DNA of 63,833 nucleotides, counting the filler, from Sphacelaria rigidula (taxonomy: Eukaryota), in the NCBI GenBank assembly GCA_964200075.2. It is 10 parts of 10 records of this genome, joined end to end, with 100 filler letters (N's around TTAATTAATTAA, not from the genome) between each part and the next. Parts side by side here need not be neighbours in the genome. Positions count along the whole stretch, not along the records: positions 12,789 to 19,082 come from CAXNAA020020959.1; positions 19,183 to 25,476 come from CAXNAA020020960.1; 8 more parts are not named here. One strand, given 5' to 3'. This document shows positions 1-63,833 of the stretch, piece by piece. A program made the translations under genes and the position numbers. Position 1 is the stretch's first letter; every line of letters starts with the position of its first letter. A model generated the notes under the pieces. The model made no database searches. It was not told the origin of the DNA and saw only the letters and a list, made by a program, of their open reading frames with translations.

Positions 1-344
1 TTGTTGCTTGCCTTAGTCATTTGACCATTGACCACGCATCCCTTTCGAGACGGAGCGGGGGGGGGGGGGGAGAATCAACTGCTTCCCTGTTCAAGAGGTC
101 CAAGCCTTAGAGCGATGTTGCCCGAAAATAAAAACGAAAATTTTCCCCCCCCGCACGCATATTTTCAACCAGCCAGCAAACAAACAATTGAGTTACCTGA
201 GAAATGATGAAGTCCGGTGTATATATACACACACGTGTGTAAGAGAGTGTGTACCACAACAAATGCTCCAGTATTATACCGCATTACAAGAGATCGTGGA
301 GACCGCTCTCTTCGAGGGAGAGATAAAAAAGGAACACCACTGAC

Positions 345-3300
345 CTCCGCCGTTTTGGCGTGAAGCGGATATGGTGTAGGACGCGTTGCCGTCGGAGGTG
401 ACGAGGATAAAGTACACGCAGTTTTCGCAGAACTTGGAATCCGAAGACTGGATAAGCACCGTGTCAGATCCTGAAGGGGGTGGACAAGGACCGAGGAGAA
501 ACGGAGCAGCGGACTGAAGCATTAGTTGGTGGGTGTTATTTGTTGCTACCCTGCACTGGTCGACAACAAGCTCAGCGTGACAATAAAAAAACGACTTATT
601 TCACTTCGTCTGCCACGTGTCCACTTGCTTCGCGGATCTACGCACAGTATCGCCGGAGGCATGCGTGACGAAACATTCTCCGTGGATGCACCTAGTACAC
701 CACCTGGGGCCAGAAGATGATCGAACCTCGACGTTCGCCGTCACAAGGTCTTGCTTGCACTGCAGTGCGATCCCGCACACACCTTTATATACCGACGAGA
801 TGTTTCCCATAGCGAAGTTTTCAGAAGCAAGGCCGCCCCAGCGTAGGAGAAAATCGAGTTTTTTTTCATCACCTCGGGTGTTATACTCAATATAACACCG
901 GCGGCACATGACAAGGTCAAGTCACTGGTGCTGAAAGATGTTAGAGTCATTGGATATGCAGCACAGGCTTTCATGCGATTTCCCCCCCAGCAATGATGAC
1001 GACAACACTTGGAGTACGCCAGGGATAAGCATCAGATAGACACAGTCACATCACAGGAATGGTTGGACTGACCTCAACACGCTTGCGATTTGCCTTAAAG
1101 AATTTAGGGGGGTGTTCATACACACAAGCAAGCGCAGGCATCGCGGCTAAAGAGCCGGACAAAAGGTCCTGATGCTTAGCCAATGTGCTTTGCAATGATC
1201 GCCCCGGTGGCGCAGTTGGTAACCTCGAAGCCTTCTGACGGTTGGGTCGTGGGTTCGAATCGGAGCGATCTGAGATTTTTTCTCACACAAGACCCGACAG
1301 TAGAAAGCGACTATGTCGTGGGTACACAAAATTCGACTCAATGGTCGACGAGGGTAATCGATTGAACCCCTCTCGCGATAAAAGAAAAGGGCGAGCACCG
1401 CAGAAGGAAGGTGGAGAACTACAACAACAACAAAAACACTCCTGTGTTGGCCTTCCTCCTGTGTGACCCCGGCTCATACGCCCATATATACCGAAAGGTG
1501 TAGATCGGCGTCCAGAATAGACGGGACGACAACACACACAATAATCGACATGAAGCGGTTATTTTCGGCGTCTTCTCTCAAATGTGCCGAGTCAAATTGC
1601 CGGAGGATACGGAGCATCATCAACCGGAACGGTGACACATCTGACGTTGATCTTCCCGAAAACTACGGAGGGCACGCTGCCGGGAGTTGTGACGTTGAAG
1701 GCATATTTCCCAGGAACGCTCGGCGAACGGGACTTGACGGCGGGCATACAAAGCGCAGAGAAGTTCAGTTTTATCATCCTTCCGCGTCACACACTTCCGT
1801 CGCGGCACCCAGTGTAACATGCTCTGCTGATTCGCACTGCGCAATGATCAAACAACACAGCCGCGGTCTCCAAGCAAGACCTCGTCTCTCAGCATCACGA
1901 ACACACTTACAAAAACAATCTCGGGACAGTCAACAGCACCCTATACAGAAAAACACAAGAAGAAAAAAAACGGTACCGGACGAGCTGCTGTGAAACCCAA
2001 ACTTACCCAAGGCCCCTCCGACCCAGTCAGAGTTGGTTGGTCCCGGGAGCTCGTCAATCGCAGTACTGATATACACGTCGGGGTCCCCAGAGAGCGCCGT
2101 CAATGACACCTGGTTACCAAAAAACAACCGCATTCAAAAAATGAAACATATTTCGGGTCAATTTTCGATGGAATAATGATCGGAACCAGGATTGTGGGTT
2201 ACGCTGTCACTCCCGTCTACACACGGTTTTCACATATGATTCGTTTCCCATCACTTCTCGTGGGAACAAGGAGGACCCGTGCAAATGGAGACATCTTTAA
2301 TGTATTATACATAAAGAATAAAAGCAGTACACGATATGCTGTGAATAAGTGCAAATCATGGGCGCAGACTGGCACGTTTTTTTGTTGAACGGTGGAATAA
2401 TACGCCTTCGAAATAGAAGCGATAGTGTATGACGAACCCCGTGCCTGTACCGTCAAAGCAGTCGACACTTTGACCTCTGAAATGAGGACCACTGAGATTA
2501 GAAAGGCGGCAGTGGGTGCGATTCCCCTGGTCACCGCCTACAAGGTGACATTGAACGGTAGAGAGAGTCGGGAATGATGAAGAAAAAATTGAATTTGTGA
2601 AGAGAGAGTCGGGGATGATGAAGAGAAAATCGAAACATGCGACCCCAGCTGGAACCCTGGGGGGTCACTTCGTGGACAATCAAATCAACCAATGTAAAGC
2701 TGTGGAAGCGGTCGCCTTCGTGAGACGATCTCATCACTATAATAGTCGAGATGTCAATATATCTGCCTGGTGTACGGGGCATGCCGAGCGAAAGCCAAGG
2801 TTTCCAACCACCCGTTGATTGAAATAGGCGTGGATGATACGAGGGGGAGAAGGGTCCACTCATGATCTTGCATGCCGTAGTCATATGACCTTTGACCTCG
2901 TATCCCTGAAAAGCCGGGACGGAGCACGCCGAGTTTTCGCCGGACCAGGCTAGAGGCTGAGGGAGGGAGGTACAATTGCGTGCACTCATTTGTAGACCGA
3001 AATAACCTGTGCGGTGTTTGCTGTGCTTCCTGGTGTAGCTGCCACTACTTACCATATACTTACTCATATAACAAGAGTAGCCTGAACACTAACCTCCCAG
3101 TACAGCAAAGAGACCGGGATGCGGGCGAAATATGGAGCATCAAAAATGCTCTCAGTCGGTGACTCAAAATACCCGCAAGTCAACTTACACTTCTATTCAT
3201 GTGGTCTCAGAAGTCATCATCACTGCCACTTACATGTTTTGAAAATATATATTTTTTCAAAGTAATGAAAATGACCACTACCTACCTGCACGCTGTCGCC

Positions 3301-3517
3301 ATTTCCTTTTGGATTGAAAAACTCGTAAAACTGGGACGTCGAAGCGCCGCTTAGCGTTCCATGCTGAGGTAAGCCCTCCTGTAGGTGGGTTAGCCCCTCG
3401 CTCGCCACGATCATGTAATCTCCGCGCTTGAAGCCAAACACGCTGACGTACACGAAGCACTCCGAGCAGGTATTCTCCTCGCCTGCTTCCTCGCCGGTGC
3501 CCGCACACTTGCAATAT
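345..3517 (-). CDS. Internal exons of a probable large extracellular protein with PPC-like (pre-peptidase C-terminal) beta-sandwich repeats; partial
   Basis: Three exons (3517-3286, 2109-2007, 470-345) have AG/GT boundaries and compatible phases. They read ...CSECFVYVSVFGFKRGDYMIVASEGLTHLQEGLPQHGTLSGASTSQFYEFFNPKGNGDSVQ / VSLTALSGDPDVYISTAIDELPGPTNSDWVGGALG / SDTVLIQSSDSKFCENCVYFILVTSDGNASYTISAS. GDPDVYIS and CxxCxYxIxV...YTI are PPC-like motifs. Confidence 0.75.
1197..1437 (+). mobile_element. tRNA-derived SINE
   Basis: Head has box A (TGGCGCAGTTGG) and box B (GGTTCGAATC), followed by a non-tRNA body and a (CAA)n tail. A homologous head and body occur at 25328-25476. Confidence 0.75.
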
Positions 3518-3789
3518 CTGGGCGATCACGATATATATATGTATATATATGGATGAGGAGTACAGTGCCTGTGACTCCTTGTATGTGTGTTCATGTGTGT
3601 CTCAAGATTATGGATTCATAACCACTACAAGAGCTCTCATGATCCCGCCTGGATTCGGACGGGATCAGCTGTCTGCCACCAATCAAATACTCGATCAATC
3701 AGTCAACACGTAACACGGAAGGGCGTTTTGCGTATCGTTCCATTGGGTTCCTGACAGCCATGGGGTACCGACTGGGGGTAGGTGGGGCG

Positions 3790-4290
3790 GTACTTATTTG
3801 TTGCTTGCCTTAGTCGTGTGACCATTGACCACGCATCCCTTCCGAGACGGAGCACCGTTCCTGCTCCTGATAGAGACACCTCTAACATTCCACCGCTGAT
3901 TACGTTTGTTCCACACATTACACAAAAACCTTTTACATATCTTTTCCCCATCCTGTTTCGCCGTCTCTGGCCACTATCTATCTCCTAGTATAGCCATCGT
4001 TTTCTCCCTACGGCCTAATGCATCAAACGATTTTACGCCACCTTCACTTACGTCCCGCCTTTCCCCTTGTAGCATGTCCCGTTCTTCCTTGTATAGTTTG
4101 CATTCTGCAAAAAGATAAATTGTGCTTTCTACTACTTTGCCGCAGGGGCAATTCTGTGCATCTACATCCTCCTCCTCTCAACGACTGGTATATAACTCCC
4201 TGCTTTGTGGCAGGTCCAGGTCCCCAGCCCGAGATCGCAGTTTCAGATTTTTCGCAGCGTCCATTGGGCCATGCAAATATTTTTTTATCC
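3790..4290 (-). mobile_element. 5'-truncated non-LTR retrotransposon (family A, ORF2 C-terminus). Other copies: 1-56(-), 5305-5592(-), 19252-19298(-), 38142-38262(+), 38363-38620(-), 53670-53956(+), 57120-57235(+)
   Basis: The recurrent sequence encodes (composite reading of degenerate copies) ...CPCGKA.ESxxHxxAEC...AILGDRWWPQTAKQ...CNVWKKR...RNGAPSRKGCVVNGQxTKASNK*, a CCHC knuckle plus WxxR typical of LINE ORF2 ends. Copies share the 3' end and have variable 5' truncation. Confidence 0.8.
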
Positions 4291-4402
4291 CTCTCCCCTC
4301 TCTCAACCCCCCGTATATCTTCAGGTGTTCTTCCTAATCTACTTCACGTATGAGCGCTCATTTTCCCCTTATTTCTGTCATGTCTCTTACTTTTGTCTTG
4401 TA

Positions 4403-5293
4403 CCCCGCACCTTCATCGGAACCCCAAGACGAAACACTGCACACGTGGCACGAGAACGAGTATGACTCGTGGCACTCGCACTCGTTGGGCTGCTCGTTGG
4501 CCGTAAACATTAATAGGGGCAATACTCGAGTCGTTGCTCGTTGTGAAAAAAAAATTGGGCGAGTACTCGAGTCATTGCTCGTCGTGGAGAAGTAAATGAC
4601 TTGAGCACTCGAGTCATTGCTCGTTGTGGAAAAAAATGATGGGGCGAGTACTCGAGTCATTGCTCGTGGTGGAGAAGTGAATCACTCGAGCACTCGAGTC
4701 ATCGCTCGTGATGAACGACTTGAGTGGAGGAGTCAGGAACCCGATGATCGAACAATTATAATGAGCTCTTCGACGATCTTGAACCTGGGATCTGAAGTTC
4801 ATATGCATACATGCACATGTGAAAGCGTCAAGGATCAAAACTCGTGCACCTCCCTCCCCACACGCACAGATCAAAGTTCTATTAGAGCGGCGGAGAGTTC
4901 CTCTCGAGTGGTACATACATAGGACGAGCACTCGAGCCATTGCTCGTTGTGGAAAAAAATGAATGACTCGAGCACATGAGCCATTGCTCGTTGTGAAACA
5001 AATCAATGACTCGAGCACACGAGCCATTGCTTGTTGTGAAAAGAAATGATGAGTCGAGCACACGAGTCATTGTTCGTTGTAAAAGAATTGATGAGTACGG
5101 GAGTCATTGCTCGTTGTGAAAAAAGCCAATGACTCGAGCACACTTATCATTGCCTGTTGTGAAACAAATCAATGACTCGAGCACACGAGTCATCGCTCGT
5201 TGTGTTTTCAAAAAATATCCACGTGTGCACTCGTTTCGACGAGTAACGACTCGTCCGACGTGTAAAATACTGTTTATAGATGAAGGCGCGGGG
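4403..5293. mobile_element. Non-autonomous TIR element filled with ~42-45-bp subterminal tandem repeats; related array at 11560-11910
   Basis: CCCCGCACCTTCATC (4403-4417) is the inverted match of GATGAAGGCGCGGGG (5279-5293). The internal unit is roughly GAGCACTCGAGTCATTGCTCGTTGTGGAAAAA. Confidence 0.6.
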
Positions 5294-5699
5294 CGTGGGG
5301 AGATTCTTTTGTTGCTAACCTTCGTCATTTCACCATAAACCACGCATCCCTTTTGTGATGGAACACCCATTCCTACCCCTTACTGAGGCGCGCCTCCGAC
5401 ATTTTGGCAGCTCATTGCGCGTTTTTCATACAATACACAAGGACCCTTCCCACATATTACCCCCCCTCTTGTTCCCCGTCTGTGGCAACCATCCATTTCT
5501 GAGTACTCGTACGAGTATGGCGATCGTTTCTTCGCTACTGTATAAAGTACCAAACGACTTTATGTCATCTTCGATGAGTTCTCTCACCTCCTCCTGGGAG
5601 GCGGTAGAGAAGGGGGCGAGTAAAGCACACCACATGAACAAGGACAGCATCAGCTTACACGCTAGCGCTGACATATTTTTCAAAAGCGGGGAGGTAGTC

Positions 5700-5950
5700 G
5701 CGGAACACTTACTGCAGCGGCGAGGGAAAATGAGCGTGCAAATTCTCAGGCAGCACATGTATCCACCTTGCACACATACACCCAACAACAAAAAGTCCAA
5801 GGATCTGCGATGGTTTTGGAGGGCGTTCGATCCACAAGGCACCATTCACCACCCAGGGAAATTCATTGTCCCGATACTCTTATACGATATGGAATAACTT
5901 CATGCGATAAGGAGTCATGTTGGAGCAAAGACTAGTCCGACGAGGCAATG
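5700..5950 (-). pseudogene. Degenerate Tc1/mariner transposase fragment
   Basis: A frameshifted reading LQHD...H...V*EYRDNEFP(G)W...IERPPK...LDFLLLG resembles QQDGAxxH...FPGRW...WPPRSPDLxPLDFFLWG. Confidence 0.45.
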
Positions 5951-6229
5951 GGTAGATACTTGATAGGCGACATGGGATACCGGTAAGTATCAACGAAAGG
6001 TAACCCTGCCTCTGAGAACAACCGGGTCGACATTACTTGGAAGGTTCACCTGACTACTCTGCTTCCGAAGTCTCACACTGCAACTGAACGATATTTCGCT
6101 ACATCTCTCCGAGCGTCATGCGATCAGCGAAAATATAATCCCGGGTTCCGGAATGAGTTATCGCGAGTTTACGGTGTGAAATTCAACACTATTCCCAGGA
6201 ATTGCTTTAGATATAGCTTCTGAAAAAAA

Positions 6230-6266
<37 letters not shown>

Positions 6267-6294
6267 ACCCCCCCCCCCCCCCCCCGCCCCCCCC

Positions 6295-6394
6295 NNNNNN
6301 NNNNNNNNNNNNNNNNNNNNNNNNNNNNNNNNNNNNNNTTAATTAATTAANNNNNNNNNNNNNNNNNNNNNNNNNNNNNNNNNNNNNNNNNNNN
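6295..6394. other. Artificial contig linker (N44-TTAATTAATTAA-N44). Identical linkers at 12689-12788, 19083-19182, 25477-25576, 31870-31969, 38263-38362, 44656-44755, 51049-51148 and 57442-57541
   Basis: An identical 100-bp spacer with stops in all frames separates pieces of 6294, 6294, 6294, 6294, 6293, 6293, 6293, 6293, 6293 and 6292 bp, which indicates size-sorted, concatenated contigs. Confidence 0.98.
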
Positions 6395-7719
6395 GTCTAA
6401 AATCGTTAGGAGCCCCTGAACCAGACAAAATTTCGCGAAAAAAGTGCACCCCTACCGTAGCATTGCTCAGGCGAAGTCTTACATGTCGGAATGAGATCCT
6501 CGCCTCGTGTTGGGGGTTTCACGACGGAAAAGCATCCTCCGGTGGCAACAGTATTTATTTTTTACGAAATCAGCTGCCTGGTCCACAGACGGTAAAGACT
6601 ACCAAAAAGTGGCGATATTTTCTAGATTCGAATGTTCGTGATAGTACTTTGACATAAATGTATGCTTGTGCACCAAGAAAAAAAAAAGCCCATCGCTGAA
6701 CACCAATACATCGTGAAACCGCGCCAAGGAGTAGAGCTGGGCAATTTGAAGGCCGCTTCTTATAGACTGAAAAATAAATATGTCGGAGAACTTCCCTTCT
6801 GAACCCTTCATCACGGATTACTGGCGGAATACGGGCCTCGGCGGATTTAGCCTCCTCGGAAACATTTGCTACATGTTTTACGAGGATTCCAGCGCACTTT
6901 TCCGATTGTTTCGACGCCCAGTTTTGCTTTTGACCGGATCCTGATTTTTTTCAGTCGCCGCGAAAATTGTCCAGTTGTCGGGGAAAATACGCCACCTTGC
7001 AGTCGAGGCGTTGACACTGCGGTATTTTCGGTTGATAGAACCTGTTTCGATCGTATTTGTGAAGCAATGTATGAAGCAATGCACGGATTTGTTTGTTTGA
7101 ATTTGTGCGTACTCATCGCACCACAGCCGAACAGCTGTGCTTCACGGTCCGTAACACCCTCCAGAGTCACGGGGTTTCTACTCGTATCGCCCCATTACAC
7201 CATACCACACTAACCTTAAGTTTTAGTTACTTTGAGAGTAGAGCCTCGATTGAGAGTGGGTTCGATCGTTCGCTTCAACTTGACCAAATTCTCGTTGTGT
7301 GTGTGCTTTTCTTCGCCTGTAACGCTGGTGTGTGCTTACAGCAACACATCGATGTCGTCCTCAAGGATATCAAGGGCTTCAATCGTAAGAAACTGCAGGT
7401 GGCATATTGGGCCCCATGGCGGGGCATTTCGGAACTGAGGCTTTCCATTCACTCATTTACCGCTCATCATTCTCAAATCGTATCCTCCACTTCGATCTCA
7501 CGCAAACGCCGTTCAATTTGGGCACTGCGGTTTGAGGACGATCTTTTCAATTATCAACATATACCGACGCCGGAACTCTACAGTTTTATCGGAACTCTAC
7601 AGTTATATCGAAGAGCATTATGCTGTAACACCCACCAAAAAACTCTAAATACTTCACGCGCCCACTACTGCATAGTTGCCGACATATGACGTGAGACCCC
7701 ATGATGTTGGAGGAAATAC

Positions 7720-9050
7720 TGCAGCGACTCTGGTGTGTCCCCTTTTCGGCACAATATCGAATGCGGCGGGAGATCATGCAAGGTATCTTGTGCATGTCAA
7801 GAGGGGGGTGTCTCTCACCGGGGTGGCAGCGCCATATACTTCGTCTTCGGGTGACCGCTGCCGTATCCGGCGAGGTTTCTCGCAGGGCGTGTTCATGTTG
7901 ACAGACCTGGAGGTAAATTATGAACGCCAGCGGGTGAGGACGGGCGCCACGAAGCTTCCAACAGTCAGGGCCGTCTACCGATGCGTTCACCACGGCAACG
8001 GCCAACACACAGGAGTGCCTTGTTCTGGAGCCAGGTCATATCGTACACTACAGGACAGTAATGTGACGGAAAACACTATATAGTGCAGCACAGGATACAG
8101 GTGCACATGGTGATACCGAACAGCACGTGATAGTGGAAGGTGCACGCCCCCTTACAGAACGGTGCAGCGAAGTAGAAAGCAGTCCGGTGCCTTACAGAAT
8201 AACAGAAGGCAGCTGCGTAGCGCACCCTTCGCGATCGTTTTCAGTACATCTCACCGAAGTGGATTACAGTCGAGTACTACACACGACACTTTCGGGCAGC
8301 ACTCCGCCGCGTGTTATCTGTGGTCCTCGCATACGACCCCGCACGTTATCGCGGAGCACCCTCATCAGTATAGGACAGCACTTCACGATACAGTCCAGTG
8401 CAGCACACGACGGAAGACCGCTCCGCAGCAAAGCGTGTTGTGTACTGACTAGGACCGCTCCATAGCAAAGCGTGTTGTGTGCTGTCTGTCGCCCGATGCT
8501 GCCGGAACGTGCAATTCACTGTTCAGTACACTACATGAGGGCGGCAACATGACACTCAAGTACCGACACAACAGCACAGCCCAGCACGCAACAGTGACCT
8601 GTGCGTCACCATCCCGTAACATACCGTACTAGACCGTGGATTAGGCGTGTAGTATTTTGCGGCACATTACTGTATGCAATACTGTTGTAAGATCCCAGTA
8701 CAGCACGCATGGTGACAGGACTGTGTGGTGAATCATGAACTTTTATACTGGATTTTATATCCAATTTGCAGCTCCCGCCCACCACCAGACATGCTTGCAG
8801 TCAATCGCCTATTGAGTGATGTCCCACACACGAATCTGAACAGTTTTTTTTGCAGATGGATTCTATGCATCATAGACCATGTACACCATGCAGCCTCCCG
8901 ACTCCTAGCGTGGTCGTCACCACTCTGCGTACCATCACACGACCTTCCGACAAGGAGGAACCCATACAGAGCAACACCGTTCAGACTGGCCAACGCGGGA
9001 ACGAATCATCTTCTCACCTGAAAACTGGCGCCGACACTCCGCCTTGAACA
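7720..9050 (-). pseudogene. Degenerate Tc1/mariner transposase fragments
   Basis: FSGEKMI (~9010-9030, cf. FSDEK), WLQNKA (~8020, cf. QQDNA), WRPSSP...PLAFII (~7920-7950, cf. WPPSSPDLNPLDY) and RRIRYCAEKG appear in the expected order. Confidence 0.45.
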
Positions 9051-11559
9051 AAGCTTTCCACCGGTATCGCCTGTCGCACATGTGCTCCTTCGTGTAGGGC
9101 TTGCCACCCGTGCGACGTGCGACTACTTTGCAGCTGGTGCTAGCTCATGTCGTGTACAATGCTTCTTGTGCGGGCTGCTTCCTATATATATATATATATA
9201 TATACATATATATTTTTTTTCTATCGGCGCAAAACTGCAACAGGAACATTTCAGGAAAAAATCACGGAATGGGCCTTAAATTTTTGTGTTCTTGCTCTTC
9301 TTTTTTTTTTGCTGGCCGTTGTTTGCGTGGACCTTGCGGTTCACCCGAGCTATCGTTTGTTGAAATCGACCCCAAAATGCTCGAGTTACGTCTTTTCATG
9401 TATCCATCCCTACTAACAATGTTCTCCCGTAATAATACTGTTGTATCGCACCTTAATCCCTCCACGTGTGGTGAGGGGATTTCTGTGTGACTCGGCCATA
9501 CTACTTTGTTTCTGCGATGTGGCATGGCACGCTTGCCAAGTGTCGGGCGGGTACGACCTCCGGACTCCGGACTGCAGCACAACAATACTCCGGTGGGGTG
9601 CGTCATCTATGTAAACGTGTGCCACAGTGCCACACGGGACTAAATATGTACAAAATATAGGGGTGGTGCTGATTTTTGTTGTATCAAATTCAGAGGCCGT
9701 GGCGCTGGTTTTTGCTGTGTGCACAAAGTTGAACATACTTGACCCTTTGCATCCCCTCATTCGATAAAACTAATCCGACTGCACCGGGGCGACATTTTCG
9801 GTGCGAGCATGACGTATGTCGGTGGATTCTTCTGGGGTCTTCCGTCGTAAAAATGGTTCTTGACGGTAGTTCCTTTTCCCATATTTTCTTCTTCGTCAGC
9901 GCTTGACATAATGAGGCGTTTGGACCGGGAACGGGAGAGGAGGGTTCCCAATGGCTCAAGGCACCGTACGATGTGTACTGTCTGTATGCAGTGGTACCGA
10001 AACCGCAGGTCAAGGTTTTTCAACACCGCTCGCGGGCAGATCTTTCAGTTCGGATTATTCGATCAACATGCGGCGAAGTCTCGTTATGATATGTATATAT
10101 ATGTATATATATACATTGTCCGAATTTGTGGTTGAACTTTGGCGTTCGGGAGTGCAGGGCGTTGTATCTCAAGAGAGTTGAAGGTGCAACGTCTTAGCGG
10201 GGGCTGCGGGGGTGCTATTCCCCGTCACATACAGTACTAACAGCATGAACACCATTACAGTACGGGCCGAACGAATATTTCCCGCATAGACGCTGAGAAC
10301 AGCAGCAATTGACCCGATATGGTGAGTATAACTATGTTGTATGCTGTTACACGTACGGCAATCATCTGGCCCAGCACAGACTACAGACGGCCGTCAATGT
10401 AACGGTTTGGTTTCACAGTATATCTATCCTTCAGTACTGGAACTTTTGCCGTCGACCCTGAGCTATCAAAACGTGCGGTTTAGGGGTACAACATTACATG
10501 CATGAAGTCGCCACGTACAGCAACCCAACTATACCCACCTCAGCTTCGGAAGGAGGCTCCAGTACTCGCCGGATTTTTTTGCTCACGCCCCTTTGCTTGC
10601 CAGTTCTCCCTGCTCCCGAGCCACCCTTCGATTTTTTTCTGCCCATCATCATCACCTCCTTGCCCCACCCGCCACCTCGTCGTGTCCTCGCAGTGACACC
10701 GACGAAATCCCCCACAATACCACCCAGCTGCTGTTGTATATCTCGGCCGCAGTCGCTCGCTAGAGAGCGAGGCTGATTCAGCAACAGCCCGGGCCCGCTA
10801 ACAAAGCAATGCCCATGATGATTTCGACATGGTGGCTGCCGGCACCAGGCGGCGAGCTCGGCGATCGGGGGTGCAGTGGTGGAGACGGCTGTGGGGCGCC
10901 CGCAACATGATGCGAGTGTGGACAGCGCACCTGCTGTGATTGACAGGATGCAGCTAGGTTTGGTCATGAATTGGCCGCACAAGCGAAGGCGCGACGGATT
11001 TCTTCGACGACGTCGTATTGTCACGGGTTCGTTGTCGGCGTTGGGCATCATATGGTCGCCGTGCGATCAACTGTGTACATGTACAGGGAAACCTACACCA
11101 GGTCGCAGCAGTTGTACACTGGACGCTTTTTGGTGTGAGTGCACCACGGTGTCATGCTCCAAATGTTATTATTATTGGTTGATTCTGTATATTTACCCCA
11201 TCTTTCGAACCCGTGGTCACAGACGTAGTCTCGTTCTCCAGAACCGTCAGTGTTATTTTCGTGATATGAGACAGAAGCGCTCGTTGAGTGACTTCTTCTG
11301 AAACTCCAAATAAAAGCCAAAATTAAAGAATAAAACGCTCAGGCCGCGCTCCTTATGCTAGACAATAAAAAAAGTCTGTGAAATTACCTTTTTGGAGCTA
11401 TTACTATTTACTGTACGTCGTGGTACGCCCTAAAAGGGAGCTAGGCGGATTTTTCACCTTGGTATACCTTGCTGTACTTGTTGAGACGGTTCCAGCATAT
11501 CCAGTATCTGTGCGTTTCCCCGGTGGCCGCACTTTTTTTCACACGTCGGACGAGCCATC

Positions 11560-11910
11560 ATTGCTCGTCGAAACGAGTGCATTCGTGGATGTTTTTGAAA
11601 ACACAATGAACATGACTCGAGTGCTCACCCTATTAATTTTTTCCACAACGAACGATGACTCGAGTGCTCGCCCTATTCTTTTTTCCACAACGAGAAATGA
11701 CTCGAGTGCTCGTCCTATTACTTTCTTTCCACAACGAGCAGTGACTCCAGTGCTCGCCCCGTTATTTTTTTTCCACAACGAGCGATGACTCGAGCGCTCG
11801 CGGTATTATTTTTTCACCACGAGCTCCCAAGTCTTTTGCTCCAGTTGTTTACTTTTTCGCATGGTATGACTCGTTTGCTCGAGACATCGTTTTTTTCATC
11901 ATGAGCAATG
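11560..11910. repeat. Tandem array of the CTCGAG-rich ~44-bp unit, reverse orientation relative to 4520-5250
   Basis: Repeated TTTTTCCACAACGAGCRATGACTCGAGTGCTCGCC units. Confidence 0.8.
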
Positions 11911-14900
11911 ACTCGCTTGCTTCCGTTTTTTCCGGACAACCCGAGGACCGATCATCACTCATCACTGAAGTGATGGACCAGTGGGGCGCGAGACATGGTG
12001 GAAGCCTGGTGAAACAACGGTAGAATATGGTAATATCGTGACTATTACATATCGTACTAACCCCTTTGAGACCGCACTCCCCAAAATGGTATGTTTGGGG
12101 CACCTTTCGCCACCATCGTGCGTTGCTGGTTCGCCAGCATCTTTACTAGTAGAAGGGGGGTCGCTCATCGGTCGGCACCAAACGGTACTGCTATTAAATG
12201 TGAATTAAATGTACTACTCGAGAGATACTACCCGTCGCTTTAGTGTGGGGGGGTGGGGGGTTTACTCATCATCATGCGTGCCGTAGTCATCAGACCATTG
12301 ACCTCGCATCCCTACAAAGCCGGTACGGATCACGCCGTGTTTTTGCCGTACCAGGCTCGCACTCAATCACCAAGCGCCAAGCGCCGTGTTGTTTTCGGCG
12401 AGTCGCATGAAGGGTGAGCTACTTCCTGCTCAAGATTGTTCGGCCCGAAGCCTACTGATTATCTTGCATTTGGATGACAGCCAACAATGAGTTGCTTTAC
12501 TTTCTGGTATCGCAACTTCCTTCGAGAGACAGTCACGGCTTATTATACTCTGCCTCCTGGGTGTCTCACCATTTTAACATTACGTCGTACGATCATCCCC
12601 ATTGTGCGGAGTCAAGGTTCGACACTTTCTACAAAAGCCTCCCCCCAAAAAGTGCATGGTTTTGGGAGGCAAAATCTTCACGTAAATCNNNNNNNNNNNN
12701 NNNNNNNNNNNNNNNNNNNNNNNNNNNNNNNNTTAATTAATTAANNNNNNNNNNNNNNNNNNNNNNNNNNNNNNNNNNNNNNNNNNNNCATCCTGCTAAG
12801 ATTGTTCGGCCCAAAGCCTACTGATTATCTTGCATTTGGATGACAGCCTCCAATGAGTTGCTTTATTTTCTGGTGGTGCCACTTGCTGAGACAGCCACAG
12901 CTGATACACTGCCTCACAGGTGCCTCACCATGTAAAAACTACGTGGAACGATCATCCGCATTGTGCGGAGTTGAGGTTCTCCCACGCCGCACAAAATGAT
13001 TTAGCTCGACTACCATCATGGTTACCGCAAAGAAAAACGCAAGCGCGCAAAAAAGAAAGCGATAATCTGGTTGCCTAGCTCACGTCGTGAGTGGCGTGTT
13101 TTATAGCGTCATCGCCAACCGACGCCAACCGCATCGGGAGTCCGTGGGGGGGGTGGGGGTACATAGGATTTCGGAGTTTTTTTTGGTCAGGCACTCCTGT
13201 GTCATCCAAGATTCTAGCTCCTCAATGTGAGGGGTCACATTTTCAACAATTTTCCACATTTTTCAAGGAAAAACAAGCCAAATGCCGCAATTTTTCTCGC
13301 CTCCGGCAGCGCTCCCGCGGGGCCCCGTCAGCAGCCGGGGGGGGGCCCTCGCCACTCGCCGCCGATTATTTTCTGGTTAATCGGCGAAGCGAAAACAATC
13401 GATGTACTGGCCGCTGGCGCCACCAGTTTAAACTCAACTGGCCAGAGCAGCCAGTTCACAGCCCTACAAATAGAAGATGGACCATACGGTTGACGTCGGC
13501 TCGTTGCAGTTGACGTACGAAAGGGACGATGGAAGAAAAATCCAGCAACAATCACTCCATTCTTCCGAGACCCTCCAACGCCCACACTCGAGTGCACAAT
13601 ATATCCATTCCCGCTCTGTCTCGAGTACGTCTATCATGTGACCACGGCTGGATCCCTGGGGGGTCAGTTGAAGTGCGACAGTCAATCCATCAATCCCAAG
13701 TGCACTTTTGAGGACCACGTACCCGGTCATCACAATAGTTTCTCCTTCTGATTTACTATCCTGGAATGGATGATGGACTGCCAGGTGAACCTTCAACACC
13801 ACCACCCAGTTGTTCAGCGGTCGAGACCAACCCCTATGGGAGCCGCCCAGACCTACAGAAGTTACCTTACCTACGGTGATTCGTAGATCGGAATAGATCG
13901 CACAGAAAGCTCTTGCTCGAGGAGATGACACTGAATGATACGCGCAGAATTATGGCCGTTCCGTCAGGACAAGAGACGGTGGTATTTCACATATTTTCGT
14001 GTAAACTGCAGCTTTGCTTCTACACACAGAAGAAAAAGAAGTGTTTCAGCCGGCAGGGCATCACATGATGAGCACCGGGCTGGCGCCTGAACACCGTGTA
14101 ACTGGGCGCGGTTGGGTGTGATTGACAGGAAGCCGCTCGACCGTCTAGTACTGACGGAGCAACAGCAACTTGGGCAACTCTGTGAAGTTAGTTTGGATTG
14201 CACGAGCAGCAGTTCGGGGCTTTCGTGTCCGTCTGCACGGAATTGATTCGAAGAAAAGGCACTAGTATTCTCAAGGCCTTCAGGCCGTCGGACTGCTCTA
14301 TGCCTGTGGTAGTCACCGGAAGGCACACGCCGCTAATTCGGCCTTGTATTCAAACCAACCGTCACCAACCATCAAAGCTCCATTTCGTGACATCGGGTGG
14401 CCGTGGATTCGCCTTGAATGAGATTCGCATTTCGAAGGGATTGCCCGAAGACCGTGAGCAGTTATGACATCAAGACGCCCGAAATTGAGTTGATTTCGTC
14501 TCTACAAGAGTTCATATGAGCCACTTCTGCACCAGACTTTGGTCTCGAATGGCGCGTGCCTGCCCAACGAGTGACTCAGGCTCAGTGTACATACCGTGTG
14601 TAGCAACGAGCGATGGTTGAATAGCGAACGACGACTTACCAGACAAGTCAAAGCTGCAGCGTATTCATTGTCTTGCCCCCGCCGCACAAAACAAAATTGC
14701 ACAACACGACCACCCCATTTTGACAACACCCCCACCTGAGATAAGCTGCGCTTGAGAGAGTCATCGTCATGGCGAGCTTAGCCGTTCCGGTGACAACCAC
14801 CCCAACCCCAACATTTCGTGCTGCATGCGTTGCTCACAGCAACCTACAAGGCATTAAAGATGTGCTTCATCTCCCGACGCAGATTTGCCCGAGGCGAATG

Positions 14901-14929
14901 CGATCGTGGAAAACACACCAAGAACACAC

Positions 14930-17900
14930 CTGCAGACGAAACAGCTTCCCGATCCGCGTATACGCATCAGCTACGTCTATCGTCTCGGCCTCGCCCAACT
15001 TTCCCAGGCTGTCTCCATACGTCACCGCCTCAAGCCGCGTATCGTTGGACAGCTCCTCCAGTGATCGCCACAAACGGATCGGGGTGTACAAGTCCTTTTC
15101 TTCATAAAAGTCCTTGACCACGGACAGCCTGCCCAAGTACTGCGTTTGGGACTTCACAACACCGTCGACCAAGTCCTTGACCACGGACAGCCTGCCCAAG
15201 TACTGCGTTTGGGACTTCACAACACCGTCGACCAACTCGTGCCCGCCCCCGCTTTCATACTCGTTTTTGATGAAGTCAAACAGCTGGCCGTGTAGGCGGA
15301 AGCGATTTCCCACCTCATGCAATACTGCATTGCACGCTAGGTACTCAGCTTCTTTTCTGGCACCGCTGTGATCCTGCAATGTATACAGTGACGTTAAACA
15401 AGCCAGCGTTACACGCGCGCGATCCTACATTTCGACGGGCCTAACTGAAAGCGAGGTCTCATCACAGAGTAGTCGATGGAATGCTGGATTCCGAATTTTG
15501 CGACACGTCTCTCAGTCTACGTGGCAAGAGGTTCGTACCGTACCGACGTTGAGGCCATGTCCCTTAACCGACGCACGGCGAGTCCGGAACACGAAAGAGC
15601 GAGAGGTGGCAAACTGAACACAACTAGCTTCGGCATTACACTCAACACAAAACTCTTGGGTCGCCGTGAAACTAATGCGTTTCTTATGGCGTTCTCCATT
15701 CCGCAACCGCAGACGCTTGATACTGAAATCGGCTTGATTTTGGCACGGCCGTGAAGTGAACTTGCTGCTGACATCAAGCGCAGATCAAATTATAGCTATC
15801 AGTATACGAAACGAAACGCGAGCGCTGGATATCTTGAACTGCGTATGAGCTCATGGCATGAGAGAATCAAGCTATGCTGACCATCGGGTATACCAGTGCA
15901 AGCACCCGATACACAAAGGGGGGCAAACGGCTCCGTAAAGTTCCACCATTTTTCTCATAACCGTCGCTGGGCAATGCGTACATATCAAGTCATGCAGCCG
16001 ATGGAATTGCGCTTTTAATTGAACCGTACCTTCTTTCCCCAAAGTGCCATCAGCATCCCAGTTGATGCCACAACACCACCCCTGAGCACAACAAGGCTCA
16101 GAAAACTGTTTCGCGCGTCGTGACCAAACGATTCCAGGCGTATGGACAGAGCAGCGAACAACGAAATCTCGGACGGGTCGCTGGCAGTGCCGGTGCCTGT
16201 CTGCGTGCCTGAGCAAATTGCTTTCTTCTTCTCCTTGATCTGGAGGTGCAGCTTATCCCAGTATTGGGCAGAGTTTGGGCTTTCGGTAACACACGGGGGT
16301 GACCCCGCAATAGCTAAGGCCATCGCTAGCCGCCCGCATTCGTCGGCAACCTACGATAGACACATCACGCAGGAGCGGGCCGACGCAGGTGGATAACACG
16401 GAAAGACGAGTCCGGCGCAAATCAGTACTGCGTACAACCAATCGGCTGCCAAGACAACAACCTCGCTCGCAGTCCCACTTCAACAGCGACGCGTTTCATT
16501 TTGTGAATCGAGACATTATTGCGTCAATCAAGGAATTGACAATGACACGAACCATTGATGGGGTCATAGAGTCATGTTCTCTGCTGACATATAGTGACGC
16601 CTACTTGAAGCATCTCACAAACGCCTGCATCATGGACTCCTGGCTATCATACCTGATCAGCCTCTCTCTCCGGAAGTGCCCCCGCGCTGCTCCTCTTCTT
16701 CAGCAGCTCCCGCGCCTCCATTTGGCTCATGCTGCCCACCTCCATGTACCCCCCGGCCGCGGCAAGTACTGCGCGGTCACGCGTGGTCACGAGTAGCCGA
16801 AGTCCCGTAGGAGCCAGCTTGTCCACAACGTCTCGCTTCCACACATCGTCCACCACAACCAGACGAGGCAGGTCACTCTCTGCAACGGCCGCAGTCAAGC
16901 TTTGAATCACCCCTTCCGCATCGTCGAGGTTTCGTGGGCCCATGGGATCCACGATTACCTTGGCGGCTAGCCCCTCAAGGAGCGCTAGAAGTTGAGTCTC
17001 ATCGTCTCGTCCTACGCTAAGCCAGAAGATTCCTCCTCGGAAGTGCCTCCTGATGTCCGGATTGCGAACGACCGAAGATGCCAGGACTGTCTTACCCGCC
17101 CCCCCCGTACCGAATAGTACGTATGGATCACTGACAGGACCAGCCCCTGTGAGTTCAGAAACGATCTCGGACACAAGAGCAGTGCGCTCCACGTAGCTTG
17201 ACGGTTGCGTAGGCGCTTCAGGCGGATCCGTCGCCATATCTTCGGGCACGGCAAGATCCATCTTGGCACGTATTATTCTTAAATTCGCAGCTGCGTCAAG
17301 CATGGCAGCACTCGTAACGATCTTCAAGATTTCCTCGAGCTTTCTCTTGTGCGTCTTCATCTTGCTCCTGTCTCTGGCGTGCGAGCACAACCTTCGACAA
17401 CAAGGCAAGCAGCAGCCCACCTTACCGTCGAACTGTCTGGCAAACTTGGCAATTTTGTCAATCTCGTCTATCACCTGCTTCACAGCCATCTGGATTTGTG
17501 GGGGCAGCTCCGGCATTCGGGCATTTTCCAATATGATACTCGTGATCGACACGCAGTAGCTCAGGAGATCTATCAGTTCCTGCCGAGCAGCGGTAGCTCC
17601 TTCGACGGCGTCGAACAGGGCGCTGAGACCAACACAAACGGGCGTCACGACGCTCACATTAGCCGCATCTAACAACAGCTCAAACCCAGCGATTACCTCC
17701 TTAGTGAGAGTTTCTCCAGCCGTAGCCTCAGCCTCCTCCGCCCCAATAAGTAACGTTTGGTACCACGGCGTGTTTCTTTCGATGGCCTCCCTCGTTTTTT
17801 CCAGCGCCTATTGAACGACAAAATTGCACGCGCCATGCAGCACGCAGGGTAGCAGGTGCGACACGGCTTTCTTCGCTCCGATGGCTACAAATCGGTAGCA

Positions 17901-18280
17901 CGACGCTGACCTCATATACAGGGTATCAGCCTGGAGCAAGCGCCCAACCGAAACGTGGCCCCCGTGTGCACACCATGCCCCCGTGGTTTACACCGTGGTG
18001 CTGGAAGACTTGTTCGGGATTTCACTCTCTCGTCCGTACGTGCTGCAAAGTCCAAGCTCTTCCGGAGCTTGATTAGACACGATTCCACATTTCTTCGCTG
18101 ACACCACCGGAAAGAATATTTTCGGCACGACCAAGGGTATTCTCGTCCTCTTTTGCCTCAGTTATCTTCGCGCATATCACTTACCAGCACGCACCAACGC
18201 AGCAAACATCACACGGGGTTGTCGTTCTGAACTGTATATCTTACCTGGGCCTGGTTGGCCATAGCAATCGGGGATGCCAT
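14930..18280 (-). CDS. NB-ARC (STAND/NLR-type) protein with N-terminal helical domain; 3' part (probably TPR exons) not seen
   Basis: Exons are 18280-18245 (MASPIAMANQAQ), 17807-16653, 16350-16030 and 15373-14930, all with phase-0 GT-AG junctions. Motifs: Walker A GTGGAGKT, Walker B LVVVDDVW, RNBS-B LLVTTRD, GLPL-equivalent CGRLAMAL, MHD-equivalent FRLHG. Confidence 0.9.
15108..15233. repeat. Perfect 63-bp tandem duplication inside NB-ARC exon 4
   Basis: 15108-15170 is identical to 15171-15233 and encodes LVDGVVKSQTQYLGRLSVVKD twice. Confidence 0.95.
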
Positions 18281-20819
18281 CGCAGCTCCCTGAAAAATAG
18301 TCGGGGCAGGCGGTGGTCGCGTCCAACGAAAAGCAGACAGAGGTGGCGCGAGCCGAAGGTCCGTTAGTATGATGTCTAATGGCAGTGTGCTGCTACCGCG
18401 TTTGACGTACTTGGGGTTGTCCCACCTTTGTCCCTTAGATGCCCGAGTTGAAAATAAGATGGAAATCAACGGGCTGCAGGAGGGCGGGTCCAGCTCTCGA
18501 TAAGAAAGTGCAATGCAAGCACCGGGAGCTGGATACTTTCATCTCTTTAGAACAATAAACTTGTGCTGAACAAAAAAACGGATGAAGGTGGGAATAACAC
18601 ACATTAACGTAGGGTCATACCATGACGTCACGGATGATGCTTGCTAAGCTGTAGCATGTTCATCAACTGTGTTACCAGTTAAAAGGCTGAAGGCTGCGCC
18701 TACTTTTGAATATACTTACTGAAAAAGTGCAAAACAGGCAAGTCCATGATTTGTTCCTCCGCGGTTAAATGCGGCAGTATGAATGAGAGTAGTCAACACG
18801 ATTCGAATATGTGTACATGCAGCTCCTAAACAACACACGCCACGTAACACACTCTGCAGACAGTACTGTTCACGACGTGTTTACGATGACCAATTAAGTC
18901 AGGGTACGACCGCAAAAATATTATCGTCTTGTTTTTGTTATTGTCGGATTATACTGTCTGTACTAGTGTTTGTACCTCGCTCCTGTAAAAACCGTGGCTG
19001 GGAGCTCATGCTCAAAAATTGTAAGGTTCTCAAAGAGCTTTCACGCGCCCCCACCCCCCCCCCTCTCCCCCACCCCCCCCCCNNNNNNNNNNNNNNNNNN
19101 NNNNNNNNNNNNNNNNNNNNNNNNNNTTAATTAATTAANNNNNNNNNNNNNNNNNNNNNNNNNNNNNNNNNNNNNNNNNNNNAGGCGGTGCACGCATGTG
19201 AGAAATGTGTTGTTTTATTCATCTGATTTTGACGCGGGGGAGGGGGGGGGGTACTCATTTGTTGCTTGCCTTAGTCGTGTGACCATTGACCACGCATCCT
19301 GATTTTGACGGGGGGGGGTTCTTGTTTTTGTTCCCAGGAAATTAACACGCAGAAACCCTTCCCGTGTACTTCGCTATCTCTAGTTCCATGTAGCACGTTT
19401 GACCATCGAGGTTACTGTTTTTGTGCTTCGCGCCTCCACCCTCTCAGTATTTGCCATCAAGCACACGCGGCACGATGTCCGTTCGGTGTATAGATGGGCA
19501 CCAAGCAGGGTGCACGGTCCCCCTGTCGAGGTAACCTCGGAGTGTCGGCGATGTTGAAGCTTCAATGCGTTTTGTGTTCCACGTTTTTGCTGTATGAGCT
19601 AAGTATTACGCACTGACAGGGAAGAGTTTTGGATGATTTCTGCAGGAGCATTTATCAGGGTAAGAACACATGCCAAGAGTTATCAGTGACACAAATGAAC
19701 TCAAAGTGACTAGTGTCGCAATGGGTTGGCAAGTTGCATCCGAGACTGGATGTTCCTGCTGCCGTACTCGCTCCTAGGGCGTCGTGGCTGAACGCTCTGG
19801 AGACCGGACCTCGGAACGGCAAAACTGAGCTTTGGATACGAAGACACTAGTATAATGAGGGCATAGTCGAATAGTAACAGACCCGGCCCTGTCCACCCCG
19901 CCAAATATGTTGGATTTGGGTGTCCTTGGGTGCACGTCGGAATAAGGAGTACTGGTTTCGAAATTGAGGTATTTTTCCGCCCATTCATTCGTACTCAGCA
20001 CTGGACCCCGTACGGAGTCCATCGAACAATAAGCCTACTCTGCAAGTATAAGAACAATACTTACTCCTATGTGTACATGGATTGTACGCCCATTGGTCCC
20101 TGAACGGTTAAGGCAGACCACGTGCTTCTCTAAGGACGCGAGGCACACGAATGAAGAGCGGCACTTGGTCGGATTTCGTGTCTTCATCCATAGGATACTT
20201 ATCCAAGCACGGTAGTGAGGGTGGAGTAGAGCACGGGTACGGGTACATGGGGGCATGTACCCTGCAGTACTCAGTATTTTCCGACAACGGATACACCGGG
20301 TGCCCTGGGATACTCATTTCGCAGTCGATGTATTGAGTTCCAGACGCGCTCTACGTTTTGTGTGCATACGCGGCCTGGCGATTGAAAGCGGTGAAGATAT
20401 GCGAGATACACTGATTTTCATCATTGAGTTTGCTTCGATTGCGTTGCGTTTGTTCTTCGTGAAATGCAGAGAAGCCTTGCGAGTGCGGGAAGATATATTT
20501 TCATTTTGCCGAGAGAGTAATCTGCATGTCTTGTGCTTTAATAAGGCTGATGCAACCGATTTTTCCTAAATCCTGCTTTTGAAAGGTGACGACAGAGAAA
20601 AATGCGGAGTGCAAGGTGATTACAAGCGAAAACAAAAAGTCTTACTGCATTGACCAATACTGTTTCTTTCGAGGTGTTACTTTTTTTTTAAAGTGATTTC
20701 GGGAGAAGTACCTAATTGCTGAAGATGTGTAGTTTTTGTCACGTCATCATTCAAGGAGTTTAATGCAAACGGTCAAGCGTTTTTGTCTTGCGTCTGCGGT
20801 TCGCATGTTCATGCTTCAG

Positions 20820-23275
20820 GTGTTTGTGGAAGGGCTTCCGGACGTGTTCGCGCCGTTTGGATCTCTCTGTCTCGTCAAGGCCGAGTTGCTGTGTACGCCG
20901 GCGGACAGGTGAAGGATACGCTCACCCTTTCCCGTAGCCCTACAGGAAAGCCTCAACGTGATTCCTAGCCCCCGAAACGCCTTCGTATCTTTTTTACCTG
21001 CATTTTTTTGCCGTTGTTTTTGTCAACCCGCTCATTTCCCGGTGAGTCCGTGATCACAAGGTATCAAGCAATATCTTGTCCCCCGGTACTTGTACAGACA
21101 GTCCTGACCATTCAGTATGGGGCATGGGAGCCGCACGCTCGCCACTTCGTAGACTTTCATTTTTTTTTTTGCTTCTTTCGAGCCCACGTTTCCGACGGTC
21201 ACCATTTTCTGTACTCCCTCTGTCCCGTAAGTCAGGGTCTTTGGGTTTATAAGTAGCGTTCGTGCGTGCACGACCCTAATGTCGGTATGGTTGAAAGGTT
21301 AAACGTGGAACACGTACGTCCTTCTCGAGGCCATGGGCTGGGTGCGGTGAATCACTTGATGTACACATGCCTATTATCAGATATTTTTTGCAACAACACA
21401 CGCGGCCGTGAAAAATGTTGGAGACCGTGCATCTGTGAGGTATGGCGGTACTCTACTCGGAGCATCTTCGGTGGGGTTCATGTGTTTCATGATACCGCAC
21501 CACGGGAACAAGTGGGCATTTTCGCTCTCCCGTAACGCGGTTTGACTTTTTCGTCCGTGATGTGTGTGGTACGTGTTAATCCTGGAAGATGACCGACACG
21601 TGCGATCTAACCGAGCAACCCCTGATCGTAGGAAGCGTGATATTTGTCGTGCACTGTTTGGTGATTGATTATTGCTGTTGACGTTCTGTTGGTGGAGTTG
21701 TTATGATGATTTGTTTTGCGTTTTTCTCGGAATATTTCATGTGCTTCGTCTTTGGTTTGGCTTTTGTTGCCGGCCCTTCTAGTCCGGACCTTCTCCTGTT
21801 GACCGCCCGGGTGGGATCATGTGGGCTCTGCACTCATTCTTCAAGTGAAAATGGTGTCGCTGCAACAGATTATCACCTTGGCGGTCAAAGGGTCGTGAGA
21901 TCTCTGACGCAGCAGAATTCGCACACTAAATTCAAATCGCGAACACTTGCACGGGACTGATCCTGTGATAGGGCGAGGGATTTGGAAGTGTATGGAAAAA
22001 TGGGTTCATGGGTGTCTTATTCTACACAGCCTCGAAGAGTCCTCATGACCTAAAAATCGGTGAGATGGTTGTCAAATAGTGTGAATGCGCGCGCTTGCCG
22101 CTCTGCGACGATGCTTTAAAGATCCCTCTCTCCACGGTGGGATCAGTCATCGGCAATCTCAGACTCGAAATGATCAGTCGACAGCAACGGTTTTCTTTAT
22201 GCCATTTTGTATTATCTGTATGCTTCGAAGGATTCCCGACGGGGATCTGCCAGGAGACGCCCGTCTGTCGGTGGTGGAGGTGCTGCTGTACGGCTGGGTC
22301 ACCAGCGCCGTGAGACTCATGGGAGCTAGGCATCGCTGGCTTGTGCACGGTAGGATATGTAATTACCGTTATCGATTTCGTTGAGCGAGTATTTCACGAT
22401 TTTTCTTGAGTAAAACATTAATCTTGTGAGCGCAGGTGCGGTGCTTGCTTCGAGGTGGCTGTTACGCCGACTCCGCAATACTCGAAAGGCCAACTTGTAA
22501 TGATAGTATAACAAAAACAAGTGAAAAGTGACTGACCCACTTGTGTCGGTAGTCGTGCTGTGCTCAGTACTGTTTTTTTGTCATACTTGTACCCCCCTTC
22601 CTTTCTCGGAGATGACTTCGTCGCTTCAAGGGATCAACCCATCTCTCCTGCCTACAGTACAAGCCTCACGTTGTGGTTTCGTAGATCGGAGCATGACCAG
22701 TACTCCTTGTCAACTTGTTTCCTTCGCTCTTCACGTCCTTCATGTTTCAGCAAGGACGGGAATCGACAACTTTCCAGAAAAAAAACTGGTGCTGAACCCA
22801 TACATGCCGCGATCCGAACCCGCAATCTTCCACCCTATCCTGTTCCAGCTGGCTTAGTTAGACTAGTTGAGGACATCGGAGCGCGACGGCTGCGTGTACC
22901 GATGTCTTGCGTGTTCACCCTTGTCAGCGTTCCCGCGTTATGTGCGTCTTGTCAGGCATTGCTGGGTACCTTCTCACGATTTTCGCCGGCGAGCTGCGTG
23001 GCGAGGAAGAGAAACAGCACCGCCTGTGGCGAGCGCTGCAGAGAGTGGTGGCATTGGACTGTGAACTAGGCTGCCCGTCCATCTCCCCGCCCGATCCGGA
23101 TTCATACCTCCCCGACGCGATCGATCCTGCCACGGCCGCGTACAGCAGACTGAAGGCCTCTCTAATCCTTCACATGATCGAAGCCAAGCTGCAGCCCACC
23201 GACTTGCAGGACGCCCTGGGGCAGATGATGCTGCCTATTGCTGACCATGTCGTTGCTCAGGAAGAAGACCTGGAT
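20820..23275 (+). CDS. TAF2: TFIID subunit 2 (M1 aminopeptidase-like fold), internal exons; partial
   Basis: Exons 20820-20908, 22231-22349 and 22956-~23275 splice in phase. They read VFVEGLPD...SLCLVKAELL / ...LLYGWVTSAVRLMGARHRWLVHG / IAGYLLTIFAGELRGEEE...RLKASLILHMIEAKL, matching the TAF2 pattern (WLxxGIAGYL, KAxLVLxMIE). The 3' donor is uncertain. Confidence 0.75.
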
Positions 23276-25327
23276 GTCAGGCAAGCAACTGGGTGCTGCC
23301 GTAGCCGACATTCTTGGTCGAGTAGAGTCGTGCTCTTTTCAAGGCAATCCAATGGCAGACCGACTGATTTCATGGGTAGATTGTTTTGATTGGTTGGTTA
23401 CTTGTCGCACATTCACCTGCTGAATCGGTATCAGTGTCACTTGAAAAAGTATGCCTGATCTAGATGGACTACCCGCATCGCGATCTGAGGGTTATCTAAT
23501 CTAGTGGTAAATCAGCCGTGATCACAAGATGGATGTACCCAAGGTACTGTGCACGGAGGCCCTCAATATATATATATATACATATATGCAATGACGCTTC
23601 CCCTTTAACCCTTTGAGAATGGATGTCCTCAAAATCGCAGTGGCATTGGCACAGCAAAAGCAAGTAATATCCAGAGGATCGCTCACGACCAGGACGTTGA
23701 AGCCTTGCTAAGTGCCCCTCTGCGTAAACGTTTGTGCCGAGATACTTGGGCTTAGGCATCTGCGACAATGTTTTTCTCCATAGTAATTTTCAGTTTTTTC
23801 TTCTCCGTTGAACACTGATGACCAACCTTCGAACTTGATTGAAATCTGTGGAAGAGCTTTATTTAGACCTCCGAGGGTTGAGGCGTCTGCCTCGTTGGGT
23901 TTGGTTTGAAGGCGCGTCCATGAGGTGTGTCCGTGTACATCACGTGCGTTCGTCCGCGTTCTGTGTCGCCTCAGCAGGATGAAATAGCCTTAGCCCACCC
24001 GACCTTCCAATATAGATATTTACGGCTGTATATCCTCGATTGCGTCGGTATGATTCGTAGTGCACGATGCTCGATGCTCGATGTATTGCTGTAAAGGACT
24101 CGGCACGGTTCAGTATCGATGTTGAGTGACCAGGTGTGAAATTTCGATCGGTAGCTCATTTTCCTACTGTGACTACTGCTGATACTTTCTCGAGACCTTC
24201 AAACAGTCGCCTGTTGCTCCGAGTGGTTTTTTTCTGGCGCCCTATCAGTACTCGAGTACCTGTCGACCCCCGCCTACAATTTTCTTGATGGGCCTTCAAG
24301 TGGCCATGAGTGCATCATTCAACACCGTTCGAACGGTGTTGATTTCGATCGGATGAGCAAGTATCTCCGTCTCTCTCTCTCTCGTTCTCTCAGCTGAGTA
24401 GGTGTCGAAAAAATGTGCTCTGCTGCTATATCTACCATATTTCACGTACATGCATTCTTTCATTCACCCCATTGCTTGAGGAGTTGAATAGAAGTCTGAA
24501 CGACCATGATTGGACAATATTTTGTGGGGAGTCGGCAGCTTCAATTAGGGAAAATGCACGTACAGACGTGTGTCGCTACACGTCACACCCATTAACCCCC
24601 TTGTCCTGGGTAACAGTTCACCGCCCCTTATCGTGAGATGCCCCTAGAGAAAGACCATAATCAAGGTCGAGGAAGTGTACTCCACTAGCTTTCTGTTGCA
24701 CCGATCTTGAAAGCACCTGCGAGTGCTTTTCGTAGTTTATACGGCATGGCTTTTATCCATCAGGGTCATGATGTCCTCTTCACCCTAAGGCCCACCCGCC
24801 CCCATCCCTATCGTGTCGTCTGCTATAGCTTTCTCCGTGTGTGTTTCTCATGTTTACAATGTGTAACAACAATGGATGGCGATTCAAAGGAGTCGTATCG
24901 ATTTGATTTGATTTGACCGTATGTCCCCTTCTAATCCCCATCATAGTTCGTTCCAGATTCTTTTGCTCTTGTCGTGTTTTTTACGCCTTACACCACACAG
25001 ATGATGACGTCTGTAATACACGGCGAATAAACGGCACCTCCCATTCCTCGGACAGAGCGTTGCGGAGCACGACCTTCCGATGCAGCCAGCGTTTTGTTTT
25101 CACTTTTCTATAAATGTGTGGCTGCGTAGTGTACCAACATGCTTTTGTTGCTTGTTTCTGGTGAGCTAATGTTCTCGAACTCCCGTCTTTGATGTCGCAT
25201 CATCGGAATTTTCTCTGTGATGACGAACCGTCATACCCCACCCTCCCGCATGATGATTCAGTAAGGACCCCTGCGGAACATCCTGTTTTGCAGAGCTGTG
25301 CATTTCTCGTTTGTATCGAGCAATGCC

Positions 25328-25476
25328 GGTCGCCCCGGTGGTTCAGTTGGTAACCTCGTAACCTTATGATGGTTGAGATGTGGGGTTCGATTCCCGGAGC
25401 GATCTGGGATTTTTTTCTTAAACCATGCTCAACAGCGGAGAGCGACAATGTCGTGAGTACAAAAAATGCGACTCAT
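25328..25476 (+). mobile_element. tRNA-derived SINE, second copy (truncated by contig end)
   Basis: GGTCGCCCCGGTGGTTCAGTTGGTAACCTCG...GGTTCGATTCCCGGAGCGATCTGGGATTTTTT...AGCGACAATGTCGTGAGTACAAAAAATGCGACTCA aligns by eye with 1197-1340. Confidence 0.75.
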
Positions 25477-25881
25477 NNNNNNNNNNNNNNNNNNNNNNNN
25501 NNNNNNNNNNNNNNNNNNNNTTAATTAATTAANNNNNNNNNNNNNNNNNNNNNNNNNNNNNNNNNNNNNNNNNNNNGGGAAAGCACGACTTTTGAGTTGA
25601 ACCTCATTTTTGTTTTCAACCCCATTTTCGAAAATCGGCTGTTATATCCATTTCCCTCGCATCCAGGCCTGTTAACATGTATCCATCATTGAGTATGAGT
25701 ATATTCGATCGCAACATAGGTACGAAGGTACCTCCCGCCGCTTAGCTGGTCTAGTTGGCAACCATCAATTTCTCAACCTATCCCCATCGAGACCTTGCCA
25801 GCTGCAGTGCTGCACGCTGGCTTTGCACGAGCATGATTGTGTCGATGGGGAGAAAATCTGAAATCTGCCAATCCGTTGCAG

Positions 25882-28800
25882 GACCCCGGGTACATTCATC
25901 TCAACAACTACTTCGCGAGCCTGGGCAGCCTGTCGCCCTCCATCAAACGTCAAAACAGGCTCGCCTCCATGTCCGAGACCTCAAAAAGCAACAGCAGCGC
26001 ATCGGAATCACCTGCAGCGAGAGCACCAGCATCAACAGCGTCAAGATCATCGTCAAGCGATGAATGCGCCAACGACAGCCCTGCACTAGAAAGAAAGGGA
26101 TCTCGGTCTTTCTTGGATGGGCTATTGGAAGCAGGCGTGAAAGAGCCAATGCTCGGCATCGCAAGGGCAGGGTACGCCAACACTGTGGGGGCCGCGCTAG
26201 AGGATACCGGGCTAGGAGGCGTTTGCTATTGTGAGGGCGAGTGGGATGTGGACGGGGATCACACTTTCTTAGTCAAGGTGATGTTCCCATTCCGCTGGAA
26301 CAGTAGTACAGCTGACAAAAAACTTGTGGAAATGTCTAGTTTCGTCCCAATTATTACCGATGTCCCCCTCGGGGGAGAAGCGCGGCACGTCCAGTTGTAT
26401 TGACGGAGTGCCTGTTTATCGTGGAGTTGATGCTTTTTCATCCTCCAAGATGGCGTTCAGGCTGAGCACGCTGCTGTGACCGTATACTAAAAGTCTGTTG
26501 CACTTGGTAACTCCGAAAGTGTTTCTGTGACAGCACGCGGTAGGCATTGGTCGGAAAGGATGCCAACTGAAGGATGCGGACCAGAAGGTCGTCTGAACTC
26601 AAACCATTGTCGTACAACAAACGAGTAGTTTCTATTTGAGATTCGTGAGTTTTGATGCCGCGTTGTCCCTTTGTTTTGTCTCGCCGCCTATCATCTATCA
26701 CGCGTTTGCTGCGCTTCCCCCGTGTGATAGGGTGGCTTAGGGCTCGTGGTCGACGAGCTGGCTTCCGGAATCAGGAGGTACGGGTCCGTCCGTCGTCCTT
26801 GAACTGCCTCACCTCCTGAATGTGGCATAGTAGGTGGTATGAGGAGCTGCATGGGCTAGCATTTTTTGTTCTCAAGTACGCCGTTGTGTGTAACATATCA
26901 ACCAAGAGACATGGTCGTCTGGTTTGAGGGCTGGGCAACTCGAGTATACTGTGCAACACTTGCGTCATCCTTTTTAAGGGGGGATACAAACGCTATGGAT
27001 AGTACTGTACACCCATTGGCCTCTCTGCTTTTTTCTCCCTTCATACTTGAAATTCCTTCCTTCCTCCTTCCTTCCTTCCTTCTTTCCTTCCCGCGGTACC
27101 AGTCGGCGATGTTGTCCAGGAATCAGTACATCTTTCCCCAAACACCTTCCTGATGTTTTGTTATCGGGGATTGGATCATGACTATCAGCATTCCCGAATC
27201 CGGTAGACTCCCGTCGATTTTTCATTGCTACGAGTACTCCCTTCCCCACGCTTTCAAAAACGTAAAAGAGATTATGCTCGAAAAGAGCATGTCTGCCGAG
27301 ATGCAATTATTCTCCCTACGCTTACACTGGACTAGCCATGCCGAGGTGCGGTGGCTGTAACAAGGTAGCACCGAAGGTGGGGCTCGAACCCACGATCACA
27401 AGATTGAGAGTCTTGCGCTCTACCGACTGAGCTACTCCGGCTTTCCTGTTTTACGTAACTTGTGGCGCAAACTCCACAAGACAAGTACCGCACGGCACTT
27501 TAGAGGCATTGGCGGCTTCATAGCGCTTGATCTCTCTACAATATGGCATGCCTACGATGCGCTTGAAAGCTTCTGCTTGAATCGATTTTCCAAACTAATT
27601 GAACCGCTTTGATTTTTACGACCTATGCAGCTGTGTCCAAACCAGCTGGCCTGCAGCAAAGGTAGACTATGGTACGCCTGGACGTGTACTTGCGACGTGC
27701 GAAGATGGTCGCACAGAGCAAGGCACTCACGTGGTCAGCACGCTGCCTCTCTCCGTCATGCAGGATGGGGTGAGCAGCCATTGTTTTCGTATCTAGAATG
27801 CAATTCCGCCGTTTGGTTTGCACTGAAGGTAAAGCGGTGTCCTGACTCACTGTGAAGCCTGGTGCTGAGTGGATGCCAGTGTGCATTCTAAGGATTCAAC
27901 AACCGAACTATGTGCAAGTAGTCGCATTTTGCATCCTTGTCGCTGTCAAACGGTGTGAAATGCTCTCGAAGCGCAATCGAGGCAATGAAATCCACGCGTA
28001 GACGAGAGGTCTGGCGGCTGCTAACAACACGAGAGACCCCTTGAGGGATTGATTTGTCGTTCGTAGTTGGCCCACCTGTTGACCTTTTGGGATCGTAGAA
28101 CCCCGGTGACACCCGCACAACGGCGCCGCTGCTAACGTCGCAAATATTTGTATTTGCCGTTCCATATACCTGTCAACCTTACCTCTCTCTCTATAGGACG
28201 TCGAGTTCTCGCCTCCTCTGCCGGAGATAAACATGAGGGCATTAAACAAAATGGGCATGTGCAGCGTTTCGAAGGTCATTCTGAAGTTCGATCAGCAGGT
28301 GCTTCCACCGCTCTTGCACAGCTGCATTTCTTCGGACAGCTTCATCCCAGAGTTCTGGTTCAGGTGTGAAACGGTAACCGTCTAGTGTTAGGCGTTGTGC
28401 AACCTCCGGGCCGTCCATGTCCGGTTCCGAGTGTTTTGTTTTTCTAGCCACGCTATCGAAATTTTTACATCATTTGGCCAAATGTCGAAACTGATGATGG
28501 AAGAAATCAACCGTGGATCGCGTTCGCCATGGTGACGTCATCGCTCACCTCTTGCGCAGTTTTCCGGGTTCCCCCCCATCAAGTCCAGACAGTACTTTCA
28601 GACAGTGTACCATAATATCATTCCAGACAACAGCCTAGGAGTTTTCCCGGTTTTTGACAAAACATATCGCCTCTTCATCAACTGGTCATGTCCTTGTCGT
28701 GCATACTCGTACTCCAAAGAAGAGTATTACACATACTTGCACCCGAAAGGTCACGAAAATACGGCAGGATCCGGTGTCCTCTGTCCATGTCCTATTCACA

Positions 28801-30123
28801 TGTTTGAAATCCGCGCTGAGCCCCCCCCCTTTGCCACCGCTAAATATTGCTCGTCTCGCTCTTGCTCTCCATCAACTCGGTGTGGCAACACCCGGCCATT
28901 GTGTAGGCATCTTTCCAATACACCTGAAGGCGGTTACACGGTTCTCGCAGTAGGCTTCGCTGCCGGCCCCGCCGCCGATGCGATATCGGCACTATCGCAA
29001 GAGGAAGCACTGCAGAAGGCCTTGCAGCAGCTCGATAGTATGTTCGGCGGTAGGGATTGGCTGGTGGATTGCGGTGGGTGCACTGGCAAGGGCGACTGGG
29101 AAAACCACAAATCGTCGGAACAAACAACTTCAAGACAACTCTCGCTGAGCGGAATATCAACACATTCTTCCGATGATGACAACAGCGCGGCAAACTGCGA
29201 AGTGAAACGGAGGCACGCCGGCAGAAATGACCAGGATGTTGTCGGTGCTGCCGGTGAACAGACTGTGGTACCCGGAATGCTGCCCAGCGGTTGTTACGAG
29301 GGTGGCCTGGTGCATAATTGGGCAGATGAGCGGTTTGTGCGCGGGGGATACTGTTACCCGAAGCTGGAATTTGACGAGAACACTTATGCTGATGCTGCGT
29401 CTTCAGTGGGAAACAGGCTTTTTTTCGCCGGAGAGCATACAAACATCTCAATGGGGGCGAGCTTGCATGCTGCCATAGATTCAGGAGATAGGTGACCAAC
29501 AATTTTCCCTTGAGGCGATCTCAAATATAGATTTTCCCTGCTGTGACATCACATATTCCGCAACAGAAATGAAATCACGATGACTTACGTCACTTTGATG
29601 GGTTTATTTTTCACCTACTGCATGTGTTGTCGACCACTCAACTCTTATTTTTTGTAGACGATTCGCGATGGAGATTTGTGGGTATTTTGACGCGACTTGC
29701 TTTGCTCATCTGTGTCTTCAGCAGTCGAAACATTCATAACATAGTTTGCTCCTATTAAGAGCAGTCAACCCTCTCACAATAGAGTTTGCTCTCCATTACT
29801 AGGATCGATCGTCGGAATGACCGAACAAGCGTGAAATCCAATATCTAGTGGGTTTGACTTGATCGATTTACCTGTGACTGCTCATCTGCCGACTAATACG
29901 ACACACATATATATATATATATAAATTACCATCATGATCCGGGAGTAGGGCCGCATTGGAGGTGGCGACGTCAGTGAAAGCCGAGCGAGAGGGGCGAGAA
30001 AGGGAGTTCTCGATCAACGCAAGCGCTGTCGGGAGCAAAGCTGTCGGCGATGGCGGCTCGGCGGGTACAAGCTCAATTGAGCGTGTCTCCTCCGCTGACG
30101 ATGAGCTCGCTGTCAGTACCTAA
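25882..30123 (+). CDS. Flavin-containing amine oxidase family protein (polyamine oxidase/LSD1-like catalytic domain); N-terminus outside the contig
   Basis: Six in-phase exons: 25882-26277, 26731-26777, 27631-27769, 28197-28363, 28907-29491 and 29949-30123 (TAA). Motifs: GGLGLVVDELA, VVSTLPLSVMQ, VEFSPPLP...KVILKF, HNWADERFVRGGYCY, RLFFAGEHT...LHAAIDSGDRAA. Confidence 0.9.
27369..27441 (-). tRNA. tRNA-Glu-CTC: Intact 73-nt tRNA with anticodon CTC (Glu) but a tRNA-Lys-like body; antisense within an amine oxidase intron
   Basis: Sequence GCCGGAGTAGCTCAGTCGGTAGAGCGCAAGACTCTCAATCTTGTGATCGTGGGTTCGAGCCCCACCTTCGGTG. Acceptor GCCGGAG/CTTCGGT, D stem GCTC/GAGC, anticodon stem CAAGA/TCTTG with loop CTCTCAA, T arm GTGGG-TTCGAGC-CCCAC. 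Confidence 0.92.
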
Positions 30124-30860
30124 TTTCGGAAGCACCATCGGCGCTGCTACGATAACATCCTATGTGTTGGATAACGGTGTATCACGTGTTACGCAGTCGG
30201 AAATAGCGTCAGTGAATGTATGCAGAAACATATTTGTTATGTTTGCTGCATGCAAAGGCGATATCCGACTGAACGAACTGTTTCGAAATTTTTCAGTGGA
30301 TGTTCTTTTTAAATGGAGTATTGAAAACAGTTTGTGCTTAGGTACGCCGGTTCAATTGACCGTTGAATCTCGATCAATGACGATGAGGGTTGTTTTCACG
30401 CATACGCCTGCAAAGACCGGGGTTAGACTAGTGTCAAGACTAGTGGTAGACTAGTGTTGGCGTCATGTCTCATTTCGCCCATGAGTTTTCCAGGATTGTG
30501 CCATACGGGTCAGTCTAATGGTTACTATCGTGGTAGCCTTGATGCTAGTATTGTGAGAGAGGTGCTTTCACCTCCTGCTGGGAAGTCATCACAAGTAGCA
30601 TACTAAAGCCGAATTCGCGTATGTAGCCCATCCCTACATAGTTCCTCCATTCTGCAGAAGTTTTTCGTCTGGGCTTACCTCACAGCGCACAGCGTCCTCT
30701 CCTCGGGAGAGGACTGATGTGACGAGGCGTTTGTGCCGGTTGCTGTTTGGTTCTTGCAAGCACCGCGGGTGTGCGATAGCAGGGTAGCAGGGTTAGAAGT
30801 ATGTGGCCATCATGTTTGTCATTTGTACGTCATATCTGGCGACTAGAGTTGTCGCTGTGT

Positions 30861-31427
30861 GAGTCATGCTACGATAGCGGGGGGGGGTGTTCGATTCCAC
30901 GAAAAAAATGTCTCATAGGTGCGTCAGATAACCCCACACACTCGCGATGCGCTTGTATTTGGGTAAAAGCGATGTCAAACAGTATCAATGAGCGTTATAA
31001 ATCGGAAGCAAGCGCGTTCGAACTACCGTTGCTGCTATCAACGACGATTGCAATGAGAATTTCGTGGAAGAACGCGGCCCAAAATACCCCCCCCCTATCG
31101 TAGCATGCCCCCACGAGGCAGTGTATAAGCTGTCGCTGTCTCGGAAAGTGATGATACCAGAAAATAAAGCAGCTCATTGTAGGCTGTTATCCAAATGCAA
31201 GATAATCAGTAGGCTTCGGGCCGAACATTCTTGGCAGGATGCAGCTCACCCTTCATGCGACTCGCCTAATACACCACGGAGCTTCGCGCTTGGTGATTGA
31301 GTGCGAGCCTGGTCCGGCGAAAACCCGGCGTGCTCCGTCCCGGCTTTGTAGGGATGCGAGGTCGATGGTCTGATGACTACAGTATGGCATGCATGATCAT
31401 GAGTTCACCCCTATCGTAGCATGACTC
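30861..31427. mobile_element. Sola-like MITE (GAG...CTC ends, 4-bp TSD) carrying a family B retro-insertion in its right TIR
   Basis: Perfect 17-bp TIR GAGTCATGCTACGATAG / CTATCGTAGCATGACTC, with GTGT on both sides (30857-30860, 31428-31431). Similar TIR ends occur at ~6449-6468 and ~52125-52144. Confidence 0.7.
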
Positions 31428-34400
31428 GTGTGGTGTAGCTCGGGCAAGTTAACATTGTTAACCGAATATACTTACGCTCAAGGATTGTAACTACTGTACG
31501 TCTGCCTGGATGCAAGGGAACTGGATATTGAGATTGGATCATGACGTACAGGGGAAATACGAGTAGGAGATTAGTTCTGGTATTTATGGTATACCCGATA
31601 TCATGGTTGCAGTAGATATCTGAGGGGGGCACACGCTTTCTCGCGTGGCGAAGAGATGGGATTATGACGGGTCATTTTCTATGAGAGATATTCTCAAGAA
31701 TGAACCCCCCACCTCGTTCAGTGCGGTGCGTGTGTTTTTCTCTGTATATATGTGTGTGAGAGTGCAAGAATGTGTGACTTAATTTTTTAAATGATACCTG
31801 GTCTCAATTGGCCATGACCGGCCTGCAACTTTCCCCGACAGAGCACCCGGTGCATGAGGCTTCGTATTANNNNNNNNNNNNNNNNNNNNNNNNNNNNNNN
31901 NNNNNNNNNNNNNTTAATTAATTAANNNNNNNNNNNNNNNNNNNNNNNNNNNNNNNNNNNNNNNNNNNNCCCTCCCCTGTTTTTTTTTTCTTTTTCGTAA
32001 GTCATTACCAATTTCCTTCTGAAAACTGTTCTGAGATGTTCCGTTGCCAATAACTCACGAAAGAAAAAGAAAACGAGAGGAAAGAAGGGATATTTGCACA
32101 TACGTCCTGTACATCATGTCAAAATTTCATCGAAAACAACGACTCAAAATTGAAGTCGGGAATCGCGTCATTCTCTCGAGATCGACTTGTCTTCTACTCT
32201 CGGCTCGGAGGTCTTCACAAACTGCTCGTCGGTTCCCACACTACGGCGAGACGCCTTGGCGCGCTGGGGGCCTCGTCTGCGTGCATTCCTGGAGACTGCG
32301 CGCGTAGTGCAACATGTGTTGTTGTACAATTGCAGCTTGTGCGGCACCACGCGGCACAACAGTGTTGTTCCCTTTCAATAATATGGAGGCGGTATGTTTG
32401 GAGATTAGGCACCCCAACACAGTACACCAGGCTTCTGATGATACTGACAGTTGACGTATGTGCGGACTGAAGCCGCAGGTAGGTGTTGACGCAGCAATTT
32501 CGGCGACCCAAGGCGTTTTGTGCGCTGGGTGGCTTGAAAGGATGATTATGCACGATGCTGCAGTGACTCCGAAAACAAGATCACTTTCTGATGACAATTC
32601 TAGAGGGTAACAATATGAAGTCCGCGCGGAGGCAGAAGTAGACCTTGCCATCCTTGTTGTTTACATCGTCCCCCTGTTGGCCGAGGGTGGCACCAAGGCG
32701 GGAAATAACCACCAGTGAAGGTTCTCCATATGTTAGAGACAAATGCCCTAGAGTTTTATACGCCGTGCCGAGCAATACGCGGCCGCACAACGCAGCCGAG
32801 GAGAAGAGTGTCTTCTGTAAAGGACCACTGCGCACCTGTTCGGGCAGGGGGCAACGTCTCCTCCCTCATAGTGCCAGACTTAGCGCGGCGGTTACCACGA
32901 CGGTCTGAAAATGACAGGGGCAGTTGTTGTAATTTTTTTCTGTGAGAATCAATCGGATATTCTTCGATGGTGTGCTCCAACGTGAAGATATTCACCTTCC
33001 TCTGGCAGGCGCGTGATCGCCCTTGTGCGGATTTTTCACTTGGTTCCAGAATAGGACAGAGTGCGAGTTGCAATTTGTTTTTTTTTCACGAATGGATCGC
33101 GGGTATTCCAGCCCTGTCGAGGCGCGGCTCGCATCGTACAGTCGGTACTACAGTACTCGTTGTACTGGCACTCGGAACACACAGAGTCAACTTCGTCGGA
33201 TATTACCTTGCGGGGATACATATCGTGCAATAAACGCTTCCCCCTTCCGTAGTGATATGTATCCTTTCCCATCCGCCTGCCAAACGCACGATGGCTGGTC
33301 TGTAGCACCAGGTATGCGTGCTGATGCGGAGACCTCTCTTCCAAGGACGTCTGCTCCTCTAGTCTCACCATATTTTAGGCTTTAGAGTATGACCGTCTCC
33401 AATTGACGCCGCGGATGATGGATTATGATTTCAGTACAATGTCTCCATAATATATTGAAGAGGAACAACACTGTAACCGAGAATCCAATTTCAGCCGTTT
33501 TTTGGCTGGCTCCGCCGCACATGGTACCCTCACCTCTCTACAGTTCGGCACTTGAATACAGTTTGGTATTTCGTTTGATGAGATCTTTTCGGATCGCAGT
33601 GCTACATGGACTTGAAGACAGGCGCTGATTTGCCGATCACCACGATGCGTCGTAGGAGGCACAACCCGCGATATATCGTCAGTTAGAACGGGCTGAAGGA
33701 AAGTGAGCTTCATAGGCCGCCCAGCTCATATTGCATGATGAAAATCCGAGGGAAGACCTGCCTATTGTGCTCTTTCGACGACGTGTCTCGCGTGAAAAGA
33801 CGACTAGATGAACACCGCCACCTCGTAATCACTTGCCTCTACCATGAAAGTATGAATCCCGGCGCATTTTGACTACTATTGGTACACCTAGTTTTGGCTT
33901 TGGGCTGAAAAACATGAATCGTGCGGATCTTGCCGCTTCCCAAAAGTGTCTTTTTGGTATCAGTTTCAGAATTTTTCATGAAATTAAAAAAATAACCCAC
34001 AAAAAGCGACCACAACTGTTGCGTTGTTCGTAGCGGCACCGCGGACGATCCGATTCAGCCGCTACCGGACCCCGAGTTGGTACCACGATTCGAGATAACC
34101 TAGCCGTTTTATCTTCGCTAGGGTTTGTTTTGGAACAGCTTCACGAGTTCCGCAATTTACTGTCCGTGTATCTGCGTATCCTGCAATGTTGTCGTCAATG
34201 TTGTTTCGAAGGGTTGAATGGTACCACTTCAGACGCGGTCGTCCACAAAACGTTCGACTAGCCAGCCACTATGTACTTTTTAATGGAGAAAGACACACCA
34301 TGAGGTGCACCAAATCAGATATGTACTTCTCGTCTTCAGATGGCGTCGTCGTCTGTATCGTTGCCGACGATTTGCCCATCTTGAAGAGCGAGATGTTGAT

Positions 34401-34932
34401 TTTCTTATCAAGTCAGGAATGAAAGACATCAACCCCTGCCCACGCACCCACTTGTACAAGAACGCGTTCGAGATTCATGTCTGAACCTTATATTTTGCAT
34501 ACACCCAACGAGGCACGCACGGCAATGTACTCCCATTTGACCTTTTTCGGTCCGTAGCTCACCTTGACAATGGCATGCAGGTGGGGGTAGGCGATGGCTG
34601 TCTCGGGTCTTGTCTGATAGGGTGTTGAATTACTCGTCCTGCGCGTACTCCCAGTGTTCTCGCACATCGCGGAGTACTGCGTGAGGTACTGTTGACCCTT
34701 CGATGACCGAGTACGAAGTAGTAACTTTCCTCTGAGTCCATGTATGCCAAGGCGAACATCTTGGGCACGGTATTGATGTACGAAGGCTTCCACAGCAATG
34801 ATACCCAGATTTCCGTAGGGTTGTACCAGCAGGCAAGGATAGGCACACCCATACTTGCTGTCTTGTGAGCTGTTACAATTTTATCCCTCGTGTTATGTTG
34901 TGTGCGACTCATCTGGACCTCACGGCGGGCAG

Positions 34933-35205
34933 GTAGGGCTGTTGTTCACCAGCAGGCCACGGGAAGAAGTTTCGAAATATTTCGATGCCCTCGCCGTTGC
35001 CGACCACGCGCCTCCGGGGTTCGTGCACGACGAGACGATCGTTTTACCGACGGGTTCCCTGGGGACATGGCCCGTTTCCATGATGGACCAGTTTAGGAAG
35101 CTGGGCGTGGTGGTGGAGGTGGAGGACGGGGTGCTGGTTAACCGCAAGGCGATTAACATGTGCACCAAGGGGGAGCCCATCACGCCAGAAGGGGCCAAGC
35201 TGCTG
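34933..35205 (+). pseudogene. MRT4: Single exon of mRNA turnover protein 4 (ribosomal P0 paralog, 60S biogenesis); orphan or degenerate copy
   Basis: VGLLFTSRPREEVSKYFDA...LPTGSLGTWPVSMMDQFRKLG...CTKGEPITPEGAKLL followed by a GTGAGA donor matches the MRT4 central domain. No other MRT4 exon was recognised in the contig. Confidence 0.7.
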
Positions 35206-35949
35206 GTGAGAGCAGACATGTGTTGATTTTTCACAACTGTGAAAGGAGTTTTTTGTTGGCCCATTGCACGTGCTGGGGTCCAAGCAAGCCGCGTATTTAG
35301 CACGGTGCCGTGAACTTGGAGCGAAGGACGTGTTGAACACGAAGCACGATAGGATCGGACCATGTGTGTTTTTCGTGTGGTTCAGATTTTTCGGATGCTT
35401 GCGCCTTTGGATGTGTTGGACCTTGAAACCGGTATCACCTTGGTATCCTTTTTTGTTCCATCAAGCCGGCGCGGGAGTCCTCCTTGACAGTTTTTTTTTA
35501 AAAGCGGCGCTCCGAGTTACTATTTCGGTCGTGCAGCACGTACACCACAGCGTTATAGCACCGGTTCAAACGTTTGATGACACACGAACTCGATAAGCAT
35601 CACACGCTCATCTCTATGCTGCTGGCGTGAAATACCCTACCCCTCTAAAGTCTGCTGCGATACGAGAGCTCGCATGTGATTTCCGTTTCGGCAAGTTCTC
35701 GTACAGAATGAACGTCGTACCAACAAAGTTTCCATACAGCAGTCGAAATTCAAATCTGGAAGTTCACTCGAACGGGAACTGTTAGCTGTTGGCACACTAT
35801 TATATGTGTCATCGCTAGTCGTAAGCTATAGGATCGGCAGGTGATGGAAGATGAACAAGACGTTCATCAGAATGTTTCTCAATTTTCTGTTGTTCTAGTA
35901 ATAGGGGGTAAAAGCCTGTTCTTGGAGGTATCATATTTCCCGTTTCCTG

Positions 35950-36260
35950 GTCCAGAAACACGGTGTTTCTGCTGTAGCGCAGCAAATGGGTGGAAATTAC
36001 CAAGTGGAAGACTGGATGATTTTTCATCAGAACTATCAAGATTGATTTGATCAAGGAGGAAAATTGTAAAAAACATAACCTCGGGCTGTGTACTTGTGGG
36101 ACACCCGACGACCGACATCGTATTGGACCAAAAATTGTCCATTTGAACGTTGACTGCTATGTAGAGGGACCGAGGCATAGCCAAGAACTGATTACCAGCT
36201 GCACGTTGCACCGTAGCGTGGACGATAGCATCATGAAGCAGCTTCAAAGCTCTTGTTTAT
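35950..36260 (-). pseudogene. Possible degenerate Sola-type transposase fragment
   Basis: MPRSLYIAVNVQMDNFWSN...FFTIFLL resembles the LPxxLYxQxDNCxxxNKN motif. The match is short and decayed. Confidence 0.3.
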
Positions 36261-38619
36261 GCTTCTGCAGCTGCTTTGTGAAGCACAGCATATGCTGCCG
36301 ATGGTTCGCCTCACAAGCTCTTCTCGTAAGGGGGCAGTGCGACATTATTCCGCCCTCAAAATTTCTTCGCGGTGAATGCAAATGATGTGGTACGATTTCT
36401 CGTCTTGGCATACCATGCACCATTTCCCACTAAACGACGAGCCTCCGAATAGATTTCTCGTTGTTGGTAAGCTGCTCTCACTGGAGGATTAGCCCCTGCC
36501 TCCAGAACCCGGGTCGCTAACTCGCCGTACGTTGGACAGGTTTCTAAGGGATGGCAGGAGTGCGTGTTGTTTGGTGAAAGAGACTGCGCATTGCATACGA
36601 TAATCAGGGAATTCGGGACTGAGAAACACGACTGTTGACAAGGGCTTACGCATACTTTGAGCATGTGGTCTGTAATAGAGACGTCCACCATAAGGTTTGA
36701 TATCCATCAACAGACTCTATTTTTACCCCAAAACGCAGCATTTAGCTATTCAAACAGGTAAAAGACTCATCGCTCGTCTCAGGTTGCACATGTAGCATAT
36801 TACCTGTACGTATTCATGTATTCCAGTATTTATCTCGTGCATGACCCTGGCTGATCTGCCCACATATAACGAAAGGCGTAGACTCGCGTCCAGAATTGAT
36901 GGATGACAACACAAGACATGTCCGAGTCGAGAGTGTACCCCACGTATCGGGGATGAAAAATTTACCCACCGCCTTAACTATGGACCATCTAGTCAACAAG
37001 TTACCTAGTTGAGTAGTTATTTACCTGCAGTTGCTGCCACACAACTATTTGTGTAACATTTTCATCCAGTAGTTGTCTACAGGTCACTAGTCGCACAGTT
37101 TTTCCGACCGAAAGTTGTCTACAGGCACGTAGTTGCGCAGTTATTTTACCCAGTACTTATCTAGACAAACACGTGAAAAAAAGAATAATAGTAGAGATGG
37201 ACCGATAGACGTGTCTTACCGAGACGAAAAAGAGCATGTTCCAAAATCACGATACCATCACCCTTTGATTGATCACGACGATAGCACTGTATTGTGCTGT
37301 TGTACCCCAAAAACCATGACTGACATGTGGATTGGATTTTTATCTGGGAACCTTGGAGTGAATATCGTTTATCGTGAGGAAACATAACTTTGCAACCAAA
37401 AGGGGTGCGTCCCAAAATATGGTAGACCTGAAAAGCAAGACACATGCAATTCTGAGGCCCACTGCCCACGGCTAAAAAAGCAACTTGTACATAGCTCGAG
37501 CAGTAGCTTCTGATCAGTTACGTATGAGGTCGTTGGGGTGGAATCATAACCTGTATAGAGTAGTCGACTAGCTGTTCCGGCGATAGTTGCTGTTACACAA
37601 CTAGCTGCCCTCGATTTCCATCCGAGATTTGAGGCTTGTTTACAGCTAACAAGCTGCGTAAATATTTCCGGCCGAGACAAGTTTGCATGGGCTAGTTGCG
37701 TGAAATTTTCGACCGCAAGTCTTCAACAGATAAGTCTGTGCACAGCTTTCCCATCAGATACAGGCTGGTTCACGCTTATTTACCTATAAACACTCATTCG
37801 CAAAACTTCATGTCGTCTTTGAGAGTTAGACCCTGACTTTTTGCACATGTTTCCTATGGATCAGTACGCAACTTTCGAACGTCGAGGGTTTTTTATTCAC
37901 ATTTTCCACCGTTTTCCGGGGGTCCCAGGGTTTGGGGGAGAAATTTGAATCCCGGACCCCCCGAAAAACGGTGAAAAAGTCGAAAAGTAGAAGAAAACGT
38001 CGTCTGTAGTAAGTTGCGCAATGACCCATAATGCGGCACAATTAGAGTTGTAAACTGGTTGCAAAAAATCACAACCAGTTACAGGTATCAGTTACAACTG
38101 GATAACTCGCGGCGGAGTCGCGTAGACACCCCCCCCCCCCCCTGAAATTGCGATTTCGGGTGAGGGACCTAGACCTGCCAGAAAGAAGGAAGAAATATTC
38201 CAGTCGTCAAAAGGACGAGGAAGAAGATGGACAGAATTGCCTCTGTGGCAAAGCAATTGAGANNNNNNNNNNNNNNNNNNNNNNNNNNNNNNNNNNNNNN
38301 NNNNNNTTAATTAATTAANNNNNNNNNNNNNNNNNNNNNNNNNNNNNNNNNNNNNNNNNNNNGTCCTGTTTCGCCGTCTCTGGCCACCATGTATCTCCTA
38401 GTATAGCCGTCGTTTTCTACCTACTGTCTAATGCATCAAACGGTTTCATCCCACCTTCGTTCACGTCCCGCATTTCCCCCTCTGGCAGGTCCCGTTCCTC
38501 CTTGTATAGTTCACATTCTGCCACTATATGACTTCTGGTCTCTATTGCTTTGCCACAGGGCAGTACTGTCCATCTACCTCCTCCTCCTTTCGACGACTGG
38601 TATATCTCTTTCTTTCTGG

Positions 38620-40136
38620 AACGACTGACAAAATTTAGTTTGAAACCGGAGCCAAACAAAGCGCACGTGGGGGCGCGAGAAACGCAATCCCTGGGTCATC
38701 GCATCTCGACCGACGGCATCGCGCCTGACTCTAAGAAAGTGGACGCGCTGCGATTAATGCCTATGCCGACCAATGTCAGTGAGCTGCGTTCGCTCTTGGG
38801 GAGGTTAAGTTATTATCGGAAGTTTATCCCCAAGATGGCCGCTCGTACCAAAGCCATCAATGGGTTGTTGGAAAAAGGGGTGGAGCTCACGTTCACGCCA
38901 GAACACGAGGCTACCGTTCACGAAATTCTGGACGATTTGTCTAGCACTAGGGTTCTGGCGTTTCAGACTAGGGGGGTGCGGGGGCACCAGGGTTTGAAAG
39001 CCGATCAGTTGGATTATCTCCAGCTGATGAGAGAACGGCAGGTAAAAGCGTACGAGTTGGTGAGGCAAGAAGAATTTTTGGTCAAAGCAAAACACGAAGC
39101 CAAGAACCAGGGTATTGAGGAAATGGCAAACCGCCGGCCAAAATGGCAAGCGGAGCAGTGGGTATTCGTGTTCGATGTTAAAAGCATCATCGCCGCGGGG
39201 GGTAAGGCGATGCAGGTGGCGTCGAGTAGAGCCCGGAAGTCTTTGGCGCTGTCAGCAAAGCTGGCTCAGTGTTGGACGGGGCCATACAAAATTTTATTGG
39301 TGGGACCGGGGGTAACCTCGGAGGGTGAACAGGTGGGTAGAAATTTACTGTTGCTGGAGGTTCGACGAAACGAGCCAGGGTCAACATGGATTCCAGGGTG
39401 TCAGTGGCGAGGTGTAAGAGGTGCCACAACCCCCATGAGGGCCGGACAAACCAAAATTTTGCCCTGGGGGCTAAGCCAATATATGATGAACAAATATTCC
39501 GAACGATCGCCGCCTCTGCATCTCACGGCGGAAGAAGTCACGATGGAGTTGGATACTCGCAGGATATTGCCTGATAAATTGGTGAAACACAGGTTGTCTC
39601 GGGGGATCGGTGGTAAGCTGGCGGTACAGTACATCACGCGTTGGGGCGTTTTGGATGTTCCTAGGTGGGAGCATGAAACCGACCTTGAGCAGTACGGCTG
39701 GCAGGTAAACTTGAAGTATTGGTTGGGCGAACCTACACAGGTTAAAGGTGACAATGCTCAATACCGTAAATGTCGCATCCATTTGTTGAGGCGCATAACG
39801 GCGCACGAACGGGGTGGATATTACGTGGCGCCGGGCTATAAGGTGTCGGGACGGAGGAAAGACGGGCTCGATGTGTATAATCCTGACATTGCCGGTTCTT
39901 ATGTGTATTTCAAAACGGCCTCCGCAGGTTGGCAGTTGTCCGAGGTGGTGGGACTGGAGGAGAACCCCAGTCAGCAGGAACGGCCGCACACCCTCCGCAT
40001 GATGGACTTGGGGCGCAAGTACGCGATACATCTTCAGTGGACAGCCCTCGAGGAGAGCCGGGGTCGACCGGGGGACTGGTATTGGTACTTCCACATCCTG
40101 TGGAAATCTGTTGAACATTTCGCGCATGGCTGGTGA
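38620..40136 (+). mobile_element. Ty3/Gypsy (chromovirus-like) pol relic with internal deletion
   Basis: RT C-terminus/connection (LGHRISTDGIAPDSKKVDAL...LRSLLGRLSYYRKFIP) is joined to a post-integrase region with a GPY motif (WTGPYKIL) and a chromodomain-like segment (VQYITRWG...WEHETDL). The homologous frame shifts briefly (RVSVARCKRCHNPHE in ORF 39386-39574). Confidence 0.9.
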
Positions 40137-40937
40137 CAGGGCAGGACGTTTCGTGGTGGAACTGGTTGTGGTGGTTTATGTCGGGTGCTGGTCCATCCAC
40201 ATGCTGCGGGAAACCGTCAACTATTCCGCGCATGTGTGGGACAGGGCGGGGGTTTTCGTGGTGGGATTGGTTGTGGCGATGGACGTTTGGTGCTGGCCCA
40301 TCCACATGTTGTGGGAAACCGTCAAATATTTTGCGCATGTGTGGGATAGAGCGGGGTGGGTCGAGGAGGAGCTAGGGTGGACGGAGGTTTGTGATGTTTG
40401 GGATCTGGCCATCCTGGACTGGAGCGTGACGGAGCGCCGCGAAGCTGCACGCAAGAACGAGCAGGAGGACGACGCGAATAACTATGTAATGGCTGGAGCT
40501 CGGAGAAAAATTGACTCATGTTCATTTGTGGTTTACGCGTGGACTTTCTCTTGATGGATTGAAAATTGGAGCCGGAGTTACCGCTGCTTTTCCGATTTCC
40601 CCACTCCTTGCGAGCGGTTGTGTCCGGAGGCAGCGACTCTGGGTAGTAAGTAGCAACATGAAATGTGTCTCTGTTTTCGGAATTATCATCATGATTTGTT
40701 TTTTCGTCCTTGTCTTTCGGTCGTTTCAAGTAGGCTTTAGCCAGTGTGACCGTACTCTCGTCGAGTGTTTTCTTCTGTTTTTGATTTCGTCGTGGTTAGA
40801 TATCGGAGCCTGAGTCGTCGTCTCCTTCGATATTCCCCACTCCTTGGAGGCGGACGTATCAGGAGTCAGTCGAGCTTTCCGGGGTCGCGACTGTGTGTAT
40901 AGCTAAGAAAAACCAAAAGTAATATTGAGCAGGGGGC

Positions 40938-41435
40938 TGTGGGGGGTTACAAAGTGAGCTCAGCCTTGACTGTGTTGTTCGCACAAAGTTAGGCCAGTCC
41001 ACGAGCCAAACTTTATGTTTACAGGATGTGTTGATGTGGTGAGCTCAGTTTTCAGTGGGTAACCTAGTCATTGTAAGCACCGTTTCTACGACGGAGATTG
41101 CTTGCTAATGGGGTACTATACAGCGTCCTACTGGAACATGACAGAGTACAGTTCCAACCGAGACGGTTTCAGGCTAGACAGCACAGACAGTTTGATTGTG
41201 GAGCGGGTTTCAAGGGGCCGAGGACCGAGCTTGTCTCTAGGTGTGTCAGCTGCTGAACTTGGGGACCTTGGTGGGCAAGGAAGTCATCAAGTAACCGTCG
41301 ACATAGCTGGCAGAATGTCGTCAGTAGGGCTGTGGAACGTTTCATTTTGACTGTTTTGGGGCGGGCCGCTGAGTTTGGTGTGCCCCACCCTTGGTCAGTT
41401 CTCACCAGACCTCAGCTTTAGGGTTTGCAACAACA
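40938..41435 (+). repeat. Putative 3' LTR of the Gypsy element
   Basis: A purine tract (AGGGGG, 40931-40936) precedes TGT, and the segment ends in ...CAACA. No second LTR is present to confirm it. Confidence 0.45.
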
Positions 41436-41473
41436 AGGGCTTGTATCTACATAGGAGAACATCAACTAATAAA

Positions 41474-43191
41474 CAGGGATGTGCACGGATTAAGAAGAAA
41501 TGCGCGGAGCGGATTATGACGGTGCGGTTTGTCAATCCGCATCGCTCCGTGGCATTTGTAGGGGGCGGATATCCGCTCCGTGACAGTCCGTGTTTTCTTC
41601 CACTGGCGGATATCCGCTCCGATCCACTCCGCTCCGCTCCGTACCATCTTCGAAAACTCCGCTCCGCACCGGGACATTTTCGTTGGCGGATATCCGCTCC
41701 GCTCTGCTCCGCTCCGTGACAATTAAAAAAAAACGTTCCGCTCCGTATAGATTACAGCTGCGCGGTTGGAACCGTGAAACGCGGTTTTCTACGGTGCGGT
41801 TTTATCCACTCCGTAGGTAATCCGTGCGTCCTCCGAGGCATAACTTACTGAACGAACCACTAAAAAGACACGGATTTCGACGGGCTAATTTGTTCTAAAT
41901 GCCGGATAACTTAGAATTCGAAGTATAAAAATATCGTTCTGGATAAGAAATTCGCCGATACGGTTCTGAAAGTCTGCACTCCGTACTCCATCCGTGCGTT
42001 CTCCGTAGCATATCTCAGATCAAACCGCTGAAAAGCCACGAAATTCTACGGACGAAATTGTCCTGAATGGCGGATAACGTAGAATTCGAATTGTAAAAAA
42101 CATGGTTGTGTATAAGCAATTCGCCGATAGTCTCTGAAATTGTGCTCCGTACTTTATCCGTGCGTTCTCCGTAGCATCACTCAGATCGAACCGCTGAAAA
42201 GCCACAAAATGCCACGGATAAATTGTACTGAATGCCGGGTAAGTTGGAATTCGAAGTATAAAAGTACTCAAGGGTCAGAACCTGGGGCTGGGCAATCTCA
42301 GGACCCCCGAAAACCGGTCAGCCCGTGAGTCGTTCAATGATGAGCGCAGATGTGATCTTATTTTGGAATGTGGAGGGGATGCCTAGTAGAACACCATACT
42401 TTGAGATCAAATGTCCACCGGGATGAGCGATGGCACGCGGAAACACTTTCGAATATCCCCGACTACGAAAACACTACGAAAGTCTCCCTTTTCAGTTGCA
42501 AGCTACCGTGCCGCTATTGACGTCACTCTTGAAGAATGTTTTCCTTGCTTTTTCTTGTGGTGGATAGCCTTAGTCCTGGGTCAAGCGCTGCTGCTGTTGC
42601 GCGTCTCCCACCCCGCCCCCCGTCACCCTGTTCTGTAGGAAATTCAAATGTGTACTGTTAATTATTCTCTATTGTTTTTGTTTTTTTTCTCCAGGGATTC
42701 GACCTTACATGTGCGTAGTTTAATCTGCCGTCCCCCCTGTCCAGCAGCTGGAAGTCAAAGTAAAATAACTCCTTTCGTATTTTTGGTATTTATCCGCGGA
42801 TAACCATACATTTTTCGCGGATAGCCATATCGTCTTCACGGATGACGGCGACGGTGCACCGCGGGGAATTGCCGCGGTTTGTGCGGTTTGTTCCACGGAG
42901 GGGGGCAAACCGCTCCGTGAAAAAATCCATGCCACGGATATCCGCTCCGCAATAATCCGTGACATTTTCATTGGCGGATATCTTCTCCGTCATACTCCGT
43001 AATTTTACACAGAGACGGATATCCGCTCCGCTCCGTGAGGTTTCGGGGGGAAAATCCGCACCGCGGAGCGGATATCCGTCTGTGTGTAAAAGTACGGATT
43101 ATGACGGAGCAGATATCCGCCAATGAAAATGCCACAGAGTATTGCGGAGCGGAAACAGGGTGACGCGGATTGTCCTCCGTACACATCCCTG
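41474..43191. mobile_element. Non-autonomous hAT element
   Basis: TIR CAGGGATGTGCACGGA / TCCGTACACATCCCTG and 8-bp TSD CTAATAAA / CTGATAAA. Many subterminal GCGGATATCCGCTCCG motifs and an internal ~180-bp duplication. Confidence 0.85.
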
Positions 43192-44208
43192 CTGATAAAT
43201 ACCAACACGAAGCTTTGGGCCGTCTTTCTCTTTCTCGATTCGCACTTCCACGGGGCCTTCCCCCCCCTGACTGTCCTAGCGGCTCTCCTCAGCCCTGGTT
43301 GACTGAGCTAACAAGTGCACCACAGACTTCGAACTTTCAAGTGAGAAGAAGGGATTCTCTATTTCTGCGGAGCGAAATTCAGGTTCCTCTCACGATAGTG
43401 AGTCCCCGACCGCGGGTATGAACAATGGGTTACACACGAAAGCACTGCATCAAAACGGGAGAAAGTAGCTTTCAGACTACTTTGCAGACATATGCGTGCC
43501 TCCACCCGGTTCGTTCAACTTGACTTATTATCATGTGCTTGACAAAGGAGGCAAGGTCAGCTTTGCGACCGGCTTACATCAACTGCTCGGGTCCAAATGC
43601 CGCCAATTATATACGCTCAGCGATAACTTCTGTACCGCAGCATAGGTAGCACCATGGAATGAGCAATGACGCGTTACTACTGTTGTCTACGTGTACTGCA
43701 GCGGCGGCGCAGTACCCTTCCCTTGCAGCACAACCTCGAAGACGCGAGAGGCGCGAAATCAGTAAAAAAAATGCGCGAAAATATATCTGACCATGGTGGT
43801 AGTTCGAGTTACCCTTCCTCGGGGAGCCGTCCTCCGCATGACGTCTTTGCTCTGAGCTGCGCCGGCGCACTCCTCGCAATCGTTCTATGTTTCCCTCTTC
43901 TTCGATCTTGGCGGTGAATTGTGTGGTTTGATATGCCAGTATCGCAGGCGGAGCTAATATGCGATGCTGCTCTTGATGGTGGACCGGTGCTACAGGGGAT
44001 GTGACCGTCGAGGAGCGGCCGTTTGGATATTTTGAGTAGAACCTTGGTAGAACCAATGTTCAGAACCAACTTGACCCTTTTGGGACCGGACTCCCAGAAA
44101 CATGATGTTTGTACGCAAGGGTCTTATGGGGAATCGGCATCATGCCTACTTGAAAACGACCGACGATGATACGAGCTGGGCCAGCCTAGAGGCTGCATGA
44201 AAGTTTGC

Positions 44209-44499
44209 AGGCGGATGCGCCGGCCAATATTTAGAGTTAGACTTGGTTAGACCCTGAAATGTGGTATGGATAATGCATGGGGCATAATAAAAAATCGGGA
44301 AGCACATGAAGTTTTTTTTTTCTTCGTGAGATAAGGGCGTTTTGCTCAAACCTGAAAACTGATTAGTGCCCTTAACTCACGAAAAAAAAAGAAGAAAAAC
44401 CTTAATGTGCTTCTTCCAGATTTTTTATTATGCTCTGTGCATTGTCCATGCCAAATTTCAGGGTTCAACAACTCTAAATATTGCCCGGCGCATTCGCCT
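44209..44499. mobile_element. Fold-back/MITE-like long inverted repeat
   Basis: Arms of ~130 bp (AGGCGGATGCGCCGG...TTCGTGAGATAAGGGC and GCCCTTAACTCACGAA...CCGGCGCATTCGCCT) surround a short spacer. Confidence 0.7.
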
Positions 44500-47400
44500 T
44501 TTAAAAATCGGATCGGTAGAAATTCGGAACAGTATTTCGAAGGCCACTCACCCGCCCACGTTTGGTTTTTGTGAATTGAAAATTTGTGTTGGCCCTCGCC
44601 AGGGCATAATTAACAAGACTCAGTGGATTAGATTTTTTTTCATTCATTTTTTCACNNNNNNNNNNNNNNNNNNNNNNNNNNNNNNNNNNNNNNNNNNNNT
44701 TAATTAATTAANNNNNNNNNNNNNNNNNNNNNNNNNNNNNNNNNNNNNNNNNNNNATCCGTGGGTAAAAAATCTGTTGCCATAACATCCGGCCTCAATGA
44801 AAAGCACCATCCTCAACATAGATGATCGGCTGTTTCAATGAAAAGCACCACCCTCAACATAAATGATCGGCTGTTTCAAGGAGCTAAAACAGTCTTCATA
44901 ACTTGCATCTTTCTATCAGCATTTTGAGTTCCGCACGCATGTATGTGTGGTGTGAATACAAGGAGCTTTCGAACCTGTAAACTTCATGATGAGCTATGCG
45001 CGACAAATATACGCTGCTGGCGAAAGAAAGAAAAATGCATTGTCAAGCTCTCAAGCAGGCCCCTTGTTATTGCGGACTGGGTAAGAGCTCTCCCATAAAT
45101 GCCTATTTTGGCGATTCAGCAAGAGTCTGTTGGGAGAAGATTTTCGGACACATAGGCCTGCCCCCCTCTCCCCTTCCCCTCCTGGGGGGCATTTTTTGGA
45201 AAATTATCATGATTTTTATTCTTTTTTGTAATATTGTTGAAGAAATTGACCAAGAAACACCGGCAAAAACCGAACAGCCTGGTGGGCTTTGCGAGGCTCG
45301 TATATTTGCTTCTGCTCCTTGCCCGCTCCGTTCCGATGACCTCGGATGCCAGCCACACCCATCCCCATGTATGTACACGAGCGCACGGTAGCGACAACCT
45401 GCCGCCAAAATAGCAACATTATCTCACGCCTGACCAAACTTGCCCGAATCACTAGTAGTAGGTACTCGAGGCTCACGACACGGAAGATGATCCCGTGAAT
45501 GTAATCAGGGTAAGTGATGAGCTTGGGGGGGCGGCTTGTCCGCCATCTCATCGGTCTCCATACCAAGGATCTATTTACCTGCACGCGGTAGCTGACCGCA
45601 TCCGCCAATGCCTCGGCAAAAAACTAGGGGGTAGGAGGCTGGGTGTCCCCCCCCCCCCCGTCGAAAAATCAATTTTTCGATCTTGAGGTCCACGTGTCCA
45701 GAACTGTTTTTTCGACAGAACCTTGGATTCAGGACCGGTTTTCGTCGGAATATGGGGCAGAGCGGGCCATGCCAAGTCGGGAAGAGTTGCTGTACTTTTT
45801 GAGAAGATTCTAGCGCACTTTACTGATCTGTCATGTGCCCAGTTTGCCTCCATCTAAATAGTACGACAATCATAGCATATTGACCAGTTGGTCACTCTTT
45901 CCTCGCGGACCTTCTCTGTCAGACGTATCCCAGCTACTCTGCCCGGGGGCGGGAGCAGGGAGGTGGAGCTATAGCGGTGGGTGGGCATGCAGTCAAATCA
46001 ACCCAGGAAGCATGCACCGTGCGACTTGCCCGTTTTTTCTTATTATCTCGACAATCAACGCTGGGTAAAAATACAGCAAACGTCTGGCAGGTGTGTGGTT
46101 TGCGGTTATAATCCCGTGCCATTTGTGAGTGGTTAGCGCTATTATTTAGCCCATTATTTTCGACACCGCTTGTTCAAAGATCTCGGAAAATTTCAGAGTT
46201 TTCGGACTCGGCGTTCAGACTTCTCCGAGAACGAAGCGGCTTATTTTTTTTCCGAAGCTTCATTTTTGGAGAAGTCCGAAAAATTCGGACTGCAACGCAG
46301 CACTTCGGAGAGCTGCCGACTGCTGCCGAGATAGCCCCCCCCCCCGAACCGGCCAAAAAAGGTGCACGGAGGTGATGATCATAAATGCCGTGAGAGCTGG
46401 TATTATGCTGCACGACGCGAATCATTTATTTGGGCATTATAGCTGATTTTGGACTGCTACACGCCTCTCATGTGGGCGGAATTTCTGCAAATGAGCTCAA
46501 TAGTGGGGTCGCAGCCGCTTTGCCGGACGGTCTCCGGTGCACTTTTTGTGGGGGGGCTATCTCGGCATTAGTCTGCCTCGTAAAAACGCCGTGACGCTTG
46601 CAAGCATTCGAGGATCATCAGGTACCTTGCCAGTCCTGACCATCTCGGAGATCTCCGAAAAAACAGTGTCGATAATAATGGATCTTACACAATAACGATC
46701 GATTTGGTGGTGGTTGACTAGAACGGGTGAGCGCACGTAATATCAAATGTGACCTTACAAAAATCGTGTCCCGACAGCCGATGGAACATTTCCACATTTT
46801 CGATTCAAGGCTATACGGATATATACTGTTTTTCCCGGATAGTGTTCTTCGCGGTCGGTATCAACGCACGCGACAGGCACCTTTAAAAAACTTTGTGGAT
46901 CGAGAATATTAATCTGAAATAGACTGTTGGACAATGTTGTGGCACGTGAGGATGCTCCAAGGGTGTTACGCTGCTTAATTATTTTACTGGCATGTTTTGT
47001 GGAGCAGGAGAGTGTCGTGATGTGGGACAAGGGGTAGCGGGGTTGCCGTGCGTTCACTCACCACCCCCCGCGCGCGGACCAGCTTATTTATGGCGTTGCG
47101 ACAGACTCTGCCGCTACGCTCGTACTAGATCGCTTCCCGAGTCACCGATGCGACGCTCATGAGCTTGGGACTAATATTTTAAGCGTTTTATTGCGAAAGC
47201 TTTGACAGATCCAAATAAATGTCGTCAAGTGAAGGCCTCGATTGATCCGGAAAATATCATGTAAAAAAATAGACCAAATTTGCTTCTTTTACAGGACTCA
47301 GAGAAACCACGGCCCGCCCCGCTCACATCCCTTTCCCCCGAAATCCCCCGCGTTACGAGGGATATTTTGAGGCATCAAAGGAGAGGCACACAATCTAGTA

Positions 47401-49031
47401 GGGCGGATCATGGGTGGTCCGTTTCAAGGATTTTGTTCGGCTGGATCACATGCCCAAATTGACAGGGTGTCGTAGGGATTGGACGGCACTCGGCCAATGC
47501 TGTGACCTCAAAGCGTTCCTGGCTTTCTCGTAGTACAGCCCGCTTCAAGCACTGACTGCTGCGTACCGGGTTGTGCCGCCCTTGGTACACATGACGAACA
47601 GGATGCTGCTCAACACATAACCACCAGCAGTGCCGAATCAGGACACACACGACGTGACAAGCTGCTTAACTTGCTTAAATCAGCACAAATGCACATGATA
47701 TGATTGTAGCGCGAGGTCCACAGCGCTGGGCTTCAAGAGCTGAGGGCGGCGAAGGCACCGTCATGTACGGTTTGGCGTCTCTTTAAGTGGGCGTTTCGAC
47801 CGCATCTCTCTGTTGAAACACGTGCCCGGATATACTACAGTCAGTATAGTAGACGTACCTGTGTACACAACACGCCTGATGATGCACTATAACACCTGCT
47901 GAGAAAATATCGTAGTCAGTTTGTTCGCTGTGGTGAAGATAACTGACCGTAGTGCTTCGGGGAGATAGCTATAGGGAGTAGAGGCAGTCTATGATCGTTT
48001 ACTGTTATCACTTCCACTCCATCATCTATCGAACCGGTGTCCTTCACCGTGTCTTGTGTCTGGAGGAATGGTACAACAAACGTGGCACAAAAATCGGCGT
48101 AACACTGCATGCTGGAACAGTTGCAGGGTACAGCAGGCCGTTGATACTGCCGCTACTGCTGTCAATGCTGTAATGTCTGTTGCAGTTGCTGTACTATCTT
48201 TCGTTGGAAGTATAGGTGAGCATCACTGGGCTAAACGGAGCAGTTTAGCAAGGTACTAGCACGCATAGTCACCCAGCTCTTATTGTTTACTGCTGCTGTG
48301 GTTGGTGGTGGTGGTGGTGGTGGTTGTTGTTGTTGTTGTTGTTGCACCCCCTTATTTGCTGCACGATGGACAGACAGGTGGAGCGCTTTGGATTATTACG
48401 AGATGCCAGGAAGAGTTGACACGTGGCCCATGGAGTATAACAAGGTCATAGCGTTTAATCGGCGGAGCCGTTTCCAGTAACACCATTCTGGTCGGTTGGA
48501 TGGGCGACTCAGCTGGGGACTTGAATAGACCAAACATCACACATCTTGTTTCTCTGTCGCTTGGAAATGTGTGATGAGAGAAATGCCACCCGGAAGTAGA
48601 AAATGAACGCCCACGGCTTGTCACCGCCCGAATATTCCGCGCTGATTACCCCGCAACTGTTCGAAATTCCCCGGACTTTGCACTAGGCTTTGAAAAAGAT
48701 ACGCCACACTGTTGGCTGAGATGGGAGAAACGTGAGGGGAACCGAGGGACCACTTCCATTTGGCGCCTCGTTCAACCGCCCCCTACCCCCACACAACGCA
48801 CAACCTTCCTCGATCCCCGCACGCCACAGCTTCTCTTTCTTCCCACCGAGACCACCTCAGCACAAAACAACTCGAGAGCCGACATCTATCGTGAGTGCAC
48901 CATCAACAACGCACGTTTGTTCGAACGTCATCATCGATATGAACGAGGTAGGAGATACGTGCACATACATGTCAGTCACGGTGGAGCAGCGAGTTCGCAA
49001 GAGCAATAAGGAGACAGACAGTGGCAAAAAG

Positions 49032-50809
49032 ATGCTGGGTCGTCCGTGGCTATGTGTCGTTGCGGTGCTGCTGTGCTGCTATGTCCAGACCAGCAGCGCG
49101 TGCCCCTACCTGCAGAGGAAGATGGCCAAAAAGCAACAGCAGCAGCAGCAACAACAGCAATTGGCTACTGCTGCTACTACTGCAGCTGCTACTTCTGAAG
49201 AAGCGGTTCGAGAGGTGCATTCGGTCGTGGACAGCACCCGCAAGGTATGTGCTTGAGAGGATCGATTACCTTATTTATGCAGTACAAAAATGCGTTGCAC
49301 ACATTTTATTGGAATGGTGCGATTTTTTGCGTAGAAAATGAAGTATCCACGCAGAGCTTTTGGTATGGAAAAGTAGATATCATGACTACGACCGACAGCA
49401 TTGGCGGGTAGCTGCGGCGAGCTTCGCTAGCAAGATCTGAAAGAGTAGGCTGCTAACCCTTTGAGTGCCCGCAGCTGGACATCAAAGTCTCCCTTTTGTC
49501 TTTCGAGCGGACACGATGCCGATTCAATAGCTTGAGACACGCATGGGTGGTGGTTGATTCCGAACACGAGAACGAAAGGAGCGGAAACTTGTGGATTGCA
49601 GGAGTATCCTATTCCAGTAGTAGTAGATGGTAGATATGTGATCGTTAGATAAAGATGGAAACGTGACATCAATCAATCGGCTGGAGATTGAGAAGCAGCT
49701 CACCCATACGGTTAATTGTCGGTCCTGAGCCGTTCCACACTTTACTCGCATACCACACTGGAGCGCTGATCCTCTTGGTCCGCCCCCCGCGGTTCCCGGT
49801 AAGTGCTCGCATCAAGCGCTTGTTGTGGGAGGGCCAAAAAGGTGCTTCATACCTGCTGTCCTCACCTGTACTTCGTATATCTTTAGAACAAGTGGGTGAG
49901 CAGCCATTTTCCGCCAACACCGCATGCTATACGACGAAAAGCGGGATATAGACGTTGCCGCAGTGAGTCTGTGCACGACACTGGAATGTTCATGGCGGGG
50001 CATACGTTATTTACCAAAGTTTTTACGCTGAGAGGATGAACAACAGGTCTACTTCTCGTCGCAACATCTACCTCGTCAATTATCACCTTGAACTCGCTCC
50101 ATCCAGGCCCAAACTTGAAAATATACGGAAGCTTCTCCAGAGGTTTACTGGTTCTCTGTCATCATTATGGCGCGAGAGCCACGATACATCAATAACGTGG
50201 TGTGCGGCCCGTTTGTATATGGCTGATGGCTTTGTTCTCGTTCTCCCTTCATTTTCGAATGCTGTGTGCGTATCTCCGGATGGTACGGACATCATGGATA
50301 TGGTATAATACCGACAGGTGCAAAGACGAACTCAGTCGGCATGCGGAAACGACTTTTGCTATGGTACCCTCGTGGACCTGCCCGCGCTCGAGTTGGACTG
50401 GGCAACCCTTGTCGACATTGCCAGGCCTTCGGGAAATGGCCTAGTCGGTTACATGGAAGACTCGAGGGTAAGTCGGCACGCCGCACGTGAAATGTGGTAA
50501 GGTATCGACCGCACATTCTACATCCATTGTTGTTGCGTGGTGAACCACGGGTACGACAAAAAATAGCTGTAGTAGTGTGAGTGCTTATACTGCTGCTGTT
50601 TCACGTATATATCGTCCGACCCCGCGGTTGCCAGCACGTTTCGACGTCTGCATAGCGTCTCCTCGGTTGTAATTTTAATACCCGCATTTCTCGGGCGAGC
50701 AACAAAGCTCACCACGCATTGATCATACGTTCTACAACTGTTGACAGGCTCGAGAGGAGGAGCTGGGAGGATTTCCGCTCAACAACGGAGCTTCGAACGC
50801 GGCCGCTGG
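49032..50809 (+). CDS. 5' exons of a secreted protein (signal peptide, CPYL, poly-Q/Ala tract); family unknown
   Basis: Exon 49032-49244 reads MLGRPWLCVVAVLLCCYVQTSSACPYLQRKMAKKQ9LATAATTAAATS...RK and ends at GTATGT. An in-phase exon at 50748-50809 (AREEELGGFPLNNGASNAAA) lies between TTGACAG and GTAAGG. Confidence 0.6.
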
Positions 50810-51153
50810 GTAAGGACTATTCTTGACGGCCGCAGAAGTACAGATGTTCTTATATAGCTCGATTTCAGTATGGGTTGGAATATCCGCTCACACTCTCGCT
50901 GCCCCGTGTTTCGCGGAAACATCGAGGAAAACCAACCAGTTCACTTTGCCCACTGGTGTGGAAGCCTTGTGATGCTCCATCCCCACCACACAGACCCCCG
51001 ATGGGGTTGGCGTCGCTTGGCGATGACGCTGTAAAACACGCCACTCACNNNNNNNNNNNNNNNNNNNNNNNNNNNNNNNNNNNNNNNNNNNNTTAATTAA
51101 TTAANNNNNNNNNNNNNNNNNNNNNNNNNNNNNNNNNNNNNNNNNNNNTTCAC

Positions 51154-51348
51154 TAGAGCTAAAAAATACGTAAAATTTGGGCCAATTTCAAGGGCTGTAT
51201 GTAGCATACGTAGCCGGTAACGGCTTATAAAGCCGGTAACGGTAGAGAATGGTTTGAAACCGTTATCCAACTTTTTCGTGTAACCATTACCATTATTACC
51301 TTTATAATGATAATGGTCAGTTATAACTGGTACCATTTCCGAGCTCTA
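51154..51348. mobile_element. Small hAT-like MITE
   Basis: TAGAGCT...AGCTCTA termini with internal CCGGTAACGG/TAACC motifs. Confidence 0.5.
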
Positions 51349-51399
51349 GTAATAGTAAATACTGTGCCTCCGCAGCATAAGTGAGTTACTCAGACGATG

Positions 51400-52500
51400 T
51401 CAGAATATTTTCCAGTTTTGAAGCGGACACAGTTTTTCCAGAGCGTTTCCAGACAGATGGATAGGAACACATGCCGGTTTGGAACAACGTTTTTCTCCAA
51501 ACGTTTTCGATGCGTGCTGCTTGACAAAAGGCTTGCCCGCGAGTGAGTTGTCAGCTATCTTCCAGTTTTTGAACCACTCTCCGACGAACTCCGGAACATA
51601 GAGGCATACGACACCGGCGGCGCCATTCCGTATTGATCCGACAGCCACGAGGCTCTCGTTTTCAGTTTGATACAAGAGTGGGATGGTAGGGCGCTGGTCA
51701 GGCTATCGTCTGTCGTGTGGTTCGACTATGGGGGCGGGCGAGAGCCTCTCCTTCGGTGCCTTTCGGTGTATGTTGTTCATCTGTTTGTTAGGCAGATATC
51801 ACGAACATCGCGTTCAATCTGAGCGTGTGAGTATTCGTGCGCGGCTCTAGCTGGACAAGGGCGACGTATTTGTGGTGGATGGAGCAATGCCACGTTAGGG
51901 GTGGGCACTTTTTGCGCACGATCTTGTCTCGTTCGAAGGGGCTCCTAACGATTCTAGATGCATAAGAATATGGGTCAGGGGCATTCCCCTTTGCGAATTC
52001 ATTCGGGATATCGCTACAGCACATTGAAATAGTAATCCTGGCGTACTCTCACATATTTCGTGATAAATGTTTTGGATGAGACGAAGGGCTCCTGGCAATT
52101 CTAACCTCGGAAAATATTTGTGCACCCCTATCGTAGCATTACTCGATGTAGGAAGGGAGTCATACACATAAATATAGCAACTCATACTTCGGACTTCACG
52201 GGTATATATATACATATGAACACAAGAGGAATGTGACGTAGTGCCATCGTACCACTCCCCAATTATTCACGGGAAGGCAGAAATGAACCGCTTTCCTCGG
52301 GACAAGTGCGCAGATTAGCGGGATATCGGCATCTGTCGTGAAGTCATCATCCAGGCGTCGGATCATGACTTTTCTGTAGTCGAATCATGTTTGACGATAC
52401 TCGTTTCAATGTTTTTGGGCGATGAAAATAATATTAAGGAGGCACTTGTACTACTATTGTCGAGGTTCGTCATCAAGATCCGCCCGGTCCAGCAATGACG
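51400..52500 (-). pseudogene. Degenerate hAT transposase fragments
   Basis: A stop-containing frame ...RRLDDDFTT...LICALVPRK (cf. LDPR) precedes VGEWFKNW...ASKTFGEK...LSGNALEKLCPLQNW, which resembles the hAT C-terminal dimerisation domain. Confidence 0.4.
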
Positions 52501-53122
52501 AATGTTTGACCGTTAGGACGCGGCGGCGACTGCAATACTGGAACGTAATGCTGCAACGGTATGTTGGGTAGGGAATTTCCTACTCTTGGGCATTATTGAC
52601 AAATCGTACTCTTAACTACCCAAATCTTTGGTAGAGTATTGAGATCGTACTCAACAACGGCCAGATATTGGGTAGAGCATTGCGATCGTACCTGAATCTA
52701 CTTATTGTTTGTGTAGAGTTTGGAGATCGGGCCGCATCAACCCAAAATTTAGGAGAGGAAGCACCCGGCTATTTAACCTACCCAGCACACCCTTGTGATG
52801 TTGCGCATGTGGTCATTTTCCAGATCGGCGGATACGGCGCGCGCAGCGGAGGTCGTGACCTGCGGTTTCACACCTCATCCCGGAGGACACGGCGAAGATA
52901 AGGTGGGGGTCGCTGGCGTTGCTCCTCGTGCTTGATGATTCCCCACGAGCTTGAGCTGACACTTTTAGTACAGTCTCTCCTCGGTTGTGTGTTGCCATCT
53001 GTTCTACGTACGATTGTAGTAGCTTTTTGCTACTCATGAACAGATTTGACGAACGTAGATCAGCTTGCTTCAGCTGCAAAGCTACACAAAACGCGTTAAT
53101 TCTTCCCCCCCCCTCCTCAGCG

Positions 53123-53653
53123 TCAGCCTGATCCGGCGAGAACCCGGCGAGCTCCGTCCCGGCTTTGTAGGGGCGGACCCCCGATGGCGTTGGCGTCGGT
53201 TGGCGATGACGCTGTAGAGTACTCCACTCACTGCGAAAGCTAGGCAACCAGGTTACCGATTGTTTTTTGCGCGCTGGCGTTTTTGTTTGCGGGAACTATG
53301 ATGGTAGTCGAGCTAGATCATGTTTTGCGGCGTGGGAGAACCTTCACTCCGCACAAGGGGGTGATCATACGACGTAGTGTTTAAATGGTGAGACACCCAT
53401 GAGGCAGTGTAGAAGCCGGGGCTGTCTCTGGAAGTGGCAATACCAGAGGATAAAGTAACTTATTGTAGGCTGTCATTCAAATACAAAATAATCAGTAGGC
53501 TTCGGGCCGAACAATCTTGACCGGGTGCAGCTCACNNNNNNNNNNGATCGATGGCGAGCCTGGTCCGGCGAAAACCCGGCGTGGTCCGTCCCGGCTTTGT
53601 AGGGATGCGGCGTCAACGGTCTGATGGCTATGGCATGCATGATCATGAGTATA
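53123..53653 (+). mobile_element. Family B retroposed repeat sharing the family A 3' terminus. Other copies: 2855-2951(-), 12262-12630(-), 12789-13145(-), 31108-31407(+), 50990-51048(+)
   Basis: Six homologous copies carry blocks such as AGGCTTCGGGCCGAACA and GCCTGGTCCGGCGAAAACCCGGCG...GGGATGCG.GGTC.ATGGTCTGATG.CTA. The copy at 31108-31407 has a 16-bp TSD. Confidence 0.75.
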
Positions 53654-53669
53654 CCCCCCTTCCCTCTAT

Positions 53670-53956
53670 ACGCGCCAGAGGGGGATATGTGGCACGTGAA
53701 CAAAGGTGGTATGATATCGTTCGATGCAGTAGGCAGTAGCGAAAAACCGATGGCTATACTAGGAGATAGATGGTGGCCACAGACGGCAAAACAGGACGGG
53801 CATAAGATATGTAAGAGGCTTTCGTGCAATGTATGGAAGAAACGTAGTGGACACCGGAATGTTGGAGATATCTCTATTAGGAGTAGGAACGGTGCTCCGT
53901 CTCGAAAGGGATGCGTGGTCAATGGTCAACCGACTAAGGCAAGCAACAAATGAGTA
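53670..53956 (+). mobile_element. Family A LINE 3' fragment with ~15-bp TSD
   Basis: ORF 53624-53953 ends ...SRKGCVVNGQPTKASNK*. The fragment is flanked by CCCCCCTTCCCTCTA (53654-53668) and CCCCCCTTCCCCCTA (53960-53974). Confidence 0.8.
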
Positions 53957-54426
53957 CGCCCCCCCTTCCCCCTAAAAAAACATCTTCTGCTATCGTCGAC
54001 TATCACACAGGAATCGAAAAACCGTTCATCCTTGCAAATAAGGCCGTCCCTTACGGTTCGTATTTTCACCGGGTCGCATATTCCGCTTTCGAGACCTTGA
54101 CACGGTGTATGGTCCCCAAACAGGGAATATCGCCATCACACGTCTTGCACACTTTCACGGTCCGACAAATCATCGCCCGTTCGAATCACCGAATCCTCAG
54201 GCCTGATTGCTCGAAAAGAGAGAAAAAAGTTAACCGCTGGTCAAAAACGTCTCCGCGAAATCTTGCGCCATTCCACGTGCCTGGGGTGCGTGCACCTAGG
54301 TTACAATGCCAAAAACAAAGCCAAAGGATTGATTCGTACGGTTCGAATCAATCACACTACAATCGAGTGATGTTCAGACGAATCATTCATTCGCCCGACC
54401 CTTGGACACTTTGCAGCGCCCCCACG

Positions 54427-54456
54427 TTAGGGTTAGGGTTAGGGTTAGGGTTAGGG
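54427..54456 (+). repeat. Interstitial telomeric repeat (TTAGGG)5
   Basis: Five perfect TTAGGG units. Confidence 0.9.
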
Positions 54457-55439
54457 ACACGCATGTTTTTTTTATAGTCGATTTTTCGTTCAGAGGTCGT
54501 CCTCGAAATCTCGGAGCCAAGGGAATCTTTCAAGCGGGCTAGACTCGTTTCGGTGACCGGGGACGCAAAGTGTCCAAGACGCGCGATGGCGATAGGCCCC
54601 CTCTGGAGACCAAAAACCGTCTCAAAAATCATTATAGTGGAAAGTACGAACCGTAAGAAACGGTTTTAAGCACCGCACTTTATACGTATAAACTTGGTCT
54701 GAACTGTCATGTGTTTGATCTACTATTTCCCCTGCGTTGGTGTACGTCGTCTTGTATGTGCTTTACCTGGCACCCTGGTACTACCCTAGCTAAGCCCTTT
54801 CGGAGTTGATGTTGTGGTCGACCTCTCAGGATTTCCATTTTTCTTGTTTTTTCCATCACCTCTTGAGTATGCATGAAATAGAAATCGCAACGTTCCACTG
54901 AAAACGTGTGTTTTTTTTTCTTTTCCAGTGTCGTTGTTATGTTCGGCTTCATAGTCTCTTCATTGATTAATCGACATATTGATAGATTGATTGTCGCACA
55001 CTCCAGTCATCTACCACAAACACCGCGGTGGTCATTTGATATGAGATGGACGTACCGAGCGTAAATGGAAGGGAAAAACACTCGCTGCAGGAGACTCGAG
55101 AAGGAATGGAACATGCGAAACAGAAGGAGATGGCAAAACAAATAGACACGGACAGGACGAAAAAAGAGAGAAAACAAGAGCTATTGAGAAAGAAGTGATG
55201 AAGAGGGATAGGGAATGGGATATGAAATGAAGGCATGGGAGCATACCAGGCCGAGAACACTTGCCGGCGCCGGGAACCCCGCGACGGGTTCCATGGCAAG
55301 GCTTCAGGCAAGGAGGCAGTGTCCTATTTGTATGCTTTGAGTCGGAGCTCTACACACGCCAGCTCTACATCAAGTAGACACAAACTGTGCCATACGATTT
55401 ACAGAGAGAGAAACAACTGGAGGCGGAAACGACAAAGAG

Positions 55440-55722
55440 GAAGGAAGGAAGGAAACAAGGAAGGAAGGAGAATGAACCCAGAAACAAGGCAGGGATATAG
55501 TCGGGGAACAGGACTAGGGAATGCCGCTAGGAGCCTAACGCTAAGTAAAGAAGACAGCAGCGGATAAGCCAACACAGGGAAGGAAAGAAGGAAGGAAAGA
55601 AGGAAGGAAGGAGAATGAACCCAGAAACAAGGCAGGATATGGTCGGGAACAGGACAAGGGAATGTCGCTAAGAGCCTACCGCTACGTGAAGAAGACAACA
55701 GCCAATAGGCCAACACAGGGAT
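55440..55722. repeat. ~140-bp purine-rich tandem duplication
   Basis: GGAAGGAGAATGAACCCAGAAACAAGGCAGG...GCCAACACAGGGA occurs twice. Confidence 0.8.
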
Positions 55723-55959
55723 ATCCGTTTTCGTGTTTTCCCCCCTTTCCATCCTTATTCCCTGCTAAGGGACGAAGCAGGCCGCTCTCTCGATCGTATC
55801 CCTTTTGGATAAACTCGCGGACTGTTTCTGCTATCATTGTGCCAACGGTAGCGGCTCTCCTGCTGTCGGTTCTCGACGCAACGACCGCACGTCGATCGCG
55901 TAGGTCAGATCTCATGCTGCCCGAGATCTTCGCACCGCCAAGCCTCCGGAAACCCCTCC

Positions 55960-56430
55960 GCCTCCTCGTCGATCCCGAGGTGCTGGTTGCCCATGTTCTC
56001 AGCGGCCGTGGGCCCTATCGTCCGAGTGTTTGGCCTCAACACCGTTAACGAACGACTTCATTGGTACTCCCTTGCATGGGATACTGCCGCTTAAGGCGCA
56101 CAGACTCTCCTGGAGGTGGTCCCCCCTCTAGTGTACCGAAGGCCGGCCAGCCTCCTCTAGCCCTTGTGCGACCAACCGCCTGAACATGATGGGCTCCGGG
56201 AGGCGTGTTCCAACCGGACAATGACCCCCGCGAACCAGAGTTGACTCTTGCTTGCGGATGCCCGTCTCGATACGTTCGCATTTGGTCATCTCGAGCACAG
56301 CTGCGATTCTTCCTGAGGGAGCCATCGGCCCTCGGTAGAATTTTGTGGTGGGCAGTGCGCAAGCTCTCGAAGTCCTCTCTGCCCGGCTTTGACATAGCAT
56401 AGCCGCATGGCATAGCGTTCGTTGATCATC
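55960..56430 (-). mobile_element. Degenerate RTE-clade LINE ORF 3' region
   Basis: Frameshifted EDFESLRTAHHKIL...RKNR / VLEMTKCERIETGIRK...RLPEPIMFRRL is typical of RTE post-RT sequence (RLPKxVMFG). Confidence 0.65.
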
Positions 56431-57634
56431 TCCTCCGCTTCGAACTACCCGATTGTAGGCGATAGCGGGACATTCCAGTCGATCGTATTGTAAGTTGGTT
56501 GATGGATGGGTTCGTTGCCACCGCACGTCGACTAATCCGCGAATTCAAGCTGTGGTGAGGAAGAAGGTAGACACACCGGAGGTGAACGGACGAGATGACT
56601 TGCCCGAGAAAAACACCAGGCAGAGAGGACTGAAAAATACAAGATGAATGGAAAAATAGGGAAGGAAAGGGAAGGGAAGGGCAAGGAAGGATATGGACAG
56701 GCAATGGGATGAGAAGAGATGACGCTGGGTTACGATCGAGTCAAGATCGAGAACTGGTTTCGAAACTGGGTTCCCGACAGACCCGTGCCGCATGGCATGA
56801 AGTGATGAGACGGTACAACATGAAAACGGAGACGAAAGCATTAACGAAAAACGAAAAAGCTCGAAATATAACAGACAAGAAGAAAAGAGAACGAAAAGAG
56901 AACACCGCGGAAGAGATAGGGATGAAGAAAGAAAGGAGCGAGAGAGGAAGAAAGTAGACGATGGAGAAAGGGAGAGAGAGCACCAACCTAGATTGAAAGA
57001 AGGACCTGAACAAAGAACGCACAGCTCGTTCGAAATTGCAGGCAAGAAAAGATGTTAGCAACAGATGGCGAAAGACAGGAACATCGTTTTTTTTGCTAAC
57101 CCCCGCCCCCCCCCTTCACCATGTATGGAGGAAGCATAATGGGCGCCCAAATGTTGGAGGCGTCTCTCTTGGGAGTAGGAACGGTGCTCTGTCTCGGAAG
57201 GGATGCACTGACTGAGGCAAGCAACAAATGCGTACCCTTCCTCCCCTCTTTCACCCCTTAATCCCGAGTGAGAGGCAAAGCGGCCCGCTCTCTCGACCAT
57301 ATCTGTCTCAAGTCGACAGCTCTGCTCTGTGCAGTCTATCAACCGCCGTGGACAGCAGACGTTTGTTGTCAGTAATTCGCGTATTTAGGATTACTGTGCA
57401 GCTGGGGACACATCGATGATGCTCATGTATAATAATAATAANNNNNNNNNNNNNNNNNNNNNNNNNNNNNNNNNNNNNNNNNNNNTTAATTAATTAANNN
57501 NNNNNNNNNNNNNNNNNNNNNNNNNNNNNNNNNNNNNNNNNCCCTTGGACCAGCGATCAACTTTTTTCTCTCTTTTGAGCAATCAGGCCGAAGAAATCGT
57601 AGATTTGGTGATTCGTCCTAACGGTGCACTCTTC

Positions 57635-57826
57635 CAAGGGCAGGTCGAGTAGAGTATACTCAATTGCGGGGTACTTGGGGTACTCAAATTAGGGTAGAGT
57701 GTTCGGGAGTCGTACCCAAAATATACCTACAAAGCGATCCCTAAAACCCTACCCGATATTTGTGTACTCCAAGTACGACTTTCAAAATACCCCGCAACTG
57801 AGTATACTCTACTCGACCCACCCTTG
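57635..57826. mobile_element. 192-bp hAT-type MITE
   Basis: TIR CAAGGGCAGGTCGAGTAGAGTATACTCA / TGAGTATACTCTACTCGACCCACCCTTG and 8-bp TSD CACTCTTC / CACTTTTC. Confidence 0.85.
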
Positions 57827-58203
57827 CACTTTTCTAGATTCTTATCCTTGTTTTTTCACAAGAAGCGGCCTTACACCCGAAAAAAATACACGGAGCGTCG
57901 AGATTTTACCTAACTGCGTTCCATGCGGGTGAGTAGGCACTGCTCGAAAGCACGAAAAGCATGATAATGCTCTGGCCAATATCAGTATCATGACTGGACA
58001 TACCCATTATTCATGTCTACCTGTCGAGATATATCAAATGCTTCGTTCAATTCCTGGTGTAGCATGCTTCATGATGGGACATAGTATAATGGCAACTGTA
58101 AATACGCGGCAGAGGTGCATCAGCAAAATGGTCTGCAGTTTAACGGGGATAACGCTGGAAAATAGTTTTGTGTGTGAGTGAGTGTGGAAGATATAACAAT
58201 AAA

Positions 58204-58290
58204 ATGATGATGATGATGATGATGATGACGATGATGATGACGATAATAATAATAATGATAATGATAATAATACTAGAAATAATAATAAAT
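58204..58290. repeat. Compound (GAT)n/(AAT)n microsatellite. Other SSRs: 9184-9213 (TA), 48300-48343 (GGT/TGT), 59577-59618 (GCT)
   Basis: Visible directly in the sequence. Confidence 0.9.
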
Positions 58291-58876
58291 GTTTGGGTTT
58301 CGGTTGTTTGGTTCATTTTTCGTTTTTGGATGAGGGAAATACACTATTTTACGCAAGCCGCGTCCCCTGTTCGCTGTTCGCTGAGCTGATTGTTATGCAC
58401 CCAAATGATGCCGCAATGTCGGCACGGTAGTCAAGCCTGTCACTGTTAATGCACCCTCGTAACAGCCGCCAAACGACTCTTCAACGACCATGCCCAACAC
58501 CTATGGGGTTTGAACAAGGGATTTTCACGGGAAAATCGCCTCACAGGGATGACCACGGAACGGTGCGATTTTTTCCGTGCCGTCTGGTCGTTCACCAGAG
58601 ACACGCTGTCAAAAAACATGAAATCTGCGATGGCCTTTCGTGTGCTAAAGCGCGAAGGCATCGCGTGTACAAAGATCTGGTCTCAGCGCAAATGCTTCGG
58701 AGAAAACGTACACATATCGCGTGACGACGGGACGGCCTGGCGCGGGAATCTCACGGACGCGATCTTCATTTCCCTGCGAAGACGGGACAGAAGCTATCGT
58801 CCCGTCCCGTCCCATCGTGCGTTCACAAGCGCACTTCTCGTGCTGTCTCGTTTTCCCGTATAAGTCACCAAACTTA

Positions 58877-59585
58877 GGCCGCTTCTTATAGACTGAAAAA
58901 AGTGACTGAAAATAGTCGTGCTGGTCAGTTTCCAGAGTCATTTTTCATGGGAAAAATTTCTGGAAACTGACAGCCGTTTTCAGACAGCGAGATCTGGAAA
59001 AATCTCGCTGAGAAAAGCCGTCAGTTCTCAGTGAGATCAAACTGTCTGAAAAGTGGCGTTCAACCACACCCCCCTCACACACCGCACCCGCAATGGTACA
59101 GTCAGTGTTCACATCACACATTTCTCGTATACAAGTGTGGCACAGTCAGTGTAGAAGTAGCTGTGAATGTTGCATGTACGGTACCGTCGCAGCAGGATAG
59201 CCGCTACAGCACTCCGTGCATCCTTTTCATGACCGGAGGACGAGGGACAGACAGTACAGTACAGTACAGACAGCACAGTGCTTTTTCGCCGGCAGCGTTA
59301 CTACTATAAAATAGCACGGTATCGCCCCTGCTGGCTGTATTGACTGCTCGTATCGTTTCATACTCGTCGTGCCCGCCACCGCTTGTGAACTCTGTAGTAT
59401 TCTGTGTACTGGAGACGGTTGCTACCGCACCACTGAGGGTCACGTGAGTTTGTGTGCAGTATGACACATACCGCACTGCTGCATACTGCACCGCTTACGG
59501 TACTACTACTGTACCAGGCGGTGGTCGGCTGAAATGAGGGTTGATTCGCTTGTCATTTCGATCCCTATTATACCAGCTGCTGTTG

Positions 59586-59618
<33 letters not shown>

Positions 59619-61035
59619 TGTGTGTATGTTGCCATGCCATTTATCCTGTACCTGGACGGGAATACGTATTAGTTTACCACCTGCGGCACAAGCAAAACAT
59701 TCAAATGGTGACCACTACCATCGTCTGCATGCAGGCTGAGTGATGGCCTCGGGTGTGCAAATCCCCAGGACTTTTCTATACATGGACAGGAAGGCCGGAT
59801 GTTATGGCAATCAGATTTTTGGCCCACGGATTGTTCACCTTTGGGACGTTTAACCTACCTTTCAACCCCCAAACAGGGAAAACCGCCAACACACATCTCG
59901 GACAATTTGCATCACCCCACAGAGAGGAGCCTAGCCCACTTTTCAGATTCCCTTCGCTCCGAGGTTTCGAGATTGGCCGCTGAACAAAAAATTGTGCGCA
60001 AAAATCTGTGCTTGGCGACCCCCGCCAGTTTGGCAAACGTCCCAAAAGTGGACAATCCGTGGGCCAAAAAGTTTGTTTGCCGTAACATCCGGCCTAAAAA
60101 GATCCACTTTTATGGCAGCGAATCTCGATGTTTTTGGGATCCCGATTTGTTTTACGGCACAGACAGTACAGTATCACAGATTTGTGAAACGGTTCTGTAC
60201 ACACGCGGTCATTTCCTGCATGAGTGTGGTACTGCGTACTCATGCATGAAGCCGAAGAGCAGGCAGGCGGTGAACAACCCTTCGAGTACAGTGTCGTACC
60301 TTACTACCCTAGGGTAATACAGAGCAGGACACTACATATCAGTACAGTACATGATAATGCCGGGTGGTGGTAGATGATGGCACAGCCGGTATTGCGAGAA
60401 CAGAGAACAGTGCGCGAGGAGAGTTCAGTAGTGCAGTGCCGTACATAACCCCTCAAGTACAGCGACAGCAGCTAGGAGAGTACAGTAGCATTCTTTGTAG
60501 TGATACATATGGCAGCGCAGCGAAGCAGAAAATATTACTATCGCCGCGGGGTACGGCGTCAGCACTTACTATCCGCTTGTGAAACCCCGTGCGAAGTTGC
60601 TTCAGCAGCGGGGGCGGGCAGTAGGCACGCCCTGTGCTGCCACGAGGCTATTTTCTGCTGCCGTTGCAAAAACATCAAACACCTCGTACTCTAGTACTGC
60701 ATATCAATGCACATGTACGTCACCTCAAAAAAATCGGGGGGAATCACGATCTCGGAACGATTTCCCACGATTTTTTCGGGAAAATCAGGGGAAACCGTTC
60801 CGAGATCTTGACCCCCCGATTTTTTCACTCCTAGTTTGGTCCAAATCCGTGTCCATACAATGCGTTTCCCGACTTTCTCCCCCTCCAATTTTGAGAAAAT
60901 CAAGATTCGTGCTTGCCATAAAAGTGGTCTGATAAGGTGGGGTTTTGAAAACTGACTTCTCTGAAAAAAGTCACTGAGGAAAGTCGTGCGTCCGAACTTT
61001 TTTCAGTTACTTTCATCAGTCTTCCAGAAGCGGCC
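58877..61035. mobile_element. Non-autonomous PIF/Harbinger-like element
   Basis: A ~35-bp imperfect TIR (GGCCGCTTCTTATAGACTGAAAAAAGTGACTGAAA versus the reverse complement at 61001-61035) is flanked by TTA/TTG. The same end occurs at ~6751 and ~57861-57870. Confidence 0.7.
59792..60095. mobile_element. Nested ~300-bp MITE
   Basis: TIR AGGCCGGATGTTATGGCAA / TTGCCGTAACATCCGGCCT. The same right end occurs at 44756-44794. Confidence 0.8.
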
Positions 61036-61236
61036 TTGGGGGGTAATCTCAAGCCTGACTGACATCTCCTGAATTTATCGGAACAGAAAATGACGATAAT
61101 TTGTACTGTGACGGTTCGCGCGGATTACCCTTCCGTAGGATTGGGAAAGGTGATGACATGTTTGGGTAGTCGGGGTGAAACGGAACATTTCACACGTTGG
61201 ACACCTCGTGAGCTAGCTCATCTGCGGGCTGTGGCT

Positions 61237-61545
61237 CACTTGTAGTCAAACGTGTACGTATGAGCTACGCCTTGGTAGCTCACCCAGGACAAACATGCGT
61301 AGCTCGTGTAGCTCTCATTGCTCATCCAGGGCAAACATACGGGGCTCGTCTAGCTCTCATCGCTTATCCAGGGTTAACATACGTAGCTGACGTCGCGCTC
61401 ATAGCTCATGCAGGGCAAACACGCGTAGCTCATGTAGCGCTCATAGCTCATGCAGCTCTCACAGCCCACCCAGGGCAATCATGTGCAGCTCATGCAGCTC
61501 TCATAGCTCAGCAGGGAGCTACGCCAAAAAAGAGCTACAGTAGTG
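61237..61545. mobile_element. CACTA-like non-autonomous element with ~39-bp TAGCTC-rich tandem repeats
   Basis: The right end GAGCTACAGTAGTG is the reverse complement of CACTACTGTAGCTC; the left end CACTTGTAG is degenerate. Confidence 0.5.

Positions 61546-63833: not shown

Follow-up and report, generated by a model that had tools for sequence, protein, structure and literature searches.

A LINE family of Sphacelaria rigidula that ends in C tracts and lies at C/G runs: a possible C/G counterpart of L1 target-primed reverse transcription

The window, i.e., the whole 63,833-nt stretch of Sphacelaria rigidula DNA analysed here, consists of ten contigs of 6294–6292 nt, sorted by length and separated by linkers (N/TTAATTAATTAA). 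It contains copies of two repeat families, A and B, and because the contigs are separate, these copies represent ten unlinked places. This genome is generally rich in C/G runs; the window holds 16 of at least 9 nt, up to 35 nt in length, and long C runs terminate two of its contigs (6232–6294 and 19046–19082). Across the whole window, Rfam at gathering threshold reports a single tRNA. The insertion at 19223–19316 lies 40 nt from a contig start and, together with the other family A copies, has the following parts:

19223..19240, minus strand: 3′-side copy of the target-site duplication (TSD), CCCCCGCGTCAAAATCAG on the element strand
19241..19251, minus strand: C tail of the 47-nt copy, CCCCCCCCCCT on the element strand
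19252..19298, minus strand: 47-nt 5′-truncated family A copy, the last 47 nt including the stop codon
19299..19318, minus strand: 5′-side TSD copy with the target's full C9 run
1..56, minus strand: family A copy running off the contig start, 56/56 nt identical to the full-length reference copy L083, 5′-truncated at a common point of about 73 nt
57..70, minus strand: C14 (element strand) adjoining the 5′ end of copy 1..56
3774..4408, minus strand: family A copy, the last 204 codons (3797–4408) and a degenerate C-rich tail (3774–3790)
5287..5595, minus strand: old A-like copy with the degenerate C-rich tail TCCCCACGCCCCGCGCC
38129..38262, plus strand: C14 (38129–38142), then a 5′-truncated family A copy that runs off the contig end
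38364..38614, minus strand: family A copy running off the contig start, its 5′ junction without a C run
53664..53972, plus strand: family A copy ending at 53956, tail CGCCCCCCCTTCCCCC, directly preceded by a C-tailed family B copy
53654–53663 and 53959–53969, plus strand: TSD-like CCCCCCTTCC around family A copy 53664..53972
57100..57257, plus strand: C5GC9+TTCACC (57100–57120), then a family A copy (57121–57234)
57235–57257, plus strand: degenerate C-rich tail with ..CTTTCACC of copy 57121–57234, the copy having a probable decayed TSD

The family B copies are:

31087..31423, plus strand: family B copy (31108–31407) between C9+TATCGTAGCATG (31087–31107) and C4+TATCGTAGCATG (31408–31423), inserted inside another repeat
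12247..12688, minus strand: family B copy, tail CCCCCCACCCCCCC (12247–12260)
12798..13159, minus strand: internal part of family B, with C5AC8 (13146–13159) directly before its 5′ end (13144)
53105..53659, plus strand: C9 (53105–53113), then a long family B copy with an N10 gap at 53536–53545, ending ...ATGAGTATA plus C6 (53654–53659)
2839..2951, minus strand: short (~105 nt) family B copy, tail CCCTTCTCCCCCTC, its 5′ end preceded by degenerate C-rich sequence

Family A represents the 3′ portion of a non-LTR retrotransposon (LINE) with a single ORF, whose protein has an N-terminal region followed by an endonuclease of APE type, a reverse transcriptase (RT) and, at the C terminus, a CCHC knuckle. 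Eighteen longer proteins are matched by the C-terminal peptide from the copy at 3797–4174, among them one of 1360 aa with RVT_1 and Exo_endo_phos domains. In protein P0004, Pfam places PF03372 (E 3e-12) and PF14529 (E 3e-7) at residues 170–414, N-terminal to RVT_1 at residues 740–989 (E 1e-30). FADD is present in the protein sequence, and GDFN and D-H, read by eye, are presumably the endonuclease motifs. Outside the window, a full-length copy (L083) has an intact 1359-aa ORF with the same domain architecture as P0004. In a PDB search with the whole protein, L1 ORF2p and R2 RT score alike (E about 1e-20), while the endonuclease alone reaches a best E of 0.03; protein clusters and protein names gave no clade-informative label. 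The best named protein match is labelled Sphacelaria rigidula and the RT relatives are labelled Ectocarpus; the host genome itself resembles a brown-algal one.

Within the window, the 5′ ends of the eight family A copies fall at element positions 4536–5103 of 5150, the copies covering only the last 620 nt of the element or less; the five with a contig-internal 3′ end share a common stop point and the other three are cut by contig ends. They thus display the shared 3′ end and variable 5′ truncation of LINEs. The family appears to be very abundant, with a summed contig depth of 1–8 million vs about 25–70 for unique sequence.

Outside the window, the element is borne by four records of other projects (L001, L002, L003 and L060). 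A metagenome scan returned only three related loci, and the three matches of a viral scan were all due to chance. A genome-contig scan with a 19-nt pattern gave 76 loci, of which one (L060) is the element; many of the other 75 resemble a conserved bacterial gene, with an ATG preceding the match and similar sequence following it; from the motif MGCVVNG we take this gene to be ispG. G001 was searched for further family A copies and contained none beyond the one already found. Sequence of the family A element also contaminates gene models and bacterial MAG bins. Logan contigs of three DNA runs (X1, X2 and X3) and of X6, possibly RNA, were compared with contig 9 of the window; X1 and X2 are one sample, which may be the source of the window, and X3 is a second sample of the same organism.

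The motif GCAACAAATGAGTA occurs five times in the window at up to two mismatches, vs 0.5 expected. Four occurrences are copy ends, at 3791–3804(-), 19252–19265(-), 53943–53956(+) and 57221–57234(+), and the fifth, at 26614, is unrelated to family A. The motif contains the ORF stop (TGA or TAA) and gives way to C-rich sequence in all four copies, just as the sequence-only reading had described family A ends; GTACG follows the stop codon and leads into a C run of variable length, without poly(A). A C tract is present at 9/9 A-type ends (window positions 3791, 5300, 19252, 53956 and 57234, plus L001, L002, L003 and L060), the six best-kept of which read C10 or CG plus C7–13. Directly after the end, an A run was found at none of the nine A-type and none of the four B-type ends, so that A-tailed copies are missing from this set; nor does either family show the poly(A) tail and A-rich TSD start of the L1 clade. 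The Logan contigs extend this picture: 732 (X1), 769 (X2), 626 (X3) and 92 (X6) contigs run on past 53965, beyond the element end, and their consensus there is C, with 15–23 further C in the DNA runs and 11–23 across all four including X6, at a low agreement of 0.38–0.49. RNAalifold on 10 ends predicted one short hairpin with a weak energy of -9.9.

Family B is non-coding and has only a terminal stretch of ~60 nt plus the C tail in common with family A, the rest being unrelated. It is 76–82% identical to the last 59–66 nt of L083, has an in-frame TAG in 3/4 copies of a multiple alignment, and has C-run tails at 4/4 ends; an Rfam search of family B gave no match and no Rfam head. Because its resemblance to family A is confined to this terminus and tail, family B is probably mobilised by the enzyme of family A.

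The 47-nt copy had been described as lying within an 18-bp near-perfect duplication, from which an additional C-tail stretch separates it. Both were located: CTGATTTTGACG(C/G)GGGGG is found at 19223–19240 and 19299–19316 (two matches vs 0.04 expected; 1 of 100 shuffles reached two), and between the duplicates lie A+G10 (19241–19251) and the element fragment (19252–19298), which, tail included, matches the full-length copy at 93.7% identity across 63 nt. The accompanying claim, that on the element strand the TSD starts with a C run, gained a second clean case in the family B insertion (31087–31107 vs 31408–31423). These two are the only clean TSDs, of 18 nt (one mismatch) and 16 nt and hence of variable length, each with 11–12 nt of unique sequence; two further duplications that start with a C run (53654/53959 and 57106/57243) are of low complexity and decayed, and no TSD was callable for the A copies with 5′ ends near 4408 and 38614. 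At the family B insertion 31087–31423 the C9 on the 5′ side is matched by a shorter C4 on the 3′ side, and therefore either the nick fell inside the run or run lengths changed later.

Truncated 5′ ends likewise abut C runs, as had been noted for G14 at 57–70 and C14 at 38129–38142, both of which adjoin 5′-truncated copies. C6 or longer lies within 20 nt upstream of the 5′ junction in 5/7 A copies and 3/4 B copies, against a background of 997 of 125,426 strand positions (0.8%); for the A junctions the binomial P is about 7e-10, calculated on one 63-kb composite and with a background that includes the LINE-associated runs themselves. Conversely, 7 of the 16 window C/G runs of at least 9 nt sit at A or B junctions. 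The two A copies without such a run have their 5′ ends near 4408 and 38614. In the Logan contigs tail-to-head arrays are common, with dozens of contigs per run: the joint 53965->53893 occurs in 35, 45, 19 and 5 contigs of X1, X2, X3 and X6, the joint 53659->53893 in 23, 22, 7 and 4, and the joint 53965->53385–53387 in 10–26 contigs per DNA run. In X6, a long C run precedes position 53893 in 56 contigs.

The sequence-only reading had proposed a poly(C)/G mirror of the L1 mechanism, and its structural predictions held for tails, TSDs and 5′ junctions, and for the lack of A tails. Target-primed reverse transcription (TPRT) with a nicked G tract paired to a C tract of the element RNA is probably the best explanation. 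Anatomy, tails, duplications, junction enrichment and arrays make up the observed part of this model, while the nick position, the pairing and priming, a G-tract preference of the endonuclease and an RNA C tract at or near the 3′ end are what we infer. The endonuclease would nick the bottom strand within a G tract or at its border, and the freed G-tract 3′ end would pair with the RNA C tract and prime reverse transcription. The top strand would be cut 0–12 nt past the tract, and the TSD would therefore begin with a C run on the element strand. Old C tails would themselves serve as targets into which new copies pile, so that copies line up tail to head and their 5′ ends come to adjoin pure C runs. 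For the RNA, the simplest source of a C tract would be transcription through the genomic tail of the parent copy, with slippage as a possible contribution.

Alternatively, the RNA might end in ...GAGUACG, with untemplated G added to the nicked bottom strand by an RT or terminal-transferase activity, and copies would land beside C runs through endonuclease preference or homing to older tails rather than through pairing. Tail length does vary (C7 to C13 in assembled copies, longer in the Logan consensus), a fixed ...GAGTACG closes the element proper in 5/9 A ends, and RNA with a C tract was not seen. We nevertheless consider such an origin unlikely. Families A and B differ just before the tail (GAGTACG vs GAGTAWA) and yet are both C-tailed; the 5′ TSD copies also show that C runs pre-existed in the target, which suits pairing and untemplated addition alike, and none of these data sets the two apart. 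Insertion independent of the endonuclease, whereby G/C tracts (formers of G-quadruplexes and i-motifs) would break or stall replication and the RNA C tract would anneal to G-rich 3′ ends, could draw on the long and frequent C/G runs (16 of at least 9 nt, up to 35 nt) and on those 5′ junctions that abut pure C runs without a unique TSD part. However, the intact ORF has kept a Pfam-recognised endonuclease domain, and two insertions have regular TSDs with 11–12 nt of unique sequence, typical of staggered nicking, whereas endonuclease-independent L1 insertions usually lack TSDs; we hold this route to be quite improbable.

A fixed, templated C-rich 3′ UTR, with 5′ C runs that merely mirror the general abundance of such runs and no targeting, is strongly disfavoured and has a very small probability in our estimate. 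Older copies with mixed C-rich strings, e.g. CCGCCCCACCTACCCCC, and the commonness of C/G runs in the window would agree with it, but run length differs among copies, the consensus is C for 15–23 positions beyond C7, 5′-junction enrichment is 5/7 and 3/4 vs 0.8%, and each run has dozens of contigs with tail-to-head joints. Sequencing or assembly artefacts, e.g. poly-G reads of two-colour chemistry, could account for the contigs that end in long C runs (6232–6294 and 19046–19082) but hardly conceivably for the relevant runs, which are internal with unique sequence on either side and whose junction with the element recurs in L001–L003 and L060 from other projects and in X3 from a second sample.

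If TPRT with G-tract priming is the mechanism, L1-style copying may also work with the complementary letter pair C/G. In L1, the RNA poly(A) to which the nicked T tract pairs is also the product of ordinary mRNA polyadenylation, and the two effects are confounded; a C/G LINE separates them because poly(A) polymerase cannot make a C tail, and tail source, primer-tail pairing and endonuclease preference each become separately testable. Since it appears so abundant, family A would account for much of the genome's unusual load of long C/G runs, which can form G-quadruplexes and i-motifs, mutate fast and break short-read assemblies. It is a tentative possibility that the enzyme itself makes poly(C)/poly(G), by slippage or untemplated G at the nick, and then homes to such tracts. 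C/G homopolymers would in that case be self-seeding landing pads at tens of thousands of sites, and the element a homopolymer-tail system independent of cellular polyadenylation, in which nature itself would show to what extent LINE target choice depends on primer-tail pairing alone.

L1 TPRT involves a poly(A) tail, a TTTT/AA nick and TSDs that start with A runs. Family A resembles L1 in combining an APE-type endonuclease and an RT in one ORF, in its heavy 5′ truncation and in its homopolymer tail, and the first TSD bases correspond to the tail letter, as pairing between nicked strand and tail would predict. Unlike in L1, the homopolymer is C rather than A; ordinary polyadenylation cannot supply such a tail, which leaves transcription from the parent copy or synthesis by the enzyme. 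An L1-like ORF1 may also be lacking: on the element strand, no ORF of at least 80 aa was found in the 1067 nt upstream of the L083 ORF. By PDB search, the RT of family A is as close to R2 as to L1 and, in contrast to L1 with Alu, the partner family B shares specific 3′ sequence with its LINE.

Simple-repeat-tailed LINEs of the ‘stringent’ kind and their SINE partners include the CR1/L2 type (eel UnaL2) and the I factor with (TAA)n. As in these, the 3′ end of family A is a short repeat, not poly(A), and a non-autonomous partner carries the terminal ~60 nt of the LINE. Because family B shares this terminus while the rest is unrelated, recognition of the RNA 3′ end, as in stringent LINEs, is suggested. 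Unlike in stringent LINEs, the repeat unit of family A is a single C; the TSD starts with the tail repeat, which points to pairing with the target, a more L1-like than stringent-LINE-like trait.

A poly(C)-tailed LINE was not found in the literature searched, including passages of PMC3812793, PMC5144679, PMC4421812 and bioRxiv 10.1101/2024.02.19.579948; within that scope, the search agrees with the sequence-only reading, which knew of no description of a poly(C)/G system. The brown-alga papers among these name the LINE classes Jockey, RTE, L1, CRE, CR1, I and Tx1, and tail features are absent from their available text. Microsatellite-targeting APE LINEs, as covered in the accessible part of PMC3812793, comprise Waldo (ACAY), Mino (AC), Kibi (TC), Koshi (TTC) and Dong (TAA), and (C)n or a C/G homopolymer is not among the targets given there. 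By analogy only, family A is like these elements in inserting at a simple repeat that matches its own tail and in building up arrays. Unlike theirs, its preference is not absolute (2/7 copies lack a C run), and the targets of families A and B include short runs inside other repeats.

The family A copies in the window are the 3′ ends of a LINE that encodes endonuclease and reverse transcriptase in one open reading frame. For the copy at 3797–4174, a query of its 126 C-terminal residues, with one TAG read as X, matched 18 longer proteins at 50–73% identity, the best of which is labelled Sphacelaria rigidula. The 1360-aa protein relative P0004 contains Exo_endo_phos, Exo_endo_phos_2, and RVT_1 domains and, at its C-terminal end, a CX1CX8HX4C knuckle followed by ...GCVVNGQMTKASNK. 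The full-length DNA copy L083 has an intact 1359-aa ORF with 88% identity to P0004, and the 1067 nt upstream of it hold no ORF of at least 80 aa on the same strand. Reverse transcriptase relatives labelled Ectocarpus share 66% identity. Copies in the window span at most 620 nt, always from the 3′ end of the element, and the copy at 1–56 is the same as L083 at 56/56 nt. The LINE also contaminates annotations: among P0002 and P0011 (protein matches) and L060/L083 (G001:C43) are a Sphacelaria gene model in which a lipase domain is joined to the C-terminus of the LINE and records labelled as bacterial MAGs that contain LINE pieces. The 19-nt pattern GGATGCGNGGTCAATGGTC also matches many bacterial genomes (L007–L082), and many of these matches apparently fall in a single conserved bacterial gene, which we take to be ispG from its MGCVVNG motif; the peptide GCVVNG is common to this gene and the LINE C-terminus by chance.

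The C-tailed LINE is real: a C tract follows all nine A-type 3′ ends examined, and an A run directly after the end was found in none of the nine, one of them having A7 sixteen nt further downstream (53974–53980).

Tails following the A-type 3′ ends (five in the window, four in other records)
A end at 19252, window: C10TC5
A end at 53956, window: CGC7TTC5
A end at 3791, window: CCGCCCCACCTACCCCC
A end at 57234, window: CCCTTCCTCCCCTC...
Old A copy ending at ~5300, window: TCCCCACGCCCCGCGCC
A end of locus L001, other record: CG+C10
A end of locus L002, other record: CG+C8
A end of locus L003, other record: CGCCTC7...
A end of L060/L083, other record: CG+C13

The end motif GCAACAAATGAGTA, within which the stop of the family A reading frame falls, occurs five times with at most two mismatches (0.5 expected), and four occurrences are ends of one repeat family. 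The fifth, at 26614, is unrelated to the LINE copy ends. Family B, a non-coding family, aligns to the terminal 59–66 nt of the LINE only (76–82% identity), has an in-frame TAG in three of its four copies, and gave no match in an Rfam search; all four copies end in C runs (C6AC7, C4, C6, and CCCTTCTCCCCCTC). By analogy with stringent LINE/SINE pairs, the 3′ ~60 nt common to A and B suggest that the enzyme recognises the end of the RNA as well, where a short hairpin is predicted.

All features described in the sequence-only reading were present, including the 18-nt duplication at 19223–19316 (two matches against 0.04 expected) and the 5′-truncated copies adjoining G14 at 57–70 and C14 at 38129–38142. 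On the element (minus) strand, 19223–19316 runs from C9-GTCAAAATCAG through the 47 nt of the element end and CCCCCCCCCCT to CCCCCGC-GTCAAAATCAG. A second clean duplication surrounds the B copy at 31108–31407, with C9+TATCGTAGCATG upstream and C4+TATCGTAGCATG downstream. Its 16-mer recurs with one or two mismatches at 6449, 30865 (minus strand), and 52125 in the same sequence context, so this copy landed in the C run of another repeat, and duplication is still the simplest reading of its flanks. That other repeat family carries C(4-9)+TATCGTAGCAT(G/T)+ACTC; within 30865–31107 two copies face each other (30865–30887 and 31087–31107) with ~40 nt of inverted similarity, and it is also present at 6449–6464 and 52125–52140; contig depth is very high across 51779–52198.

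C runs of six or more within the 20 nt upstream mark the 5′ junctions of five of seven A copies (the misses start near 4408 and 38614) and three of four B copies (the fourth has a degenerate CCTCCCTCCCTC), against a background of 997 of 125,426 strand positions (0.8%). The base directly before the C run is A or T in six of six cases, tabulated by eye. The A copy at 53664–53956 begins directly behind a B copy with a C6 tail and has CCCCCCTTCC on either side, and the A copy at 57121–57234 is preceded by C5GC9TTCACC and followed by a decayed C-rich string with CTTTCACC. An inverted pair ~200 nt apart, GCCGAGATAG+C11 (46325–46345) and its reverse complement G7+CTATCTCGGC (46550–46566), may represent another element type with terminal C/G runs.

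Runs of N recur every 6394 nt, dividing the window into ten pieces (four of 6294 nt, five of 6293 nt, and one of 6292 nt) that represent several loci rather than one, with linkers of N44+TTAATTAATTAA+N44 at 6295–6394, 12689–12788, and onward to 57442–57541. These are ten consecutive contigs from a fragmented assembly sorted by length, and neighbouring pieces have no genomic linkage. The 19223–19316 site is 40 nt from the start of the fourth contig, and several contigs start or end in the studied repeat or in long C runs. The whole window holds 16 C/G runs of at least 9 nt (longest 35 nt), seven of which coincide with A or B junctions, and 12 A/T runs of that length (longest 11 nt). Two contigs terminate in long C runs, 6232–6294 (C35 A C18 G C8) and 19046–19082 (CGC5AC10TCTC5AC10); as neither family A nor B precedes them, they may represent the tails of additional families. 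Tandem arrays with a ~43-nt period lie in opposite orientation on two contigs (4524–5267 and 11602–11824). A tRNA gene was found at 27369–27441 (minus strand, 70.5 bits), and an open frame at 28536–29492 (plus strand) has a match to flavin amine oxidase at its end (E 2e-11). NB-ARC genes are numerous in brown algae, and a 386-aa NB-ARC ORF at 16650–17807 (minus strand, E 8e-15) fits a brown-alga-like host. The 534-aa open frame at 38640–40133 (plus strand), which a family A copy adjoins at 38614, opens with a ...LGHRISTDGIAPD... stretch similar to the junction of RT and RNase H in the Pol of LTR retrotransposons, yet a Pfam scan of it found no family.

Logan contigs from three DNA runs of the organism (X1 and X2 from one sample, X3 from another) and from X6, a run guessed to be RNA, were mapped on contig 9 at 80% likeness. 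Summed contig depth was 1–8 million in the A and B regions versus ~25–70 in unique parts, which shows very high abundance of both families, not copy number. Contigs diverging from the reference beyond the last tail C (53965) numbered 732, 769, 626, and 92 in X1, X2, X3, and X6; their consensus opens with 15, 23, 16, and 11 more C, respectively, and its agreement across the 30 displayed letters is only 0.38–0.44, as variable lengths and flanks would produce. Joints from the A tail to a copy of the 3′-terminal ~73 nt of A (53965 to 53893) were found in 35, 45, 19, and 5 contigs, joints from the B tail to the short A copy (53659 to 53893) in 23, 22, 7, and 4, and joints from the A tail to a B form (53965 to 53385–53387) in 10–26 contigs per DNA run, which show tail-to-head arrangements. 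In X6, a long C run lies right upstream of 53893 in 56 contigs, and the window copy at 1–56 has the same short ~73-nt A form with C14 ahead. An interstitial telomere-like (TTAGGG)5 at 54427–54457 has GCGCCCCCAC just before it; 54419–54465 was skipped as a repeat during mapping.

A poly(C)/G mirror of the poly(A)/T priming of L1 had been proposed from the sequence. The anatomy is as that proposal predicts for target-primed reverse transcription via a G-tract nick and an RNA C tract, and supports it at this level; we infer where the nick falls, which sites the endonuclease prefers, and how the RNA terminates at its 3′ end. A nick at or within a G tract would free a 3′ end of the bottom strand, which would pair with the C tract of the RNA, so that the duplication would begin with C and fuse with the tail into one run. 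Existing tails would be preferred targets, giving rise to arrays and to many 5′ ends that adjoin pure C. Both nicks inside one long tract would leave an all-C duplication, which would explain the copies adjoining C14. At 31108–31407, where the run on the 3′ side is the shorter of the two, the nick would have fallen within the run, or the lengths may have drifted. The C tract probably enters the RNA by transcription into the genomic tail of the parent copy, with untemplated G addition at the nick as a live alternative source of the tail.

A literature search found no poly(C)-tailed LINE in the text accessible to it, and the brown-alga genome papers, in their accessible text, name LINE classes only; a consensus ending in (C)n may nevertheless be catalogued, for example in Repbase or Dfam, without having been discussed. 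The element would share the working scheme of L1 with the letters exchanged, and resembles simple-repeat-tailed LINEs with SINE partners. It also resembles the microsatellite-targeting APE LINEs, whose targets in the accessible text of PMC3812793 are ACAY, AC, TC, TTC, and TAA, a C/G homopolymer not being among them.

Follow-up and report, generated by a model that had tools for sequence, protein, structure and literature searches.

A lysine tRNA gene copy with a CTC anticodon in Sphacelaria rigidula: probably a young isotype switch in a decaying duplicate

Introduction

A tRNA gene of the alga Sphacelaria rigidula joins a body of the lysine type to an anticodon, CTC, that belongs to glutamate. 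The question raised by this locus is whether such a gene could take part in decoding, as a glutamate tRNA or as a tRNA that inserts lysine at glutamate codons, or whether it is a lysine gene copy that has changed its anticodon and is now being lost. We refer to the whole stretch of DNA that was analysed (63.8 kb; 63,833 nucleotides, filler included) as the window and to the tRNA gene as the window gene. All positions are counted from the first letter of the window.

Much of the evidence comes from contigs of public sequencing runs, which were placed on positions 27290-27520 at 80% likeness. The stretch is present wholly or partly in five runs of two studies, of which four supplied contigs; X1, X3 and X4 gave cover, and X5 gave none. 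X1 and X3 belong to one study, which is possibly the source of the assembly, and X4 belongs to the other, labelled as an algae metagenome.

Structure of the tRNA gene

The only tRNA that ARAGORN calls in the 63.8-kb window is a tRNA-Glu with anticodon ctc at 27368-27441 on the minus strand. The Rfam tRNA model (RF00005) matches 27369-27441, likewise on the minus strand, at 70.5 bits, where the gathering score is 29 (E 1.1e-14), and the alignment spans model positions 1-71 of 71, i.e., it runs from end to end. The canonical cloverleaf is also the minimum-energy fold (-25.3 kcal/mol); compared with shuffled sequences, this energy by itself is unremarkable (z-score -1.57). Together, these results confirm what an earlier note, made from the sequence alone, had described as a 73-nt cloverleaf tRNA with a CTC anticodon. 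That note had not given the strand, which is minus.

The acceptor stem reads GCCGGAG/CTTCGGT and contains two G.U pairs, G1.U72 and G5.U68, while the D stem consists of G10-C25, C11-G24, U12-A23 and C13-G22. A reading of the sequence gives CTCTCAA as the anticodon loop, TGATC as the variable loop and G73 as the discriminator. With 70.5 bits under the general tRNA model, the window gene falls within the range of five Lys(CTT) comparator genes from four loci (70.1-73.4 bits). The A box and B box, which are the internal elements of Pol III type 2 promoters, are listed with the other features in Table 1.

Two further observations concern the surroundings of the gene. An open reading frame of the NB-ARC type is its neighbour. 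A match to SNORD83 at 28446-28478 reached 23.5 bits against a gathering score of 35 (E 0.24), and we treated it as a chance match.

Table 1. Features of the window gene and its 3' side, with the evidence for each
Feature	Position	Strand	Evidence
tRNA gene of 73 nt, Lys(CTT)-family body with anticodon CTC	27369..27441	-	ARAGORN, RF00005, fold, zero-difference contigs in X1 and X3
Anticodon CTC; position 36 is 27406 (plus-strand G; in the Lys family plus-strand A, giving CTT)	27406..27408	-	Contig depth
tRNA position 46, variable loop, A; probable second difference from the Lys(CTT) family	27396	-	Contig ends, comparators
A-box region, tRNA positions 8-19, same as in the Lys family	27423..27434	-	Lies within the exactly shared 27409-27441
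B-box region, tRNA positions 52-62, intact	27380..27390	-	Sequence; within the family contig, where no difference falls
Putative remnant of the adjacent oligo-T terminator, CCTTGTT	27359..27365	-	Sister-locus differences applied to the window sequence
First downstream T4, 85 nt past the tRNA 3' end	27281..27284	-	T-run scan
Further T4	27264-27267	-	T-run scan
T5, +109	27256-27260	-	T-run scan

The anticodon and the lysine family

Contigs with no differences from the window start in the unique left flank, pass through 27406 and reach 27436, and their depth (64.5 in X1, 13.4 in X3) is that of the flank. Read support had been named in the earlier note as a check on the anticodon, and CTC is indeed carried by these contigs of single-locus depth in X1 and X3, both of them from the one study that is possibly the source of the assembly. 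This evidence bears on the idea that CTC arose as an error of sequencing or assembly in a gene that truly reads CTT. The idea draws on the fact that the bulk of the depth at 27406 lies in tRNA-like contigs with the CTT letter, so that a mis-join between paralogues is conceivable: an A at this position, which gives CTT, takes up 1408.7 of 1473.2 in X1, 172.2 of 185.6 in X3 and 806.9 of 806.9 in X4. However, the path from the unique left flank to 27436 has no differences and keeps the depth of the flank, and we therefore regard an error as extremely unlikely. Other types of tRNA that align here contribute some of the A depth; among them are one contig that is Met(CAT)-like and has five gaps and another that is Lys(TTT)-like and has six differences. 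The rest of the depth at 27406 carries G and matches the single-locus contigs (64.5 in X1, 13.4 in X3).

The relatives of the window gene within the same organism are seen in a short CTT contig over 27369/70-27436/38, which has two letters that differ from the window. One of these is the G>A at 27406 that gives CTT. The depth of this contig is 625 in X1, 109.7 in X3 and 274.4 in X4. In X1 and X3 this is about 8-10 times what a single locus shows, and in X4 the factor is higher; contig depth does not equal true copy number, and several identical Lys(CTT) genes would be expected to give depths of this kind. Moreover, 27409-27441, which spans the 5' strands of the acceptor and anticodon stems and the D arm between them, is common to the family with no differences at a depth of 140 in X3 and 350 in X4, where single-locus flank contigs have depths of 12-20.

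The window gene is thus nearly identical to the Lys(CTT) family of its own organism, with two other letters over 67-69 nt in three runs and an exact match over the 33 nt at the 5' end. The original reading of the gene as a Lys(CTT) body in which T36 has become C holds up well in this respect, as the organism's own CTT contig differs from it by two letters over 27369-27436.

A second difference and the acceptor stem

The position of the other differing letter is important, because the gene had been credited with its own fully paired acceptor stem, and this had been taken as a sign of selection. The letter is not displayed directly in the data, and its place was worked out from the contig graph. 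The window contig is unbroken from the flank to 27436, which means that all 31-letter words from the last difference in the flank, at 27365, to 27406 must be private to the window locus. The second difference must therefore lie between 27375 and 27399. Contigs of a sister locus, which is described in the next section, match the window exactly as far as 27395 and end one unmatched letter further on, at 27396, which corresponds to tRNA position 46.

From these contig ends and from comparator genes, we infer that the second change is G46 to A. Each of the 75 Lys(CTT) comparator genes, which come from viral contigs and represent 43 distinct sequences, has G46, and the window gene has A46. In the closest comparator, L038, positions 8-65 differ from the window gene only at 36 and 46, which fits the position that the contig graph indicates.

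The acceptor 5' strand matches the family exactly, at a depth of 140 in X3 as against about 13 for single-locus contigs. As to the acceptor 3' strand, it lies inside the family contig, and the contig graph indicates that the second difference cannot sit there. Because of the location of this difference, positions 68-73 are traits of the family, as are the two U's that they contribute to the G.U pairs. Since both G.U pairs are family traits, the supposedly private acceptor stem gives no sign of selection. The stem is that of the Lys family, and the argument for selection that had been built on it is not supported.

A sister locus and the adjacent terminator

The contigs contain a second version of the flanks. 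One side shows 12 differences plus one gap over 104 nt and the other shows 17 differences over 105 nt, so that the flanks of this sister locus are 84-88% identical to those of the window. Its depth is close to that of the window locus (72 versus 64-67 in X1; for the right flank, 20.3 versus 17.2 in X4), and the ends of its tRNA are the same as those of the window tRNA. The sister locus does not lie within the 63.8-kb window, and it could represent either a paralogue or a haplotype that has diverged strongly; a sex-linked U/V pair would likewise show a depth ratio of 1:1 in any diploid sample. We also considered and rejected a tRNA-derived SINE: the flanks exist in only two versions, each at single-locus depth, and there is no second copy within the window.

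All of the G depth at 27406 is taken up by the window contig, and the sister locus is therefore not CTC. By the same depth accounting, its anticodon is most readily taken to be CTT. Alloacceptor shifts are recognized by a homologous locus that has similar flanks but a different anticodon, and the sister locus is such a locus, with its CTT deduced from depth.

The sister locus also differs from the window just downstream of the tRNA. In X1, it has G>A at 27364 and 27365 and omits one base at 27361; X3 leads to the same outcome with another placement of the gap. When these differences are applied by hand to the window sequence, six T's appear at +4 to +9, starting 4 nt past the discriminator. 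At the same site the window gene has CCTTGTT, and its first T4 and first T5 come at +85 and +109, respectively. It had previously been remarked that no oligo-T terminator follows the gene immediately, and this is correct, as there is no run of four or more T's until 85 nt downstream. A Lys(TTT)-like member of the family has T5-C-T7 immediately 3' of the tRNA end. Given that six T's are retained at the sister locus, the simplest reading is that the window copy has lost its adjacent terminator, where the direction of the change comes from the comparison of the two loci. A terminator 85 nt away does not stop transcription.

In sum, three features of a working Lys gene are absent from the window gene, namely the anticodon CTT, G46 (which is attributed to the family by the placement described above) and a close oligo-T terminator.

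A related alga and public collections

The right flank in X4 has 5 differences from the window in 102 nt, which marks its source as a near relative. X4 gave no contig with a G at 27406; its left flank (27290-27361) is without cover, a loss through filtering is possible and contigs cannot prove absence. The family contig in X4 extends as far as 27438 and lacks the break that the CTC branch introduces at 27436 in X1 and X3. These observations suggest that the relative does not have the CTC mutation.

We also searched public collections with a pattern in which the D and anticodon arms were specified and position 46 was left free; the comparators hence provide no test of the two fixed arms. A Lys-type D arm combined with a CTC loop was found once among metagenome contigs (L001). 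Among viral contigs the combination was found 0 times, as compared with CTT in 74 loci (75 genes, 43 distinct sequences). L001 shares with the window gene the T36C change in a Lys-type body. However, it has an animal-type acceptor stem unlike that of the window gene, a damaged T arm and a score of 51.2 bits, and it is closely followed by a T7 run, a terminator of the kind that the window gene lacks. L001 arose independently in an unrelated organism and is visibly decayed.

Identity determinants and possible decoding roles

Which synthetase, if any, might charge the window tRNA can be considered by comparing its sequence to published identity determinants. For lysine, the determinants include U36, for class II LysRS, and U35, which was the first to be described (PMC9976931); the role of the lysine anticodon is stated likewise for mammals (PMC3923123). 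Because U36 is a determinant, C36 removes one.

This consideration is relevant to the possibility that the window tRNA is expressed and charged with Lys, in which case it would insert Lys at a low level at GAG (Glu) codons and so be a natural mistranslating tRNA. Such a role would be in keeping with a body that is Lys-type except at positions 36 and 46, with intact A and B boxes and a high general tRNA score, as well as with the retention of the U35 lysine determinant (PMC9976931). In addition, natural mistranslating anticodon variants are found in humans (PMC12084884, PMC12993449). The human tRNA-Ala, tRNA-Ser and tRNA-Leu variants resemble the window gene in that each is a point mutation of the anticodon in an otherwise normal copy (PMC12084884, PMC12993449, PMC11028032). 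However, the human variants are still charged, as their synthetases ignore the anticodon (PMC11028032), whereas LysRS can be expected to charge the window variant poorly. Indeed, the documented natural mistranslators are of the Ala, Leu and Ser types, with synthetases of this kind (PMC11028032, PMC13010820), while LysRS reads the anticodon and, in class II, uses U36 as a determinant (PMC9976931). The yield of such a tRNA would also drop without G46 and an adjacent terminator. We therefore think that insertion of Lys at GAG codons is unlikely.

A second possibility is that the gene has been recruited as a working Glu-CUC isoacceptor, charged by GluRS, and that the change at position 46 is co-adaptive. 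The E. coli glutamate set consists of U34, U35, C36, A37, U11-A24, the triple U13-G22:A46 and the absence of nucleotide 47, with G1-C72 and U2-A71 as weak determinants (PMC9976931). No eukaryotic glutamate set was found in the accessible part of that source. A72 is a likely eukaryotic Glu determinant according to Marck and Grosjean, as quoted in PMC3923123. The anticodon loop of the window gene, CTCTCAA, has the GAR-reading anticodon of a glutamate tRNA, with U35, C36 and A37. In E. coli, these three nucleotides act as strong determinants for glutamate, and its set also includes A46 (PMC9976931). The perfect cloverleaf, and the fact that some alloacceptor shifts last across species (PMC3923123), are further points in favour of recruitment.

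The body of the gene argues in the other direction. Compared with the bacterial set for E. coli GluRS, the window gene has C11-G24, C13-G22, a nucleotide 47, G1.U72 and C2-G71, and only A46 agrees. In E. coli, A46 counts only as part of the triple U13-G22:A46, with nucleotide 47 absent and U11-A24 present (PMC9976931). With C13-G22, C11-G24 and nucleotide 47 in place, its partners are missing, and we rated an adaptive function of A46 as a Glu determinant unlikely for this reason. The window gene also has U72 rather than A72, an acceptor stem that is unchanged from the Lys family and a broken terminator. There is no CTC contig in the X4 relative, and in the public collections a Lys-type arm with CTC is seen once in metagenome contigs and never in viral contigs, as compared with 74 CTT loci. 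Recruitment as a Glu isoacceptor is accordingly, in our estimation, distinctly improbable.

The remaining candidates are mischarging by the class IIb AspRS and a role other than decoding, e.g., as a source of tRNA fragments or as a chromatin boundary element. The yeast aspartate set is G73, G34, U35, C36 and G10.U25 (PMC9976931). Of these five determinants, the window gene has three (G73, U35 and C36), but it lacks G34 and G10.U25, having C34 and G10-C25 instead. For a non-decoding role, the locus offers no pointer, and its flanks are present in only two versions of single-locus depth. Either of these roles appears very unlikely.

A more speculative proposal would combine several of these observations, in that T36C and A46 might represent an identity switch in progress. 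Under this proposal, a Lys gene would have newly become Glu-accepting (or Asp-accepting) for GAG, and this would differ between close algal relatives. A46 would then assist the incoming synthetase, and the loss of the terminator would reduce the dosage for as long as the new identity is imperfect. We mention it with little expectation that it is correct.

A probably decaying copy of a Lys(CTT) gene

The explanation that we favour, and that we consider probable based on comparative sequence analysis, is that the window gene is a young duplicate of a Lys(CTT) gene that has switched isotype, is decaying and has little or no role in decoding. A single T to C change at position 36 would have turned CTT into CTC, which constitutes an isotype switch, or alloacceptor anticodon shift. 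As one of roughly ten Lys(CTT) copies, the gene would have been under relaxed constraint and could therefore decay. Its adjacent oligo-T terminator would have been lost via three small changes. If Pol III transcription persists from the intact A and B boxes, the transcript is predicted to have a trailer of at least 85 nt. C36 would take away the anticodon determinant of LysRS in a body that has no known glutamate determinants, such that poor charging by any synthetase is probable and the gene would contribute little or nothing to the decoding of GAG. The event is probably private to the lineage of the window gene.

It is important to consider the evidence that runs counter to decay. The cloverleaf is perfect, the A and B boxes are unchanged and the score equals that of bona fide Lys(CTT) genes. 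This predicted structural soundness counts against labelling the gene simply as a pseudogene. Additionally, there are 2 changes in the 73 nt of the gene as compared with a divergence of 12-16% in the flanks, which is fewer than neutral decay since the duplication predicts; by a rough Poisson estimate, about 5 changes would be expected in the lineage of the window gene (P ~0.12). However, gene conversion or a recent origin would explain the low number of changes equally well.

The earlier note had offered three roles for the gene, namely a Glu isoacceptor, a tRNA that inserts Lys at GAG codons and a non-translational RNA. All three would appear less likely in view of the sequence comparisons, because the second change is at the conserved position 46, the terminator is broken, the sister locus is not CTC and there is no CTC contig in the X4 relative.

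Relation to known isotype switches

Changes of this kind have been described in several groups. A study across eukaryote groups reported alloacceptor shifts in 30 cases and isoacceptor shifts in 41 (Rogers and Griffiths-Jones 2014, PMC3923123), five alloacceptor changes are known from Drosophila (PMC2997554), and an allelic survey of three Caenorhabditis nematodes revealed rare isotype switches, both polymorphic and fixed (PMC13010820). The window gene is like the known alloacceptor shifts in that one base of the anticodon has changed and the body and the anticodon predict different amino acids. It is also like them in that it was detected via a locus with similar flanks that keeps the old anticodon, and in that there are few or no changes outside the anticodon.

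There are also differences. Among the known shifts, the pairs Asn/Lys and Met/Thr occur repeatedly (PMC3923123, PMC2997554, PMC13010820), and the accessible parts of these three papers name no case of Lys(CTT) to Glu(CTC). The known shifts rely on an orthologue in another species, whereas the window gene has its partner within its own organism, either a paralogue or a divergent haplotype. Some of the known alloacceptor shifts are retained across species, whereas that of the window gene is probably private to its lineage. As regards the stramenopiles, the earlier note had mentioned, with reserve, that Lys-like Glu tRNAs may occur in this group. The stramenopile and brown-algal literature that was searched does not support this suggestion, and such tRNAs are not mentioned in the accessible parts of PMC3531208 and PMC13578239.

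A second group of known cases consists of copies in multi-copy tRNA families that are becoming pseudogenes. Like these, the window gene has changed at a conserved nucleotide, G46, and at its terminator, as would occur under relaxed constraint. Unlike pseudogenized tRNAs, it has kept its cloverleaf and its score (70.5 bits), and a pseudogene call based on the score would miss it. Taken as a whole, the window gene represents an ordinary event of a known kind, i.e., an isotype switch within the turnover of tRNA genes.

Significance

Programs that classify tRNAs by the anticodon label the window gene as tRNA-Glu(CTC), which would inflate the count of Glu decoders for this alga. Once mislabelled in this way, the gene would skew analyses of tRNA adaptation and codon usage in the alga. 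If it were expressed and charged, it would cause a natural Glu/Lys ambiguity at GAG codons, and no finding points to such an ambiguity. What the window gene does provide is a clean and young example of how an isotype switch starts in a multi-copy family, with the old state kept at the sister locus and the change apparently missing in a related population.

Open reading frames in the window

Two of the three open reading frames listed in the table could be given a tentative identity from their sequence. The one with an NB-ARC domain is probably a single exon, belonging to a gene for a STAND-type NTPase, and the one whose end matches the C-terminal part of flavin amine oxidoreductase is probably the terminal exon of an amine oxidase gene. 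This putative amine oxidase exon lies about 1.2 kb from the tRNA gene. For the longest open reading frame, a Pfam search gave no match at E <= 0.01.

Open reading frames and related tRNA genes
Feature	Sequence	Position	Strand	Details
NB-ARC open reading frame	window	16647-17675	-	342 aa; PF00931, E 6.2e-15
Putative amine oxidase open reading frame	window	28605-29495	+	final 60 residues, PF01593, E 1.3e-11
Longest open reading frame	window	38550-40136	+	528 aa
Lys(CTT) tRNA gene	L038, 17.6-kb contig from an IMG/VR giant-virus bin	68-140	-	
Met(CAT)-like tRNA	X4 record 19, 14,059-nt contig	aligned to window 27378-27435		depth 479.8

Related tRNAs and the flanks of the tRNA gene

In sequence comparison, the Lys(CTT) gene of L038, a comparator locus from viral contigs, is identical to the window's tRNA gene throughout positions 8-65, except at 36 and 46. 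Either L038 comes from a giant virus whose Lys tRNA resembles that of a host, or it is eukaryotic DNA that was binned as viral. A partial second tRNA adjoins its Lys(CTT) gene.

The Met(CAT)-like tRNA, located on a long contig of very high depth from a run labelled algae metagenome, aligns with the window's tRNA gene and has the D and T arms in common with the Lys family. Contigs of this type are also deep in two runs of the window's organism, X1 (674) and X3 (55), and the tRNA may be organellar or multi-copy.

Contigs of the public runs also contain a second version of each flank of the tRNA gene (window 27290-27365 and 27446-27490), with a divergence of 12-16%. By contig depth, the two flank versions are equally represented in all samples with cover. 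The second version could be a segmental duplicate, or it could reflect a permanently heterozygous region, e.g., one that is sex-linked.
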